A DNA stretch of 64,000 nt from a virus, in IMG/VR virus record IMGVR_UViG_3300021437_000001, positions 53,955 to 117,954 of that record; one strand, written 5' to 3'. Positions 1-64,000 of this stretch are shown here, one piece after another. The notes under the pieces were generated by a model. The model did no database searches. It was not told the origin of the DNA and worked only from the letters and a program-made list of their open reading frames with translations. The translations under genes and the position numbers were made by a program. Numbering within the stretch: position 1 is the stretch's first letter; each line of letters starts with the position of its first letter.

Positions 1-794
1 GTTCGGCTTTATTTTTTCAACAAATTGTTAATTACAAGCCTCAACATCGTGACCAAACTGAAGTTGTATTATTAGTGAATGGCGATATTATCGCAGGAGT
101 TATCCACAATCAAGAATGGTTTGTGGATTTGCTAACTACGCAATTTGCTGGCACTCTAAACATTCTTTGCCAGGGAATTTCTTATTTGGCTCAGAACTTT
201 AAAAAAGTACGAGTAGTTATGACACCTGGTAATCATGGTCGTTCGATGCACAAAGCCAGCACAGACCGTGGCACGACACATAAATACGACTCTTACGAGA
301 CTCAAATTTTTATTGCGGTGCGTGAGGTTATGAAGGCGAAATGTGCCAATGTTGAAGTCGAAGTTCCTGATAGTCCATTTGCCATCTTTAAAGCGCAAGG
401 GCATACCTATTTTGTTACGCATTCTGATACTGTCATCAATGTAGGAAATCCTGGCGCAGCCTTGAACATGAAGTCAATCAACAATCAGATCAACAAGCTA
501 AATGCTTCTGAGCTTGGTGGAGATGCTAAATTTGACGCCGTTATCTGTGGACACATTCATACTCCTACACTTCAGCTTATGGAATCAGGATGTATGTTAG
601 TTCTTAATGGCTGTTTGAGCGGCCTTGATCCTTATGCCTTATCTATAGGTATTTTTGACTCTAATCCAACCCAGCAATTATTCGAAGCTACGGAAAAGCA
701 TGCTGTAGGAGACGTCAGATTTATACAAGTGAAGTCTGCTGATAAAGATGCTCAATTGGATAAGATCATCGAAACTCCTAAAAGGCCTTATTAA
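1..794 (+). CDS. Calcineurin-like metallophosphoesterase (5'-truncated by window edge)
   Basis: Frame is open from the window start; motifs NGDI, PGNHG, THSD, CGHIH. Confidence 0.8.
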   Translation, partial: SALFFQQIVNYKPQHRDQTEVVLLVNGDIIAGVIHNQEWFVDLLTTQFAGTLNILCQGISYLAQNFKKVRVVMTPGNHGRSMHKASTDRGTTHKYDSYETQIFIAVREVMKAKCANVEVEVPDSPFAIFKAQGHTYFVTHSDTVINVGNPGAALNMKSINNQINKLNASELGGDAKFDAVICGHIHTPTLQLMESGCMLVLNGCLSGLDPYALSIGIFDSNPTQQLFEATEKHAVGDVRFIQVKSADKDAQLDKIIETPKRPY

Positions 795-1246
795 TGAAAG
801 GGGTTAGAAAGCAGTTCAGCAAAGCCTTACATGATGGTCATGATGAGAAGGCTCGTAATCAAGCCAAGGCTTTCTGGACTAAGCGAGGTTATCTTGTGAA
901 GGATAATCCTAATACCAAAGGTGTTGACTTATTCTTATGCAATCCAGATACCGAAGAAATCATGGCCTATCTAGAAGTAGAAGTCAAAAACAACTGGAAT
1001 AGTAAAGCGTTTCAATATGACACACTTCAAATTCCAGAGCGTAAAGCTAGATATTTTGTAGAGTATGGCGACAAAATAATTTACATGGTGTTCTCAAAAG
1101 ACTTGACACAGGCCTTTATAGCCGATAGTCTTAGCTTTAAGAACGCTAAGTTAAAAGAAGTACCGAATAAGTTTGTTAGTAAAGGTGAGTATTTTTATCA
1201 AGTACCAGTTAAAGACTGTGACTTAGTATCAATGGAGGAAGCATGA
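794..1246 (+). CDS. PD-(D/E)xK-like nuclease-fold protein
   Basis: GVDL...YLEVEVK motif; translationally coupled to its neighbours. Confidence 0.55.
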   Translation: MKGVRKQFSKALHDGHDEKARNQAKAFWTKRGYLVKDNPNTKGVDLFLCNPDTEEIMAYLEVEVKNNWNSKAFQYDTLQIPERKARYFVEYGDKIIYMVFSKDLTQAFIADSLSFKNAKLKEVPNKFVSKGEYFYQVPVKDCDLVSMEEA

Positions 1247-1449
1247 CAGATTATGGTCAATTTTACGATAAAGATGGCAAGTTGTTGGACGATGATGTAA
1301 CGCCAAAAAAAGAAAGATGCTCAAGTAAGAGTACGTCTTTAAAAACGATTATACAGTATGCAAAAAAATTAAATTCATTAAGAAAAGCCGCCGCTAAAGA
1401 TGGAGTTTGTCTAGATGAGTTAGAAGAAGCGGCAAAGGAGTTAGCATGA
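1243..1449 (+). CDS. Hypothetical protein
   Basis: ATGA overlaps at both ends; SD GGAGG. Confidence 0.6.
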   Translation: MTDYGQFYDKDGKLLDDDVTPKKERCSSKSTSLKTIIQYAKKLNSLRKAAAKDGVCLDELEEAAKELA

Positions 1450-2216
1450 AGATTGTAAGTTTTACAGGACCTAAAGGAAGCGGAAAAGATACATCGGCAG
1501 ACATTCTCAAAGAGGAGAAGATTGCGTCAGGTAGTTTATCGTTCGCAGGACCTTTGAAAAAGATTTGTATGGAGGTGTTTAAACTCCATCACAATTACAT
1601 GAATGATCCAATTTTAAAAGAAAAAGAACTCGAAGAACCCATCGTTCTTAAATCAGCTCATTTTCGCAAGATCAACTTGCTAATGACCGATTTCCTAGAT
1701 CAGGACGAGTTCTTTTACAACCCTTACAAAGCTTCTATTGCTGGGCTTGAAGGCATGGTTATAACTACGCCTAGACAGCTTTTACAGGTAATAGGTACAG
1801 ATTACATTCGCAATCGAATTCACCCAGACTGGCACCTTCAGGCGGCCTTTTCAAAGACCAGCCTAGCTAAAATGGATGAGAATGGCTTGTATTGTGTCAC
1901 CGATGCAAGATTTCCTAATGAATATAGCTTCCTAGCCAATAAATTTGGCGAAGACTTTAAAGGATTCTATGTAGAGCGCCCAGAAGCAGAAGAAAAATTA
2001 GTTAATGGCGCACACGCATCTGAGATGAAAGTTCTAGAAGTCAAAGAATTAATCCCAACAGAAAACATTTTAAAGAATGACAAGACTGTTGACGACTTAA
2101 AGAAAAAGTTACTCGCCCTTAAGTTGGGCGATGCTCAACCCAAGAAGAAAGGACAGCAGACTGCAAGTAAGTTTAAATTTGCACAAGCTGGCAAAAGCGA
2201 TGAAGGAGCCTTCTGA
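1446..2216 (+). CDS. Deoxynucleoside monophosphate kinase (T4 gp1-like)
   Basis: P-loop GPKGSGKDT, SFAGPLK, TPRQLLQVIGTD, VTDARFPNE, HASE. Confidence 0.9.
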   Translation: MKIVSFTGPKGSGKDTSADILKEEKIASGSLSFAGPLKKICMEVFKLHHNYMNDPILKEKELEEPIVLKSAHFRKINLLMTDFLDQDEFFYNPYKASIAGLEGMVITTPRQLLQVIGTDYIRNRIHPDWHLQAAFSKTSLAKMDENGLYCVTDARFPNEYSFLANKFGEDFKGFYVERPEAEEKLVNGAHASEMKVLEVKELIPTENILKNDKTVDDLKKKLLALKLGDAQPKKKGQQTASKFKFAQAGKSDEGAF

Positions 2217-2826
2217 TCTAGTAGAACCTAGCATTGAAGTAAAGGTCTCTAAACCAGACCTTCCTGTATTTGTTGAGTTCGAAACTAAATATAGAGTTGA
2301 CGACCCAAAGATTCTCTGGGATTTTAAACATTTGGTTGAAAAACAAATAGGTCGAAAAGACTTTATTTATATTCAATCAGATGACATCTATTATGTTAAA
2401 ACAGCAGACGAATTCATACGTTACCGTTTTTCTGAAAGTGATAAACGATCAGAATTAACTATTAAACGTAAAACAGGCACCGGAAATAACATTATCCGAG
2501 AAGAGACTAATTTAAGAGTTGATGGTAATTCATTTGATTTAGTTGAAAATTTTATAAAACAATTAGGTTTTACATTTAATTTTCGAATCAATAAGCAGTG
2601 TCATATTTACCACGGTGAAGAATGCACCCTTGTATTTTATTCAGTACGAGACTTAGAAACTAATAAGCTTGCGCATTTTATTGAAATTGAAGTTACTGAG
2701 GGCGCTGGCTTTACAGAAGACGAATCTTGGGCTATTATTAAGAAGTACGAAGGTTTACTAGCACCGTTAGGCGTAACTGCTCAAAAACGTTTGAGAAAAT
2801 CTTTGTTTGAAATGTATCGGAGATAG
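2200..2826 (+). CDS. CYTH-domain protein (class IV adenylate cyclase/triphosphatase-like)
   Basis: ExExKY (EFETKY), DIYY, IRYR, ELTIK, REE, FIEIEV; start moved to ATG 2200. Confidence 0.8.
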   Translation: MKEPSDLVEPSIEVKVSKPDLPVFVEFETKYRVDDPKILWDFKHLVEKQIGRKDFIYIQSDDIYYVKTADEFIRYRFSESDKRSELTIKRKTGTGNNIIREETNLRVDGNSFDLVENFIKQLGFTFNFRINKQCHIYHGEECTLVFYSVRDLETNKLAHFIEIEVTEGAGFTEDESWAIIKKYEGLLAPLGVTAQKRLRKSLFEMYRR

Positions 2827-2951
2827 TGTGAGTGTAATAGAGACAGCTTTAATATTTTGCGCCGTGTTTCCATTTAGCTTAGTAGCTATTGGGGTAATTG
2901 CGCTTTTGAGAAAACGTAAAAAATCTAATTTAGTTCTTGTAGAACAAAAGG

Positions 2952-3302
2952 ATGAAAATGGGAATAATTCAAAAAATTAAAGATCTTTTTAAGATCAGCG
3001 CAGAACGTGGCATGTATTTGCCTTTAGCTTATGATGCTTCAAAAAAAGGTCCTAGCATTACTTTATTGACTTTTTATATTGCTATGGTGTTGTCTTCATT
3101 ATCACTTATAGCTTTTCACTTTTTGCCAGAGAAATTGTTGCAACCAAGTCTACTTACTTTGATGTTTCTAGCCATGAGTTTTGTATTTTATCGTATGCGA
3201 AACTTAGACAAGATCAAACTAGATTTAGACGATAAAAGTATTGAGTTAGAAGGTAACAACAAAGAAGAGGAATCTTCAACAACTAAAAAGGAGAAGGAAT
3301 GA
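2952..3302 (+). CDS. Two-TM membrane protein, holin candidate
   Basis: Two hydrophobic helices and a highly charged C-terminal tail. Confidence 0.45.
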   Translation: MKMGIIQKIKDLFKISAERGMYLPLAYDASKKGPSITLLTFYIAMVLSSLSLIAFHFLPEKLLQPSLLTLMFLAMSFVFYRMRNLDKIKLDLDDKSIELEGNNKEEESSTTKKEKE

Positions 3303-3625
3303 AAAATCTAATTTTAGCAGCTATTGTAGGTGCTGCGCTGGCGTCAGGAGCTTTGCTCGGTCAAGCTAAACTTGCAGATAAGGCTTTGAACGAAGTGCAG
3401 GAAGCTTATAGCGGAGCAAACGGCGAAGAGCCTATTTGTCTAGCACAGGAAGATGGCGGAGAAGCGTACATTATCCTAAATGCTGATAAAGAAGCAAAAA
3501 CATACAGCGGTATTCGAGTCTTGGTGATGCTACAAGTTCCTTTTCAAGTATCAGCTAGAGCCTTGAATCAACGTCCAGATCTTAAGCAAGTTGATTGCCG
3601 AACTGGTCAACCACTAGGAAAATAA
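3299..3625 (+). CDS. Exported hypothetical protein
   Basis: N-terminal signal-peptide-like segment; SD AGGAG. Confidence 0.55.
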   Translation: MKNLILAAIVGAALASGALLGQAKLADKALNEVQEAYSGANGEEPICLAQEDGGEAYIILNADKEAKTYSGIRVLVMLQVPFQVSARALNQRPDLKQVDCRTGQPLGK

Positions 3626-3626
3626 T

Positions 3627-4037
3627 ATGAACTATAAAATCATAGGTATTTATACCTTGGTTATTATTGCTTTGTCAGTAGCCGCTACTAAGCGGCTTTG
3701 GCCTACTATTGATACTCAAGTCAAAGTAGAAGAAAAGGAAATAATCAAAAAAGATATTCAAACGGTAATTAAAGAGCGCATCAAACCGGATGGTACTAAA
3801 GAAATTGAGACTGTTATTGTGGACCATACTAAAGAAGCGTCTACAAAAACTTTAGAGCAGGTGGTAACCAAGAAAAATGATTGGTATGTAGCTGCTGGCG
3901 CAGAGGCGCAACTTAGTAAGTTGAATGAGCCAAGTTACAAACTAGAAGTCAATCGTCGAATTATTGGCGATGTTTTTGTTGGAGCTACAGTCAACACTCA
4001 AGGTGCTTTCGGTTTGCAGGTGGGCTTTCAATTTTAA
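3627..4037 (+). CDS. Membrane-anchored protein with C-terminal amphipathic beta strands (spanin candidate)
   Basis: N-terminal TM helix; charged beta-rich middle; ends GAFGLQVGFQF. Confidence 0.45.
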   Translation: MNYKIIGIYTLVIIALSVAATKRLWPTIDTQVKVEEKEIIKKDIQTVIKERIKPDGTKEIETVIVDHTKEASTKTLEQVVTKKNDWYVAAGAEAQLSKLNEPSYKLEVNRRIIGDVFVGATVNTQGAFGLQVGFQF

Positions 4038-4046
4038 GGAAGTTAA

Positions 4047-4439
4047 ATGAGCAAAGATACTAATGTAAGTCTTTATGATGCTGTTGATACAGAGCTAATG
4101 ATCGACATCAAAAACCTAAATGGTGAATTGATGGATCAAGCTCTGTTGATGCGTAAATGGACTAAAGCAAAAGCTATGGCGAGTAAACGAGCTAAAGCTA
4201 TCAGAGGTCAGTTGGCCTTTACTAAAGGCTCTCTGCACAAAGATCTGGCTCGCAAAGGCCTACGAGTAGGTGATATTGAGGCCGCTATAAATACAGATCC
4301 TACTATGATGAAATTAAATGACGAACTCAATGAAGCAGAATATGAATTTGATGCTTTAGATGGCATCGTGCGTGCTTTTTATCAAAAGCATGAATCTCTT
4401 AAAGAACTTTCATATAACTCTCGTAAAGGAATGGAATAA
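4047..4439 (+). CDS. UvsY-like recombination mediator (coiled-coil)
   Basis: Helical 130-aa protein directly upstream of the RecA-like gene. Confidence 0.45.
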   Translation: MSKDTNVSLYDAVDTELMIDIKNLNGELMDQALLMRKWTKAKAMASKRAKAIRGQLAFTKGSLHKDLARKGLRVGDIEAAINTDPTMMKLNDELNEAEYEFDALDGIVRAFYQKHESLKELSYNSRKGME

Positions 4440-4440
4440 T

Positions 4441-5472
4441 ATGTCACGTTTTAAACGTTCAAAAGAAGAAACAACCGAAGTTAAAACAGAAATTGCACCC
4501 GCTACCGAAGAGACGACTGAAATTGTAGATTCCAAACGCTCTGAGTTTGCTAGTGCAATTAGAAAATTCAGTGGTTATATTAATGCTGAATATAAATCAG
4601 AAAAATCAAAAGTTCACGATCTAGAAGATTTAGGTAAGATAATCGTGAACGACTACGTCTCCATGCCAGAGGCGTTTGAAGAGGCAACAGAGTTGAAAGG
4701 ACTTCCTTTTGGCGTAATATCTTGTACCTATGGAAAACCCGATACCGGAAAAACTACATTGCTGATGGAAGGTATTAAAGGTTGTATTGAGGACATGGTA
4801 ATTCCAGTTCTTATCTTGACCGAGCATAAATTTGCGTATGATCGTTTGCAACACATGGGTGTCGATCTTATGCCAATCGTTGTACCTGTAGGTAGTATTG
4901 AAGAGGGTTATGACGTCTTGATCAAGATGCTTAGAGACCTTCAGCAAAATAAATTAAAATTTACTGACGATGAAGGCAAAGAGCAAGTAATCGACATGAC
5001 TAAAAATAAATGTTATTTCTTTTGGGATTCTATTGGAAACGTTATGTCTCAATCTGAAATGGACGCTGAAACTGAAGATTGGCAAAAAGGTATGATGAAA
5101 ACTGCCAAAGCTTTGCGAGTTCTTACTCGTAAGGTTAGTATGTTATTGAACAAGGTTAGAGAGAAAACAGGAATTCTGTTTCTTAATCAATCTTATATCA
5201 ACACCACTCCACAAGGAATTCAAATTGAAACTCCTACTGGTGGCGATGCAATTCCTTATTCCTCCGCTTTAGTTCTCAGAACTAGACGTAGAAAACGTCT
5301 TGACATGACTCAAGATGGTAAAGAAGTGGACATCGGACTTGAAACCATTATTGAAACTGTGAAGAATCATATTACAAATCGTAAAGTTACTGCCAGCGTG
5401 TTTACAGTCGCTTCCGGTATGATCCCAGCGACTAAAGAGGCATTAGATAACTATAAAAAGACCTTGCGTTAA
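4441..5472 (+). CDS. RecA/UvsX-like recombinase
   Basis: GLPFG, Walker A GKPDTGKTT, FFWDSIG, FLNQ, TPTGGDAIPYSS, VKNH. Confidence 0.9.
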   Translation: MSRFKRSKEETTEVKTEIAPATEETTEIVDSKRSEFASAIRKFSGYINAEYKSEKSKVHDLEDLGKIIVNDYVSMPEAFEEATELKGLPFGVISCTYGKPDTGKTTLLMEGIKGCIEDMVIPVLILTEHKFAYDRLQHMGVDLMPIVVPVGSIEEGYDVLIKMLRDLQQNKLKFTDDEGKEQVIDMTKNKCYFFWDSIGNVMSQSEMDAETEDWQKGMMKTAKALRVLTRKVSMLLNKVREKTGILFLNQSYINTTPQGIQIETPTGGDAIPYSSALVLRTRRRKRLDMTQDGKEVDIGLETIIETVKNHITNRKVTASVFTVASGMIPATKEALDNYKKTLR

Positions 5473-5480
5473 AACTGCTC

Positions 5481-5891
5481 ATGGGTAATAATCGAATGAG
5501 TAGAGGTGGTCGTATGGCAAGACGAAACGGCGACAAAGAGTTGGATCAACTTCAAAGGCTAAAGTATGAGAATCAAAAGCTTAAAAAGGAAAACGCTAAG
5601 CTTAGAAAGCTCATTCAAAGAGGGCAAGCCGATCAAGAACTTTTGCACGAATTGGTTTTACAAAAAGATCGAGAAGAAGAACTTGCACAAGCTGAAAAAA
5701 TAGCGCAGAATAAGTGGAAATGCTTTGAGTGCGGCGAAGGAATAATGAAGATTCACACAATGAAACGCCTAGATGGTGTTTTTTATTGGAGAATTTGCAG
5801 TAATTCTGAGTGTGGGCATAAAACAAAGCTTCAACGTTACTCTAAAGATGTGGAAGGGGTTCGGCATGAATCTGAAGATGCTGATGAATAG
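5481..5891 (+). CDS. Coiled-coil plus zinc-ribbon protein
   Basis: CFEC...CSNSEC. Confidence 0.6.
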   Translation: MGNNRMSRGGRMARRNGDKELDQLQRLKYENQKLKKENAKLRKLIQRGQADQELLHELVLQKDREEELAQAEKIAQNKWKCFECGEGIMKIHTMKRLDGVFYWRICSNSECGHKTKLQRYSKDVEGVRHESEDADE

Positions 5892-6243
5892 TTGGTACAA
5901 GGAATTTTCTTTTTACTCTTTTTGGGAAGGTCCTCCAAAATACTTGGATTGGGATGAAGAAGATCACACCAAGCCTTTGATTCATTTTTCATTTGAAACA
6001 TGGTTTACCGAGACCAGGCCCTTGACGTATTATGATTCTTGCGATAAAGGTCGATGGCGTGGGATTCATTTTAGAATGTACATTTCTAGACGTTTAATAG
6101 GATTGACAATTCCTTTTAAGCCTTTGCCAGATCATGTTCCTAGTGCTCGAGAGTTAAAGATGAGGGCTTTGCATGATACGCCTGAACATCGAGCTAAAAT
6201 GAAAGAACTTGCGGAGATGTTCAATGCCAATAAGAAAGTTTAA
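5867..6243 (+). CDS. Hypothetical protein
   Basis: Fills the gap in a tightly packed operon; start uncertain. Confidence 0.5.
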
Positions 6244-6532
6244 TTGTAATAAGTGCAAGCATGAATGGACTCGTATAATTAAAGGCGTAAGTGATGATTG
6301 TCCAAAATGTAAATTATCTTCTATAGCTTTATTGCCTAAAGAATTAAATACTTTAGTTTATGAAATGAAAGACAAACACCGTGGAACTCAATTGCGCAAG
6401 AACCAAGAACAGAAAATGCGGAAGAGGATGAATGATCACCACGACCGCAATGAAGTAGCCGAGAAGATCGACAAACATGGTATGGATGACGCAGTGAGGA
6501 ACGGATGGCTAAAGAGAATAAAAAAAATATAA
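6224..6532 (+). CDS. Zinc-ribbon protein (FmdB-like N-terminus)
   Basis: MPIRKFNCNKC...CPKC. Confidence 0.55.
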   Translation: MPIRKFNCNKCKHEWTRIIKGVSDDCPKCKLSSIALLPKELNTLVYEMKDKHRGTQLRKNQEQKMRKRMNDHHDRNEVAEKIDKHGMDDAVRNGWLKRIKKI

Positions 6533-7137
6533 AGACCGTTCTGGGGCTAGACTTGTCTACGACGTCTACTGGATTTGCGCTATTAGATATGGACACGAAG
6601 AATCTAATTAAGTATGGATTCATTCTTCCAAAAATTAAAGGCATCTCCAAGCTCAAATACCCAAGAGCTGCTTTAGCTCGTATTCTAGACTTGGCTGTAA
6701 AAATTTCAGACCTAGTTAAAGAATACAATCCTGATCAACTAATTATTGAAGAAGTGAATCGTGGCAAAAACAGAATCTCTCAGAAGAGTCTTGATGCTCT
6801 ACACTTTTTGGTATTGCACTATATTGATCAGCATTCACCAAACTTAATTGATCAACTATTCTATTACGATTCGGACGGTAAAGTAGGTTGGCGAAAACAT
6901 TTAGGTTTAGTTCTTACAGAAGAAGACAAAGCCCATAACGCCCATATTAAAACCTTTAAGTCGAGTAGAAAAGTCGGAAAAAAGAAACCGAAGATCACTA
7001 AGAAACACCTCGCTATGAGGTATGTGCAGTCAGTGTATAATTTAAACTTGGATATTGACGAGAAAGTCGAGTACGAAGACATCAATGATGCCATCGCAAT
7101 GACTAGCTCTTACTTGATTCACGTTTGCAAACAGTAA
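6505..7137 (+). CDS. RuvC-like Holliday junction resolvase
   Basis: LGLDLSTTSTGF, IIEE, DINDAIA (RNase H-fold catalytic acidic residues). Confidence 0.8.
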   Translation: MAKENKKNIKTVLGLDLSTTSTGFALLDMDTKNLIKYGFILPKIKGISKLKYPRAALARILDLAVKISDLVKEYNPDQLIIEEVNRGKNRISQKSLDALHFLVLHYIDQHSPNLIDQLFYYDSDGKVGWRKHLGLVLTEEDKAHNAHIKTFKSSRKVGKKKPKITKKHLAMRYVQSVYNLNLDIDEKVEYEDINDAIAMTSSYLIHVCKQ

Positions 7138-7154
7138 CAACATAAGGAGGAATC

Positions 7155-8786
7155 GTGTCAGAAAAAGGCACCTTTGACGTATTTTCTAACAAGTTCGCAC
7201 AAGATATTTTTCTTCAAAAATACAGTATGAATGGAACAGAGACCTGGGCTGATACCTGTGAAAGGGTTGTAAATGCCGTGTGTGGTCAGCTTTTGGACGC
7301 TAAGACCAAAGCTAAAATTTTAAAATTTATGAAAGAACGTAAGTTTATTCCAGGCGGACGATATTTATATTCTGCTGGACGTTCATTTCATCAGGTTAAC
7401 AATTGTTTTTTATTCAGGGCAGAAGACACTCGAGAGGGTTGGGCTGACTTGATGGGTAAAGCTAGTTCTGCTTTACTAACTGGTGGCGGAATAGGCGTGG
7501 ATTACACGGCCATTCGCTACAAAGGCGCTCCAATTAAGCGTACTGGCGGGTTTTGCACAGGTCCTATTTCTTTGATGGAAATGGTGAATGAAGCGGGCCG
7601 TCATGTAATGCAAGGTGGACAAAGGCGTTCAGCTATTTGGGCAGGTCTGCAATGGGACCATAAAGACATAAACGAATTCATTCATCTGAAAGATCATAAT
7701 GCCGATCTTAAAGCTATGAAAGAAAAAGATTTTAATTTTAGATTGCCTATGGAATTTACAAATATCTCTGTGATATACGACACAAATTTCTTTATCGCAA
7801 TTGAAGATGAAAGTCATCCAGATCATGCTAAAGCCAAAGCTGTATGGTTAGATAACTGTCGTCAAGCTTTCTCAACGGCTGAGCCTGGTATGGCATTTAA
7901 TTTCAGAAAAGATGCTGAATCATTAAGAAATGCTTGTACAGAAGTTACATCTGAAGAAGACTCTGATAAATGTAATTTAGGTACTGTATGGATGAATCGC
8001 TGTAAAGATAGAGAGGAATTTGCGGAAGTTTGCAAATTTGGAACTTTATTTTTGCTATGCGGTGGAATTTATTCTGATGTTCCAACTGAAAAAATTAAAG
8101 AAGTTGGTTTAAAAAATAACCGCATTGGGTTAGGGCTTGGCGGAATGCACGAATGGCTGATGCTGCGTGGCTCAAAGTACGAATGTACTCCAGAGCTTCA
8201 TAAATGGCTGGCTACCTACGAACGAGAATCTGACTCAGCCGCCTTTGTCGGCGCTAAGCAACTCGGAGTAGCTGTGCCTAAAGGTGTTAGAGCGATTGCT
8301 CCAACTGGGACGATAGGTATTATTGCAGAAACTACTACCGGAATTGAGCCGTTATTTTGTAAAAGCTACAAACGTCGATACTACAAAGAGGGTAAATGGA
8401 TGCACCAATATGTCGTAGATGGTGCTGTAAAACGTCTACTAGCTTTGGGTGTAAAACTCGAAGATATTCAAGACTCGTATGACATCTCTTTTAAAGAGCG
8501 TGTTAAGTTTCAAGCAGATGTTCAGCAATACGTTGATATGTCTATTTCATCTACTTGCAATATGGCTTCTTGGGGTTCGGAAGAGAACAACGAATCTACA
8601 CTTGAGAAAAATGCTATGGTACTATTAAAGTACGCCAAGCGCCTTCGAGGATTTACCGTATATCCAGATGGGTGTCGTGGTGGACAGCCTTTAACTCGAG
8701 CTGATCTTGAAGAGGCTATGGCTTCTGAAGGAAAAGTGTTTGAAGAAAAGGAAACCGAATGCGTAGGTGGAGTATGTGGAATTTAA
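7155..8786 (+). CDS. nrdJ: Ribonucleotide reductase, class II (B12-dependent) type
   Basis: FIPGGRYL, NNCF, RRSA, NACTE, CNLG, IGLGLGG, AIAPTGT, C-terminal CxxxxC; no small subunit seen in the window. Confidence 0.8.
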   Translation: MSEKGTFDVFSNKFAQDIFLQKYSMNGTETWADTCERVVNAVCGQLLDAKTKAKILKFMKERKFIPGGRYLYSAGRSFHQVNNCFLFRAEDTREGWADLMGKASSALLTGGGIGVDYTAIRYKGAPIKRTGGFCTGPISLMEMVNEAGRHVMQGGQRRSAIWAGLQWDHKDINEFIHLKDHNADLKAMKEKDFNFRLPMEFTNISVIYDTNFFIAIEDESHPDHAKAKAVWLDNCRQAFSTAEPGMAFNFRKDAESLRNACTEVTSEEDSDKCNLGTVWMNRCKDREEFAEVCKFGTLFLLCGGIYSDVPTEKIKEVGLKNNRIGLGLGGMHEWLMLRGSKYECTPELHKWLATYERESDSAAFVGAKQLGVAVPKGVRAIAPTGTIGIIAETTTGIEPLFCKSYKRRYYKEGKWMHQYVVDGAVKRLLALGVKLEDIQDSYDISFKERVKFQADVQQYVDMSISSTCNMASWGSEENNESTLEKNAMVLLKYAKRLRGFTVYPDGCRGGQPLTRADLEEAMASEGKVFEEKETECVGGVCGI

Positions 8787-9094
8787 AAACCAAAGCCCTT
8801 GTATATAAATACACGGGCTGGTATTTTGCGGATAAAGAGGAAAATGAGTATATTCAAAGTGACGAATGCTGGGAAAAGCTATTTAAGATCGTCAAGAATA
8901 AACAAAACGAATTAGATCCTCAGAGTGCTCAAGGTCTTTTAATAGGACTTTGGCAATCCGAACATGGCTTTCATAGACCTGCTTCTTTTTTAAAATACAA
9001 ACGGCCCAGAGCTTTCTGGCGTGTCGTGGCATGGTGGGTTGATCTTTATACCGTAATTAAATGGGATATTCAATCATGTCTACGAAAGAAGTAA
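8774..9094 (+). CDS. Hypothetical protein
   Basis: Overlaps the RNR stop codon; SD GGAG. Confidence 0.5.
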   Translation: MWNLKTKALVYKYTGWYFADKEENEYIQSDECWEKLFKIVKNKQNELDPQSAQGLLIGLWQSEHGFHRPASFLKYKRPRAFWRVVAWWVDLYTVIKWDIQSCLRKK

Positions 9095-9375
9095 AATTAA
9101 CAAATTTTCAAGTTCCTAGATCGCCAGAAGGTCAAATGCGAGATGCAATGGCCCAAGCGCCAGCTTTTAATCCTGATGACTATAAAAATCTAGGTAAAGT
9201 ACACAATACACAGACAGTAGAAGAAGTGGCAGAGCGCATGATGCAACGTCGTGAAGCAGTCACAGGTATTCCAATTAATAAGCCACCTGAAGAAGGTCCA
9301 CAGGTAAACACTAAGGGTGTTGTGGATGATCGAGCCAAAGAATTCTGGACGCCGCCTAGAATCGGTCGAAGATAA
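9076..9375 (+). CDS. Hypothetical protein
   Basis: ORF followed by a hairpin/T-tract at about 9383-9409. Confidence 0.5.
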   Translation: MSTKEVKLTNFQVPRSPEGQMRDAMAQAPAFNPDDYKNLGKVHNTQTVEEVAERMMQRREAVTGIPINKPPEEGPQVNTKGVVDDRAKEFWTPPRIGRR

Positions 9376-9417
9376 CATTCTCAAAAAGCGACACTTTTCG
9401 GTGCTTTTTAAAAATGC

Positions 9418-9446
9418 TTGCATTTTGTAAACATACCTTATAGACT
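9418..9446 (+). promoter_or_regulatory. Sigma-70-type promoter (probably leaderless mRNA)
   Basis: TTGCAT-N17-TAGACT, 6 nt before ATG 9453. Confidence 0.5.
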
Positions 9447-9452
9447 GTTTTC

Positions 9453-9758
9453 ATGAACAGGTTAGAAAAGTATTCTTTGTACCTTTTGGTTTATTCTTTC
9501 TTACTCAGCGTATTACGCCATAGCTTATGGTGTGGTGTTAATTCAGTGTGCCTAATGCTGGGCTTATTTGAAAACAGCATTCTACTTATATTTTTCCTAC
9601 CAACATTCTATCTCCATAAGAAATTCGTAGGTCCTAGAGAGGACTTTAAAAGCGATTTTTCTTATTACTTAGCAAATCTGCCTTTGGCGATATGGTTTGC
9701 TTTTGTAGTATTTTGCAACATACTAAAGATTTTTAACTTGACATTTCTATTCTATTAA
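9453..9758 (+). CDS. Hydrophobic membrane protein
   Basis: About three TM segments. Confidence 0.5.
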   Translation: MNRLEKYSLYLLVYSFLLSVLRHSLWCGVNSVCLMLGLFENSILLIFFLPTFYLHKKFVGPREDFKSDFSYYLANLPLAIWFAFVVFCNILKIFNLTFLFY

Positions 9759-9766
9759 AGGATACT
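9738..9766 (+). promoter_or_regulatory. Sigma-70-type promoter
   Basis: TTGACA-N17-GATACT. Confidence 0.6.
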
Positions 9767-9800
9767 AATTTTGTCAGTTATTGTTATTTAAAGGAGCATT

Positions 9801-9980
9801 ATGACACAGGGAGACATGATACTACTCTGGCAACAAAGGCAAGAATATCTTGCAACGAAACAGTTTGAAGAGGGGCAGAGTTTTGTAGAAGATCCTCCAT
9901 ATTGTGAGGATGCGTATATTTCAGAAGAGGAAAGGTGGGAAGAGTTATGTCAACAGCAGCAATCGCAACCACGATCTTAA
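9801..9980 (+). CDS. Small acidic protein (59 aa, below the ORF-track cutoff)
   Basis: SD AAGGAG then ATG; MTQGDMILLWQQRQ...QPRS*. Confidence 0.55.
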   Translation: MTQGDMILLWQQRQEYLATKQFEEGQSFVEDPPYCEDAYISEEERWEELCQQQQSQPRS

Positions 9981-10143
9981 TGATTTGCGGTAGTGGTGGA
10001 ACTGATAAGGACTTTGATTGTTACGATTACTATGTAAATTGTACAGTCAACCTTAAACCAGAACCAACGCTAAAAGAATTTGAAATTTGTAAACGAAATG
10101 AAAAATCAGGAATTAAACGGATAGAGAAACTAAAGGATACAAA

Positions 10144-10440
10144 ATGAGCGATCAACTAAACACAGGACTACTTCCTATCGGGGCAGTCAAAATTCCAGCG
10201 GTGGCTCCAGTTAAACCAGTTGCCGAAAAGCCTAAATTACGAGGGCTTACGGCTACACACGTCATCGTTGACGAAGTAGAAATCCTAACACTCGCACAAG
10301 TCGAACAAGCTCAGATCGAGAAAGTTCTAGCAATCCTTGGCAACAACAAAGCCAAAGCTGCGAATGCTCTAGGAATTACTGTTAAAACACTTTATAACAA
10401 ACTTCATGACTATGGTTTGTTTGAGAAGTACAAGGCTTAA
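10144..10440 (+). CDS. Stand-alone Fis-type HTH (HTH_8) protein
   Basis: TLAQVEQAQIEKVL...GNNKAKAANALGITVKTLYNKL, typical of the C-terminal DNA-binding domain of sigma-54 enhancer-binding proteins. Confidence 0.85.
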   Translation: MSDQLNTGLLPIGAVKIPAVAPVKPVAEKPKLRGLTATHVIVDEVEILTLAQVEQAQIEKVLAILGNNKAKAANALGITVKTLYNKLHDYGLFEKYKA

Positions 10441-10441
10441 T

Positions 10442-10723
10442 ATGGTTTGGTTAAGCAGGATTTTGAATCGAAGGATTGTTAAAGGTTTTGAGTATCGTTT
10501 GAAGTCTCTTGAAGACTTAATGGATTCGTGTCAAGCTCAGATGTCTGAGTTAGGAGAAAAACTCGACATGCTTCGACGAGAAACTCCAGAACCACAAGAA
10601 TCCATCAAAAAGATCAGTGGAGAATTTGAATTGTGGAGCCGCATGTATTGGGATGCTTACAATAGGCACGACGAAGTTACATCGGGTTTAATGCTTGTGA
10701 CTAAAGATTTTAATCGGAGGTAG
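10442..10723 (+). CDS. Hypothetical coiled-coil protein
   Basis: ORF within the operon. Confidence 0.5.
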   Translation: MVWLSRILNRRIVKGFEYRLKSLEDLMDSCQAQMSELGEKLDMLRRETPEPQESIKKISGEFELWSRMYWDAYNRHDEVTSGLMLVTKDFNRR

Positions 10724-10724
10724 C

Positions 10725-10961
10725 ATGGCAAAGAAGAAAGTTCGTCCTTTAGGAGACATAACTCTAGAGTTAGAACCACTTCTTCTTGAAATGGTATCAA
10801 GTCACGAGTTGCAACATGGAGAAATATTGAATATAATAAGAGGGTATTTGGAAATCCATTGCCCAGATGCGCAAGAACAATACACAGATGGCACTACACC
10901 AGTGTTCTTTTACGGACACGAGGAGACGTTAAATGAGCGACGAAAAAGACCCAAAAACTAA
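10725..10961 (+). CDS. Hypothetical protein
   Basis: SD GGAGG; ORF within the operon. Confidence 0.6.
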   Translation: MAKKKVRPLGDITLELEPLLLEMVSSHELQHGEILNIIRGYLEIHCPDAQEQYTDGTTPVFFYGHEETLNERRKRPKN

Positions 10962-11310
10962 TTTACGAGTTCTCGAGTTTGAACGTAAAAAAGAAAGCAG
11001 CGAATCCAATAAGATTGTTGCAGATATGTTTCGAACTCTAGCTAAGCGTGCTGATGCTGGTGATATTGAAGACTTCGTAATTACCTTCAAGAGCGAATCT
11101 CGTGGAATTGAATCTATGATTGGCGCTGGTAGAAGTGTTAGAGGGTTTGATTTTATTGGTTATATCGGCATGCTTGAAGTTCTTAAACAACGACTTCTTG
11201 GCATCATGTCCCAAATGACTTACGCCTACACTTATGAAGGTGAAGAAAAAGAAGAACCAAAACAATCGGAGGATAAGGATGGACAACCAACCGAGCCAGA
11301 GAGCACTTAG
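10933..11310 (+). CDS. Hypothetical protein
   Basis: SD GAGGAG; ORF within the operon. Confidence 0.6.
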   Translation: MSDEKDPKTNLRVLEFERKKESSESNKIVADMFRTLAKRADAGDIEDFVITFKSESRGIESMIGAGRSVRGFDFIGYIGMLEVLKQRLLGIMSQMTYAYTYEGEEKEEPKQSEDKDGQPTEPEST

Positions 11311-11515
11311 AATAAATATTTCTAATATCTTTTTAGGGTTGCTGCTCTTGACTTTAGTAAATGCGATTTGTCCAGGCTTAGGCATTGATCCTAAAGCAGA
11401 ATCAGGTCAAGTATTTTACATGTTAATTGCAGTGATGACTGCTTTTATGTTTCCGTGGTTACAAGTTGTGGAGGTTGTAAATGATGACAGTGAAGATAAA
11501 ACGCCTAAGTCCTGA
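11279..11515 (+). CDS. Small two-TM membrane protein
   Basis: Two hydrophobic stretches. Confidence 0.5.
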   Translation: MDNQPSQRALRINISNIFLGLLLLTLVNAICPGLGIDPKAESGQVFYMLIAVMTAFMFPWLQVVEVVNDDSEDKTPKS

Positions 11516-11930
11516 AGCGATAGTTCCAAAATACGCTAAAAATGGTGACGCAGGAATGGATTTAGTCGCAACTTCAAAAGAATTTGAAACTAATGACGCT
11601 GGCCGTAAAATGCAAGTATTTGGTACAGGTCTGGCTTTTGAAATTCCAGAAGGCTATGTAGGATTGATCTTTCCTAGATCTTCTATTGCTAAGACTGATT
11701 TGTCTTTGACTAATTGTGTCGGTGTGATTGATAGTGGATATAGAGGAGAAGTCAAATTTAAGTTTGCTATTGACAGTGGGTCTCGACCTACGCAAGCTTC
11801 TTCTTATAAAGTGGGCGACAGAATTGGTCAAATTATCATTATGCCGTATCCTCAAGTTAAATTTGAAGAAGTTGACAGCCTAAGTGACTCAGAACGAGGC
11901 ACTGGTGGATTTGGAAGTTCGGGTACATAG
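11481..11930 (+). CDS. dut: Trimeric dUTPase
   Basis: AGMDL, PRSS, GVIDSGYRGE, GDRIGQ, RGTGGFGSSG. Confidence 0.95.
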   Translation: MMTVKIKRLSPEAIVPKYAKNGDAGMDLVATSKEFETNDAGRKMQVFGTGLAFEIPEGYVGLIFPRSSIAKTDLSLTNCVGVIDSGYRGEVKFKFAIDSGSRPTQASSYKVGDRIGQIIIMPYPQVKFEEVDSLSDSERGTGGFGSSGT

Positions 11931-12025
11931 TACACAGTCAACTATATACTATGTTCTGATGCCTCAGTTTGATACTGGGGCATTTTTTTATTGACTATCT
12001 TATATGGCTAGGAGATACTGACTTT

Positions 12026-12580
12026 ATGGAAAGAGATGATGAATCAAAGAAAATGCTCGATCAAGCTTTGTCAGCAGGGGATGACTGGCTTAGAAAACAG
12101 GGGGTCATTACCGACTTCTCTATTAACACGATCATTGCTTGGGTTTATTTGAACTTTGAGAAGGTTGAGAATGTGGAGTTAGATGTAGATCGGCCAAAAC
12201 AACGTATATACGCCCGTATATATTTAGGTTTTTGGACTCTTCTTTTAATGACACTTTTTCGACAAAAAGACGAACTTTTAGATACCATTTTTAATTGGCT
12301 TGCTGAGTATCTCCCTACTTATGAGATTTCAGTTGAGTTGAAGAGATGGAAAGGAGCAAAACGTGAGAAATTTAGCATTAATCCTATCGTTAGCAGCCCT
12401 GATGATACCGACAATGAGCTGCCAGAAGGTGAAGGCAATATCGCCGAAGCTCTCAGAGCAAGAAAAACACACATTGAAGATTCAAAGAACTCTACAAGCA
12501 TTGCAGCCAAACCTGAACAAAATGCAGAGTCTACAGTTAGCCCAGGCGATTCAGACTCAAGCGAAAATAAACAATCTTGA
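12026..12580 (+). CDS. Hypothetical protein with acidic disordered tail overlapping the next gene
   Basis: SD AGGAG before ATG 12026. Confidence 0.55.
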   Translation: MERDDESKKMLDQALSAGDDWLRKQGVITDFSINTIIAWVYLNFEKVENVELDVDRPKQRIYARIYLGFWTLLLMTLFRQKDELLDTIFNWLAEYLPTYEISVELKRWKGAKREKFSINPIVSSPDDTDNELPEGEGNIAEALRARKTHIEDSKNSTSIAAKPEQNAESTVSPGDSDSSENKQS

Positions 12581-12956
12581 TTGGAGACTGATAGTTGCTA
12601 TTTTCTTTCAAGAATCGTCCTTAAGCATTGACCCGCAAGGATGCCTTGCAAGTAAGAAACGCTGCACCGCCGATTATGGAATAGGACAGGTCAGAGCTAA
12701 GGTATGGGAAAAGGCGTTTCCAATTGATCGTAAAAAATTGATGTCTGACGTACACTATAGCGTACAGACTAGCGTGAAAGTTTTGACTTATTACAAAATG
12801 CGTTATGCACAAAAAGAACTTAACTGGTTTACTCGGTATCATTCCGGTTCACCAATTCATAGAGCTACTTATATGAAGAATCTTAACAAGGCTTTTGCAA
12901 AAATTAATAAGCATTTAAAAGATGACGAGGTGCGTCTAGTGGCAGCAACCCCTTGA
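12363..12956 (+). CDS. Lytic transglycosylase (SLT family) with signal/lipoprotein-like N-terminus
   Basis: AIFFQESS (catalytic Glu), DYGIGQV, RYHSG; GTG start with SD AAGGAG. Confidence 0.8.
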   Translation: MRNLALILSLAALMIPTMSCQKVKAISPKLSEQEKHTLKIQRTLQALQPNLNKMQSLQLAQAIQTQAKINNLDWRLIVAIFFQESSLSIDPQGCLASKKRCTADYGIGQVRAKVWEKAFPIDRKKLMSDVHYSVQTSVKVLTYYKMRYAQKELNWFTRYHSGSPIHRATYMKNLNKAFAKINKHLKDDEVRLVAATP

Positions 12957-12980
12957 TTTCACCCCCTTTTGTGCTATAAT
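12953..12980 (+). promoter_or_regulatory. Extended -10 sigma-70-type promoter upstream of the terminase operon
   Basis: TTGATT-N16-TATAAT with TG at the extended -10 position. Confidence 0.55.
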
Positions 12981-13001
12981 GAGACAATAAGCGGAGTAAA
13001 A

Positions 13002-13634
13002 ATGTCAGATAAGAAAAAAGATCAAGGTATTCAGGAATTTACGGTCTCAACAACTGAGCCTAATGTCGTTGATGTTGACAATCTACCTACCAAAGTATTT
13101 CAACCTAGTGATTTTGATAAAGAGCAGATGTATCAAGACTTTCGTAAAGGTAAAACTTTAGTTGAACTGGCTGAAAAATGGAATGTTTCCGAAAAAAGTA
13201 TGGGCCGTTATAAAAAAGACGGTAAATGGGATGAACGTCGGCAACGTGAGATTGATGAGAAGCGGAGTTTAGAGACTATCGAAATTGAAGAGATAGCCAA
13301 GCAGACATATTCTAAATTGTTAAAAGTCACCTATAAGTTAGTCAGTGATTTTGAACGTTATGTTTTTGATGGCGAAGAGCAAGGGTCTCCAGTTCCTTTG
13401 AAAGTTTTAACAGAGGCAGTCGAGAAGCTAACTAAATTGCATTATTTTGCTGCAAATGGCGGTGTGGAGCGCACTAAATCAGAAACGGTTACTAGAAACG
13501 TGACTGAGAAAATTGACTACGCTGCACTTGCTAAAATACACATGGAATCTAAAAAACTTAACCCTGGATATGACGAAAAAGGTCTACTTAAAGACGTGGT
13601 AGATGCGTCATACAAAAAATCGGATAAGAAATGA
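13002..13634 (+). CDS. Terminase small subunit (putative)
   Basis: HTH (TLVELAEKWNVSEKSM...GKW); directly precedes and overlaps TerL. Confidence 0.7.
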   Translation: MSDKKKDQGIQEFTVSTTEPNVVDVDNLPTKVFQPSDFDKEQMYQDFRKGKTLVELAEKWNVSEKSMGRYKKDGKWDERRQREIDEKRSLETIEIEEIAKQTYSKLLKVTYKLVSDFERYVFDGEEQGSPVPLKVLTEAVEKLTKLHYFAANGGVERTKSETVTRNVTEKIDYAALAKIHMESKKLNPGYDEKGLLKDVVDASYKKSDKK

Positions 13635-15445
13635 GTAATGATGTTCTAGAAACACTTGGAATAACTCCTATCAGCCGACCTCCTACTAAATTAGGAATGT
13701 CGCTGCTGGAATTCTTTGAGTGGGAAGCTACTCTAGGAATAAAAAATCTATCTCCCGCTCAAAAAATTACTTTGAAGGTTATTCAGGGTGAAAAACTCGA
13801 CGAAACTACTCCAATTCCAATTTCGCACCCTTATCAAGATAAGATTTTTGAAAACGAAGTTGAGATGTTTAAGTTTTTTTCTGGTAAAGACCATTACGAG
13901 CCAGTTATCTATTCAGATGTGTCCTTAGCTTGGGGGCGACGCTCAGGAAAGTCTACTACTATAGGTGCTGGAATTGCTATTTACTTTGCCACACAGTTTG
14001 ATTATATTCCTTTACTTGGAACTTCTCCCCACGCTACGATACCGATAGTAAGTCCTACCAAAGAACAAGCAGGAGAAATCTACGCCACTATAAAAAACAT
14101 GATGTTGCGCTCTACCTATTTATTTGATGAATTTCTTGATGGTAAGATTGATAACTTTCAAGACGAATACGATGAGGAAAAAGTCGGTAAAAAAGACGCC
14201 TTAATAGGCGGACAAATTAAATTGAACAACAAAGTCATTATCAAAGTGATCGCTGCCGATATTTCAAAACTAAGAGGTATGGCTGTACCCTTTGCGATAA
14301 TGGACGAGTGCTGTTTCATGGGAGTTATGGAAGGAACTGACAACAAAAACACGGATAAAGCTATTTACGAAGCCTTATCTCCGGCGTTATCTCAGTTTCA
14401 ACAGGTTGAAGGTATGGCTTTAATCTTGAAGATTAGTTCTCCAAATGGACAATCTGGATTAATGTATGGTGATTATGAAATGTCAAAAGATCATGACGTA
14501 TTGCACATGCAAGTGCCGTCTTGGTATGCGAATCCAACCATTCCGGTTAAATATCTTGAGAAACAAAAGAAAAAGGGTATTTCGTTCTTTCAACGAGAGT
14601 ATGGCGCTCAATATACAGCATCAGAAATATCTTACTTAGACCCCAACATGATAGATGCGGCTGTCATTTCGGGAGTGGATAGCTTACCCTTTAATCCTAA
14701 ATATAGATATGTGGCTGTTACAGATTTTGCCAGTAAAAATGACTATTGGGCTTTTGGAATTGGCCATAAAGAATATTATTGGGAAGGTAAAGAGAAGAAA
14801 TCTTTAGTGGTGATAGATTATAGTGTCGCTTGGAAAGGCTTAGCTGGACAAGAATTAGATCCGATGCTTATAATACCGTTAATAGCCCAGAAGATGAAAG
14901 AATACCAGATTGGCTATTGTATAGCCGATCAGTATGCTTTTGCGGCAGTTAAAGCAATGCTTCAGCAGGAAGGTTGTATAGCTAAAGAGTTCAAGGTTTC
15001 GCAACAATCAAAAATGAAGTATATGTATTCTTTACAGATTGCTGTAAATTCAAAAACATTTAAAATTGTAGATCATCCTTTATTAATCAAACATTTAAAA
15101 GATCTTAGAGAGCGCAGAAGTCAGAATGGACGAGTGCAAATCATGAATGCCCCAGGCTCTCATGACGATTTGGCAAACGTGGCAGCATTGATAACTTATC
15201 AATTTGACACGACATCTCCGATATACATAGGACATACAGACCATGATGATACGCAAATTCCTACAGACACTAAAGACCTGACTGGACGACAAATAGCGCC
15301 ACCTACAGCAGAAGAACTAGCTCAACTAAACGGTGTTGAAAAGTTTTATGACAATAGGGGCGAATTTGACGAAAAAGGTAATAGAAAACCTGGCACCGAT
15401 GATGATGAGTCTGGCGGTGGCGGCAACATGTGGTGGGTATTTTAA
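13631..15445 (+). CDS. terL: Terminase large subunit
   Basis: WGRRSGKS Walker A, SPTKEQA, LRG...IMDE Walker B, ISSP, REYGAQY, nuclease D residues, HDDLA. Confidence 0.92.
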   Translation: MSNDVLETLGITPISRPPTKLGMSLLEFFEWEATLGIKNLSPAQKITLKVIQGEKLDETTPIPISHPYQDKIFENEVEMFKFFSGKDHYEPVIYSDVSLAWGRRSGKSTTIGAGIAIYFATQFDYIPLLGTSPHATIPIVSPTKEQAGEIYATIKNMMLRSTYLFDEFLDGKIDNFQDEYDEEKVGKKDALIGGQIKLNNKVIIKVIAADISKLRGMAVPFAIMDECCFMGVMEGTDNKNTDKAIYEALSPALSQFQQVEGMALILKISSPNGQSGLMYGDYEMSKDHDVLHMQVPSWYANPTIPVKYLEKQKKKGISFFQREYGAQYTASEISYLDPNMIDAAVISGVDSLPFNPKYRYVAVTDFASKNDYWAFGIGHKEYYWEGKEKKSLVVIDYSVAWKGLAGQELDPMLIIPLIAQKMKEYQIGYCIADQYAFAAVKAMLQQEGCIAKEFKVSQQSKMKYMYSLQIAVNSKTFKIVDHPLLIKHLKDLRERRSQNGRVQIMNAPGSHDDLANVAALITYQFDTTSPIYIGHTDHDDTQIPTDTKDLTGRQIAPPTAEELAQLNGVEKFYDNRGEFDEKGNRKPGTDDDESGGGGNMWWVF

Positions 15446-16026
15446 TGAAAGTCTGTTCTTTATGCGCAGAAACTAAGCCTCTAGAAGAATTTTCAAAAAA
15501 GACAGGTACTAGAAGGCAATCTCGATGCAAATCCTGTTTTAGAAGTGTACTAAAGCTCTATCGAAAACAGAACCAAGATAGTATAAGTAAGCGACGAAAA
15601 GCGGCATACAAAACAGACCCATTAAGATATAACAAGCAAAATCAAGACTCTTATATTAGAAACCATACTAAAAGAGTCAAGTATGCGTCAGAATATGTAA
15701 AAACTAAGTTAGAAACTGATCTTGTGTTTAAAGTTCGCCATAAAATTAGAGACAGATTTCATAAAGCCTTGAAAGGTAATTACAAGAAAGGTTCGGCGGT
15801 AAAAAACCTAGGTTGTTCGATTGAATTCCTAGTAAAATACTTAGAGACTAGGTTTGCAGTAGGCATGACTTGGGATAACTACGGTGTGCATGGTTGGCAT
15901 ATAGATCATATTATGCCCTTGTCTAAGTTTGATTTGAACGATCCTGTACAAATAGCAAAGGCGTGTCATTATACAAACTTGCAACCTTTGTGGGCTACTG
16001 ATAATATAAGAAAAGGCAATAGATGA
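15445..16026 (+). CDS. HNH homing endonuclease
   Basis: CxxC N-terminus, GMTWDNYG, WHIDHIMP, NLQPLWATDN. Confidence 0.85.
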   Translation: MKVCSLCAETKPLEEFSKKTGTRRQSRCKSCFRSVLKLYRKQNQDSISKRRKAAYKTDPLRYNKQNQDSYIRNHTKRVKYASEYVKTKLETDLVFKVRHKIRDRFHKALKGNYKKGSAVKNLGCSIEFLVKYLETRFAVGMTWDNYGVHGWHIDHIMPLSKFDLNDPVQIAKACHYTNLQPLWATDNIRKGNR

Positions 16027-16164
16027 AGAAAGACTTGCACGCATTTAGAAAATTTCAAGCTGAGTGGATGACTAGTGATTTTAAGCCAAAAGGCAAAATT
16101 CTAAAGAAAATCAAACATTCTGCAAGACAGAACGCTAAAAAAGAGATTAATAAAGAGGTAAAGA

Positions 16165-18000
16165 ATGGCAGAACAAAATAAGAGCTTCCTTGGAAAAGTA
16201 AGAGAAGCTGTTGATGTAACACTAGATTCCTATATTACAAAGAGCCGTTCAACAATCAATGAGACTCCGGCAGAAGCCGATTCTCGTGGTGATAAATTGT
16301 CTATTAGTGAGCTAGATTATGCTGGCAACGAACAATATGGATGGAAAGAAAAAGTCGGTATGGTCGGCAATCCTGTGCTTAAGAGCATGGCTCGACGAGA
16401 CTCCGTAGTTATCGCAATTCATCAAACTCGTATTGCTCAAACCTCGGCATTTACTAAAAAACAACGCTCTAGATATGTACCAGGATGGTTGATCGTACCA
16501 GAAGAGAGCGCAGACTTAACAGAAGATCAGAAACTTGAATTATCCGATCCAAATCTTTCTCCAGAAGAATACGCTCAAAAGCAGTATGAATTTGAAGAAG
16601 CTCGAGTAAAACTGAAAAAACAACAACTCAAAGAAATGAAGGAAATCGAAGACTTTATCCTTCACTGTGGAATGGACACTGATGAGTCAGATACGACTCA
16701 CAAGCGTGTCGATTTTGACAAATTTGTAAAGATTGCAGTTCGAGACCGTTTGACTTATAACTACGCTGCGGTTGAATTGATACCACAACGTAATCAAGAA
16801 CGTGCCCATCATTTTTATCCTGTATCGGCTGGTACTATTAAATTTGCCACTCGAAGATCAGCAGAACAACTGCAAAAACTCATGGTAGAAAACATGAAAT
16901 TAAGAGGTTTGACAGAGGAAGACATTGCCAGAAAAACTAACAAACCTTATAAATATGTGCAAGTTGTTCGAGGAGCGGTTCAAGCTGCTTGGTCAGAAGA
17001 TTGGTTTGTATTTGAACCAGCAAATCCAACTATAGATCCAGAAGATAATGGATACGCAATGGGCGAACTTGAAATGCTCATTCAAATTATCACTGCACAC
17101 TTATATGCCGAAGCGCACAATCGTAATTTCTTTGTGCAAGGTATTGGTACTAAAGGTTTATTGCACATAAAAGGGGAAAATATTTCTCGTGCGCAATTAG
17201 AAGCCTTCAAACGTCAATGGTTTAATCAAATTTCTAACACTCGTAACTCATTCAGACCGCCTATTATTGGTATGGCAGATGAAGTAAAATGGGTTCCACT
17301 TGCACAATCAAATCGTGAAATGGAATTTGAACAGTGGATGAATTATTTGATTCGTATTTGCTGTGCCGTTTATCAGATCGACCCAGCAGAAATCAATTTT
17401 GACATTTCTAAAGTGAACACCTCCACACTTAATGAGTCATCAAACGAAACTCGAATTAAGTCTTCTCGTGATAAAGGATTAAAACCTTTACTTGACTACG
17501 TTCAAAATTTAATCAATAACAACATTCTTCCTCGATGGAATCCAGAATATGCGAAAAAGTATCGTTTCGAGTTTGTTGGTCTTGATGCTGAAACAAGACA
17601 ACAAGAAATTGACCGTTTACAAAAAGAAACTAGCGTTTGGAAAACCATTAATGAGGCTAGAATCGAGATGGGTAAAGCCCCGCTTGAGGATGGTGACATA
17701 GTTCTTAATGCTATCTACTCTCAGTATCTTGCACAAAAAATGCAACAAGATCAAGCTGCGCAACAGCAAGATCAACAGCCTGTTGATGAAACAGGTGCAG
17801 GAGAGAATGGAGATGGAACAAATGGCCCTCCTAACTATGATCAACAAGCTCAACACAGCGAAGAGGCTCAGAAAATTGAAGAAGAATTCAATTCTGATTT
17901 AGAAAGCCTAGCTTCTGAGATTGGAAAACCAGAATCAAAACCTAAGAAGAAATCTGAAGACACTAAAAAGTCTATTGAGTATTTCTCCGATGAAGATTAA
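16165..18000 (+). CDS. Portal protein (SPO1/Twort-like)
   Basis: RDRLTY, HNRNFF, DMEF-like REMEFEQW, YQIDPAEINF, SRDKGLKPLL, TINEAR. Confidence 0.9.
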   Translation: MAEQNKSFLGKVREAVDVTLDSYITKSRSTINETPAEADSRGDKLSISELDYAGNEQYGWKEKVGMVGNPVLKSMARRDSVVIAIHQTRIAQTSAFTKKQRSRYVPGWLIVPEESADLTEDQKLELSDPNLSPEEYAQKQYEFEEARVKLKKQQLKEMKEIEDFILHCGMDTDESDTTHKRVDFDKFVKIAVRDRLTYNYAAVELIPQRNQERAHHFYPVSAGTIKFATRRSAEQLQKLMVENMKLRGLTEEDIARKTNKPYKYVQVVRGAVQAAWSEDWFVFEPANPTIDPEDNGYAMGELEMLIQIITAHLYAEAHNRNFFVQGIGTKGLLHIKGENISRAQLEAFKRQWFNQISNTRNSFRPPIIGMADEVKWVPLAQSNREMEFEQWMNYLIRICCAVYQIDPAEINFDISKVNTSTLNESSNETRIKSSRDKGLKPLLDYVQNLINNNILPRWNPEYAKKYRFEFVGLDAETRQQEIDRLQKETSVWKTINEARIEMGKAPLEDGDIVLNAIYSQYLAQKMQQDQAAQQQDQQPVDETGAGENGDGTNGPPNYDQQAQHSEEAQKIEEEFNSDLESLASEIGKPESKPKKKSEDTKKSIEYFSDED

Positions 18001-18229
18001 AGTTGAGTTAGAAAAAGGTGAAACAGTTGAGGCTGCTGACGAGTTCCTGGCAAAGGCACTCGCAGCTAAAACTGAATGCGAACATGGAGAGCGTTACTCC
18101 GATGACGCTATAAACGAAGCCCATGATCATATTTGCAAACTATTTAATTCTTTAACTACAGATTTGCATTTAACGATAAAGGACATAGTCGAAGATGCTA
18201 CTAGAACAAAGAACCCAGGACAGAATTAA
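17990..18229 (+). CDS. Hypothetical protein
   Basis: Lies between the portal and head morphogenesis genes. Confidence 0.5.
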   Translation: MKIKVELEKGETVEAADEFLAKALAAKTECEHGERYSDDAINEAHDHICKLFNSLTTDLHLTIKDIVEDATRTKNPGQN

Positions 18230-19034
18230 TGAAGCAGTAGATCAAGCTTACTTGTCATTTTTGATAAGTATGATTGGTTTTGCGGCGCTTTCAGAAGATG
18301 ATAAGCGTAAAGCGGCTGTACTAGGTCTTGTCCAAATCAATAGACCATTGATAGAATCTTTATATCAGATAGCTTTTCAACGAGGAAACGAAGCAAGTCA
18401 ACGTCCTGTGAAACTTCGAGATTTGATAGCTTATGCTGGCTTAGCTGGGGTCTTGCCTTTAACTGATGCTCAGGCCTATTCTTTAGAGCATGCAAAAAGA
18501 GAAATGTACGACGCTATTGAAAGTGCTCGTGAAGAATATAAAAAGAAAATTCGACAAGCCATTCTAAAATCAAATGCTGATGCTCGAGCTAGTGAATTAA
18601 CACAGTCTCTCTCAATACAGGAAAAGCAAGCCAAAAAAATAGAGTTAGTTAGTGCTCTATTAGCAAGTCTGGCGTTAATTTCCACTAAACTCGAAGACGC
18701 CTTTACAAAAGGGGCCACTAGTGCCTTAACAAATTTAGTCAATAATGCTGCGGTAGATGAGGCACTTACCAGTGTGCTAGTAAATCAAACTTCAGCAAAA
18801 AACTTGCGAGCCTATAAACGTGTTATAAACGATGGCAAATTATGCGGATGGTGTTCAAAATTTTATACCAATAAAGACGGTTCACCAAAAGTATATCCAT
18901 TGTCAGAATTAATTGCGAATGGATCTAACGATGGTTTACCGAAGAACGCTTGGAAGCCTGTCGTTGGAAAAACGCATGTACGTTGCCGTTGTCAGCTTCA
19001 TTATTTAGCTCCGAATCAACCTGATCCAAAGTAG
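18195..19034 (+). CDS. Head morphogenesis/minor head protein (Mu gpF/SPP1 gp7-like)
   Basis: CGWC ... HVRCRC (HPxCRC-like) C-terminal motif; follows the portal. Confidence 0.75.
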   Translation: MLLEQRTQDRINEAVDQAYLSFLISMIGFAALSEDDKRKAAVLGLVQINRPLIESLYQIAFQRGNEASQRPVKLRDLIAYAGLAGVLPLTDAQAYSLEHAKREMYDAIESAREEYKKKIRQAILKSNADARASELTQSLSIQEKQAKKIELVSALLASLALISTKLEDAFTKGATSALTNLVNNAAVDEALTSVLVNQTSAKNLRAYKRVINDGKLCGWCSKFYTNKDGSPKVYPLSELIANGSNDGLPKNAWKPVVGKTHVRCRCQLHYLAPNQPDPK

Positions 19035-19156
19035 CATCATCTTCAAAAAAAGAAGGTTGAGCTTTCTCTAAACAGTCTGCTGTTATTTGTTTTTCTGGCG
19101 CTTGAGTTGTTAATTTCTTGATTTTATTTCCACGTTTCAACCACTCGGAAATTGAT

Positions 19157-19513
19157 TCAGTTTTCACTTTTGTAAATCCTTTTTATGTATTGTTCTTCAA
19201 ATGGCATATCGTCTATATAAGATTCTGGCTTAGAAGCTATGACGTGGACATAATCGGCTAGGCCAATTTGTTTAACGACATTCTCAGCATGATCGCTACC
19301 TCCAGCAGACCAAACCACAACATTCCAACCTATAGCATGTAAATCTTTTACAAGTTGAATATGAGGTCGATGCAAGCGGACAACAATATTTCCACTTTCC
19401 AAAGTTAGAACTTTAGAAGTTGGATCATGAATATCAGCTCCCCACATGATTAGGGTGTCGTCCACGTCGCAATAAATTGTTCGTTTATCCGAGAGTTTAA
19501 AATAATTAGACAC
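19157..19513 (-). CDS. HAD-superfamily phosphatase
   Basis: DVDDTL, VWSAGG, KP..YIDD. Confidence 0.8.
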   Translation of the reverse strand: MSNYFKLSDKRTIYCDVDDTLIMWGADIHDPTSKVLTLESGNIVVRLHRPHIQLVKDLHAIGWNVVVWSAGGSDHAENVVKQIGLADYVHVIASKPESYIDDMPFEEQYIKRIYKSEN

Positions 19514-19703
19514 GTTTTAAATTTTCCTTTGTTCGCTCAATGTGCTGCTCAAGTTGCTGTCTATTAAATGTTAATTCTGTACTGCGAGTTATAATTTTTA
19601 CTTTTCCTTGCATGACGCCGGAACTTCCAGCTACCCAGAAATCCCAATTGCTGCGCATTCGTAGTAAAAATTTAAGATGTTCACGAATCGCTTGCTTTCT
19701 CAT
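19506..19703 (-). CDS. Hypothetical protein
   Basis: Coupled ORF in the minus-strand operon. Confidence 0.45.
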   Translation of the reverse strand: MRKQAIREHLKFLLRMRSNWDFWVAGSSGVMQGKVKIITRSTELTFNRQQLEQHIERTKENLKRV

Positions 19704-19945
19704 GGCTTTTCACCTACAAGATAAACAATATGCCCTTCTACCACTTGAACTGGAATTTCGTAACCTTCTACTCGAAAGCATTTAAAATCAGTAGAGCCGT
19801 AACTATTGATGGCAGTTTCTTTACCTAAAATTAATATTTTAGGCACTAAAAAATGTTCTAAACAAAACATCGCCTGTCTTTGAATAATCAAATTTAATTT
19901 TTCAGCTTCTCCAGTTGCTAATTCAAATTTACTCCAAGAATTCAT
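19700..19945 (-). CDS. Hypothetical protein
   Basis: Likely starts at MNSWSKF, overlapping the ligase stop codon. Confidence 0.45.
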   Translation of the reverse strand: MNSWSKFELATGEAEKLNLIIQRQAMFCLEHFLVPKILILGKETAINSYGSTDFKCFRVEGYEIPVQVVEGHIVYLVGEKP

Positions 19946-21078
19946 AAACCTTCCTCTCGCAGACGCAAGCCCACTGGAAAGCGTGGAACTTTGTTCTTGC
20001 CAGTCAGTCCTTGAAATTGTACTGTAAGAAGTTTTCCCTTGCACAATGTGGGGTCATTCAGAAACTTCTTGGTTTCTTCCTGGTTTCCGGTCATCTTGAC
20101 CTCAAACTCAGTGCCATCTTGCGTCCTGCAAAGAAAAGCACCTAGTAGACCCTTCAATTTTCCCTTCCCCTCAACAACGTCCACTATCTCAAACTCCGCA
20201 TCGTCAAACTCTTTGACTTTTTGGAGGTTGTAGGACCGCTTGTTCTCATACATGCCATCTTTATTACGAAGCATTACACCTTCGTATCCGGCAGTTTTAT
20301 ATTTTTGAAATAGCTCAGACACATCTTCGTTATTATTTACAATAAGTGTCCAAAGAACCTTTAATGGTGGACGCACCACAATAGAATCTAAAAAATTAAT
20401 TCTATGATAGTTTGAGTGTTCGGTGTCAACCATATCATAAATGTGATATTCAATCTGCGCAGATTCAGGACTTGGATTTTCTTTACGAACGGCAGATACG
20501 ATCTTTTCAAAATCAGCCTTTAAAGCATGATTATAAAGCTCGCCATCAAGAATGATATTTGTAATATGTGCAAAATTAAGCGCAATTGCTTGCTCGATAT
20601 GAGGACAACTTGTAATTCTTTTACGAGTTCTTGACCAGAGTGTGACATTTTGACCTTTCTTAATAGCAATACAGCGAATACCGTCTAACTTAGGCTGAGC
20701 CAAGCAAGGAAATTTAATCTTATCTCCGTGCTTTTCATAGACATGTGCCAGCATTGGTTCAACTCCGCCCTCAATCAAATCATCGACTTCTCCGGCATTA
20801 GCTGATTCCAAGGATTCAACATAGCCTCGTTTTTTCTTCTTTTCCCATTTAGATTTGGCCTCATTTAAGGCTTGCTGCAATACGGTAGTCTCATTCTTTT
20901 TACCTACATTTTTACCTTCTGAAATCACATCAAAGGTACTTTGTAGCTTTCCGCCTGTCTCTCCATATACGGAAAATACCCTACATGTGCCATTTTCCAT
21001 GACTTCAACTTCGACTCCCCATTGCTCAATCTTACCTTGCGAAGACTTTTTATAAAGAATTGGAAAATTTGTAGTCAT
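19942..21078 (-). CDS. ATP-dependent DNA ligase with N-terminal WGR-like domain
   Basis: PMLAH, QPKLDGIRC, LDGELY, YEGVMLR, LQKVK, RFP. Confidence 0.92.
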   Translation of the reverse strand: MTTNFPILYKKSSQGKIEQWGVEVEVMENGTCRVFSVYGETGGKLQSTFDVISEGKNVGKKNETTVLQQALNEAKSKWEKKKKRGYVESLESANAGEVDDLIEGGVEPMLAHVYEKHGDKIKFPCLAQPKLDGIRCIAIKKGQNVTLWSRTRKRITSCPHIEQAIALNFAHITNIILDGELYNHALKADFEKIVSAVRKENPSPESAQIEYHIYDMVDTEHSNYHRINFLDSIVVRPPLKVLWTLIVNNNEDVSELFQKYKTAGYEGVMLRNKDGMYENKRSYNLQKVKEFDDAEFEIVDVVEGKGKLKGLLGAFLCRTQDGTEFEVKMTGNQEETKKFLNDPTLCKGKLLTVQFQGLTGKNKVPRFPVGLRLREEGL

Positions 21079-21080
21079 AT

Positions 21081-21323
21081 TTACTCCTCAAATCTAACTT
21101 CATGTTCACGGTCAAAGTAAGATTCCTTGCCGCAAGTATCACATTTATAATTGTGCATCCATACCCAGTCGTCCTCTAAATACTCAATTTCATCCACCAC
21201 ATCTTGATGGACAAATCCAACACAGCCAGGCTCGTCACATTTAGTAGGACCTGAACAACAACAGACTTTACAATTTCCACCTTTTACATGAGGAGGAAAC
21301 ATTCGGTCTTTTAGGGAGTCCAT
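21081..21323 (-). CDS. Small Cys-rich protein
   Basis: Several Cys pairs. Confidence 0.5.
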   Translation of the reverse strand: MDSLKDRMFPPHVKGGNCKVCCCSGPTKCDEPGCVGFVHQDVVDEIEYLEDDWVWMHNYKCDTCGKESYFDREHEVRFEE

Positions 21324-21751
21324 ATCCTTATCTCCTTATCCTTAAACTCTTCCACTATGGCGAGAGTTTTATCCCAAGGCACTCTAAACAATCCAGAGTT
21401 AATCTTAGGCATGTTTACAACATCAGTATCAGATACTTGATTGAATAAGTCAACTAAAGATTTACGAGTATTGTCGAGAATCTCATCTTGATACAGGGCA
21501 CGTTTACCGAAGCCTGTAGAAGTGAATAGACAGCCAACTCGATGCCATTTGCCATTCAAAATGAGACATGAGCCTAGAAGAGCGTTGCCTTTTAATTGGC
21601 AATGGGCTTGATAAGCTTTGTAGTAGCTAGGGTAAAGACGATTGAAAGTGGCGGCAATGCCAGCACCCCAAGCACCCTCGGTGTTACAGGCGTGAACAAG
21701 GAGTGAACCTTTGTCTGCGTCAAAAAGATTACCTTTAACATCTAAGATCAT
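21311..21751 (-). CDS. Macrodomain ADP-ribose hydrolase (Poa1/TARG1/DarG-like)
   Basis: KGNLF, LVHACN..GAWGAGIA, MPKINSGLFRVPW. Confidence 0.85.
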   Translation of the reverse strand: MILDVKGNLFDADKGSLLVHACNTEGAWGAGIAATFNRLYPSYYKAYQAHCQLKGNALLGSCLILNGKWHRVGCLFTSTGFGKRALYQDEILDNTRKSLVDLFNQVSDTDVVNMPKINSGLFRVPWDKTLAIVEEFKDKEIRIWTP

Positions 21752-22401
21752 AAATCAAACTCCCTTACTGGATTTGTAGGCATGTACATTTCATCGCAAA
21801 TGCTTGCATTGATGTATTTGACGCCATTGAAAACAGTCTCTCCGGCAGAGCCGTGAATATGTCCAAAAGCGTGAAGTTTTAACTGCTTTAATTGATTGAT
21901 GCGATCCATTAGATCGTGACAGCCAACTCGCTCTTTCGGAGTGACTCCATCTGTGAAATATACGACATCTAAAATACCTGCTGGAGGACCGTGAGTGATG
22001 AGTATTTGCGTATCGTCAGGAATAACATCCCAATGACGTTTAATTTCTGGTCCTCGACGTCTATTCCATGCCCAGTCATAGAACCAAGGAGTGATGGCCG
22101 AGCCGTGGATTTTTATACCTTCAATATCTACAGTGCCTTCGTCAATAAAGTGGACTCCAGGGCAAGCTTTTTCGGCCAGTTCTTTAGCTTCCGTAAAATT
22201 TTTTTCTACCCAAGTTTCGTGATTTCCTTGAACTGAAATGATGTGCCCCGCTTCTTGCTTATTTAACCATTCATGAAAATCTTTGACCATGTGTCTTTCA
22301 CCACGAAAACTATAGTCTCCGCAACTAATAAGAATATCGCATTCAGGAATTTGTAGTTTATTCCATTTCCCATGAACGTCGGAAATTAAAACTATTTTCA
22401 T
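21748..22401 (-). CDS. Metallophosphoesterase (MPPED/239FB-like)
   Basis: SDVH, CGD, GNHE, ITHGPP, FGHIH. Confidence 0.9.
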   Translation of the reverse strand: MKIVLISDVHGKWNKLQIPECDILISCGDYSFRGERHMVKDFHEWLNKQEAGHIISVQGNHETWVEKNFTEAKELAEKACPGVHFIDEGTVDIEGIKIHGSAITPWFYDWAWNRRRGPEIKRHWDVIPDDTQILITHGPPAGILDVVYFTDGVTPKERVGCHDLMDRINQLKQLKLHAFGHIHGSAGETVFNGVKYINASICDEMYMPTNPVREFDL

Positions 22402-22589
22402 TAGCCACCCACTCTATAGGCGATGATAAGCCACATAAGTAAAGGCACGATTACTACCATAAATGGTACGGTTACTTTGGCCCCAAGATATTTTACTTCT
22501 CTTGAATTGAGCATTACCCAAAGTTGTAAACCAAAAAATAAACACCACAAGATACTAATAACTAAAAGTGTCCAATCAAATGCTCTCAT
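22401..22589 (-). CDS. Small two-TM membrane protein
   Basis: Hydrophobic; SD GGAGG. Confidence 0.5.
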   Translation of the reverse strand: MRAFDWTLLVISILWCLFFGLQLWVMLNSREVKYLGAKVTVPFMVVIVPLLMWLIIAYRVGG

Positions 22590-23170
22590 TTATCCTCCAT
22601 ATTCATAGAACTAAGACTCAAACTTTTAAAACGAAGTTTTATTACACGAACCGGACGTTCGCATAAAAGAAACCCATGCGCTGTCTTGTGTCCTCGCTTA
22701 TCGACATCCACCAAATGCAATTTAAAATCGTCTTGATCTACTATCACCGCAGTGTTCTTATCCACTAAGACAAAATGCCCATCGCTGCCAAACTGTTCAG
22801 CAAATTTAATATCAGCGGCGTACACATCATCTATAGATAACTCTCTATCAACTTCAAGTGCGGCTGGAATAATATCTAGTAAATTTTTAAATTCCTTAAC
22901 TACAAAATGTTCAAGAGCTAATCGTTTAAAACGTTCGTGTTCTTGAGGAAAAACTTCAGAGCTATAAATAGGACTAAAAGTTTTTCTAGATTTTTTAAAT
23001 GTTAGACCCTCTGAACTGACATCTCCTACTGATACGAAATCCATCTCGATAGGGTCATCAAATCTAGTGTAAATCGTGGGATGTTGGACCTTTCCAATAT
23101 GCAAAGTTGCAAATCTGCCCAGACCTATAATAGATAACCTGCCGCTAGGTAAACAAAATTCAAAACTCAT
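22586..23170 (-). CDS. Hypothetical protein
   Basis: Coupled ORF. Confidence 0.55.
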   Translation of the reverse strand: MSFEFCLPSGRLSIIGLGRFATLHIGKVQHPTIYTRFDDPIEMDFVSVGDVSSEGLTFKKSRKTFSPIYSSEVFPQEHERFKRLALEHFVVKEFKNLLDIIPAALEVDRELSIDDVYAADIKFAEQFGSDGHFVLVDKNTAVIVDQDDFKLHLVDVDKRGHKTAHGFLLCERPVRVIKLRFKSLSLSSMNMEDK

Positions 23171-24060
23171 AAAGCCCCCTGTTTAGCTACGCACTCTCTA
23201 GCAAACTTAAACAATTCTCCGCCCAAAGCCTTCTTAACGGCTTTCACTTCATCGGCATCGCCAACAATCTGCCCTTCTGACAACAAATCCGATACATAGT
23301 CAGCACAAATTTGTGGCAAAGATTTAGGATAATCAGTTAAGTAACGCTCGTCTCTAGAGAGTAATTTTTCCATACGAATAGGTTGAAACAGGTGTGCATA
23401 CTTTGTCAAGGCTAAATTTTCCTGTTCTGTCTTAATTGCTTTGGCCTTTTCATCGCCTCGTTTCCAGGCAGTTTCTTCGGCCTCGAATACCTTTTTGAGA
23501 CGGTGTCCCATCGTGTCAATCACTACACCTTCTGGCCGCATAAATCCTGGACATAGCTTAGAGCCATTCGTCTTAAGATCTGTCATCACCTCTTCGATCT
23601 TTTCCAGATTGAAAGGACCTTTATATAGCACAGGCACAACTGTCGTCTGTGGTGGCAATGGACGTTCAGGTGGGTACTTCCAATGATCGAACAATACAAA
23701 AACCTTACTATCAAGACCTTCGCCTGAATTTATACCTAATCCTGCCCATTCTCCAAAATGTTGCCCAACGCCCAGCTTTTGCACAAACTCTTCTTTATGC
23801 TTATCCACAAACGCAGCAAAACCGTAGTTGTCGTCTCCTGGATAAATCCAACGAGTACGGCTTCCGGCTCTAATTAGATACCCTTTACCGTCAATCGTCA
23901 CATTAGGCAACGGCAGTCCTCGCTTTTCGTCTGGAATAGTGTCCGTAGGTAATGGAACTTCGATGATAAATACCTGAGCATTAGTGCCGTGAATCTTCTG
24001 TGTAATACACATTTCTATCTTCTTTAATGCTGTAATTTTTTCAAAAGGTTTAAACTCCAT
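23167..24060 (-). CDS. RNA ligase (Rnl2-like)
   Basis: Motif I TQKIHGTNA, GSRTR, FGEWAG, FVLFD, VPVLY, PEGVV; SD AGGAGG before ATG 24060. Confidence 0.85.
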   Translation of the reverse strand: MEFKPFEKITALKKIEMCITQKIHGTNAQVFIIEVPLPTDTIPDEKRGLPLPNVTIDGKGYLIRAGSRTRWIYPGDDNYGFAAFVDKHKEEFVQKLGVGQHFGEWAGLGINSGEGLDSKVFVLFDHWKYPPERPLPPQTTVVPVLYKGPFNLEKIEEVMTDLKTNGSKLCPGFMRPEGVVIDTMGHRLKKVFEAEETAWKRGDEKAKAIKTEQENLALTKYAHLFQPIRMEKLLSRDERYLTDYPKSLPQICADYVSDLLSEGQIVGDADEVKAVKKALGGELFKFARECVAKQGAL

Positions 24061-24079
24061 GTGTCCTCCTATGTAAAAC

Positions 24080-24152
24080 ATACTATATTGGTCAATTTTA
24101 ATAGTCAAGTGAAAAAGTACGGCTTGACTATTGTTGATCGTTTTGATACTTT
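24080..24152. promoter_or_regulatory. Divergent pair of sigma-70-type promoters
   Basis: Minus: TTGACT-N17-TAGTAT (24108-24080). Plus: TTGACT-N17-TACTTT (24124-24152). Confidence 0.55.
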
Positions 24153-24179
24153 GGTTAAAGAGGAAACGGAGGAAATTTA

Positions 24180-24725
24180 ATGAGCGTACAAGATAAGATC
24201 GCTGAACTTGAACGTCAAGTTGCCCGTAAAAAGGCGCTTGTAAATGCCAAGATCACACTACCTAAAGAAACGCCAGAAGATGTCAAAAAAGAAGTTGCTG
24301 CTCTAATACAAGAGGCTCTTTTGAAATTGGCAGATAATGATGCAGTTTCAAGCGGTGGAAAATTTACTGACGAAGAAGTTACAGTATTGAAATTATTGGC
24401 AAATAGAGCTTTAACAAAGCCCGCTGAAACAAAGAAACCTACGCAACATACCCCAAATGTGGTATCGACGTCGGCTGATTTAGGAGATAAGGCTTTGGGA
24501 AAGATAGATAAAAACCCTGAGCAAAGCGGCGAATACCTAGGTCGTGAAGCTGAAATTATTTCATTGGACGCTGTTCCTGTTCGTCAAAGAGGAAAAGTCT
24601 CTTCGATGGAAAAGTGCAAAGTTATGGAAGTTAGACCTGATGGTCTATTACATATCTTGACTATTGGCGGCGTTCGTTTTAACGTATCACCTGAAGATTT
24701 AAACTTCGACATTGGGTCGAACTAA
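24180..24725 (+). CDS. Hypothetical protein (C-terminal SH3-like beta domain)
   Basis: SD GGAGG; first gene of the plus-strand island. Confidence 0.6.
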   Translation: MSVQDKIAELERQVARKKALVNAKITLPKETPEDVKKEVAALIQEALLKLADNDAVSSGGKFTDEEVTVLKLLANRALTKPAETKKPTQHTPNVVSTSADLGDKALGKIDKNPEQSGEYLGREAEIISLDAVPVRQRGKVSSMEKCKVMEVRPDGLLHILTIGGVRFNVSPEDLNFDIGSN

Positions 24726-24740
24726 TAAAGGAGAAAGAAA

Positions 24741-25310
24741 ATGGCTGGCGGATTCAACAAAAATAAGAAGCAAATGACTAAGCGTGAGATGCAAGAGCAA
24801 GTGGGAACTCAAGCTAATAACGCTGTTCAAATGGTACAAGGATTGGCGATGGTTGTTAATCAACAAATTCGCAATCTTAAACTAGAGACCTCAAACCTTG
24901 CCGCAATGTCAATCATGCGAGAAGACGGTGGTGAAATTGGCAAATCCTCAATTGCTTATATCGACTTCGTAGGAACACTTGATGGCGAAGCTTTCGAAGG
25001 CGGAGAAGGTATTGGGGTGTTCGTTGATATGGAAGTTCATCAATTTCTATCTGATTTTCAATCAGCACTTGCTGGTATGAAAGCTGGAGAAACTAAGATC
25101 TTTGACGTAAAATTTCCTGAGAATTATCAGGCTAAAGAACTTGCGGCTAAAACTGCACAGTTTGAAGTCTGTGTTCGTAAAGTTTTGAATGAGATTCCGT
25201 CTCCTGTCGCTCTAAAGGCGCTAGAGATTCAAAAGGCTCGTGCCGCTAAAAAGGCTGCTGAGCAACAAGCTGCACAAACACAGGAGCAATCCGCTACTGT
25301 TGAAGGATAA
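24741..25310 (+). CDS. Trigger-factor-type FKBP PPIase domain protein
   Basis: IDFVGTLDGEAFEGG...F...LAGMKAGETK.FDVKFPENYQAKELAAKTAQFEV. Confidence 0.85.
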   Translation: MAGGFNKNKKQMTKREMQEQVGTQANNAVQMVQGLAMVVNQQIRNLKLETSNLAAMSIMREDGGEIGKSSIAYIDFVGTLDGEAFEGGEGIGVFVDMEVHQFLSDFQSALAGMKAGETKIFDVKFPENYQAKELAAKTAQFEVCVRKVLNEIPSPVALKALEIQKARAAKKAAEQQAAQTQEQSATVEG

Positions 25311-25313
25311 CTT

Positions 25314-25904
25314 ATGTCGAGTCGAGTAAAAAAAATAAGCTCGGCTCGCTCTAAGGATTCAACGCACTACGAGAATTTATTCGAGTATAACGTTAACTTC
25401 AAAGAACGAGTCGTATATTTGAACGATGAGATTAGTGTCGGTTCTTTAGAACTTATACAAAAAGCATTTGACGAATTTGATACTGCACCTGAAAAACCAG
25501 TCCGCATTGAGATTTCATCTTATGGTGGCTCTGTGTATGACATGTTCGGTATCATTGATAGAATCAAGGCTTCACCTTGTACTGTCATCACTAGAGGTTT
25601 CGGCAAAATCATGTCCGCAGCTACTTTTATTTTAGCTGCTGGAGATGAACGTTATATCGGCAATCATTCTTGGGTCATGATCCATGAGATGAGTGACGTT
25701 GTGAAAGGTAAAATGGCCGATCTTGAAAATGACATGAAACACAATGCCAATTTGCAAAAGCAAATGTACAGCATGTATGAGAAACTTTCCGGTGGGAAAA
25801 TTTCAGCGAAAACATGGGCAAAACTTTGTTCTAAAGACCACTACATATCAGCATCAGAAGTTTTAGAACTAGGGTTGGTGGATCATGTCACAGAAGAAGC
25901 GTAA
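25314..25904 (+). CDS. ClpP-like protease subunit
   Basis: ERVVYL, ISSYGGSV, MSAATFILAAG, VMIHE, DHYISASE.LELGLVD. Confidence 0.88.
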   Translation: MSSRVKKISSARSKDSTHYENLFEYNVNFKERVVYLNDEISVGSLELIQKAFDEFDTAPEKPVRIEISSYGGSVYDMFGIIDRIKASPCTVITRGFGKIMSAATFILAAGDERYIGNHSWVMIHEMSDVVKGKMADLENDMKHNANLQKQMYSMYEKLSGGKISAKTWAKLCSKDHYISASEVLELGLVDHVTEEA

Positions 25905-26130
25905 AAAGAATGTAGTAGTAGATTCTAAAGAGTTTCTTGCTGGCATTCAAGCATTGACTATATACTACGAGCGTAAAGTGCAAGAATATACGCAAGTAAA
26001 AATGCAGTTAAATGATGAGCGCATCAACGAATCAATGCTAGAAGATCTAGAAATTTTAGGAGATGTTTTAAACCACCTTACGACATTGGTGGGTGATCAA
26101 TTAAAAAACGAAGGCGATAGTCTAAATTGA
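25885..26130 (+). CDS. Hypothetical protein
   Basis: Coupled ORF. Confidence 0.5.
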   Translation: MSQKKRKKNVVVDSKEFLAGIQALTIYYERKVQEYTQVKMQLNDERINESMLEDLEILGDVLNHLTTLVGDQLKNEGDSLN

Positions 26131-26136
26131 GGTTGT

Positions 26137-26892
26137 ATGAGCGATAAAATATATAAAGTAAGTTTAAGTGTGTGCGTGATTGGTATCTTGGCTGGTGTAG
26201 GTCTTTTAGCTAAAGGGTTACATGGTAAAGCTAAAAAATATAGAGCGCAAGCTGCTATAGAAAAACAAAAAGCTATGATCGAAAATCTAAAAGACAACAC
26301 ACTCTATATTGTCACATGCGACGCTGCGAAAAGATGTTTTACTGGTACTGGTTTTGTAATTAAGTCTGACAATCAAGGTTCATGGATTTTGACTAATAAG
26401 CACGTTTGCAACCATAGCAGACTTTCAAGTAAAGATGCTGCTAAGAGTGGAAATATACATCAGTATTTACCAATAGGACTTGAAAGTCGTAAATTGGCTC
26501 GTACAGGTGGAGTTATAACTAAGGTAGGAGATAACACTGATCTGTGTTTGATTAGATCAGAAGAACGTTTCCCTCATCCTTTAAAGCTTGCGAAAGAAGC
26601 AATTCCACAAGAGAAAATGTTTACTTTCGGTTTTCCAAATAGTCAACCAGAAGTAAACGAAGGAATTTATTTGCGCACAGAAGGTATTCCCCTCGCTTTT
26701 AATTCAGTCAGTTCTGCAAAAATATGGTTCGGTGCCAGTGGTTCTGCTGCTGTGAATAGTAAAGGTGAAGTGATTGGTGTTATGGCCGCCATTCGTCAAA
26801 TACCTAACAAAGATCCTAAAGATAGAAAAAATGTATCTGAAAGTTTATTTATACCTCTCGAAACAGTTCGAGAGTTTATTGGAGGAATTTAA
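26137..26892 (+). CDS. Membrane-anchored trypsin-like serine protease
   Basis: GTGF, LTNKHV (His), TDLCLI (Asp), GASGS (Ser), GEVIGV; N-terminal TM. Confidence 0.85.
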   Translation: MSDKIYKVSLSVCVIGILAGVGLLAKGLHGKAKKYRAQAAIEKQKAMIENLKDNTLYIVTCDAAKRCFTGTGFVIKSDNQGSWILTNKHVCNHSRLSSKDAAKSGNIHQYLPIGLESRKLARTGGVITKVGDNTDLCLIRSEERFPHPLKLAKEAIPQEKMFTFGFPNSQPEVNEGIYLRTEGIPLAFNSVSSAKIWFGASGSAAVNSKGEVIGVMAAIRQIPNKDPKDRKNVSESLFIPLETVREFIGGI

Positions 26893-26893
26893 T

Positions 26894-27250
26894 ATGATCA
26901 CTGCAAAAGTACAGTACGCTTTAACGCTGCTGAGAGACGTCCGAGATAAGGCAGATGGTCGTCCTATAAAACTAAAAGATGTGTCTAAGGCTCATCAATT
27001 AGATTTAAACTTCTTAGAACAAGTCGCACGATCCTTGCGTATTGCAGGAGTTTTGCGCTCTGTTCGAGGACCTGGAGGCGGTTACGTTTCTGGTCGAGAA
27101 CTATCAGGCATGAATCTGCTTGAAGTTATGGACGCCGTTGACGCAGCTAAGCAATTAAAGCATGCAACGCCTTCTGAAGGACCAATGCAGCTTAATCAAG
27201 CTGTCCATGCCGAACTAATGAAAGTAATCTCAACTATTCCGGTGTTGTAA
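26894..27250 (+). CDS. Rrf2-family winged-helix regulator (no Fe-S cysteines)
   Basis: YAL, FLEQV..L..AG.L.SVRGPGGGY, LLEVMDAVD. Confidence 0.88.
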   Translation: MITAKVQYALTLLRDVRDKADGRPIKLKDVSKAHQLDLNFLEQVARSLRIAGVLRSVRGPGGGYVSGRELSGMNLLEVMDAVDAAKQLKHATPSEGPMQLNQAVHAELMKVISTIPVL

Positions 27251-27251
27251 G

Positions 27252-27473
27252 ATGAGAGTCTTATCTGAAAGAGAAAGACTATTGGTTGAGCTAGTTCATT
27301 TACTTTCTTACGGAGATAAGATTGATTTCGGACTGACTCTAGAAGAAGTTCAAACTTATCTAGAAAAGCCGATACCTCGTAAGAAAAACAGAAACGCCCT
27401 TCAATGTCTTGATGCCGATGGAGAACGTTTTCTGCAACAATTAAAAGATCATTTAGCTGAACGTAAACGCTGA
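27252..27473 (+). CDS. Hypothetical protein
   Basis: Last ORF of the plus-strand island. Confidence 0.45.
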   Translation: MRVLSERERLLVELVHLLSYGDKIDFGLTLEEVQTYLEKPIPRKKNRNALQCLDADGERFLQQLKDHLAERKR

Positions 27474-28177
27474 CAAGCCGCTTGCAATAGCTCATGCGTA
27501 TAGATTGCAGTGGCTTGAGAACTTCCGCTCATACTGGCTTTTCCTGAGCGTTTATCAAAAGAAATAATGTGCTCTCCCTCTCTCCAAATCATTCCTGGTA
27601 GGCCAAAATTTGAACTAGGACTTCTTTGTTTTTCATTGACGCCATTACCTACCACTCGCATATTAGGTAGGTTTAAAGATGCAGGATAATAAGGCTCTTT
27701 GCTAATGTCCCATGCGGCCTTTTTAATTCTGCCGACTGTGTCTAATTCATAATTACCCGAGGCCACGACAATAATACCAGAGTAGGCTTTTACAGCTTTA
27801 GTCTCTTCTTTAATTTCCTCTCTGCCACCACCAGAAAAATTAACTATCTCTACGCCTAGGGTTTTTGCAAGTTCAAAACATTCAGCCGTTGAATGTGTTG
27901 CTGGATTGAAGAATTTGCATGAAATTATTTCGACTTCAGGGCACACTTTATCCGAAAGTTTTGGACCGAACAATATCAGTCCAGTGATGTGCGTGCCGTG
28001 TCCGTGTCTGTCTATTAAGTCAGAATCCGAGTTATGTTTAGATAAGAACGGCTGCAATTCGTCAATCTGACTGATGCCTGTATCTATTACCATTACTCGT
28101 ATCGAGTGTAGATTGGGTTCGCTTGCGCAAACCCCACCCATCAAAAAAGCTATTGAAAATAAAAATAGTTTTCTCAC
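27449..28177 (-). CDS. Secreted subtilisin-like S8 peptidase
   Basis: VIDTGI (Asp), HGHGTHI (His), ASGN, MSGSSQAT (Ser); signal peptide. Confidence 0.88.
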   Translation of the reverse strand: MRKLFLFSIAFLMGGVCASEPNLHSIRVMVIDTGISQIDELQPFLSKHNSDSDLIDRHGHGTHITGLILFGPKLSDKVCPEVEIISCKFFNPATHSTAECFELAKTLGVEIVNFSGGGREEIKEETKAVKAYSGIIVVASGNYELDTVGRIKKAAWDISKEPYYPASLNLPNMRVVGNGVNEKQRSPSSNFGLPGMIWREGEHIISFDKRSGKASMSGSSQATAIYTHELLQAACQRLRSAK

Positions 28178-28185
28178 AAAAAATC

Positions 28186-28623
28186 CTAATCTTTATCAGA
28201 ATGCTCTTTGTCATCCGAAGATTTAAGCATCATACACAAAACACTTCGTTGAAAGTTAAGGTCAATTCCAGCCTCATAAGTTCCATTGTTATTAATATCT
28301 GTAAAGCTATCAATAACAACTCCACCATTAGGGCAAAGTGAACTTGGGGCAAGATATTGTTTGATCACTGCATTAGCACCATGCGGTCCAGTGTCGCCTT
28401 TAGGACCTACGCTGCCCGTTGCACCGTTATAACCGTTCATGCCGTTAAGACCACGAGGGCCGACTGGACCAGTAGCACCTGTCAATCCAGTATCTCCTTT
28501 GTCTCCCTTATCACCTTTAAGTCCTTGCTTCCCTTGTACGGTTTTGACTTCGGAATAACCGTCATTACACCCTGAAAGTCCAATTGCAATTGCGATAAAA
28601 AACAACATCACTGCCAATTTCAT
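28186..28623 (-). CDS. Collagen-like lipoprotein
   Basis: Lipobox LSGC; run of Gly-X-Y triplets; CPNGG. Confidence 0.8.
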   Translation of the reverse strand: MKLAVMLFFIAIAIGLSGCNDGYSEVKTVQGKQGLKGDKGDKGDTGLTGATGPVGPRGLNGMNGYNGATGSVGPKGDTGPHGANAVIKQYLAPSSLCPNGGVVIDSFTDINNNGTYEAGIDLNFQRSVLCMMLKSSDDKEHSDKD

Positions 28624-28636
28624 AAAATCTCCTTTG

Positions 28637-29557
28637 TTAGATAAGATTTGCATCGGTTAAAACTTCACGAATAGTCTCTTCGTCCTCGTAAGAGTCTTCT
28701 GAGACTCGCATTACGAGATTGTCACCTTCGTATTGATCATGCAGCGCCGCAAGATCTAGAATATCTTGGCGAGTAACTTCATCAATTGAATACTCTTCCT
28801 CGTCTAATTCAGTTTCATAGTCCTCATCAGTAAATTGATTCTCACGACCATATACTGTTTGATTCTCAATGGGCTTTTCACAAACTTGCAACACTTCAAA
28901 CTTACAAATACGCATCTTTTCACCGTTGTAGTCGATAGGTACTGCAACGACATCTTTAGGATTGATCTTTACTTCGACACGAGTCCCAGACCAATTAGAG
29001 GCATAGTTCCACGCTGCGGCATGCAATCCTGCCGAACACGTTCTAGTAGGGTCATCATCCACTTGCTCTCTAGGCATTTCACAAATAGCTCCTGGACTAT
29101 TGTCAAACTTTCCGGTGTGCTTGTCTTTAAAGTCCTCAGTCACGCCACGGTAGGCAATAAAACAACCGTCGTCAGTAAAAGGGTGTCCATTATGTTCAAG
29201 GAATTTAAACAATTGCTCTCGGGAACGGTAACTTGGATTCTGTTTGAGATTCTCCCAAAACTTAAGCAAGTAAGCAAATGGAATTCCTTCACGTTTAAAC
29301 TCTAAAATGCGGGCATTTAGTTCAGTTGGTAAAGCCTCACCTGTCGAAGTGATAACTTGACCGTCTACAATTCGCAAACCGTCTTTGGCAAATTGTGCAG
29401 AGATGTCAACGAGTTCGGGAATTTCTGCGATTCGCCCTTCTTTAATTGCCAAGATAACTTTACCAAAACGGTCGTCACCTCGAGCGATAGCCAGTGTTTT
29501 ACCGTCAAAATTTACAGTCACGCTGTTTTGTGTGATGTGATAATTTATTTTTCCCAT
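28637..29557 (-). CDS. rIIB: rIIB-like protein
   Basis: FWENL.QNPS, QLFKFL, TDDGCFIAYRGV, MPREQVDDDP...CSAGLH, VKINPKDVVAVP.DY...KMR.C. Confidence 0.88.
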   Translation of the reverse strand: MGKINYHITQNSVTVNFDGKTLAIARGDDRFGKVILAIKEGRIAEIPELVDISAQFAKDGLRIVDGQVITSTGEALPTELNARILEFKREGIPFAYLLKFWENLKQNPSYRSREQLFKFLEHNGHPFTDDGCFIAYRGVTEDFKDKHTGKFDNSPGAICEMPREQVDDDPTRTCSAGLHAAAWNYASNWSGTRVEVKINPKDVVAVPIDYNGEKMRICKFEVLQVCEKPIENQTVYGRENQFTDEDYETELDEEEYSIDEVTRQDILDLAALHDQYEGDNLVMRVSEDSYEDEETIREVLTDANLI

Positions 29558-29579
29558 ACTTATCTCCTTTGTTACTTCT

Positions 29580-29608
29580 CTTATCGGTATAATTTTTTAA
29601 AACTTTAG
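29580..29608 (-). promoter_or_regulatory. Sigma-28 (FliA)-type promoter for rIIB
   Basis: TAAAGTTT-N11-ACCGATAA. Confidence 0.85.
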
Positions 29609-29925
29609 TGATTTATTGATTGATCTAGCAATTTTTTTAAAGCCTCTCGACCTTCTGCCATTGCTGCCAAGCTGACCGTGTTGTCTGGCGTATGCTCTCT
29701 CAATAGATTAAACATACGATCATACTCAGTAAACACTTCGGCCTTGCTAGTCACTAGCTGACCGATACTGTAAAGCACGGACAATTGAGCATCGGTTAGC
29801 ATTTTGAAACGCATGACTGTCATCCTATCGTCAATCTCTGAGTTATCCACGATAAGCGCATACTGTATCGTATTGATAAATGCCCTAGCCATGACTGCGT
29901 TAATATTAAGTTTTTCCATATTCAC
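29605..29925 (-). CDS. Hypothetical protein
   Basis: Lies between rIIA and rIIB; SD AAGGAG. Confidence 0.55.
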   Translation of the reverse strand: MNMEKLNINAVMARAFINTIQYALIVDNSEIDDRMTVMRFKMLTDAQLSVLYSIGQLVTSKAEVFTEYDRMFNLLREHTPDNTVSLAAMAEGREALKKLLDQSINH

Positions 29926-29928
29926 TCC

Positions 29929-31986
29929 TTATTTATTGTTTAGATACCATGTCATTTCACGTCTACATTCTGCATCTGAGTAACGGTCCATGTGTTTCAA
30001 CAATGGATATTTATCGTTAACTAACGCTTTCATTTCGGCGTCTTGTTCTAAAAACTTCACATACTCAGCATCATCTTTGAACCTTGTTACTAATACCGGA
30101 GGCACGTCCCTACCTTTATAAGCCTTGTTCATCATCTTGTATTGATCGACCATTTTAGTCAACTTTTTATTTTTAATGCCCTCAAGTTGAGACAGTTTCT
30201 CAATGATGTGTAAGTTTAAAGCCTTAGCACGCATCATTCTGAGACGTATGTCTTCGGTGATAGTGATTTGATCTGCCCAATCTTTATACAGAGTGAAGCC
30301 TTTTTCACCTTGTACGATTTCAAATGTTTCTTTCGAGACCGCAATAAAGATCGGCTTTTTGTTTTTTGCGTCGTGTCGTGAACCACCAAATTCTCGAATC
30401 ATTGTGTTCATTGATTCTTTTTTGTCTTGCCAGTCTGACAGTAAACAGTAAATATATTCTCGACCGCTTGCAGACATTGCCGATGCAGTTTCGGCGTTCG
30501 TGTCTCGACCGTAACCATTCAAGTAATGGATATTTTGTTGACTCGCAAGCTTGGCCGCCTTGATTGCTTTTGGTGTTCGTGGAGGCAAAACAAAAGTAAT
30601 GGCATGAAAGTCGTGAAACTTTCCTAAGATGTCTTGAAGGTCTTTCAAGGCCTTAGTTGGTGCCACGTCAAACTTTAATTGAGTGACTGTGCCTAGGCTA
30701 TCCGTTGTCGTGGTAGGTCTTGCTCGAATGATATACATATCTTTATTTGCACTAAGCACAGACTTGATTCGACGATTCATTGTCACTATCGACTCATCTT
30801 GATTGATCAAGTAGATGTTATGCAAATGATCAAATGGAATTCCCTTCACATTTGAGTCTTTGATCTTGTCACCACGCATTGTGTACTGGCGAAAAGTAAC
30901 AGAGCCAAGTAAGTTTGTATATAAATATTGACCGTCAAAACGAAAACCTTTGTATTCGTTATTTTGCATTACAAAATATTTGTACATACTGTGATAAACA
31001 GTGACGAATTCTTTGACAGTAGAGATTGCATTGATCTTTGCATTGACATGGTTTTTCACGTCAGTTAGAAGTTTAGTGCCGATCTTTGCAAGACCTTTGC
31101 GAGTAAAATCAGAATCATCAAGTTTTTCACGACTTGCGGAAACTTGCACAAGTCCATTAGGAATTCTGATCACCATGTAACCTGCTAATTCCTTGCGTAG
31201 GTTTTCCATTGGCGCTACTTTCTCTAATAGGTCAGAAGGTAGGGCATAAGGAATGCCGTCGATAACTAATAGACCTGAACGATTGTAGCCACTTGTAAGA
31301 TAACTAGGTAAAAAATCACTGCTATTAGTAATTAACAAAGGGCCAACTTCATAGCCTCGTAGCATAGAATCTAATGTCAAATTCTTTACCACTGGCATTT
31401 CTTCTTGTGTCCAAAAGTAACAGGCACGCTTGATCGAGTTACAAAATTCTGTAACATCTCTAGGATTGACTGCAATCTGTATTTCGCAGCCATTAGGCTG
31501 ATCAGTTTGAACTGTTTCGATTAAGTCCAATTGACCAACATTTGATGAGCCGACGTGCGCATTGTAGGTGCGACGTGTGCCGTTGACTGTGGATTGAATG
31601 ATAAAACCGTCTGCATAAGACCAAGCAGACTTAGCGCCAATGCCGAAGCCGCCTGTCTGTGTATTGTTTGTGCGCTTAGTAGAGGCACCATAAAGCACGA
31701 ACACATTAGCCATTCTGTCTGGACTAATACCAGGACCAAAGTCTCGAACTTTAAATGTTGGCTCAAGTTGAGTCGGCGCAACAACTTCGATGCGTCGAGT
31801 CTGTCCGATTTCACGATGTGCGTCACGAGCATTGCTCATGTATTCTTGTACAAGTGTGCGAATTTTATGCTCATATAAACGATTGCGAAGAATCTCAATA
31901 ACGACCGAAGGATCACCGATGCCAAATGATTGAGATTGAACGTCTTGATTTGATTCGTACTTGTTATTATGTCCAGCGATTCTCAT
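29929..31986 (-). CDS. rIIA: rIIA-like protein (GHKL/Hsp90-like ATPase N-terminus)
   Basis: LYEHK...VQEYMSNARDAH, VRDFGPGIS, YGASTK, GGFGIGAKS, ASREKL; upstream of rIIB. Confidence 0.88.
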   Translation of the reverse strand: MRIAGHNNKYESNQDVQSQSFGIGDPSVVIEILRNRLYEHKIRTLVQEYMSNARDAHREIGQTRRIEVVAPTQLEPTFKVRDFGPGISPDRMANVFVLYGASTKRTNNTQTGGFGIGAKSAWSYADGFIIQSTVNGTRRTYNAHVGSSNVGQLDLIETVQTDQPNGCEIQIAVNPRDVTEFCNSIKRACYFWTQEEMPVVKNLTLDSMLRGYEVGPLLITNSSDFLPSYLTSGYNRSGLLVIDGIPYALPSDLLEKVAPMENLRKELAGYMVIRIPNGLVQVSASREKLDDSDFTRKGLAKIGTKLLTDVKNHVNAKINAISTVKEFVTVYHSMYKYFVMQNNEYKGFRFDGQYLYTNLLGSVTFRQYTMRGDKIKDSNVKGIPFDHLHNIYLINQDESIVTMNRRIKSVLSANKDMYIIRARPTTTTDSLGTVTQLKFDVAPTKALKDLQDILGKFHDFHAITFVLPPRTPKAIKAAKLASQQNIHYLNGYGRDTNAETASAMSASGREYIYCLLSDWQDKKESMNTMIREFGGSRHDAKNKKPIFIAVSKETFEIVQGEKGFTLYKDWADQITITEDIRLRMMRAKALNLHIIEKLSQLEGIKNKKLTKMVDQYKMMNKAYKGRDVPPVLVTRFKDDAEYVKFLEQDAEMKALVNDKYPLLKHMDRYSDAECRREMTWYLNNK

Positions 31987-32032
31987 TGTGTTACTCCTTT
32001 GCTTGGCTTCATTGCCTTGCTTTCATATAATA

Positions 32033-32061
32033 CTTATCGGCAGGTTTTCAAAAAACTTTAG
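32033..32061 (-). promoter_or_regulatory. Sigma-28-type promoter for rIIA
   Basis: TAAAGTTT-N11-GCCGATAA (perfect consensus). Confidence 0.9.
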
Positions 32062-32063
32062 AA

Positions 32064-32342
32064 CTATTTTGAATTTCTTTTTTTATACTCTGACATATAA
32101 GACTCTTCCTTAGCGATTCGAGCCGCTTGCTCTTCATCCGTCTCATCTCGATAAGAATTCCAGCAAACATAAATATCTTGAGAAAAATTTGTATCTTCTG
32201 CCACAAAAACAAAAGTATTATGGCCCACAATTTCTTGTAACTGTTCAATATTAATTGCTTTATCTGGCAAAAGGGCTTTATGACTGGTCTGTACTTTTTG
32301 TTTTTCATAATTAATTTTAATAGCGTATGCGTATGCTGGCAT
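32064..32342 (-). CDS. Hypothetical protein
   Basis: Own promoter and SD AAGGAG. Confidence 0.6.
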   Translation of the reverse strand: MPAYAYAIKINYEKQKVQTSHKALLPDKAINIEQLQEIVGHNTFVFVAEDTNFSQDIYVCWNSYRDETDEEQAARIAKEESYMSEYKKRNSK

Positions 32343-32362
32343 TAAAATCTCCTTGTTTAATA

Positions 32363-32391
32363 CTTATCGGCAGAATTTTAAAAAACTTTAG
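32363..32391 (-). promoter_or_regulatory. Sigma-28-type promoter
   Basis: TAAAGTTT-N11-GCCGATAA (perfect consensus). Confidence 0.9.
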
Positions 32392-33164
32392 TCTTTTTTA
32401 ATAAATTTTTGTATATCGTCCATTGATATAAGTCCCATAGGTGCCAAGCCATTATTTACACTCTTCAATTCAAAAAAGAAGTCTGGCTGTTCACCGAAGG
32501 CTTTAAATTCAAAACCGACTTGCGTCACATGGCCCACGGGTTTAGTCAAAAAATAAGCGGCATCATACCAAGACCGCAAGTCTGAACTGCCTCGGATATT
32601 GTCTGCGGCATTCTTAGACTTTGACGTCTTATTGTGATGCACAAGCATGATCGCCGTGCCACTGTCCCGCTGTAAGTGTCTCAATTTGGTAAGTATCTTA
32701 CTCATTTGAGACGTGCTACCTTCGGCAGTGTTCGGAATGAGACGCACCAATGGGTCCATAATGATAAGCAATGGCCTCTCTTCAGTCACTTGCTTTCGCA
32801 ATGCCTCAAAATGCTCATCGTTATCTAGTGCGAAGTTTTGCCCTGCCACGATTGACACGTTTTGTCGTAGGTCTCGCATTGAGGCTTGTTTTGCTCTGCA
32901 AATTTGCTCTAGACGTTCTTTGATAATTGCACCGCTATCCTCGCCTTGTATCATCATGACTCTGCCTTGTTTCAATACGTTATACATTCCAAAACATTTT
33001 TCACCTGTGGCAATACTGACCAACAATTCACCAGCAAGCCAAGACTTTCTCGTTTTGGGATCACCTGCCACAAGACACGTTGACGACTCTGGTAGTAGTC
33101 TCTCAATGAGCCATGATGTGTTGCCTTTATCATCTAGTTGATCAATTGATTCAAACTTAAACAT
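32388..33164 (-). CDS. RecA-fold ATPase/helicase (AAA_25, RepA-like)
   Basis: WLIERLLP, GDPKTRKS, QGED, IIMDP, LVHH, IRGSS. Confidence 0.8.
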   Translation of the reverse strand: MFKFESIDQLDDKGNTSWLIERLLPESSTCLVAGDPKTRKSWLAGELLVSIATGEKCFGMYNVLKQGRVMMIQGEDSGAIIKERLEQICRAKQASMRDLRQNVSIVAGQNFALDNDEHFEALRKQVTEERPLLIIMDPLVRLIPNTAEGSTSQMSKILTKLRHLQRDSGTAIMLVHHNKTSKSKNAADNIRGSSDLRSWYDAAYFLTKPVGHVTQVGFEFKAFGEQPDFFFELKSVNNGLAPMGLISMDDIQKFIKKD

Positions 33165-33187
33165 TTGGCCCTTGCCTTTCTCCTATC

Positions 33188-33217
33188 CTTATCGGTAGGT
33201 ATATTGAAAAACTTTAG
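33188..33217 (-). promoter_or_regulatory. Sigma-28-type promoter
   Basis: TAAAGTTT-N12-ACCGATAA. Confidence 0.75.
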
Positions 33218-33253
33218 CAAAATAGTCAACTATTACAATAAAAAAATGTCTAC

Positions 33254-33475
33254 CTAGTTGAACTGAGACGTCTCAGGTAGATACATTTCATTGAGTTGAT
33301 CAAGTAAAATGCTAGCGTACACCTCGGGTGTATTGATATGAGACGGTAGGTTCGTGATTAGTACCACGAACCCAGACGCCTCGAGTGTTTCAATCCAGGA
33401 CATTGCCTCATCATCTAATTCATTGACAAGACGTTCTGCTGTAGCATATTGAGATTTACCTTTGATTAGTATCAT
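33254..33475 (-). CDS. Hypothetical early protein
   Basis: Coupled to the upstream ORF. Confidence 0.5.
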   Translation of the reverse strand: MILIKGKSQYATAERLVNELDDEAMSWIETLEASGFVVLITNLPSHINTPEVYASILLDQLNEMYLPETSQFN

Positions 33476-33666
33476 TTTGACTCCAATTTTTGGTTTATTA
33501 ATTCTTGCAATCCTCGTGCCGATACCATTAATGAATGAATTTCTAACATTAAGACGCCACAAACTAACGGCATATCAGATTGATTCAAGTGGCCGTGTCT
33601 CTCCATTTGAGACACTAATGCCTTGAGTTTGTTTGCTCTGTCAATCATAAACTGAACCTGTTCCAT
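33472..33666 (-). CDS. Hypothetical early protein
   Basis: SD AGGAG; coupled. Confidence 0.55.
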   Translation of the reverse strand: MEQVQFMIDRANKLKALVSQMERHGHLNQSDMPLVCGVLMLEIHSLMVSARGLQELINQKLESK

Positions 33667-33968
33667 TATGAGACTCCTAGGAATTTGTAGCGTTTTGTTA
33701 CGACGTGTACTGTATTAAATTGAGACGTGTTGACTATTTCTCCAGTCTCGACGTTCAATAGTTCAAAACTTGAGTCTGAAATCAGTACCTCAGTGACGTC
33801 TTGACTTAGTCGGTAGCATCCTATCTTTTTGCCCTCTGAGTACTTGCGGACCCATGCGGTAGCATCGGCGAAAGTGTCAAGCGGTGTCGATAAGTCTCGA
33901 CCGTTTTGCGTGACCATGTACCAAGACCGTTGACCAAGGGTATGTCTTAAAATGAAACACTTATCCAT
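33666..33968 (-). CDS. Hypothetical early protein
   Basis: Coupled ORF. Confidence 0.55.
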   Translation of the reverse strand: MDKCFILRHTLGQRSWYMVTQNGRDLSTPLDTFADATAWVRKYSEGKKIGCYRLSQDVTEVLISDSSFELLNVETGEIVNTSQFNTVHVVTKRYKFLGVS

Positions 33969-34191
33969 TTGACACCTTCTTGTTTCGTTTTGATACAGGT
34001 AGGTTTCGAGACTCTTTCAAGGCTTGCTGCGCATCTTGAATCATGCTTTCGACTGCGGTCAATGTAACTTTTGCGCCGTGAGCCTTAACAACGGCTAGCA
34101 AAACTTGTGCCAAATTCATTATTAACACCGTGTCCTCATTGAAGACAGGATTAGGTTGTTTCAATTTGATAACTTTCGCATTCTGTTCCAT
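33961..34191 (-). CDS. Hypothetical early protein
   Basis: Sigma-28 promoter and SD AAAGGAG. Confidence 0.6.
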   Translation of the reverse strand: MEQNAKVIKLKQPNPVFNEDTVLIMNLAQVLLAVVKAHGAKVTLTAVESMIQDAQQALKESRNLPVSKRNKKVSNG

Positions 34192-34222
34192 TTTGATACT
34201 CCTTTGTTTAGTGTTCGTTTTT

Positions 34223-34252
34223 CTTATCGGACGATTGAGTCAAAAACTTAAG
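34223..34252 (-). promoter_or_regulatory. Sigma-28-type promoter
   Basis: TTAAGTTT-N12-TCCGATAA. Confidence 0.7.
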
Positions 34253-34270
34253 AACTATTTTTGTCTCAAA

Positions 34271-34873
34271 TTAGCACGCTCCCCAGCCAGCAAGCATCGT
34301 CTCAAATTGAGACTCTTTTTTGATTGCTTTTTCACGTTCAATTTTTATTTTTGCGTCAAGTTTTGCCTTGACCGTTGCAATTTTTGTCTTGAGGCTTGCA
34401 ATCCTTTTTTGCAAGCCTTGCGGTCTCAAGTCACCTTGACAGACTGGACATTTTGCGGACTGATAGACTTTCAAGGCAAGCAATCGAGACTTGCAAGCGC
34501 CGCAAGTGTGAAAGGCTTTCGACCGTGTCAACGGCTTGCTTTCAAGGTCACGCAATTGCGTCGATAGCGCCTTGACTCGGTCTTGCAATTTTGACAGTGA
34601 CTTGCTTTCGATAGTCACCTCACAAAAATAAACAGCCACAACGGTGTCCCATTTTGAGGCATTTTTCAAACAAAAATCATGTGCCTCATTATAAGACGTA
34701 AAGACTTGATCAAGTCTATAGTCTACTTTTGAGACAGTTTGAAAGTCGCCGCTATAACCGTCTTGATGTCCATTTTCGAGACGGTCTTGATCTTGTTTTG
34801 ACTTAAATAGATCATAAATCTCATTTCGAGACAACTTTCCTTTTCTAGTTGTCTCAATATTACACGCTCCCAT
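34271..34873 (-). CDS. Zinc-finger coiled-coil early protein
   Basis: GHQDGYSG motif; CGAC...CPVC; SD AAGGAG. Confidence 0.65.
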   Translation of the reverse strand: MGACNIETTRKGKLSRNEIYDLFKSKQDQDRLENGHQDGYSGDFQTVSKVDYRLDQVFTSYNEAHDFCLKNASKWDTVVAVYFCEVTIESKSLSKLQDRVKALSTQLRDLESKPLTRSKAFHTCGACKSRLLALKVYQSAKCPVCQGDLRPQGLQKRIASLKTKIATVKAKLDAKIKIEREKAIKKESQFETMLAGWGAC

Positions 34874-34915
34874 TTGACACGCTCCTTTTTGATACGTTGT
34901 TTAGTAGACGTCACG

Positions 34916-34947
34916 AAAAAGGCCCCATCTCAAAATGAGACAGGGCC
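34916..34947 (-). terminator. Intrinsic terminator whose stem contains the 15-bp palindrome
   Basis: Minus strand GGCCCTGTCTCATTTTGAGATGGGGCC-TTTTT. Confidence 0.7.
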
Positions 34948-34955
34948 ACAAAGGA

Positions 34956-35438
34956 TTACACCGCCTCATCCTGAGACGTTTTTCGGACATTTGGTTGTAT
35001 TGAATTGGGAATCTGTATTCTTTTGAGACCAGTTATTTTGCGTGCCAAAATGAGACCATCATTCCAGTCGTCTTGACGTCCGTCGCTTGCGACGTCGATA
35101 AGATCACCTAGACGATGTTTCAAAATGATAAGGCAAGCGGTCACGACTGTATCATACGGATACATATTCGTTTTGCAAAAATCTGACTCATTTTGAGACA
35201 AGTGCTCTCGCATAACGAAGTCCTCACATGAGCCGACTCGTTCTGAGCCATTCACTTTGAGACCACCATAGAGTTTTGGCTCACAATGAGCCGAAAATCC
35301 AGCGAGACCGCCAAACGTCTCAGAATAATACCGTATCGTTTTGGCACATTCATAAATCGCTTTTTGATACGCTGCCTCAGATTGAGTCGCTTTGCCTTTC
35401 GGCGCTTTTTTGAAAGTCCAGTAATGCGTATATCCCAT
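34956..35438 (-). CDS. Conserved-looking phage protein of the MGYTHYW type
   Basis: MGYTHYW...FCKT...YD..V...L...SDG pattern. Confidence 0.65.
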   Translation of the reverse strand: MGYTHYWTFKKAPKGKATQSEAAYQKAIYECAKTIRYYSETFGGLAGFSAHCEPKLYGGLKVNGSERVGSCEDFVMREHLSQNESDFCKTNMYPYDTVVTACLIILKHRLGDLIDVASDGRQDDWNDGLILARKITGLKRIQIPNSIQPNVRKTSQDEAV

Positions 35439-35504
35439 TTTGATACTCCTTTGTTTTGAGACCGTCGTCTTGACAAGTCTCGGTTTTGTTTTGCTGTCTT
35501 ATCT

Positions 35505-35533
35505 CTTATCGGTCACTTTTTTAAAAACTTGAG
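35505..35533 (-). promoter_or_regulatory. Sigma-28-type promoter
   Basis: TCAAGTTT-N11-ACCGATAA. Confidence 0.8.
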
Positions 35534-35558
35534 GCTTTCAGTCAACTTTTTTAAAAAA

Positions 35559-35846
35559 TCACGCCGCTTTAAATTGATTCAATATGTCCCAATCTGAGAC
35601 AGTTTCATTGGTATCGTCCCAAACTAAGACAGTACGTCCAGCGTGACCGTGCAATAGGATAGCGTCAACCCATGTCTCAAATTGAGTCACTGAATTGATC
35701 TTGCGAGTCGAGCCGTCCGCAAGTTTTGCGTCAACGGTCCAGCGGACTTGCGTCAAGCCTTGCGCATTGACTTGACCGCTTGCAACGTGTCCAGTGCCCG
35801 ACGTGCCTGTCAAGTCTTGCAATCGTATCAACTTAAATGTTCTCAT
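35559..35846 (-). CDS. Hypothetical early protein
   Basis: D..G.SGTG.VA.G...HGH.G.T pattern; SD AAAGGAG. Confidence 0.65.
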   Translation of the reverse strand: MRTFKLIRLQDLTGTSGTGHVASGQVNAQGLTQVRWTVDAKLADGSTRKINSVTQFETWVDAILLHGHAGRTVLVWDDTNETVSDWDILNQFKAA

Positions 35847-35932
35847 TTTGAGACTCCTTTGTTTACGTCTTGCGTCAATATTGACAGACGACGTCAAAAC
35901 AGTCAAGTAAAAAATACAGTCTCATTTTGAGA

Positions 35933-36130
35933 CTAAAGACCGTACCATGTCAAACTGAGACGGTCTTGATTTTCATTCAATCGGTCAAGTTCAAGGTCTG
36001 TCAAGTCTTGCAACGTGTCAAGATAGCTTGCGGACTGGACAAAAAAGCCGTCGCCGTCCAGTGACTCGACGCAAGCCTCAATTTTTCGACCGTCAACGGT
36101 CAAAACAAGATCTTTTTTGCGTTGTCTCAT
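35933..36130 (-). CDS. Hypothetical early protein
   Basis: Coupled to the Gp88-like gene. Confidence 0.55.
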   Translation of the reverse strand: MRQRKKDLVLTVDGRKIEACVESLDGDGFFVQSASYLDTLQDLTDLELDRLNENQDRLSLTWYGL

Positions 36131-36131
36131 A

Positions 36132-36800
36132 TTAAGCCACCTTATCCCACGTCGTGTTTTGATAGTTTTTTGCGCCGTGATAGACTAGACCGATTTTGTT
36201 TTGCTTGCCTTGCGCCGCTATCAAGTCGTCTTGCGTGCTGTCAACGTAGCCAGCCGCTTGCAATGCCTCTAGACTTTCAAACACTTTCGAGTGAAAGTCT
36301 GTCTCAATTTGAATCAAGTCGTCTTGTTTGCCACCGAAGGAAAAAATGACTCGGAATGAGACAGGCAAGTTTTTATAGGACTGTATCATTTTGACCATTT
36401 TTGAATAGGCATAAAATGAGACACGTTTTTCTGTCTCAAAATGGCGCATGATTGCAATCCATTTTTCAAAATATTCAAGGCTGTAAAAATCACCCGCATC
36501 ATGAATTCTCACTTTGAGATTTTCAACGCTTCTCTTTTTGAGCCATGTCTCAATTTCGGAAATCATTGCAGGGACAAAATTCTCACTTTGAGACAGTTCA
36601 AGTTTTGCATTATGAGCCGATACGGACGACTTGAAACGATACGTTCCAGATCGAGCGTAGCATCCTGAGACGCATGCGCTTGCCATTGGGCACGTCTTGA
36701 AACCTGTCTCAGATTGAAACGCTGGCAAGGTCCAGTTAACGACCGTTGTCCCACTTTGAGACGACTTTTTCATTTTTGCATTTTGAGTTAACAATATCAT
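36132..36800 (-). CDS. Gp88-family (radical-SAM-like) protein
   Basis: NAKMKK, TCPMASACVSGCYA, RIHDAGDFYS, FYAYSK. Confidence 0.75.
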   Translation of the reverse strand: MILLTQNAKMKKSSQSGTTVVNWTLPAFQSETGFKTCPMASACVSGCYARSGTYRFKSSVSAHNAKLELSQSENFVPAMISEIETWLKKRSVENLKVRIHDAGDFYSLEYFEKWIAIMRHFETEKRVSFYAYSKMVKMIQSYKNLPVSFRVIFSFGGKQDDLIQIETDFHSKVFESLEALQAAGYVDSTQDDLIAAQGKQNKIGLVYHGAKNYQNTTWDKVA

Positions 36801-36846
36801 TTTGATACTCCTTTGTTTTGCAAGCCGTCTTGACTTGCTTGACTAT

Positions 36847-36875
36847 CTTATCGGTCACTTTTTTAAAAACTTGAG
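36847..36875 (-). promoter_or_regulatory. Sigma-28-type promoter
   Basis: TCAAGTTT-N11-ACCGATAA; identical to the copy at 35505. Confidence 0.8.
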
Positions 36876-36894
36876 GCCTTTTTTGCAAAAAAAT

Positions 36895-36928
36895 AAAAAA
36901 AGAGGCCGTATCAGATTGATACAGCCCC
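36895..36928 (-). terminator. Intrinsic terminator containing a palindrome variant
   Basis: Minus strand GGGGCTGTATCAATCTGATACGGCCTC-TTTTTT. Confidence 0.65.
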
Positions 36929-36941
36929 TATTCGTCTCAAA

Positions 36942-37730
36942 TTAAGCCGCTTTGATCAATTGAGTCGCAGCGTCCCATATTGAGGCGTTCAAGTCGATAG
37001 CTTTCACGCTTTCAGTCTTGATTTTGCGTGCTGTCATGTTGCGGACGTTTTGCACGCCGTTCTCATCTTGAGACACTGTTTGGTATCTCAATCCGAAACG
37101 AATAATGTTCTCTTGTATCACATTGAGACAACTAAACAAGTCATTTTTTGCGTCGTCTTGACGTCGGACTTTCAGCAAGTCCGCAATCTCAATCTTGACA
37201 ACGTTGTCAATGCCTTGCAATCGGATTGACGCAACGTCTTGCGCAAGCTTGATCAACTCACTCGGTGACACGTCACGGGCTTGCATCATTTTGACCGTAT
37301 CAACTAAAGACTCACGTTGAGCAACTAGTCTCGGAATGAGACTGTCAAGTTCTTGATACGGATTGCCTAAGTGTTTCACTTTGATTGTCTCAAAATGAGT
37401 CCCAACGTTCAATTGGTTGGCGCAAGTCCCACGGAAAAGACCTAAAACGCCTTGAAGTGAGCCGTATAAATGTGGGACTTTAAAAATGATGTCAAAACCG
37501 AGGCCGTCAATTGCAAAACCGTCTCTTGATCGGTATCTTGCAACGGTCGTTTGAAAGTCTTGACGGTCTGGACTTTTTGCCTTGCCTGTCTTAAGATGAA
37601 CTAGGTCAAAACCGTGACTGTCTAGGACTTCAGCTATCAATGCGGGCTTGATAGCTTGAAAGCGGTCTGATTTTGAAACGTGTTTTTGATCTTGCACGAA
37701 GCTAGTTGAAACTGTGTTATTTTGAGACAT
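36942..37730 (-). CDS. DUF932-like protein
   Basis: GLFR..CAN.L, KVKH, RRQDD..NDLF...NVIQENII..G, LN..IW. Confidence 0.7.
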   Translation of the reverse strand: MSQNNTVSTSFVQDQKHVSKSDRFQAIKPALIAEVLDSHGFDLVHLKTGKAKSPDRQDFQTTVARYRSRDGFAIDGLGFDIIFKVPHLYGSLQGVLGLFRGTCANQLNVGTHFETIKVKHLGNPYQELDSLIPRLVAQRESLVDTVKMMQARDVSPSELIKLAQDVASIRLQGIDNVVKIEIADLLKVRRQDDAKNDLFSCLNVIQENIIRFGLRYQTVSQDENGVQNVRNMTARKIKTESVKAIDLNASIWDAATQLIKAA

Positions 37731-37781
37731 TTTGCACTTCCTTTGTTTTAACGGTCGCATCATTGCGCCGTCGATAGTTAA

Positions 37782-37810
37782 CTTATCGGTGACTTTTTAA
37801 AAAACTTGAG
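37782..37810 (-). promoter_or_regulatory. Sigma-28-type promoter
   Basis: TCAAGTTT-N11-ACCGATAA. Confidence 0.8.
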
Positions 37811-37828
37811 GCCTTTTTTAAAAAAAAC

Positions 37829-37954
37829 TTATCTTTTTTGCATCGACTCGACAACTGTCTTAATTTGAGCCGTTGTCGGTATTGACACCATCAAGCACGC
37901 CGCCCCATAAAGATACAGTCCTAAAATGAGACTAAAAGCTATTAACTGTTTCAT
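37829..37954 (-). CDS. Small membrane peptide (41 aa)
   Basis: SD AGGAG; MKQLIAFSLILGLYLYGAAC... Confidence 0.5.
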   Translation of the reverse strand: MKQLIAFSLILGLYLYGAACLMVSIPTTAQIKTVVESMQKR

Positions 37955-37966
37955 ATTGAGATTCTC

Positions 37967-38116
37967 CTATTGTTTAGTATTTAAGTCAAGTATATTCTCA
38001 TCTTGAGACGAAAAAGACTCGACCGCTAAGTATCCCAATATGAGACACCAAGCTGTTGTGTATCCATTTGAGCCGAAAGTCAAGTAAACAAAAATAAGCA
38101 ATGAAAACTGTTTCAT
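37967..38116 (-). CDS. Small membrane peptide (49 aa)
   Basis: MKQFSLLIFVYL...; SD AAGGGG. Confidence 0.5.
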   Translation of the reverse strand: MKQFSLLIFVYLTFGSNGYTTAWCLILGYLAVESFSSQDENILDLNTKQ

Positions 38117-38132
38117 ATTGATACGCCCCTTT

Positions 38133-38402
38133 TTATTCAAAATCAGATAAGTCAAAACCCATTGAGTCAACGGCTTGCAAGACAGGCGTCTCAAAATGAG
38201 ACTCATATAGACTTATCAAGTCTTGACCTAGGTCTTGCACGGCTTGACTTTTTGACGCTTGCATTGCACGCAAGGCTTTCGACTTATAACTCATGTCACC
38301 ACCCATGCAACGGTCAAGCTGTCTCAAAGTGAGATGCTCAACGATTTCTGTCCAGATTTGAGACATTTGAGCTTGAACTTGACGATTTTTGTCTTGTCTC
38401 AT
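38133..38402 (-). CDS. Hypothetical early protein
   Basis: Coupled to the upstream small ORF. Confidence 0.6.
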   Translation of the reverse strand: MRQDKNRQVQAQMSQIWTEIVEHLTLRQLDRCMGGDMSYKSKALRAMQASKSQAVQDLGQDLISLYESHFETPVLQAVDSMGFDLSDFE

Positions 38403-38403
38403 A

Positions 38404-38565
38404 TTAAGCCGCCTTTCTCAAAACGATACATACGGTTGGATTGTTCTCAAATTGAGCCTGTTGCTTTTTGATACGTTTTGGCTTGCTTGCGCCCTCGGCG
38501 TGTCCAGCCTTAAGTTTTGTCAAAATCACGTTTTTTTGTCCAGCTATCAGTTTAGGTTGTCTCAT
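38404..38565 (-). CDS. Small basic protein (53 aa), first gene of the leading region
   Basis: SD GAAAGG; MRQPKLIAGQKNVILTKLKAG...VLRKAA*; below the ORF-track cutoff. Confidence 0.6.
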   Translation of the reverse strand: MRQPKLIAGQKNVILTKLKAGHAEGASKPKRIKKQQAQFENNPTVCIVLRKAA

Positions 38566-38602
38566 TTTGAAGCCTTTCGTTTCGGGTTGATACTTAACTA
38601 TC

Positions 38603-38620
38603 TTGCACGCCGCATGCCAA
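38603..38620 (-). promoter_or_regulatory. Sigma-54 (-24/-12) type promoter
   Basis: Minus strand TTGGCATGCGGCGTGCAA (GG-N10-GC), about 40 nt upstream of the first leading-region ORF; IHF-like site at about 38623-38644. Confidence 0.65.
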
Positions 38621-39427
38621 CGTAAACACCTGAATTCACTTAAGTCTCAATCTGAGAAAGCGTCGATCTTTTAGTCAATCCAGCCCCTAAACCCTAAACC
38701 CCAGCAAAACCCACTACTTAAGGCCTGTCAATCTTATATACAAGAGTGACAGTTTTTGTCAAGTATCTCATATTGGTACACTGCCACGTTTTCACCTATA
38801 TATAGAAAAACAACATAATCCCATAGTGAGACATATACACTTATTAAGGTCTATCTAGTCAAGGTCAAGTCTAGACCTAGGTCAACGGATAGCGTGACGA
38901 TAGGTCAAGGCCTTGAGATAGTATTGCGGCAAGGTCAACGGATAGCAAGACAGAAAGGATTGAAATCTCAATATGAGACATGAATGGGTGTGAGTGTGTT
39001 GGAATGAGACAATCAGCGGATAGCAAGACAGACGACCGTTGTCAAGCGTCAAAAAACTATCTAGTCGAGCGCAAAGCGTTTCAATTTGAGAATCTATGCG
39101 AAAATAAAAAAGAAAAAAGAAAGCGTCTCAAAATGAGACTCTGACGATAATGTATATTATCATCACGTTTCAAAATGAGAATCCTCAATGAATACGGGGG
39201 GATAGCTGCGTTGCAGTGCCGAGGCCCTATGCTTGTGCCTAGTAGTCTCTCACAATTTTTTTAGCATTATATTAGTTGACGCACTGCGTTAAGCCTACAG
39301 TTTGCCAGACAGTTGATTTCCAGAAACGAAAATCCTGATTGAAAATTTTATTTTTTGAGTGTGTAATAAGTTCTTGATTAGATTGCTAGTTTTTGTATTT
39401 TTTACACTTATAAATGACGCATTGCAT

Positions 39428-39685
39428 CTAAAAGTTAGTTTTGCTTCTACCTGTCCGGTTCAGTGTCGTTTCCAGACAGCTTAGGGTCATCCCAGGGAAA
39501 CTTACAGGACTTCTTGTGCATGTCGGACGTATTGTTTGACGCACTGCATCTGAGGCTTTCTCGACGGTTTCACGAACCATATAATGAGCTACGATGATAC
39601 TCAATCCTCCGACAACAATTGTCAAGCCGACTCCCCATGCAACGGCACATGCGATAGAATCAGCCACACTGTGAAATTTTTTCAT
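39428..39685 (-). CDS. Membrane protein
   Basis: One TM helix; coupled. Confidence 0.5.
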   Translation of the reverse strand: MKKFHSVADSIACAVAWGVGLTIVVGGLSIIVAHYMVRETVEKASDAVRQTIRPTCTRSPVSFPGMTLSCLETTLNRTGRSKTNF

Positions 39686-40212
39686 TTCCTACCGCCTAGG
39701 CAGATCTTGTCTCTAGTCATCGTCAAAGTCAGAAATTCTCCGGTACTTGGTCGAAAAATCATAAGTCGTACAATAGTCCCAGGTTCTCCCCTAATTTCGG
39801 GTCCGGTCTGAGAATCTACAGATTTTATGACATCTCCAATGCGCAACCCAGCTTTATCCGCTGGATAGCCTTTTGCAACTTCGTCTACTGTATCAGTCAG
39901 GAAATCTTGTTGTATCCCAACCCCACCGTACCAACGGTCATCTTGGCATTCTGTCAACCCTTCGACTTTTTCTTTTTTAAGCTTTTCGATTGTCGCCTCA
40001 TCTTCTTGAGGTTCTGGAGGTTCAACCATTTCCACTTCTATGACTTTTGGCAGAATATCTTGAAAAGTCTCTTTAGACCCAGCCCTCTGCCCTATACCTT
40101 CTCCAGACTTACCTTGTTTTTCTTCAGATGGAATATAAAGCACAACGGCTAGCAAGACAGCTAGGTGTAAAAGTAAACTTGTCACAAAAGGTAAGTATTT
40201 TTTGTAATTCAT
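39682..40212 (-). CDS. Membrane-anchored PDZ-domain protein
   Basis: TM (SLLLH), YGGVGI, GYPADKAGLRIGDVI, IRGEPGT.V.L.I.R. Confidence 0.8.
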   Translation of the reverse strand: MNYKKYLPFVTSLLLHLAVLLAVVLYIPSEEKQGKSGEGIGQRAGSKETFQDILPKVIEVEMVEPPEPQEDEATIEKLKKEKVEGLTECQDDRWYGGVGIQQDFLTDTVDEVAKGYPADKAGLRIGDVIKSVDSQTGPEIRGEPGTIVRLMIFRPSTGEFLTLTMTRDKICLGGRK

Positions 40213-40388
40213 TAATCCTCAACTAAAATACAATTGCAGGGCTTTTGCACAGGCTTCGGCCTGACTCTCAGTCAAAAACCTATCGTAGATTTCTTCACCA
40301 AGCAGTACAAACCAAGCACCTTGCTTCTGGACAGTGGATTTTCGTAACTGTTCGAAACTTAGAGCTTTTTGGTGAACAACTCTAATCA

Positions 40389-40631
40389 TTAAACCGCCCC
40401 GCTATCTCTGTCATCATCCCAGAAAGGTTTTACTTTCTCATTTTTAAACCCTTTACCAGGATTTACAACTTCCACTAATTCTACCCGTACCTTAACGACT
40501 CCGCAACTCTCAACGCAACGACGTTCACGTCGCAAGTCTTCGACACTGCAATAGACTTCAGTTCCGCCAAGAGCTTCTCCAATTTCCCAATCCCAATCGG
40601 TCTGGCACATATAGCCGTATTTGTCGCTCAT
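40389..40631 (-). CDS. Hypothetical protein
   Basis: ORF in the small-gene cluster. Confidence 0.55.
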   Translation of the reverse strand: MSDKYGYMCQTDWDWEIGEALGGTEVYCSVEDLRRERRCVESCGVVKVRVELVEVVNPGKGFKNEKVKPFWDDDRDSGAV

Positions 40632-40834
40632 TCAAACAAATCCTTTTTGTAATTTTTACTCGCATCTTTACCAAGATCAACTTTCAGTAGTCCTGGAGTA
40701 GTATCCTTCTCTTTGCACTCCCACGAACAAAAGTGCACAACACTCCCCTTCTTCGTGTGCCGCTCATACGGCGCACACTCAGTCGAGATTAGTTTCCGAC
40801 AAATGTCACAAATCGTACCGCCCAGCTTTTTCAC
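40628..40834 (-). CDS. TRASH/MYM-like zinc-binding protein
   Basis: CDIC...HFCSWEC. Confidence 0.5.
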   Translation of the reverse strand: MKKLGGTICDICRKLISTECAPYERHTKKGSVVHFCSWECKEKDTTPGLLKVDLGKDASKNYKKDLFE

Positions 40835-40987
40835 AACTCATACCCCGTGAAAACTTGACAATTACATTTGTACACCACTAAATAATGGTCTAAAACATAA
40901 TCTACAATACGAATTTCAATAATTTGGGCATTGTAGTTTCCCAGTACAGATACGACACCTGATAGGTTTGATTGATAAAACGTAAAA

Positions 40988-41296
40988 CTATAAGTTGTCA
41001 TTACATTCTCCCTTCATAATTTTGCCTGCTGATTCGAGTGCTGATTCTAATATGCCAGAAACAGTAACCGCACATAGCTCATCCTCAACTCTAATTGCTT
41101 CCTTGATTCCATCCCGCAGCACTTCATTCGCAGCTCGAAGTTTCTCGATTATATCCAGCATATTAATGCTAGTAGTTATTGGTGATTCGGCTTTTAGTTC
41201 AGCTATCTCAGCCTCAAGTTGCTCGATTCTTTTTTGCCCAAGTTTTAACTCGTCTTCGTGAATATACGTTCCTAGTTTATAGTCAGCTTTATTCAT
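40988..41296 (-). CDS. Coiled-coil hypothetical protein
   Basis: RIEQLEAEIAELK. Confidence 0.5.
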   Translation of the reverse strand: MNKADYKLGTYIHEDELKLGQKRIEQLEAEIAELKAESPITTSINMLDIIEKLRAANEVLRDGIKEAIRVEDELCAVTVSGILESALESAGKIMKGECNDNL

Positions 41297-41625
41297 TCCG
41301 CACCAACCTTCTTTCTTCACAAGACATATAGTCTCCGACTGTACATGAATTTCCCCATTCTATTAGTTTCACGCTGCCATTAACTTTTTTTGCTTTTTTC
41401 TTGGCCCAAAATAATGACTTATAATACGCCAGATTGATAATGTTTGATTTTTTGGTGGTCCACTCAACTACGAACTTCACTCCGCCCTCCATTTACCTTT
41501 AGGGCAACTCGCCCATTTAACTCTCACCTTCACTTCTATGAAACATTTACACGCACCACAGCGTATTCCTACCTTCGCAGGGCATTTCCCACATATCTCT
41601 AAACGTTTCATTACATAATCTTTCA

Positions 41626-42321
41626 CTACTGTGATTCCTTCTTTAGTTCCTGTTCACTATATAATAGTTGATTCAATCTGTCAACTTCTTTTCTGAGTCT
41701 CTCTATTTCGGTTTCATAGTAAAGAGTGTGATCTACCCGTTTTACAATAAATGTCGCAGTCATGTTACTGCCACCTTGCCAGGCTGTCTTCGAGGCTTGG
41801 CCGAGAGACAGGTCTCGGTAATCGGGGAAGATGAGGTGCCATTCATCGGGTGCTAGGTTCGGGTCAGCCGTTATTTCAAATGCTTTTTTGTAATCGGCGA
41901 TTTGCTGTGGACTCATGAACATTTCGGGTTGGGACATTGGTTTAATGGGTTGACCGCCGATAGTAACGACGGCGTCAGAACTCTTTAATACTTTCGGTTC
42001 TACCTCTGGTAGTGGAAGATGGCCGAATGAGTCTTGTGCTCGCTTCTGGACAGAAATCTGTTCAGTCGCCTTGCGCTCATAGCTCTCTACCACAGGGCAT
42101 GTAATTTTTACCTCATCTGCAATATGTTGCATCTGGGAAAAATCGGGCGACCCCTTCGGGGTAAGAATAAGTTCAAATCTAGAAGAAGCATACGTCGCAC
42201 ATTGACCTTCATCATCGACAACCGTGAACCACTTCGCATCTTTATCAGGTTCGCCGACAATCGTATAGATTCGATCTTTAGTTAGGTTGCCGATGGGAGA
42301 AATGCACTTAGCCTGTTTCAT
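41626..42321 (-). CDS. Hypothetical protein
   Basis: N-terminal KCI...LT...IY...V.DDEG...Y...RF small beta domain. Confidence 0.55.
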   Translation of the reverse strand: MKQAKCISPIGNLTKDRIYTIVGEPDKDAKWFTVVDDEGQCATYASSRFELILTPKGSPDFSQMQHIADEVKITCPVVESYERKATEQISVQKRAQDSFGHLPLPEVEPKVLKSSDAVVTIGGQPIKPMSQPEMFMSPQQIADYKKAFEITADPNLAPDEWHLIFPDYRDLSLGQASKTAWQGGSNMTATFIVKRVDHTLYYETEIERLRKEVDRLNQLLYSEQELKKESQ

Positions 42322-42587
42322 AGATGCTCCCTTTCATTCAAAAGAATATCTAACTGATGTTTTCCTTGAATAACAAAATTTATCTCGTAATAAGAATGTT
42401 CTTTTATGAAAACTTTTTGATGAAGTTCTGGATATTCCGAAAATTCCCAAGAATCAATTTCGGGTATCATCTTTCTCAAGGCCTCTAAAGCCGCTTCCTT
42501 AGATGAAAAATAGCCGTGAAATTTTTCTTCTGCTTTGCTTTTGTATCTGGTTGGAACTCTCGTTTGTTTTAAAGTCCACAGTCTCAT
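42318..42587 (-). CDS. Hypothetical protein
   Basis: Coupled ORF. Confidence 0.5.
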   Translation of the reverse strand: MRLWTLKQTRVPTRYKSKAEEKFHGYFSSKEAALEALRKMIPEIDSWEFSEYPELHQKVFIKEHSYYEINFVIQGKHQLDILLNEREHL

Positions 42588-42811
42588 ACCAGCACTACAT
42601 CTTTCACTTCAGGATAGTGCTCAATCAGGAAAGGTCTGATACCTTCACTGAAAGTTCGGGCTTTACCTGGACAGCCTTGACATTGGCCATTCATTGAAAC
42701 TTTTACAATACCATCTTCAAAACTCTGAAACGTACAACAGCCGCCATGACCTTCTAGGCTGGGGTTAATCACTTCTTCAATTACTGTCTTGATTTCGTCG
42801 GCTTTACTCAT
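42584..42811 (-). CDS. NifU/Nfu-type Fe-S cluster carrier domain
   Basis: INPSLEGHGG...GIVKV.M.GQCQGCP...T...GI...L....PEV. Confidence 0.88.
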   Translation of the reverse strand: MSKADEIKTVIEEVINPSLEGHGGCCTFQSFEDGIVKVSMNGQCQGCPGKARTFSEGIRPFLIEHYPEVKDVVLV

Positions 42812-43116
42812 TTCAGCCTCACACGATATTCAGCACAAACAGTCTCTTTAAATAATTTGTCAGTGCAGGGCGGAGAATTATCTTGATAAGCAGGATTCAA
42901 TGGACTGATTGGACTCAGCGGATTTGCAGGATTCATAAACCAATCATCTGCTTGAGCTTTTGGTATAAGCAACTCCCACAAACTTACGCACCGTTTGACC
43001 AAGACTTCTTTTGTTTGCACGCATGAAATATCATATTTCCTGGTATCAAAACTTTTGTCATAATTAGTACATCCTGTTGCAAGAAGTAGCAAAATGCTAC
43101 AAATTACCTTTTTCAT
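42808..43116 (-). CDS. Lipoprotein
   Basis: Lipobox ATGC; NPANPLSPISPLNP segment. Confidence 0.6.
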   Translation of the reverse strand: MKKVICSILLLLATGCTNYDKSFDTRKYDISCVQTKEVLVKRCVSLWELLIPKAQADDWFMNPANPLSPISPLNPAYQDNSPPCTDKLFKETVCAEYRVRLK

Positions 43117-43331
43117 TGAAAACTCCTAATCGCCATAACACCATCTTGAGTTACTTTCGTATCTTCATCAATTAGCCCTAATGAGTACAACTTGTACCAC
43201 GCCATGCCAAAACAAAAAAATGCCTCTGGTGGGGCACTTGCAGATTGAATTAAAAGATCAATATCAGATGTTCTTAAATCTTCTAATTTGTACTCTTTCT
43301 TCTTTTTCTTTTTTAAGACGGTCTTAGTCAT
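43113..43331 (-). CDS. Small winged-helix-like protein
   Basis: L...GLI....VT..G pattern; sigma-70-like promoter at about 43338-43366. Confidence 0.45.
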   Translation of the reverse strand: MTKTVLKKKKKKEYKLEDLRTSDIDLLIQSASAPPEAFFCFGMAWYKLYSLGLIDEDTKVTQDGVMAIRSFQ

Positions 43332-43369
43332 ATACCTACCTTATAATAGTTGATAAAAAATGTCAATTA

Positions 43370-43702
43370 TCATTGTTCTAATAAATAATAAGAATTTTCA
43401 GTTTCGATTTTAAAACCGTTCGATACCTTCTTACAACTTATAACCGGACTAGTTTTAAACCAATCTCGAAGACCAGTTACAAAAATTGCAGCAAAGTCTT
43501 CATTTCCAATCAAGCAAACAGCACCTTTGCAAACAGTGTACATATCTGGATAACCTCTAGGCGAAGGATTCTTAGATCCAAGTTTCTTTAGAGTGTAATA
43601 GCCAGAATAGTCAATTTCTTGTAGACCGACCTTAGCAGCATTCGCTTTAATTGCTTTAGCTAGTTCTGGACGTTCTTGTTCGATCATTTCATGAATTTTC
43701 AT
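43370..43702 (-). CDS. Hypothetical protein
   Basis: F.TSPV....ETENS.Y.L; SD AGGAGG. Confidence 0.55.
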   Translation of the reverse strand: MKIHEMIEQERPELAKAIKANAAKVGLQEIDYSGYYTLKKLGSKNPSPRGYPDMYTVCKGAVCLIGNEDFAAIFVTGLRDWFKTSPVISCKKVSNGFKIETENSYYLLEQ

Positions 43703-44408
43703 CGGAGTCCTCCTGTTCAAGTTTGATCTTAGTGAGCATTTGCGCATCTGTCAATTCTTTTCTGCAAAACTCTAAAAGTTCTCGTTCTGAGACAGGTTTC
43801 CAATCCCACACGTCAACTCCGAGGTTAATCTGTGGAATAAAGCGTTTTTGCTCTTCACTCCAAAACATTCTAGATTTCCAAGCATTATGGACGTGCCCAT
43901 GCAATAGCACCTGACAAAGCTCCGAAGGTTTAGGTCGTAGTTGTTGGTATCTAGGCGTGTATTCAAAATTTCCATGATCTTCTTGAAAAGGAAAATGGCA
44001 AATTTGTGCTGCTACTTTATTCTCATCCATAATGTCGATTGCTGGTTTTTCTTCAGCTTCAGAAAGAATCAATGAGTAATACTCAGGACAGATAACAAAT
44101 CCCATATCTTCATAGCGTTTATAGGAATTGGCTTTCTTTTCAGCTTTATTTTTGTGCATGACGCTGTGACATTTGTCATGATTACCAGGAATCAAGAACC
44201 ATCTTCCGTTGAGATACTTACGCATCTCGGCACCCTGATAACTTAGACTAAAGTCACCAAAACAAAAAACTTCGTCTTCAGGTTTGACTAAAGCATTGAA
44301 GTTGTCAACAATGCCTTTATTCATCTCCTCTACGCTACTCCAAGGTCTGCCTGAGTATTGAATTATGTTTCTGTGCCAGAAGTGGATGTCACTTGTAAAC
44401 CATCGCAT
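43689..44408 (-). CDS. Calcineurin-like phosphoesterase
   Basis: TSDIHF.H, GDFS, GNHD, CHFP, LHGHVH, NLGVD.W. Confidence 0.9.
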   Translation of the reverse strand: MRWFTSDIHFWHRNIIQYSGRPWSSVEEMNKGIVDNFNALVKPEDEVFCFGDFSLSYQGAEMRKYLNGRWFLIPGNHDKCHSVMHKNKAEKKANSYKRYEDMGFVICPEYYSLILSEAEEKPAIDIMDENKVAAQICHFPFQEDHGNFEYTPRYQQLRPKPSELCQVLLHGHVHNAWKSRMFWSEEQKRFIPQINLGVDVWDWKPVSERELLEFCRKELTDAQMLTKIKLEQEDSDENS

Positions 44409-44767
44409 AAATGTTTCCTTTTATAAGATTTTCTAATTCGAGCAGATTCTTTACCGTGATCAGAATGTGACATAATAGTCAAATTGCCCTTTGTATTATT
44501 AAGAGTGTCATGGTCTTCGTGATTCACATCTAATTGAGGATCAGTTACACCTTTGACCAAACGGTGTAAATAAATCGTTCTGCCACCTGGAGCCCTTGCA
44601 ACAACTCGCTCATATACATAAGAAGAATAGCTGCCATCTTTCTTTAGGACAAATTTTTTATGAAGAAGCCAGTTGAAGCCACGAACTTTATCAAAGTCTT
44701 CGGCATCAATAGTTGCATATTTGCCTTTTCCATATTTACCGCCAAGTGGTATTTGCATGGTTCTCAT
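44363..44767 (-). CDS. HNH endonuclease (HNH_3-like)
   Basis: ATIDAEDF, YLHRLV, VNHEDHDTLNNTKGNL. Confidence 0.75.
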   Translation of the reverse strand: MRTMQIPLGGKYGKGKYATIDAEDFDKVRGFNWLLHKKFVLKKDGSYSSYVYERVVARAPGGRTIYLHRLVKGVTDPQLDVNHEDHDTLNNTKGNLTIMSHSDHGKESARIRKSYKRKHLCDGLQVTSTSGTET

Positions 44768-44769
44768 AA

Positions 44770-45684
44770 TTACCCCTCAATCTCAAAAGATTCAATTTCT
44801 TCATATTCTTCTGGTTCGCACTCTTCAGCCAGCAAACCTTTAACTTTTCGCAAACGTTCAACAACTCGCTTGAAAGGTTCGCCAATTAAATAGCAAGACT
44901 GAATAACCTCTTTCAAATCGTCAATCGAGAAGTTTCGAGTATTCTTTGCCCACATATCCAAATCAGCAAAATCTTTCCCAAGTTTGCTAATTAGATAATG
45001 ACGACGAGCTTTGATAGAAGGTAGCAAAACCTCTACAGTTTGACTAAAACGTCCAGGACGTAAAAAGCGTGCTGGAATTTTATGCAGATAGTTTGTAGTT
45101 CCTAATACGATTGTGTTTGGTCTTTGCATTTGACCATCTAGAAATACCAGCAATTGATGCTCAGAACGCTCAATCATTTCATCAACTTCTTCTAAAATCA
45201 AAACCAACAGCGTGTCTGGGTTAGTATCTTTAAACCAGTTCAAAATAACTTCCAACAACAAAACACCATCTACATTTCCTGTAGCAGTTTTGCGATCCAC
45301 AAATAAACACACTGCGTTTTGGTTCTTAACAGCAGAAGAAGCCAAACGGTTAACCAAGATAGTTTTTCCTGCTCCTGGCACTCCGTGCATCAAAAGATTA
45401 CGTTTATAAAGAAATCCCATCTTTTCGTAACCAGTTCGTACTTCTGGCAATAGAAAACGCCCCATAGTTCTAAGCACTTCTTGATACTCTTCACTAGGTA
45501 GATCTAGAATCTGATCGTGAATCAGTTCAGTCTCATATAAATATGCACGTTTCATATTGTGGTCAAAGTCTAACCTGTAAACTCCAGCCTCAATCTTTTC
45601 CTGACGGTTTGTCGCTTTGTGCAATACAAAGTATTTATCGTTTTCTCTTGAATAGCCATCGTAGCTTAGTTCTCTTGTTTTCAT
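44770..45684 (-). CDS. AAA+ ATPase
   Basis: HGVPGAGKT, LEEVD, FLDG, TTNY, RPGRF. Confidence 0.88.
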   Translation of the reverse strand: MKTRELSYDGYSRENDKYFVLHKATNRQEKIEAGVYRLDFDHNMKRAYLYETELIHDQILDLPSEEYQEVLRTMGRFLLPEVRTGYEKMGFLYKRNLLMHGVPGAGKTILVNRLASSAVKNQNAVCLFVDRKTATGNVDGVLLLEVILNWFKDTNPDTLLVLILEEVDEMIERSEHQLLVFLDGQMQRPNTIVLGTTNYLHKIPARFLRPGRFSQTVEVLLPSIKARRHYLISKLGKDFADLDMWAKNTRNFSIDDLKEVIQSCYLIGEPFKRVVERLRKVKGLLAEECEPEEYEEIESFEIEG

Positions 45685-45775
45685 TTTTTTCCTTTCAATG
45701 TCGTGTCGCTATATACTCATATTTCAATACTTGATTTAAAAAGTCAATATTTATTTACTATCAGTCGATTTTAAT

Positions 45776-46648
45776 TTAATAACGTTTCACAATGGGACGA
45801 GCGAGTTCCGCAAGTTCTGGATTTCCATCTGGTGCTCGGTGATACCAAGCGAGGGCACCCATAATATTGTCAGTCTCACCTAGAACAGTGTTTCCATACG
45901 TCTTACCTCGTAGAGTTTTGTAAATTTTACGAGCTAACCATGAAAGCGGAGTTTGGTAAACGTGTTGAGATACCATAAGAACGTTGTTCATATTGTCATC
46001 GTCAACATCATCCAGACCAGGCATACGAAACTGTAAAGTGCCATCTTTGTTGATAGGCGCACCTACTTTAAATAGTGCTGATAAAACTAAGAAGACGTCG
46101 CCTAAAATTATGAACGGAATGGCTATTGGAAAATACCAAGTATTGACAAAACCTCTAGCAAAAACTCCCCACAAATCAAAATTCAAAAAGTCTGGAGTTT
46201 TAGGTTTAACCGTCTCTTTTCGTGGATCAACCCAGTTAGGGTAAATGTTTTGTGCAAACATATAACGCTTAAGGCATTCTTTTAGAAGCGTCAAAAGCTT
46301 ACTTCTATACTCTTTGCCAATGTCTCCAGATCGAGATGCTAAAAAAGCTAAATAACAAATCACAGGCGTTAATTGATCACGAGAGCAATTTCTGGGATCT
46401 GACCCCCAAAACTCTGGATCACAGTGGCGTCTATAAATGCCAGGAGAAGCTTGCAGCAAAGTTTCCACTTCTTGCATAGAAGCTAATTGTGAAAACACTG
46501 GATTCTTTACTATATCTGGGATTGGTTGTTTGTCCTCAATGACAATTTTAAAATTCAAAAGCATCCTTAGACCCATAGTAAACATTCGATGACAAGTATC
46601 TCCGCCATCACCACCAGATCTAATTAATTTAAAATTATCTATATTCAT
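45776..46648 (-). CDS. Hypothetical protein (290 aa)
   Basis: Long coupled ORF; DGGD, RRH, SRDQ motifs; function not recognised. Confidence 0.6.
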   Translation of the reverse strand: MNIDNFKLIRSGGDGGDTCHRMFTMGLRMLLNFKIVIEDKQPIPDIVKNPVFSQLASMQEVETLLQASPGIYRRHCDPEFWGSDPRNCSRDQLTPVICYLAFLASRSGDIGKEYRSKLLTLLKECLKRYMFAQNIYPNWVDPRKETVKPKTPDFLNFDLWGVFARGFVNTWYFPIAIPFIILGDVFLVLSALFKVGAPINKDGTLQFRMPGLDDVDDDNMNNVLMVSQHVYQTPLSWLARKIYKTLRGKTYGNTVLGETDNIMGALAWYHRAPDGNPELAELARPIVKRY

Positions 46649-47010
46649 ACCGGAAACCCTGCCTTTCGTAATTCTGCTCTTTCATATTGCTGAATTGCAG
46701 CCATATAATAATGTTCCCAGTCTGTGTATTTGACTAAATCATGTCGCAATAACAAACGAAACATTGGTTCTGCTTGCTCGAATGCAAATCTATTTGGATC
46801 GCTTACGTTTGGCCAATTTAGACTTTTTAGATGCGCTAACATTATTTCTTTTATTTTCGCTTTGGTCTTTTGATCCATCTTGCACCTTTACCATTTCTGT
46901 AGCTAGAATGACATTTATAACTTGTTCAGTTGTGACGTCTGCCAGTTCTGCAATCTTATTTAATTTCTCTAAGGTCACAAGATTTAGAAAAATTTCTATT
47001 TCTACTTTTT

Positions 47011-47364
47011 TCATTTAACCTCTGTAGGATCGTATCCATAATCGACTAAAATTTCTGAGCCAGCTTTTATTTTCTTAATCGCTGTAACTTTTACAACAGG
47101 CAATCCTCGTCGATCAACCATAGTATCAAAATCTGCGTTTGGTCTAGTATCGGAATGATTCATTAAGGAAGCTAGTCCCAAAGCTATGCCACTTTGAAAA
47201 TCTTGATCAGGAAAAGAAAAATCATACCTTCGCAAAGTTAGACTTCCATTTCTATCTGCCTCAGTTATCAGTAACAGATGATTTGTAATAAACGTGACAC
47301 CCTTTTCAATATCTTTAGTAGTATACACGCCTCTGCCGTATTTATTTTTCTTTACTTGTAACAT
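47011..47364 (-). CDS. SET-domain protein (lysine methyltransferase-like)
   Basis: GRGVYT..DI.KG, LMNHS...PN, A.K.IK.G.EILVDYG. Confidence 0.85.
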   Translation of the reverse strand: MLQVKKNKYGRGVYTTKDIEKGVTFITNHLLLITEADRNGSLTLRRYDFSFPDQDFQSGIALGLASLMNHSDTRPNADFDTMVDRRGLPVVKVTAIKKIKAGSEILVDYGYDPTEVK

Positions 47365-47750
47365 TAAAAATCCTTTCAATAGCTACTTTCACTCGCTGCA
47401 AAATAGAAATAGATTCTTCATTAAAAGAAATCACATTACCGTCAATTGTCACATCGCAATTTATGAGCAATTGTCCAAATCGTTGATCTGGATATAGTTC
47501 GTTGATTGCGGCAAGTCTAGAGATAATATCTCTATTTATATCCTGTCTAGATTTCATGTGTTACCTACAATTCTAGGACCTTGTCCTATATAAAGAACTC
47601 CACCATTCTCATCACAAATCCAAAAACGTTGTCCTGGGCTTGCAAACATTTTTGCCACTTCTACAGCTTCTTCCTGTGAGGTGAAATAGTTATTCTCGTG
47701 TCTGGCTTTTGCAGAATCAAAATTCTCACCCATCCAAACTATATACAACT

Positions 47751-48170
47751 TCATCCCCAAGACCTCGTGTAACAAGCTATCACTCGCATTTCTCCAGAAT
47801 CTCTATAAATTTTTACATTTAGCGAATAATGCACATGCAATACTTTGTCTACTCCTGTTAAAACAAGCCAGATTGCTTCTTCGGAATTTTGGTAAGCGCC
47901 AGTGTTTATTTCCATCTCTACAGGTTTCATACGCTCTGTTGCTAATTTTCTACCTAGCTTTTTGTTAAAAGGGTCCTTGTAATGGCATAAAGCAGCGCCA
48001 ATGTTTACAGATATTTTTGGAATTGATAAGCAAGATCTTGTATATTGCTTTCGCAACTCTTGTAAAATCTCTAAAACATGCGGCTTTTCGAGAACCACAG
48101 TAGACCGAGTTCCTTTGTTGTATTTAGGAAACTCTTCTACTTCCATGTTATGACGTATTAGGATGTTCAT
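47751..48170 (-). CDS. Hypothetical protein
   Basis: G.A.C...D.FNKKLGRKLA..R motif. Confidence 0.55.
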   Translation of the reverse strand: MNILIRHNMEVEEFPKYNKGTRSTVVLEKPHVLEILQELRKQYTRSCLSIPKISVNIGAALCHYKDPFNKKLGRKLATERMKPVEMEINTGAYQNSEEAIWLVLTGVDKVLHVHYSLNVKIYRDSGEMRVIACYTRSWG

Positions 48171-48371
48171 CGTCCTCTCACTTTCACCGTTAAAATTACG
48201 GCATCACTGTTTACAGAACAAGGATCAACTGAATAACCTTGCTCTAAAAGAACTTCTTTATTTGGGTGCTGCTGTCCAACAAGAAATTTGACGGCTTGTT
48301 GAGTGTCGTACAAGTTGTACGCATTTTTAACGTCCATTAAATCTCGAGTCGAAATACGCATTTGAATTGTT

Positions 48372-48665
48372 TCAACTTGCGCTTGCATTCTTATTACCTT
48401 TTGTTAAAAGCTGTAGAACGTTTTTCCAATAGGCAGCAGATTCATTGGGTGCTACAGGGGTGCCTGTGTTGTCTTTAAAAGATGATACCGTCAATGGTTC
48501 TACAATTCGCTTAGCTTTCTCAAGCCCATGAGAGCGAAGTAAGCCATCTGCCATTTTAGATGGTTTCAAAGCTTTTGCATCACTGCGAGTATGCTTAGTG
48601 TCCTTTTTAAGAGAAAAGTCATACGGATGCGGTCCTTTTTGTTCTGTATCTTTTTTTGATTTCAT
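48372..48665 (-). CDS. Hypothetical protein
   Basis: SD AGGAG. Confidence 0.5.
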   Translation of the reverse strand: MKSKKDTEQKGPHPYDFSLKKDTKHTRSDAKALKPSKMADGLLRSHGLEKAKRIVEPLTVSSFKDNTGTPVAPNESAAYWKNVLQLLTKGNKNASAS

Positions 48666-48666
48666 T

Positions 48667-49176
48667 TTATGCTCCTACCGTTTCAATACCAAGTTCTTTT
48701 CTAATTACACGACTTACATGTGATCTAGAAATTTTTCTTCGAAAACGTCGTGCAATTTTTGCAACAGAATACCCTTCACAAAACAATCCAACCATAGTAT
48801 CTATTTGTTTCTGTGATAGACGTTTAGTAACTCCTCGAGTAAGTTGCTTTGGCAATACAGCTCTAAGATTCTTCATAGAATCATCTAGGCTAGTACCATT
48901 TTTTCGCAACATTACATATTTTTGTAATTCTTGAGCGGCAGTAGAAGTATCAAAACCATACAACTCTACTAGAATTTTTGCAGCAACCGCACGAGCAGTC
49001 ACTATTTTTGTACCTTTGTATGAAACGACATTATAGCCATGACGCTCAGTTCCAACTTCTGCATATTTTCCATCAGATCGAAGTTTTTTAATAACTCCAT
49101 TCTTTTGGATTTTATAGCGACGGTCTGTCGCAAGTTGTACGGCCAGTTTATTATTTGTTGCTTTTGAAGTAGACAT
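48667..49176 (-). CDS. Degenerate HNH-like protein with C-terminal HTH
   Basis: KNG..LDD...NL and GYSVAKIARRF...SRSHVSRVI. Confidence 0.55.
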   Translation of the reverse strand: MSTSKATNNKLAVQLATDRRYKIQKNGVIKKLRSDGKYAEVGTERHGYNVVSYKGTKIVTARAVAAKILVELYGFDTSTAAQELQKYVMLRKNGTSLDDSMKNLRAVLPKQLTRGVTKRLSQKQIDTMVGLFCEGYSVAKIARRFRRKISRSHVSRVIRKELGIETVGA

Positions 49177-49676
49177 TTTCCCTCCTATGTTACTTCTGTT
49201 AATTAATCTTCAATTTCAAATGTTTTCTTTTTTGGTGTAGCAAAATTAAACTTTTCTTCAGATGGCAAAGAAGAACGCATTTTTTCATTCTTCGCTTTCA
49301 CATAAATGGCTTCTTTAGTGAAGTTATTAAAACTTTTTAGTTTGAAAACTTCCACTTTAAAAACGCCATCACTATCTGGAGTTTTGCCAACTTTTCTGTA
49401 AAACTTAGGTGGCGATTCGTAGTTCAACTCAAACTCAGTCTCTTGTACACCTTTAACTTTAATCATTTTGTTGCTCCTGATTCTGTTGTACCTTGTGAGG
49501 GGTATGTATGTCAAATGTTTTTATAAAAAAATTTTCTGGTGTCTCAAGTTGAAGCAGTACATCTGACATGGCCGTGCTATAGCCCTTATCAAAACCAGAA
49601 TGCCATCCTAAGAGAAGTACATTGACTAGTATCAAAATGAGAACTAAAGACCAAAGAGCTTTTCTAAGTAATTCCA

Positions 49677-50024
49677 TTGTGGTATCCTTTTCTCATGATG
49701 TTATCTCCGTTGATAGTAGCAGTATGTTTAACTTCCGGTCCAACGTATGATGTGGCTTGTCGCACGTCTTTAGAACAGGCGGCAGCACAAACTGGATTTG
49801 CCTCGCAAATAGAAGAACTTAAAAATAAAACAGAACATAGAGTCATACGGTACATAAACCCTTCTAAAGAAGTTGAAGTTTTTGTCGGCGGTTTAGGATA
49901 CGCTGTGCAGCTCATTTCCAGAAGACAGGCGACGATAGCTTTGCCGACTGGTTTTAAAAATTCGTCTTTTAGTATGAGTGTAGGTAGCACTAGTACCTCT
50001 ATTGGCTTAAACATCGGTTTCTAG
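49677..50024 (+). CDS. Exported protein, isolated on the plus strand
   Basis: Signal-like N-terminus; ends SIGLNIGF. Confidence 0.45.
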   Translation: MWYPFLMMLSPLIVAVCLTSGPTYDVACRTSLEQAAAQTGFASQIEELKNKTEHRVIRYINPSKEVEVFVGGLGYAVQLISRRQATIALPTGFKNSSFSMSVGSTSTSIGLNIGF

Positions 50025-50386
50025 CCTCTCTCCAACCAAGTTTTGCACTCTTGTAAAATTTTCATTTCATATTGTTTATCATTCAATTTTCTATTTCTTC
50101 CAGAAGGATGTGGAAGTTTAAAGAAATTTGTTACTCCATAAGCGATCAAAGCTTTAGAAGCTTCCTCTCCCAAGGCAATTATTTGAAATGAATTTAAGGT
50201 TGCGTAAATAAGATGTTGATCAAATCTAGGATCGACTCTATTGATCAATTGTATTTTAGCTTCGTTATCTAGAATAACGGCCAGCCACTTTTGTAATCTG
50301 GTATGCGAAGCCGTACCTATAAAAGCAATGGCGGAGTCTGTATTTTTACTAGATGGTTTATCTCCCACGAGAAGGAGCTTACGCAT
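50021..50386 (-). CDS. Uracil-DNA-glycosylase-superfamily-like protein
   Basis: VGDKPS, IIALG..AS, LPHPSGRNR.LN. Confidence 0.65.
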   Translation of the reverse strand: MRKLLLVGDKPSSKNTDSAIAFIGTASHTRLQKWLAVILDNEAKIQLINRVDPRFDQHLIYATLNSFQIIALGEEASKALIAYGVTNFFKLPHPSGRNRKLNDKQYEMKILQECKTWLERG

Positions 50387-50653
50387 CAAACTTACCGCCG
50401 TGATCATCACCAGTATTAAAAACTTCTTCATTCCTACTATCTTGAAGTTGAGACAAGATCATATTGTGAAGATCTGTGAGTGCTTCAATAGCTCCTGCTG
50501 CTGCGATTCTATTTTGATCTGTTAAAGCTGTATTAGTTTTTACTTGATCTTTCATAGTTTGAATAGATGAAGATAATAACTGCAATAAACTTTTTGCAGA
50601 TAGCATATCGGTTTCTTTTACTAAAACGTGTGTAGGACCGCTCATAAAATCTC

Positions 50654-51220
50654 CTATTTACCTTTTCGCATTAATTCAAGCATCTTCTCCAAAACGGAAA
50701 TTGTCATAAATACGTCGTGGTCCGCAGTGTGCGCTTGCGTGGTGTCGATATTAAAATACTCTGCAACAGAAGATAAACTTCCAGATACAGAAGTTGGCAT
50801 TAATCCAGCTTGAATGCAAGCTCGAGCAATAACACCAGTGTCCATAGTTCTGTAAGAAACAAATTTTTGCCAAGTTCCTTTGTTTATTAGAAATTCATAC
50901 AACTTTAAAATATCAAAAGCTACGTTATGCCCAACTGGAATAAGTTTCTCACTGCCTAGTATGGAATTGCCGTTTAAAAAATTGTAAAGCTTAGTTCCAG
51001 CTTCTTTGTAAGTAATTGCTCTTTGATCGTGCAATTTTAAATCAATACCATTGATTCGAAGAGCCTCGGCAGTAACAACGTATTTACCATCTTCAGGTTT
51101 CATTTCTAAAAGTAAATTATCCAACTCATTAAAATTTTCATCCAGAACAGAAAAGTAGGCTGTCAATAAAGACGTCCCTTCAAAACCTCCAGTTTCGGTA
51201 TCTAATGCTATGTACTTCAT
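50654..51220 (-). CDS. DEDDh 3'-5' exonuclease (DnaQ-like)
   Basis: LDTETGG, GHNVAFD, MDT, AHTADHD. Confidence 0.9.
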   Translation of the reverse strand: MKYIALDTETGGFEGTSLLTAYFSVLDENFNELDNLLLEMKPEDGKYVVTAEALRINGIDLKLHDQRAITYKEAGTKLYNFLNGNSILGSEKLIPVGHNVAFDILKLYEFLINKGTWQKFVSYRTMDTGVIARACIQAGLMPTSVSGSLSSVAEYFNIDTTQAHTADHDVFMTISVLEKMLELMRKGK

Positions 51221-51235
51221 CTTTTGCCTTCTTTC

Positions 51236-52081
51236 TTAAAAGTTCAGCTTCATTGCTGAAGAATTTTTTATTCCATCTCGTTTTTTGTCATACGAGCCAA
51301 TTGTAGTATTTACACTAGAATGTCCTGCAAAGTCAGCAACATTTCTAGGAGATTCACCATTTTCCAGTAATTGTGAAATTGCTGTGGCACGACAAGAATG
51401 TGGTGATACTTTACGAGTAACTCCTATCATTTTTGCATACCTCTTTACCAAGTGATAAATAGTAGATCCAGTTACCTGTAATAGAAATCTTTCTGAATTT
51501 TGCGGCCACAAAGGTGAATTAACCAATTGTGGCAATAGAAGTTCAGCTAATTTTGGATGTGCTGGAATCATGCGGTATTTGCCGCCTTTGCCGTCTATAC
51601 GCAAAACAATTTGTCCATCCATATCTTTTATATCGCAAAATCGTAAATAAGCAATTTCTGAGCGTCTTAAACCTGCGTAAAACAAAAGAGCTAAAATTAA
51701 CAAATCTCGTTCTCGTTCAACAGGAGTGGCTCGCTCTTTGACAGCTTTAAACATTTTTCGTACTTCATCATCAGTAAAAGCTTGTGTAGGCTCTGAGACA
51801 GATACTTTTGGAGATTTTACTCCGGCAAATGGGTCAATGCCCAATTTACCCTGTCCTCGTAGAAATTGACAAAAACTTCTAACGCTAGACATTTTTCTAG
51901 CTACGCTAGAAGATGTGAGGCCTTTTCGTACTAAAGTGTCTCGAAATAAGATTACAGACGGTCTATCAAGAACTCCTCCTGTGATTTCTCGGTACTGTCT
52001 TAAATCTAGCCCATAAGACCTGACAGTCTCATCTGTGCTTTGTCCTCCAATAAATTCCAGCATATCCATGTTGAAATCCAC
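51236..52081 (-). CDS. Tyrosine recombinase (XerC/D-like)
   Basis: SVARKMSSVRSF, GLRRSEI, GKGGK.R, SPHSCR, AGH, Y. Confidence 0.88.
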   Translation of the reverse strand: MDFNMDMLEFIGGQSTDETVRSYGLDLRQYREITGGVLDRPSVILFRDTLVRKGLTSSSVARKMSSVRSFCQFLRGQGKLGIDPFAGVKSPKVSVSEPTQAFTDDEVRKMFKAVKERATPVERERDLLILALLFYAGLRRSEIAYLRFCDIKDMDGQIVLRIDGKGGKYRMIPAHPKLAELLLPQLVNSPLWPQNSERFLLQVTGSTIYHLVKRYAKMIGVTRKVSPHSCRATAISQLLENGESPRNVADFAGHSSVNTTIGSYDKKRDGIKNSSAMKLNF

Positions 52082-52816
52082 ACTAACCTCATTTCAAATG
52101 TTCAATAGAAATCTCTAAGTCTTCTATACCTGTTTCCTTCTCACATTCAATATTCTGAACTTTATATCCCAAATCTTCAAGTTCTTTTTTTACAATTTCA
52201 AGACCCCAGTGCCATTCTTCTTGCATTATTACTTCACATGAAACAACACCATCATCAATCATTTTGTGTATGGCCTCAAATGCAGCATGTCGTAATTCTC
52301 TTGCTGCTAAGTTTTTTCGTGCGACTGCATTAGTTTTTGCTTTAGCTATTGCATCAGCCGCCGATATTGCTTTGACCCGTAGATTTGCCATCTTGTTGTT
52401 CCTTTCGTTTTTTAAACTCATTAAAATCTAATACTGTTGCCATAGGCTGCGCAACAATCTCGTAAAAACCATTCGCATTAGGTTTAGTAGCTAGAGTCCC
52501 AATACAGCCACATTTAGTACACTCATCTCGCCATGCAAAACAATCATCAAAATGCTCCTGTTTAACGGCTACAAACTTATGCTCACAAGTCTTCCAACTA
52601 TTCATCTTGACCTCCTACATTCAAGGTATAATGCTTGAGTTAATTAGTCAAGAATTATTTTTAAAAAACCTTGTGAACGTAAATGCGCTTGTACGGCCAT
52701 AACATAACAATATGTCCTAAATTGAGAATCATCTAGCTTTAAGCGTTTAGGGTCTAGATCTGTGTACAGTTTTATGGCATGGGACCTAATTGCTTCCAAA
52801 TCCGTTTTTGTAAGAA

Positions 52817-53503
52817 TTACCCTTGGGTCGTCGTGTCTAGGCTCGTCCATCCCAGTGCCTCCGCTATAGTTGGAAGTTCTTTTACCAAAATGTCTCTAAT
52901 TGCTAACGCAATAGCCTGGTGTTCTTTTTGAGTTCCATTTCCGCAACGAAGATTCAAATAGTGAATCCAGGAGCGAAGGGAGCCATTCATGTAAAGTTTA
53001 GTCGTAGTCGATTGCGGCAATAGAAAGCGAGCTTGTTCTTTTGCTATACCTTTTCGTAAAGCTAAATTATAAATACGCTCGCAGTTTTCTTGAACCTCGT
53101 CTTGTCGATCTTTAAACCACTGCTTATCTTCTTCAGACATATCATCAACGGAATTTTGTCGATTTTTTGAATCTTGACGTCTAGCCTCATACGTTTCAAA
53201 CGATTGCACAGCCGCATACCGTTGAGAAAATTCCTGAAAACTAAATGACCGATGTCTAAGTATCTGAGTAGCAATAGCTCTAGAAGTCTCAATTTCAAAA
53301 ACCATATTTGCCATTTCAAAAATAGAGACGTGTCCATTATCTAGGCAATATTTGAGAAGTTTAGGATTCCCTGAAGTTTGGTTTGAAGGATTAGACACCC
53401 TAGCGCAATACATAACAAGTTCTTCTGGATTGTCAAAACAATTAAGTTCAGCTTCCAAAACAGGATCACAAATTTGAGTTTTTGCAATTAATCGTACTTT
53501 CAT
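52817..53503 (-). CDS. thyX: Flavin-dependent thymidylate synthase
   Basis: ARVS, GH.SIFE, QILRHRSFSFQEFSQRY, EQARFLLP, Q.EH. Confidence 0.95.
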   Translation of the reverse strand: MKVRLIAKTQICDPVLEAELNCFDNPEELVMYCARVSNPSNQTSGNPKLLKYCLDNGHVSIFEMANMVFEIETSRAIATQILRHRSFSFQEFSQRYAAVQSFETYEARRQDSKNRQNSVDDMSEEDKQWFKDRQDEVQENCERIYNLALRKGIAKEQARFLLPQSTTTKLYMNGSLRSWIHYLNLRCGNGTQKEHQAIALAIRDILVKELPTIAEALGWTSLDTTTQG

Positions 53504-53705
53504 TTATTCCTCAACAATCTCATATTGCTCTTTAAGAAGTTCCGACGCCATAGCCATTGCTCCATTTCTAAACATCCAATGTTGATGACTTAGATGAGAC
53601 TCTTCTCGAATGTTATGTTCTTTGCGTGTAAGCTTTTCAGCCAGATCCATGCACTTTCCTATAAATTGATCTTTAGTAATTTTCTTTTTTTCCATAAAAC
53701 TCCCT

Positions 53706-54245
53706 TTAATCCCACCAAGATTCTTGATATTTAGCCATAATCCCAAAAAACCAACGAGTATCTCGAACTTTAATTGAATCGTCTTTACGGCACGCTTCCA
53801 AAAATTCGGCACGCTCTTCTTCTTCTTTTTCTTTCGGTACTCCTGGTCTTCCCATTCCAGTGTATTTGCGTCCAGTCTTTTCGTCAACTTTTTCGATGAA
53901 CTCAAGATCACCCCACTTTGCATTGTGCAGACCGTGATGATAGAAATAATCATCTTTTCTCAATTTCTCACCTAACTTAATACATAATTTCAAACTTTGA
54001 ATAGGAGCTTTTTCAGGAATATGGTGCCCTTCTTCAAAAATTGCTTTTTGCATACGCTTCATTTTGAAAACCATAACGTCTAAAAGGTAAGCGTGATCCC
54101 AGTCATAGTTATTCCAGCCAAGACGTGCCCATGCTAAGGAGCGACAAATCTGATGGTACAACCGTCGTAGTGGCCAGAGTCTATGTTTCAGTTCGTCTTT
54201 TAAATCCCACTTAGGCATTTCTTTTATCATTTTCACGTCAAACAT
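53706..54245 (-). CDS. Hypothetical protein
   Basis: W...DWD..YL...K and C-terminal WWD. Confidence 0.55.
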   Translation of the reverse strand: MFDVKMIKEMPKWDLKDELKHRLWPLRRLYHQICRSLAWARLGWNNYDWDHAYLLDVMVFKMKRMQKAIFEEGHHIPEKAPIQSLKLCIKLGEKLRKDDYFYHHGLHNAKWGDLEFIEKVDEKTGRKYTGMGRPGVPKEKEEEERAEFLEACRKDDSIKVRDTRWFFGIMAKYQESWWD

Positions 54246-54494
54246 TTGAATTCTCCCAAGATTTCATATCAATAAAGATGCCGTAAACTCTTCTATACAT
54301 TTTTTGATTTTCGTCATTTCGTAATTCAGTATCGTATTGAACAAGTACAAATGGTATCTTTTGGGACTTAAAACGCTTTACCCAAAATTCTTGATCTTCC
54401 CTCTGAGTCGTAGGCTCTGACCAAAGATTAGAAGGTCTTAGTGCAATGGTTTTTAAAAGTGGTTCATTATTTGTATCTAGCACTTTTATATTTT

Positions 54495-55409
54495 TCATCT
54501 GTCAATTCCTCTTGTTGCTTTTGTAATCTCGTATCGCACTAAACGAGCTACCTTTCCAGGCTCACCAGAACCAATAATTCTACCGTCAACTTTTATAATA
54601 GGAGCAGTTTCGACATAAGTACCGCTAATGAAAATTTCGTCTGCTGTATAAATATCAGGTTTAGTCAAACGACGCTCAATTACTTGATAGCCTTTTTCTT
54701 GCAAAAGTTGAGCAAACCATTGACGTGTTAATCCAGATAAAATAGAACCTGTTTGAGGTGGTGTAAATACGACACCTTGTTTTACGACAAAAATATTTGC
54801 AACAGAAGCTTCAACAACATAGCCATCATTATCACAAAAAAGAACTTCATCGACACCTTCAAACTCGTGTTTGCAGTTGTGCAAAACTGCATAATTTGCA
54901 GTAGTCTTAGCTTGCATTTGATAATTTGGATAGCCTCTAGGAGTTGCTGAAATTCTCGCAGTTATTCCGTTTTCTTTATTTACTGGTTTTATAGGAAAAG
55001 CATATATGTCTAATGCAATTCGATTTGTTTGCGCTCGTACTGATTCGGCATCTTGTGTTGCATAAGCAATCGGACGAAGATATAAATCTCCACCACCAGC
55101 GGCCTCTACAACTTCTTGACAAGCCTCTATTACTTGTTCAACAGTGTATGGAATTTCTATGTTCAAAATTTTTGCTGAATTGAAGAGACGAATAATGTGC
55201 TGTTTTAATAGCCAAATCTGAGTTGTGCCATCTTCTTTTAGGTAAGAACGAATTCCTTCCCAAACCGCTGGAGCACCGTAGTGCATAACAAAATTGAAAC
55301 TGTCAATTGGTGTTTTATGAGAAGAAATTGACCCATCTGCCCAGACACGAAATTGTCCTACAGGTTTAGGTTTTTGTTTTGCTGATCTAATTTTAAAACC
55401 TGCTCCCAT
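54495..55409 (-). CDS. ilvE: Branched-chain amino acid aminotransferase (PLP fold IV)
   Basis: MHYG..VWEGIRSY, H..RL.NSA, YLRP, AKTTANY, E...ANIF, ILSGLTR, ADEIFISGT. Confidence 0.85.
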   Translation of the reverse strand: MGAGFKIRSAKQKPKPVGQFRVWADGSISSHKTPIDSFNFVMHYGAPAVWEGIRSYLKEDGTTQIWLLKQHIIRLFNSAKILNIEIPYTVEQVIEACQEVVEAAGGGDLYLRPIAYATQDAESVRAQTNRIALDIYAFPIKPVNKENGITARISATPRGYPNYQMQAKTTANYAVLHNCKHEFEGVDEVLFCDNDGYVVEASVANIFVVKQGVVFTPPQTGSILSGLTRQWFAQLLQEKGYQVIERRLTKPDIYTADEIFISGTYVETAPIIKVDGRIIGSGEPGKVARLVRYEITKATRGIDR

Positions 55410-55424
55410 AACTCCCCTAAAATG

Positions 55425-55505
55425 TGGGGGCCGTGCCTATCACTCCATTCGTCAGAATGGTTCTCCGTGGGACGATCAACTCCCTCCAACCTCAGCACGA
55501 CCCCA
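55425..55505 (-). ncRNA. Putative ~80-nt structured RNA downstream of tRNA-Met
   Basis: Terminal stem GGGGTCGTGC/GCACGGCCCC (G-U on the minus strand) enclosing two hairpins. Confidence 0.5.
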
Positions 55506-55513
55506 TTAAAATT

Positions 55514-55590
55514 TGGTTGCGGGGGTGGGACTTGAACCCACGACCTCTAGGTTATGAGCCTAGCAAGCTAACCAACTGCTCCACCCCGCT
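55514..55590 (-). tRNA. tRNA-Met (CAT), initiator-like
   Basis: AGCGGGGTGGAGCAGTTGGTTAGCTTGCTAGGCTCATAACCTAGAGGTCGTGGGTTCAAGTCCCACCCCCGCAACCA; cloverleaf, encoded CCA, unpaired 1:72. Confidence 0.93.
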
Positions 55591-55604
55591 AAAATTAAAT
55601 CAAA

Positions 55605-55806
55605 TGTACGGATTAGGCGCTACCCTAATTATTCCGATGGCGTTCGGATATACATCACCCACGGACTAAATAGCTTTAGGTTGCTAATTTAACTCAGGAC
55701 AACTTCTTCCACCTGGCTAAAGCTTTTTAATCGTATTGCGTGTCTCTAGCGACGGCTGTCCTGGTAACAAACCAGGGCCTATCGCAGCTTTCCACGCCGC
55801 CGTACA
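55605..55806 (-). ncRNA. Putative ~200-nt tRNA-like structured ncRNA
   Basis: Closing stem TGTACGG/CCGTACA with four internal arms; upstream TTGACT-N17-CAAGCT promoter at 55840-55812. Confidence 0.6.
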
Positions 55807-56121
55807 AAACCAGCTTGCGCTAGATTGGAAATAAAGTCAATAAAAAATTTTATATGGTAAATTTTACTAAATCCAGATTTGGCTTGAGCGGAACAATTTT
55901 CCTAAAACTAGGAATTGTTGCTGTGTTTTTTGATTGCAAACGGGTATCAGATTATTAATACTCTGATCTTATGTGTTCAGAGTATTATTTAAGTTCTGAG
56001 TATTTAGTAGTTAATGTAGTAGGACACCCCTACCCCTCAAATTAGACTATTTTTAAAACGCTTGTCAAGTCCAATGTAAATTATATAATAATGACACATT
56101 GCGTCAGAAACACGAGTGAAC

Positions 56122-56150
56122 TTGACAACTTACACGAAAACGTTTAGATT
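56122..56150 (+). promoter_or_regulatory. Sigma-70-type promoter (probably leaderless)
   Basis: TTGACA-N17-TAGATT, 6 nt before ATG 56157. Confidence 0.6.
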
Positions 56151-56156
56151 TGAGAC

Positions 56157-56414
56157 ATGAGTAAAGTAATACATCGAGATAATTGTAAATGCAATGAGAA
56201 CCCAGAGGAATGGCGTGTAAATGCCCCTGAGTATCACAATTGCTTTTTTACTTACATGCGTCATAATTCTAGACCTCATACACTGAATGAAATTAGTAAA
56301 CTATTAGGAATGTCTATAGCCGCTGTCACCGCAATTGAGAAAAAAGCTTTGACTAAAGCTCAACGTCGCTTAAACGACCTCGAGAAAGTAAAAAAGCTTA
56401 AGGGCATGTGCTAA
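56157..56414 (+). CDS. Stand-alone sigma-70 region-4-like HTH protein
   Basis: HTLNEISKLLGMS...V..IEKKALTK, preceded by a Cys/His-containing segment. Confidence 0.7.
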   Translation: MSKVIHRDNCKCNENPEEWRVNAPEYHNCFFTYMRHNSRPHTLNEISKLLGMSIAAVTAIEKKALTKAQRRLNDLEKVKKLKGMC

Positions 56415-56456
56415 TCTAGAATCTGTACCTGCATAGTCAGGTTTCAAGGGAAAATC

Positions 56457-57299
56457 GTGTCTGACGAAAAACTAGTAAAATCATTTCAAATTCATGTACC
56501 AGTAGAGCTTGAAAAATCAAAAGACGCTGATGGTGAAGATACTTGGGTTGTTAAAGGCATTGCCTCAACAGCCGACCAAGATCTACAAGGTGAGATAGTT
56601 GACCAAAATGGTCTGGATATAGCACCTTTAAAGGCCGGACGTGGATTGTTTAATGTCGATCATCAAAAAGGACCTGAAAACGTTATAGGTCAAATTGAAG
56701 ATGCAGAGTTTGTTAAAGCTGATGGACGCAAAGTTTTGATGGTAAAAGGCTATCTTTTTAAACATCAACCTCGTGCTCAAGCGTTCTATAACATCATGAA
56801 ATCAGTGAAGAAAGGCGGAGCACCTAGAGTTCACATGAGCATTGAAGGGAAGATTCTTCAACGAGATGCTGTAAATAAATCTGTTATTAGAAATGCTCGA
56901 ATTGATAAGGTGGCGTTGACTTTAGACCCAGTGAACCCTTATACTTATGCAGACCTTTCAAAGTCGCTCGCTTCTGGTAATATGGATGAAATACCTGAAC
57001 CTGCATATTTGACAATGGAACGAACTGAATTAGAAAAAGCTATTGAAGTTGGAGTAGCAAAAGCTATGGCAGCAGGTGCCGGATCAGCTTTAGCACCCTC
57101 AATGAGAGTAGCTGGCGAAGCGATGAGTAAAGAGTCTTTGGAGTCTAAGCTCAAGAAGATCAACAAAAAAGACAAAAAAAGTCAAAAACGAATGTTAAAA
57201 TCAATCTTGCAGCGCATGTGCGAACTGCACCCTGATGAAGATCCTCGTGATCTATTTAAGGTGATCGCATCCAAGCTCAAGAGCATTGAAGGAGAATAA
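56457..57299 (+). CDS. Prohead protease
   Basis: VKGIAST...DLQGE, N.DH, VIG, MSIEG, VALT..PVNP.T. Confidence 0.88.
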   Translation: MSDEKLVKSFQIHVPVELEKSKDADGEDTWVVKGIASTADQDLQGEIVDQNGLDIAPLKAGRGLFNVDHQKGPENVIGQIEDAEFVKADGRKVLMVKGYLFKHQPRAQAFYNIMKSVKKGGAPRVHMSIEGKILQRDAVNKSVIRNARIDKVALTLDPVNPYTYADLSKSLASGNMDEIPEPAYLTMERTELEKAIEVGVAKAMAAGAGSALAPSMRVAGEAMSKESLESKLKKINKKDKKSQKRMLKSILQRMCELHPDEDPRDLFKVIASKLKSIEGE

Positions 57300-57300
57300 G

Positions 57301-58182
57301 ATGTCTGACGCTAAGAAAAAAATGACTGAAGAAGAAATTCTAAAGTCGCTCGATGCAATCATCGACGAGACTATGGGTAAAGACGAAGTTACTGAACCTG
57401 TAGCTAAGTCTGAAGAGTCGAAAAATGAGAATAAAGAAGCTAACGGTGGAGAAGACAAAATTAAGTCTGGTTCTCCTATGACCGAAGAGCAAAAAGCCGA
57501 AGAAGCTAAAAAAGCTAAGGCTAAAAAAGAAAAAGAAGATGCCGAAAAAGAAAAGGCTATGAAAGAGAAAGAAGAAGCTGAGAAATCAGCTCAAGCTGAA
57601 GCTGACTTGAAAAAATCTGCTGATAAAGATGCAGATGACAAGAAGAATGCTAAAGAAAAAGAAGACAAAGATGCTGACGATAAAAAGAAAGCTATGGCAA
57701 AAAAGATGAAAAAGTCTATTGCTGAATTGTCAGAAGTTCTTGATGCTGACGAGCTAGAACTCGTAAAAGCATGGAGAGAAGAAAACTCTGAAGATGAAAC
57801 TGAAGAGAGTTCTGTAGACATTGCTAAGTCAGTTGCACAAGCTGTCGGAGCACAATTGGAAGACATCCGTAAATCTTTCAATGAAAAATTGTCAGAAAAG
57901 GATGATATGATTAAATCGTTGAGTGCGGAAGTCAAGAAACTTTCGTCACAACCTGCTCATGGTAGACAGTCTGTTGATAGTCTTGAGACAATTGAGAAAT
58001 CCGGTTCTAGCACAACTGAAATTTCTAAAGCTCAAGTTCTAGATACGATGTTAGAACTTCAAAAAGCTGGAAAAGGCATCAACAGCCATCACATTGCCGA
58101 ATTTGAGGCTACTCGAAATTTGAGTAACCCACAAGTAAAAAGCCTTGTAATGGAAGCAACTAAAAAACGTTTTACAAACTAA
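57301..58182 (+). CDS. Capsid scaffold protein (putative)
   Basis: K/E/D-rich with repeated KS cleavage-like sites; sits between the protease and MCP genes. Confidence 0.7.
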   Translation: MSDAKKKMTEEEILKSLDAIIDETMGKDEVTEPVAKSEESKNENKEANGGEDKIKSGSPMTEEQKAEEAKKAKAKKEKEDAEKEKAMKEKEEAEKSAQAEADLKKSADKDADDKKNAKEKEDKDADDKKKAMAKKMKKSIAELSEVLDADELELVKAWREENSEDETEESSVDIAKSVAQAVGAQLEDIRKSFNEKLSEKDDMIKSLSAEVKKLSSQPAHGRQSVDSLETIEKSGSSTTEISKAQVLDTMLELQKAGKGINSHHIAEFEATRNLSNPQVKSLVMEATKKRFTN

Positions 58183-58204
58183 AGATTTTCTTTAAGGAGA
58201 AATC

Positions 58205-59668
58205 ATGAATCAAAATTATAATTTCGTAAATTTTGGCGAAGGTTTCGGAGCAACTACTTCAACTGAAGTAGGTGAACTGAACAAAGCCCTTGAAGCAGGT
58301 TCCGGTTATTCTGGCGCTCCTACTTCTCTAACTAATGGTGGAGCACTACAAGTTGAGTCTCTTGACTCTTCATTGAAGTCTGTTACCTATGAAATGAAAC
58401 ACCTTAAGTTGTGGCCAATGATCGACAAAGATCAAGCTTTCAACACAATCGAAGAGTACAATCGTACTGATGCTTACGGTGATCAAGGCCGTGGGTTTAT
58501 CCGTGAAGGCGCTCTTCCACGCTCTGAAGATGCGAGCTACACTCGTCAAATCCAAAGAGTTCGTTTTATCGGCGTTACTCGTGAATTAACTCACGTTTAC
58601 ACGTTGGTTCGAAACGCTCATGGCGATGCTATCGCTCGTGAAATCAGAAACGGTACTATGCGTATCCTAGAAATCGTTGAGCGAGCACTTTATGATGGTC
58701 GTGGTCACTACGCTTCTGCGTCTGGTGTTCATGATGGATCTGATGCTGCTATCCTTGACGACGATCAAGCATGGGAAGGTATTGATAAACAAATCCGTAA
58801 AGGTAATACAGATGCTTCTGCTAAAGCTAAAGCATTCACTGGTTACGGAGTTGAAGAAGACGTAATTCGTGACATCCGTGGAGATGTTTTGGATTCTGAT
58901 CTTTTAGAAGATGCTGCTCGTGTAGTCGGAGAGAATTTCGGTATTCCTTCTGTTATGTCTCTTGATACTAAGGCGCACTCTGACCTTGGTCGTCAATTCT
59001 TCCCTAAAGAGCGTGTTAACCCAATGGGTATCGCTCAAGGTAAAGCTGGTTTCGTTCTTCAGTCTTTCGTAGCTGCCGCTGGTGAATTCTCACTTATGTC
59101 TTCAGTTTTCTTGAGACCAAAACGCACTCCTGCTGCTCCTTTGGCTGGAATCGCTGCTCCTTCTGCTCCAACTTTGACACCAAACGCTTCAAATGCGTTG
59201 TCAAAATTCACTTCTGCTGATGCTGGTGCGTACACTTATCGTGCTACTGCAATCACTGATGCTGGTGAAGGCGCTGTTTCAGTTGTTTCTTCTGCTGCTT
59301 CAGTTGTAGCGGGCGGATCAATGTCAGTAGCTATCGCAGGTGTAGCGGGTGCAATTGCTTACGCAGTTTACCGTTCTCCTAAAGGTGCTTCTACTGGTCA
59401 CGAGTTTATCGGTTTCGTAGCTCCTGCTGCGGTTGGTGGCAATGCTACTATGATCGACTTGAACCACAAACTTCCTGGATTGTCTCAGGCTTACTTGTTG
59501 ACTAAAGATGCAGAAGTTCTGCGCTTTAAACAACTTGCTCCTTTGATGAAGATGGATTTGGCAGTAGTTGCAACAGCTTACAGATGGATGCAGCTCCTGT
59601 ACGGCACGCCGATTTTGTATGCTCCTCGCAAAAATTTCCTTATTGAAAACATTGGCCGTGCGGCATAA
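58205..59668 (+). CDS. Major capsid protein (SPO1/Twort-like)
   Basis: ELNKAL..G, GGALQVESLD, YG, FIREG, E..L..G, IRDIRG, Y..YR, QLAPLMKMDLA, LLYGTP.LYAP.K. Confidence 0.9.
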   Translation: MNQNYNFVNFGEGFGATTSTEVGELNKALEAGSGYSGAPTSLTNGGALQVESLDSSLKSVTYEMKHLKLWPMIDKDQAFNTIEEYNRTDAYGDQGRGFIREGALPRSEDASYTRQIQRVRFIGVTRELTHVYTLVRNAHGDAIAREIRNGTMRILEIVERALYDGRGHYASASGVHDGSDAAILDDDQAWEGIDKQIRKGNTDASAKAKAFTGYGVEEDVIRDIRGDVLDSDLLEDAARVVGENFGIPSVMSLDTKAHSDLGRQFFPKERVNPMGIAQGKAGFVLQSFVAAAGEFSLMSSVFLRPKRTPAAPLAGIAAPSAPTLTPNASNALSKFTSADAGAYTYRATAITDAGEGAVSVVSSAASVVAGGSMSVAIAGVAGAIAYAVYRSPKGASTGHEFIGFVAPAAVGGNATMIDLNHKLPGLSQAYLLTKDAEVLRFKQLAPLMKMDLAVVATAYRWMQLLYGTPILYAPRKNFLIENIGRAA

Positions 59669-59690
59669 TATTCAATAAAATCAATTAGTT

Positions 59691-59719
59691 AAGAAGGGTA
59701 GAGAAATCTACCCTTTTTT
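59691..59719 (+). terminator. Intrinsic terminator after MCP
   Basis: AAGGGTAGA-GAAA-TCTACCCTT-TTTT. Confidence 0.85.
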
Positions 59720-59766
59720 ATTGACTTTATTGGATGCAATTGTTATTCTAATTTTGGAGGTATTTT

Positions 59767-60393
59767 ATGAGTTATGATGAAATTCTTAAACAAGAAGGTT
59801 CACTTAGAAAAGCTGCTTTAAAATTAGGACTTACAAAATCAAAACTTATGGTTTTGTGGAAAAAGGAGTTGGGACTTTGTACCGCAACCACTAGTTGTCA
59901 AAACACACCCAAACAAGGTTGTACTAGATGTGAATTGCATCTAAAATACGCAGTAGAAACGGCAGATAAAAAAAGAGCAAGTTTATATTTTAAAAAATTT
60001 AGAGAGGCCAATAAAAAATATCTGTCTAGTTATCACAAACAATGGCAAAAAGATAATAAAGAACGAGTGAACAGTAGTAATAGAAAATATGCCAAAACTG
60101 AAAAAGGTAGAGTAGTTAACAATGCCAAACACGCTTATAGAAGGGCTTTACAGAAGGCTGCCACACCTGCTTGGGTGGACAAGAAAGCTCTCAAACAAGT
60201 ATATAAAAATTGCCCTAAAGGTTACCATGTTGATCACATCATACCCCTCGATAATGACTTGATTTGTGGCTTACATGTACCGTGGAATCTTCAAATTCTT
60301 TCTGCATACGAAAATGACTCTAAAGGAAATAAATGGGATGGTACATACGAAAACGAGACTTGGCGCAAGGACTTGAAAAAGGAAGTAAAGTAG
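59767..60393 (+). CDS. HNH endonuclease
   Basis: [14 protein letters not shown]....[12 protein letters not shown]...EN..K.N; own promoter TTGACT-N17-TATTCT at 59721. Confidence 0.85.
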
Positions 60394-60463
60394 TGTTATA
60401 TTGAGACTAGGACTGCAATAGTTCTGTGATCGAATTCCCCTTCAGATCACTTTCCTCCTCCTT

Positions 60464-60495
60464 GGCCCCTGGTGTTCTGCCAGGGGTCTTTTTTT
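60464..60495 (+). terminator. Intrinsic terminator
   Basis: GGCCCCTGG-loop-CCAGGGGTC-TTTTTTT. Confidence 0.85.
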
Positions 60496-60541
60496 GAATA
60501 GCTAGTTGCCTTTATGCTAAACTTGAGATAGTCTGTAATCT

Positions 60542-60844
60542 ATGAAAGAATTTAAGACCGATAATCTTGCTTTATGTCCTTTTTTGGAAATGCAGGGTTT
60601 AAAATTCTTACGCACAGAAGTCTCGTTGGGTAAATACGATAAGCCAACTGTGCTGTTTGTATTTCAAGATGACTTAGGTCAAGGACGTGATTTTCAATTG
60701 GATTTCATGCGTTCAGACTTTAAAAAGTACAGAGACTTACTCTTCTTTTTTAGAAATGAAATTGAGAAAGTAAATAGAAATTTAAACCAAAGAAGAACTT
60801 CTCCGATTGAAGAAGATCTAAAAGGTGAGGAAGAAAATGACTAA
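60542..60844 (+). CDS. Hypothetical protein (DUF5659-like)
   Basis: F.T.NL.L..FL...G......F.F pattern. Confidence 0.5.
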   Translation: MKEFKTDNLALCPFLEMQGLKFLRTEVSLGKYDKPTVLFVFQDDLGQGRDFQLDFMRSDFKKYRDLLFFFRNEIEKVNRNLNQRRTSPIEEDLKGEEEND

Positions 60845-61223
60845 CAATTTGAATTTAAAAAACAAAGCTAGAAATCCTGGCTCAATTGCAAATGACGAGC
60901 ATAACGATGCCGCAGGCGCAAATCGTTCAGCAAATGGCGATATTCTTGCTATTGACAGAATAATTCCGGCATCTGAGGCGATTGTTGCAGCCAATGTTCC
61001 TGAGAGAGGAACTTTGCGTATTGCAAATACGACTTCAAGTTGGCAATTTTTATTCATAGGCGATCAAGACCAAGCCCCAGGTACATTGACGATTGCAAAT
61101 TCTATGGCAGTAGCTCCGAACTCTTCTAGCATGCTTTTTACAGGCTTAGCAAGTTCTGACATGAAATCTTTAATTGTTAAAGTTTCTGACGCTGGTGTAC
61201 AAGTAATCATAATGCAATCTTAA
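60837..61223 (+). CDS. Putative virion protein
   Basis: Late-region position; I.N.EH.D.A.A.R motif shared with the next gene. Confidence 0.55.
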   Translation: MTNNLNLKNKARNPGSIANDEHNDAAGANRSANGDILAIDRIIPASEAIVAANVPERGTLRIANTTSSWQFLFIGDQDQAPGTLTIANSMAVAPNSSSMLFTGLASSDMKSLIVKVSDAGVQVIIMQS

Positions 61224-61236
61224 TGCGAGGGTTCCA

Positions 61237-61704
61237 ATGTCGAACAATCGCATTCGTGGGAATCAGATAAAAGATCCTCGAACCATTCGTCAGAATGAGC
61301 ACGAGGATAATGCAGACGCTCGTAGAACGGTACTGGTTGATGAGAATGGAAATCTCATTAACCAAGATAATCCGCTTCATACGGACGCTGTTATAAATCT
61401 TAATTCCACAAAGCCAGGAACTCCTACCAGACTGGCGACATTGGTCACAACCGCAAATACCGAATACTCCTTAACTCTCCCTGCTAAAACTGAAATTTTT
61501 ACCATATCTGTGAAAAGTAGCAAAGCTATTGTGCTACAGTATAGTTATCAAGCCGGACAGTCTGCAAGTAATTTTTTCACTGTTCGACCTGGCGTCACGA
61601 GTAAAACCGAAGGTATTTACTTAGACACACCGACTCAAATCTATTTTCAATTAAATAGAGTCGAACTCGGCGGAACTACTGTAGAAATAGAAACGTGGAG
61701 TTAA
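61237..61704 (+). CDS. Putative virion protein
   Basis: Beta-rich; I...EH.D.A.ARR motif. Confidence 0.55.
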   Translation: MSNNRIRGNQIKDPRTIRQNEHEDNADARRTVLVDENGNLINQDNPLHTDAVINLNSTKPGTPTRLATLVTTANTEYSLTLPAKTEIFTISVKSSKAIVLQYSYQAGQSASNFFTVRPGVTSKTEGIYLDTPTQIYFQLNRVELGGTTVEIETWS

Positions 61705-61723
61705 TCCACAGGAGAGAGACTAA

Positions 61724-62518
61724 ATGAAAAATCAATTAATTTTTGATACTACCGACGCTCAAAGTATCGCTGATAGCGATAGCGTAGGTGCCTTTGTAAG
61801 ATCAAGTGATGGTACACTCATCACGCATAGCGTAGTTGGTTCTAAAAAAGCTTTAGACGTTGCCGCTGCCCTTTCGGACGGTTCTGGAAATGCTATTACA
61901 TCAACCGCTGGCGCACTTGACGTTAATATTAAGTCGCCAATCAATGTTGCCGTAGACCTTGATGGTATTTACGATGTAACAAACAACCCAACTCCAGATA
62001 ATGTTGGTATGATTGCGCACTCTCGAGGAGCTACTCCTGGTGCTGCTGATCAAGTACAGCGCACTACTGCTGCCGCAGCTAGCTCTGATGCTGTTGTTGC
62101 TGCAAACGTACATGCACTAGATGTTAACGCTTTCGGTATGGCTTTCAACGGCACTACATGGGATCGTTTGAAATCAGATGGTTCTGGCAACTTGAAAGTA
62201 AATGTTCAAGCTGGTTCTATAACTACTTCTGATGCTGCTCTAGCCAATGTAGCTGTAGCCAACGCTTCTAATACGCTTGCAGTAGCTAATACTGATCAAG
62301 CCGCAGTTGCATCGCCACTCGCTGCTCGTAAGTACCTTTTCCTTCAAAATAACGATAATACTAAAGTATTTATCGGAGCTTCTGGAGTTACTCCTGCAAA
62401 TGGCTTTCCTATTGCCCCTGGTTCTGTTATCGAACTACGAGCTGGAGCTGCTGTTGCATTGAATTTTGTTGGTCAATCTGGCAAAACTCCAAACATCAGA
62501 ACACTTGAACTTAGCTAA
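61724..62518 (+). CDS. Putative virion/decoration protein
   Basis: Ala/Gly/Ser-rich with the codon bias of the MCP gene; FNGTTWDRL; followed by a terminator. Confidence 0.6.
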   Translation: MKNQLIFDTTDAQSIADSDSVGAFVRSSDGTLITHSVVGSKKALDVAAALSDGSGNAITSTAGALDVNIKSPINVAVDLDGIYDVTNNPTPDNVGMIAHSRGATPGAADQVQRTTAAAASSDAVVAANVHALDVNAFGMAFNGTTWDRLKSDGSGNLKVNVQAGSITTSDAALANVAVANASNTLAVANTDQAAVASPLAARKYLFLQNNDNTKVFIGASGVTPANGFPIAPGSVIELRAGAAVALNFVGQSGKTPNIRTLELS

Positions 62519-62552
62519 TCTTTAGAGTAGACTAATAAAGTAGATACCTGTA

Positions 62553-62586
62553 TAAGGGGAGTGTATTTACACTCCCTTTTGTTTTT
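62553..62586 (+). terminator. Intrinsic terminator
   Basis: GGGAGTGTA-TT-TACACTCCC-TTTT. Confidence 0.7.
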
Positions 62587-62595
62587 GGAGGTTAT

Positions 62596-62835
62596 ATGAA
62601 CGAACTAAATTTTAATGAAGAAGATAAAGCTAAGTTTATTGAATTTCTAAACGCCGTCGCAAGGCATGCAGATTTTAAGATGAACACTATTGAATTAGTC
62701 AACTATTTCAAATTGTTATCTTATATGCAACAAAAGATTTTAGCTAAGATTGACGCCAATATTTTAGAAGTGAAACAAGTGGTTGAGCCTGAAGAGAAGC
62801 CTAAAAAAGAGGCAAGAACCAAAGGTAAGGAATAA
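62596..62835 (+). CDS. Hypothetical protein
   Basis: SD GGAGG. Confidence 0.55.
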   Translation: MNELNFNEEDKAKFIEFLNAVARHADFKMNTIELVNYFKLLSYMQQKILAKIDANILEVKQVVEPEEKPKKEARTKGKE

Positions 62836-63143
62836 TGCTACAACCTTTAGATGGCCCATCCACTCAAGATAAGATCGCCGTCACAGATACGGTTGTGGTA
62901 GAATTGAAGGCAGGCGCAAGTCCTTTAGAAGACAGACAAGTTATTACTATTCAACCACTTGACGGTAATATCAGAATTTACTTTGGCGATGGGACAACTA
63001 CCCCTTCAGCCAGTACAGTGCTGCAAAAAGGATTTAAGCAAACTAAGTTAGCAAAAGAATCATACGAAGCCGGAGATAAGCAGAAAGTCTATGTGATTTC
63101 TGAATCAGGTACGACAAATGTGATTTTTGCGGAGCGATCATAA
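62835..63143 (+). CDS. Putative virion protein, similar to the C-terminal domain of 61724-62518
   Basis: ASPL..R....Q......YFG.....G pattern. Confidence 0.55.
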   Translation: MLQPLDGPSTQDKIAVTDTVVVELKAGASPLEDRQVITIQPLDGNIRIYFGDGTTTPSASTVLQKGFKQTKLAKESYEAGDKQKVYVISESGTTNVIFAERS

Positions 63144-63398
63144 ATGAGAGATGTTTTTCAACCTACAGCAGGTTCTATAGGATTCGACAATTCCAACAAT
63201 GGATTTGCCGCATCTGATGTTCAAGCTGCAATTGAGGAAGCTCGTAGCACTTCTGGTGCTCAAGAACAATTTAGCCATAGCGGAATTGACCTTAATTTGA
63301 TTATTCCAATTAAACGTCAAATGCTTGTTTATCAAGAAATTGAAATAGAAGCAGGTAAAACTTTGGATATTTTGGGCGAATTAGTTCTATTAGATTAG
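63144..63398 (+). CDS. Putative virion protein
   Basis: A.SI.FDN...GF.A.DVQAAIEE motif typical of fibre proteins. Confidence 0.55.
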   Translation: MRDVFQPTAGSIGFDNSNNGFAASDVQAAIEEARSTSGAQEQFSHSGIDLNLIIPIKRQMLVYQEIEIEAGKTLDILGELVLLD

Positions 63399-63407
63399 AG
63401 GAAAAAT

Positions 63408-64000
63408 ATGTCAACGATTTTATTTACAACACAAACAACTCCAGCAAGTCCTACCACAGGTAAAGTTCGTTTATTTATAGATTCTGTTGATGGTGTTTTA
63501 AAGAGTATTGATTCTTTTGGAGTTATTACACCTTACACAGGAACTTCTGATGAACACATTCAAGACGTTGTAGGTGCTTTAATTTCTGCGGCAAGCCCTA
63601 AAGTTGTCGTAACTTATAATGATTTAGGAAACGTCTTAACTATAGATATTGATGCAACGCAAATTGATCACACTCAATTGCAAAATATCGGCACAAATAC
63701 ACACGCACAGATTGATTCGCATATTGCTAACACTAGCAACCCGCATTCAGTAACTAAAGCCCAAGTGGGGTTAGGAAATGTTGATAATACTTCTGATGCT
63801 AATAAACCAATCAGCACTGCTACTCAAACTGCTCTGAATGCTAAAGAAAATAGCATCACAGCAGGAACTACTGCTCAATACTGGAGAGGAGATAAAACTT
63901 TTCAGACACTTGACAAAACAGCGGTTGGTCTTTCAAATGTTGATAATACTTCTGATGCTAATAAACCAATCAGCACTGCTACTCAAACTGCTCTGAATGC
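63408..64000 (+). CDS. Tail-fibre-like repeat protein (3'-truncated)
   Basis: SD GAGG; HIANTSNPHSVTKAQVGLGNVDNTSDANKPISTATQTAL repeats; open to the window end. Confidence 0.75.
   Translation, partial: MSTILFTTQTTPASPTTGKVRLFIDSVDGVLKSIDSFGVITPYTGTSDEHIQDVVGALISAASPKVVVTYNDLGNVLTIDIDATQIDHTQLQNIGTNTHAQIDSHIANTSNPHSVTKAQVGLGNVDNTSDANKPISTATQTALNAKENSITAGTTAQYWRGDKTFQTLDKTAVGLSNVDNTSDANKPISTATQTALN
63776..64000 (+). repeat. Exact 66-bp direct repeat inside the fibre gene
   Basis: 63776-63841 equals 63935-64000; the second copy is cut by the window edge. Confidence 0.9.

Follow-up and report, generated by a model that had tools for sequence, protein, structure and literature searches.

A dense field of palindromes in a phage gene block, possibly wired to a sigma-54 activator of predatory bacteria

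Why would a virus write one short palindrome, over and over, through a block of its own genes? The genome that we call G000, from an uncultured freshwater phage, carries such a carpet of the 15-bp site GTCTCA-N3-TGAGAC, and two questions follow from it: what protein would read the site, and what might the phage have to do with that protein? What is unusual about the carpet is its density and the way in which it is written through genes; its component parts are of known kinds. Here, positions refer to the window, by which we mean the whole 64,000-nt stretch that was analyzed (positions 53,955 to 117,954 of IMG/VR record IMGVR_UViG_3300021437_000001).

The site and the selection on it

The palindrome occurs in four perfect copies, at 34299, 35919, 38188, and 39125, as the initial annotation had reported, where shuffles give 0.01. 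With up to three mismatches, the window holds 127 matches (shuffles, 25.2 ± 4.6; maximum, 37), and 93 of them fall within 32000–39200, at about 13 per kb, which bears out an earlier count by eye of roughly 50 or more near-copies. The impression that the motif is not enriched elsewhere also holds: across the 117,954-bp genome, 63 of the 75 sites with at most two mismatches lie between about 30.0 and 40.0 kb of the window. As for its borders, the abrupt stop that had been placed near 39190 stands (the final palindrome occupies 39167–39181); the start at 33660 does not, for sites continue, ever sparser across the AAA_25 gene, down to about 32.4 kb. The median spacing between sites is about 50 bp, and none of them overlap.

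The geometry is strict. Half-site pairs number 40 at a spacer of 3 bp and at most 1 at every other spacer from 0 to 12, and the A/T fraction of the spacer is 0.85 vs. 0.58 for the region, much as had been described from the letters alone. Codon-preserving shuffles of the 15 minus-strand ORFs gave 6.1 ± 2.1 sites at up to two mismatches (maximum, 14 in 500 shuffles), whereas 44 are observed, a density about seven times higher. Palindromes occur in all three reading frames (33, 22, and 15 sites), and the frame in which TGA would be a codon has an altered palindrome, for example, with TGG. Three ORFs do begin with MRQ, as noted earlier.

Might the palindromes act instead as hairpins in RNA or single-stranded DNA, as signals for stability, processing, or priming? 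A perfect copy could fold into a 6-bp stem closed by a 3-nt loop, and the two terminators that had been said to contain the palindrome do contain it, at the apex, so that two copies cap terminators. With two or three mismatches, however, most copies would fail to fold; the mRNA strand shows no preference for wobble, compensatory half-site pairs number 4 where 7.95 are expected, and the halves pair no better than shuffled ones. We regard hairpins as extremely improbable. The half-sites vary independently, which argues for a duplex-DNA site read by a dimer. Together with the strict spacer, the excess over shuffles, and the comparison of orthologs given below, this supports the earlier proposal that the carpet consists of selected, degenerate sites for a putative dimeric binder of duplex DNA and not of duplications.

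The carpeted block is a set, about 7 kb long, of small accessory genes (Table 1): those for the DUF932, GP88, 160-aa, and 200-aa proteins, along with orphans. The model of the 160-aa protein shows no HTH and no PDB match. The non-coding head of the carpet also contains a 20-nt direct repeat in three copies. The same site matrix describes seven carpets in all, those of G000 and six other uncultured phages (G001, G002, and G024–G027), and they share a context, a shuffled module of the DUF932, GP88, 160-aa, and 200-aa genes adjoining rIIA/rIIB; in each of the five carpet phages compared for them, the rII genes adjoin the carpet. Site positions are conserved in the G002 orthologs for 19 of 49 G000 sites. 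The gene for the 200-aa protein has six sites in G000, five in its G002 ortholog inside the carpet, and none in its G001 ortholog outside the carpet, and 71 of 80 loci with a homolog of the 160-aa protein have at most one site. The palindrome, that is, follows the region and not the encoded protein.

Table 1. Features of the window discussed in the text
Feature	Position	Strand	Remark
P0001, stand-alone 98-aa Fis/NtrC-type HTH_8 protein	10144..10440	+	HTH_8 E 4.9e-11
rIIB (28637-29557), 106-aa ORF, rIIA (29929-31986)	28637..31986	-	directly downstream of carpet
Eight co-oriented FliA (sigma-28)-type promoters, AAG-N15/16-CCGATA	29582..37807	-	at 37784, 36849, 35507, 34225, 33190, 32365, 32035, 29582
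Palindrome carpet, GTCTCA-N3-TGAGAC	32388..39181	.	15-bp site
AAA_25 (RepA/DnaB-like) protein	32388..33164	-	at carpet's thinning end
Second sigma-54-type promoter, TGGCAC-N5-TTGCT	34097..34112	-	within carpet
200-aa protein, zinc ribbon and coiled coil	34271..34873	-	
Intrinsic terminator	34921..34947	-	palindrome at apex
160-aa protein	34956..35438	-	conserved carpet-module member; confident structure model
GP88 family (PF17338) protein, 222 aa	36132..36800	-	conserved carpet-module member
Intrinsic terminator	36901..36929	-	variant palindrome GTATCA-N3-TGATAC at apex
DUF932 protein, 273 aa	36942..37763	-	conserved carpet-module member
Non-coding carpet head, palindrome cluster upstream of first sigma-54-type promoter	38566..39181	-	enhancer-like layout
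Sigma-54-type promoter, TGGCAT-N5-GTGCA (GG-N10-GC)	38604..38619	-	39 nt before first small ORF

Candidate readers in phage and host

Which proteins might read such a site? A sigma-54 enhancer-binding protein and the phage's own Fis-type HTH protein at 10144 had both been suggested, and after the HTH_8 and host comparisons, they are the best candidates that we have. The phage protein, P0001, has the layout of the Fis family (about 98 residues, an arm at the N terminus and HTH_8 at the C terminus), and its gene sits in a plus-strand block of replication genes. Its alignment to Fis (98 aa) is weak (residues 6–92, E ~4e-4), and it does not keep the key DNA-contact residues of Fis (R85, R89, and K90); residues 48–96 match the HTH_8 of a sigma-54 activator from Bdellovibrio bacteriovorus at 61% identity over 49 residues. 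P0001 is nearer to the HTH of an NtrC-type activator than to Fis. Fis sites have a 15-bp core with G/C at ±7, an A/T-rich center, and otherwise degenerate positions, and the carpet site resembles them in its 15 bp, its G at position 1 and C at position 15, and its A/T-rich center; unlike the degenerate Fis core, its inner positions (TCTCA) are conserved as much as the outer ones. The site's dyad symmetry (6-N3-6, the spacer strict and the half-sites varying independently) would suit an HTH_8 dimer.

A small HTH_8-only ORF is present in 3/3 complete carpet genomes, which we take as about two lineages, vs. 0/31 carpet-less controls (13 relatives and 18 module-bearing phages, none above the HTH_8 cut-off); in the four incomplete carpet contigs, none was found within the assembled part. 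Close homologs of the protein occur with no carpet in G018, G019, and G023 and with only 17 sites (control, 2) in G020, and a de novo search of G018 found no other palindrome carpet. Because such carpet-less phages exist, having the HTH-only protein is not in itself enough for a carpet. Judging from these sequence comparisons, a Fis/NtrC-type HTH_8 protein is the most likely binder of the carpet, and P0001 is a candidate for a phage-encoded reader or competitor.

What, then, of the host? When the HTH of P0001 was searched, 76 of the best 80 genome matches were Bdellovibrionales or Bdellovibrionota, as read from record titles, and the HTH-only ORF of G025 has as its best match the same Bdellovibrionales activator gene as P0001. 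The putative host protein, conserved in Bdellovibrionales, combines Sigma54_activat, AAA_lid, and HTH_8 domains and lacks a receiver domain. The 57 loci around its gene hold 55 palindromes (control, 7), 22 of them at the gene's 5′ end. Five Bdellovibrionales genomes carry 71, 88, 86, 62, and 21 palindromes with at most one mismatch vs. 12, 17, 7, 10, and 2 for the control, an enrichment of 5- to 12-fold. Our best reading is that the palindrome would be the operator of this conserved Bdellovibrionales sigma-54 activator and that the host of the phage is probably a predatory, Bdellovibrio-like bacterium. The initial annotation had guessed at Bdellovibrionota, and its guess fits the HTH matches, the genomic enrichment, and the attack-phase promoter consensus to which we now turn.

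Promoters and a proposed wiring to the host

Two sigma-54-type and eight FliA-type promoters were recognized in G000, and the FliA type is in the majority in the blocks of both G000 and G002. The FliA-type promoters of G000 match the Bdellovibrio attack-phase consensus TTAAG-N16-CCGATA, as given in PMC3627812. The initial annotation had drawn no connection between the palindromes and the promoters of either type within the carpet. Upstream of the G000 head promoter (38619-38604), palindromes begin at 39, 213, and 360 nt. Sigma-54-type matches exceed control counts in G001 (24 vs. 3), G025 (24 vs. 2), and G026 (15 vs. 1); they cluster mostly in or beside the carpet in G001 and G025 but only 6 of 15 do so in G026. 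On the gene strand, there are 16 such promoters in G001, 12 in G025, 7 in G027, and 2 each in G000 and G002, usually 11–220 nt before ORFs (up to 492 nt in G025) and with palindromes upstream. No fixed distance from site to promoter was found within the carpets, but sites avoid the promoter cores. Sigma-54 promoters require the ATPase of an activator (a bEBP), and a Sigma54_activat domain was found in 0/5 carpet phages searched, 3 of them complete.

We lean, with slightly more confidence than doubt, toward a carpet that serves as a field of enhancers/operators, connected to the host activator through HTH_8-dimer sites and antagonized by the phage's truncated copy of that activator. Transcription of the accessory genes would start from densely set sigma-54 and FliA-type promoters, and genes this small and this closely spaced leave no room for the enhancer sites outside coding sequence. 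At infection, the resident host activator would occupy the carpet sites and fire the sigma-54 promoters of a phage that itself encodes no activator ATPase. Later, the HTH-only copy, made from the replication-gene operon, would compete for the same sites on phage DNA and probably for those on the host chromosome, and because that copy could not activate, the block would be switched off. The sites, the selection on them, the promoters (as sequence matches), the homology, and the operator signature on the host side are seen in the sequences, and from these we infer binding, activation, and antagonism at the carpet. To carry both a carpet of a host regulator's docking sites and a cut-down copy of that regulator would be an unusual means for a phage to tie itself into host regulation.

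About nine sites per promoter are more than a role as enhancers alone would account for, and the site density of G000 and G002, with 2 sigma-54-type promoters each, is comparable to, although below, that of G001, with its 16. A comparable density despite so few sigma-54 promoters is what one might expect if the carpet mainly soaked up the host activator, or some other reader of the palindrome, from its ~60–90 chromosomal operators, so that the host regulon would collapse during takeover and the phage block's own transcription would come second. The numbers are of a suitable order, with 21 sites (at most one mismatch) or 75 (at most two) in the phage genome vs. 21–88 (at most one) per genome of the host clade, and replicated phage DNA would, by inference, outnumber the host sites many-fold. 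A non-coding tandem array would, however, be a cheaper decoy than sites scattered within genes, for which the encoded proteins pay in amino acids. The sites also keep to a single gene block rich in promoters, the decoy would bind up the HTH-only protein of the phage itself, and HTH-only phages with no carpet exist. We think such a sponge unlikely as the main role. Somewhat less unlikely, although still tentative, is a form of operator mimicry in which takeover has two parts: about a hundred copies of a host master regulator's operator would recruit and then drain an attack-phase sigma-54 activator, while the HTH-only copy, as a dominant negative, would block the host's ~100 operators. If true, this would bring down the regulon of the predator and set the timing of the phage's own early genes.

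Or could the phage be silencing itself? The HTH-only protein or another phage protein might form roadblocks along the whole block, much as stoperators do, with the host activator uninvolved, and turn off accessory genes that may be toxic once the early phase is over. The joint presence of carpet and HTH-only gene in every complete carpet genome would suit such a coat, as would the place of that gene among replication genes and the location of sites within genes and on either side of promoters. Yet the promoter cores are avoided, the sigma-54 promoters of the carpet need a bEBP ATPase that the phages do not encode, and the identity of the carpet motif with an operator of the host clade would become an unexplained coincidence. 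We consider silencing distinctly unlikely.

Comparison with described systems

It had been said that no system of this kind is described, which is too strong; enhancer sites of bEBPs are known, and so are dispersed phage operators. Sigma-54 activators of the NtrC family use upstream enhancer sites, such as those of NtrC at glnAp2, with two to three per promoter. The wiring that we favor shares with them a palindrome of HTH_8-dimer geometry upstream of −24/−12 promoters and a putatively cognate AAA+/HTH_8 activator, found in the likely host clade, whose own gene carries the site. It differs in that the carpet packs tens to about a hundred sites into 5–8 kb and through coding sequence, that the phage has an HTH-only copy in place of an activator, and that most promoters in the G000 and G002 blocks are of the FliA type.

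Stoperators of Cluster A mycobacteriophages (L5 gp71) are asymmetric 13-mers, orientation-dependent and mostly intergenic, at ~25–35 per genome, and their reader is a temperate phage's immunity repressor. Like them, the carpet disperses many copies of one site across a phage region, beyond the classical pair of promoter and operator; unlike them, its site is symmetric, lies inside genes, and is more than 10 times denser. We rejected identity with stoperators, given that the site is a perfect palindrome and that no repressor-type gene appeared among the ORFs scanned with Pfam, a minority of the genome.

Other readers and other processes have been imagined, namely, initiator iterons for replication control or handcuffing, a centromere-like array, or, as the initial annotation proposed, a coat on the first-entering DNA that would protect it from nucleases or anchor or pull it during injection. 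An AAA_25 helicase-like gene does lie at one end of the carpet. G000 has no ParB_N, however, and its array is spread over 6–8 kb of coding DNA, at odds with a parS/ParB centromere and with the parS-like role once suggested. The initial annotation placed the carpet in a "leading region," a placement that we could not establish: the assembly closes into a circle with a 122-bp overlap, and contigs of G002, G025, and G026 continue through both carpet borders, so that nothing marks a genome end. We saw no evidence of a role in injection either. The carpet sites show no helical phasing (p = 0.36), G000 has no HTH_36 match at E 10 or better and no Phage_rep_O, and HTH_36 rises above its cut-off in 0/5 other carpet phages, in contrast with what iterons of the HTH_36 or lambda-O kind would lead one to expect. 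We judge this whole group of explanations very unlikely.

Lambda-O-like initiators carry their origin iterons inside their own gene. The HTH_36 initiator genes of unrelated phages hold in-gene clusters of three to five palindromes, spaced 17–70 bp apart and mostly 21–42 (~2–4 helical turns); because these initiators share the palindrome, other protein families can read it. The word is the identical 15 bp, and it encodes the same SQxET peptides as in the carpet.

Geometry of the palindromes and the level at which they are read

The palindrome GTCTCA-N3-TGAGAC stands in four perfect copies, at 34299, 35919, 38188 and 39125, where shuffles yield 0.01, and allowing up to three mismatches brings the count in the window to 127, against 25.2 ± 4.6 in shuffles. 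Ninety-three of these 127 fall within positions 32000–39200, and across the whole genome of this phage (G000; 117,954 bp), of which the window is the second half, 63 of the 75 sites with two mismatches or fewer lie at about 30–40 kb of the window. The initial annotation had described the motif as concentrated in one region and tied to a 3-bp spacer, and on both points it was right: half-site pairs number 40 at a spacer of 3 and at most one at each other spacer from 0 to 12. The spacer itself is rich in A/T (a fraction of 0.85, compared with 0.58 for the region). Sites within this carpet of palindromes never overlap—their closest spacing is 12–14 bp and their median spacing about 50 bp—and no helical phasing was found among them (p = 0.36).

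At what level is such a signal read? The left and right halves vary independently, with 4 compensatory pairs where 7.95 would be expected, and they pair no better than shuffled halves do. Covariation being absent, we reject a reading as RNA or as a single-strand hairpin; the independence of the halves argues instead for a dimer that reads duplex DNA, which is what had been proposed from the sequence at the outset. The 15 minus-strand open reading frames (ORFs) hold 44 sites (two mismatches or fewer), and codon-preserving shuffles of the same ORFs give 6.1 ± 2.1 (maximum 14, n = 500), so the density survives this control as well. The shuffled baseline itself already well exceeds the level elsewhere in the genome, so the amino-acid sequences must have been bent too. 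In other words, a signal at the level of DNA has strongly reshaped the proteins encoded there, leaving recurrent SQxET and LxxR peptides. Sites occur in all three reading frames (33, 22 and 15), and in the frame that would read TGA they are altered, for example to TGG, which accounts for the sole asymmetry in the site matrix. Three ORFs begin with MRQ and two terminators carry the palindrome, as had also been noticed, its place in the terminators being the apex. Avoidance of a restriction site can be set aside, there being no depletion of either half outside the carpet (16 copies of GTCTCA and 22 of TGAGAC in 110 kb).

Related carpets and their borders

No close DNA relatives of G000 were found among named phages. 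The same carpet occurs in six other uncultured IMG/VR phage contigs (G001, G002, G024, G025, G026 and G027), among which G002 is syntenic with G000 at protein identities of 60–90% and G025 (176 kb) and G026 (169 kb) are complete genomes. The carpets are 4–8 kb long, hold 37–60 sites (two mismatches or fewer) with the same matrices, adjoin rIIA/rIIB and run through small genes, shuffled around a recurrent module that encodes DUF932, GP88 and proteins of 160 aa and 200 aa. Individual positions turn over: an aligned site is present in the G002 orthologs for 19 of 49 G000 sites. Inside the carpet, the 200-aa gene holds six sites in G000 and five in G002, whereas its G001 ortholog, outside the carpet, holds none; 71 of the 80 loci with a 160-aa homolog hold zero or one; and G017/L162, a relative that encodes homologs of several carpet genes, has no sites at all. 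The signal thus belongs to a region in some lineages and not to a protein family. No carpet of a different palindrome was found in either G018 or L162. L143 (G003) and L114 (G004), two contigs related to each other with a GC content of about 50% and no genes in common with G000, carry sites dispersed at moderate density: 33 within 12 kb and 16 within 14.5 kb, respectively (two mismatches or fewer).

The carpet had been placed in a putative leading, first-entering region of the genome, and here the initial annotation was not supported. The G000 assembly closes into a circle through a 122-bp overlap, and the contigs of G002, G025 and G026 continue through both carpet borders; we thus see no evidence for a terminal repeat or a leading end, or for this region entering the cell first. 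(The G001 contig stops 128 bp short of the first site, and that of G027 breaks within the DUF932 gene.) The end overlap of G000 lies inside a repeated fibre-type gene (G000:C1:1-230 and 117730-117954), which makes the circular join uninformative on the true ends. The non-coding stretch at the upstream border, listed with the other features in the table, may have a regulatory role or encode an RNA.

Features in and around the carpet and in comparison loci
Feature	Location	Remark
Sigma-54-type promoter match	window 38619-38604	in the non-coding start of the carpet, below its palindrome cluster
Sigma-54-type promoter match	window 34112-34097	
20-nt direct repeat, TCAACGGATAGCAAGACAGA-like, 3 copies	window 38882-39032	interleaved with the palindromes of the carpet start
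Upstream carpet border, non-coding	window 39104-39422	80% identity to G002 over 328 bp; 82% to G024 over 115 bp
18-nt repeat, TATTAGTTGACGCACTGC-like, 3 copies	window 39270, 39408, 39530	
HNH/endonuclease VII-type gene	window 44363-44767	patchily common to G001, G002, G009
HNH/endonuclease VII-type gene	window 59767-60393	patchily common to G001, G002, G009
Tyrosine recombinase (Phage_integrase and SAM-like N-terminal domain)	window 51236-52081	phage otherwise looks lytic
ThyX	window 52817-53503	near recombinase
Aminotransferase	window 54495-55409	near recombinase
tRNA-Met	window 55514-55590	near recombinase
Initiator-like gene, 3–5 perfect palindromes	L097:7715-7828	
Initiator-like gene, 3–5 perfect palindromes	L144:2556-2700	
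Initiator-like gene, 3–5 perfect palindromes	L126:1097-1175	
Initiator-like gene, 3–5 perfect palindromes	L048:7587-7667	
Initiator-like gene, 3–5 perfect palindromes	L100:4995-5075	
Initiator-like gene, 3–5 perfect palindromes	L076:8808-8897	

Candidate readers in the phages and in their likely host

What, then, might read these sites? When genes were profiled by their presence and absence, few candidates were left, among them P0001 of G000 (98 aa, 10144–10440), an HTH_8 protein that aligns with Fis over residues 6–92 and is a better match to NtrC-type HTH domains. A small ORF consisting of HTH_8 alone occurs in all three complete carpet genomes (G000, G025 and G026), whereas none scored above cut-off in 13 relatives without a carpet or in 18 phages that bear the module but no carpet; in the four incomplete carpet contigs, it was not found in the assembled sequence. 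Three phages identified by way of the HTH itself (G018, G019 and G023) are without a carpet, which counts against the link. G020 has 17 sites where its control has 2, and summed counts are 52 against 21 for G018–G023 and 16 against 29 for HTH-less relatives. In G022, an ORF (L205:9236-10144) joins HTH_8 to an AAA+ region that bears a GAFTGA-like motif, and it looks like a full-length phage-encoded sigma-54 activator.

The other genes common to carpet phages include rIIA/rIIB and those for HNH endonucleases, the major head protein and several enzymes. As binders, the 160-aa and 200-aa proteins were rejected, their confident AlphaFold models (pLDDT 91) showing no HTH and matching nothing in the PDB at E ≤ 0.001, and the site-poor 160-aa loci speak against the module genes as well. 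HTH_36 initiators are absent from carpet phages, and ParB (ParB_N) is absent from G000.

On the side of the likely host, the P0001 HTH has at least 564 genome matches, and 76 of the best 80 are Bdellovibrionales/Bdellovibrionota by their record titles. The Bdellovibrionales gene encodes a protein of about 350 aa that lacks a receiver domain and is made up of Sigma54_activat, AAA_lid and HTH_8; over 49 residues, its HTH shares 61% identity with that of P0001, and the same gene is the best match of the HTH-only ORF of G025. Fifty-seven full loci around it hold 55 sites, against 7 in the reversed control, and 22 of the 55 lie at locus positions 1900–2200, the 5′ end of the activator ORF, which is by its sequence a signature of autoregulation. 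Five Bdellovibrionales genomes contain 71, 88, 86, 62 and 21 sites (one mismatch or fewer) against 12, 17, 7, 10 and 2 in controls, a 5- to 12-fold enrichment. A scan of Bdellovibrionota had been suggested, along with a sigma-54 enhancer-binding protein (bEBP) or the Fis-type HTH at 10144 as binder; the palindrome is indeed enriched in Bdellovibrionales, and these two binders appear to be the best-supported candidates. The enriched palindrome thereby acquires a named candidate binder.

Promoters were scored as sequence matches. Matches of sigma-54 type (TGGCA-N7-TGCW) come to 24 in G001 (control 3), 24 in G025 (control 2) and 15 in G026 (control 1), and they lie mostly in or beside the carpet in G001 and G025, only 6 of the 15 doing so in G026. 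They are on the gene strand and usually precede ORFs by 11–220 nt (in G025 by as much as 492 nt), and several palindromes lie upstream of them. Sites are otherwise placed uniformly relative to promoters, save for their exclusion from promoter cores. Sigma-54 promoters require an activator ATPase, and none of the five carpet phages examined has a Sigma54_activat domain; the activator must then be supplied by the host. G000 encodes no sigma-70-type factor. FliA-type matches, 8 in G000 and 9 in G002, fit TTAAG-N16-CCGATA, the consensus that PMC3627812 gives for attack-phase promoters of B. bacteriovorus (92 of 140).

The best-supported reading is that the carpet serves as an enhancer/operator field for HTH_8 dimers. 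It would wire a compact block of accessory genes to the host sigma-54/FliA programme, and the HTH-only copy in the phage would act as a nonactivating competitor. Established here are the sites and the selection on them, the promoters at the level of sequence matches, the homology and the signature on the host side; binding, activation and antagonism are inferences. That is, the phage would couple its accessory genes to a host programme and then uncouple them, which makes for a testable model. A carpet that works as a sponge or a coat is a live alternative, kept in play by the site density of G000 and G002, which is of the same order as that of G001, yet comes with few sigma-54 promoters.

Enhancer sites for bEBPs are of a known kind, and so are dispersed phage operators such as stoperators. 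What is unusual here is that sites run through genes at a density of 12–18 per kb, that a host operator is put to use and that the carpet is paired with a truncated activator. In the papers listed on the motif in phages and iterons and on Bdellovibrio sigma-54 regulation, we found nothing on the palindrome or its binder, nor on dense in-gene sites, host-operator use or such a pairing. If the operator reading is true, it would offer a clear example of a virus that reproduces the operator of a host regulator at very high density within its own genes and also carries that regulator in truncated form, reduced to its DNA-binding part. The finding points to large phages of predatory bacteria, as yet uncultured; the papers listed mention only small Bdellovibrio phages.

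The same word in initiator genes and other genes of the window

In unrelated phages of 36–75% GC, GTCTCA-N3-TGAGAC recurs as an iteron within the genes of HTH_36 initiators, and these clusters share the layout of lambda O, with its origin inside the initiator gene. Pfam HTH_36 is found in L144 and L126 and falls below cut-off in L097; the four proteins checked (L097, L144, L126 and L048) have the helix SRATV.R. In the window itself, the two HNH/endonuclease VII-type genes are probably mobile.
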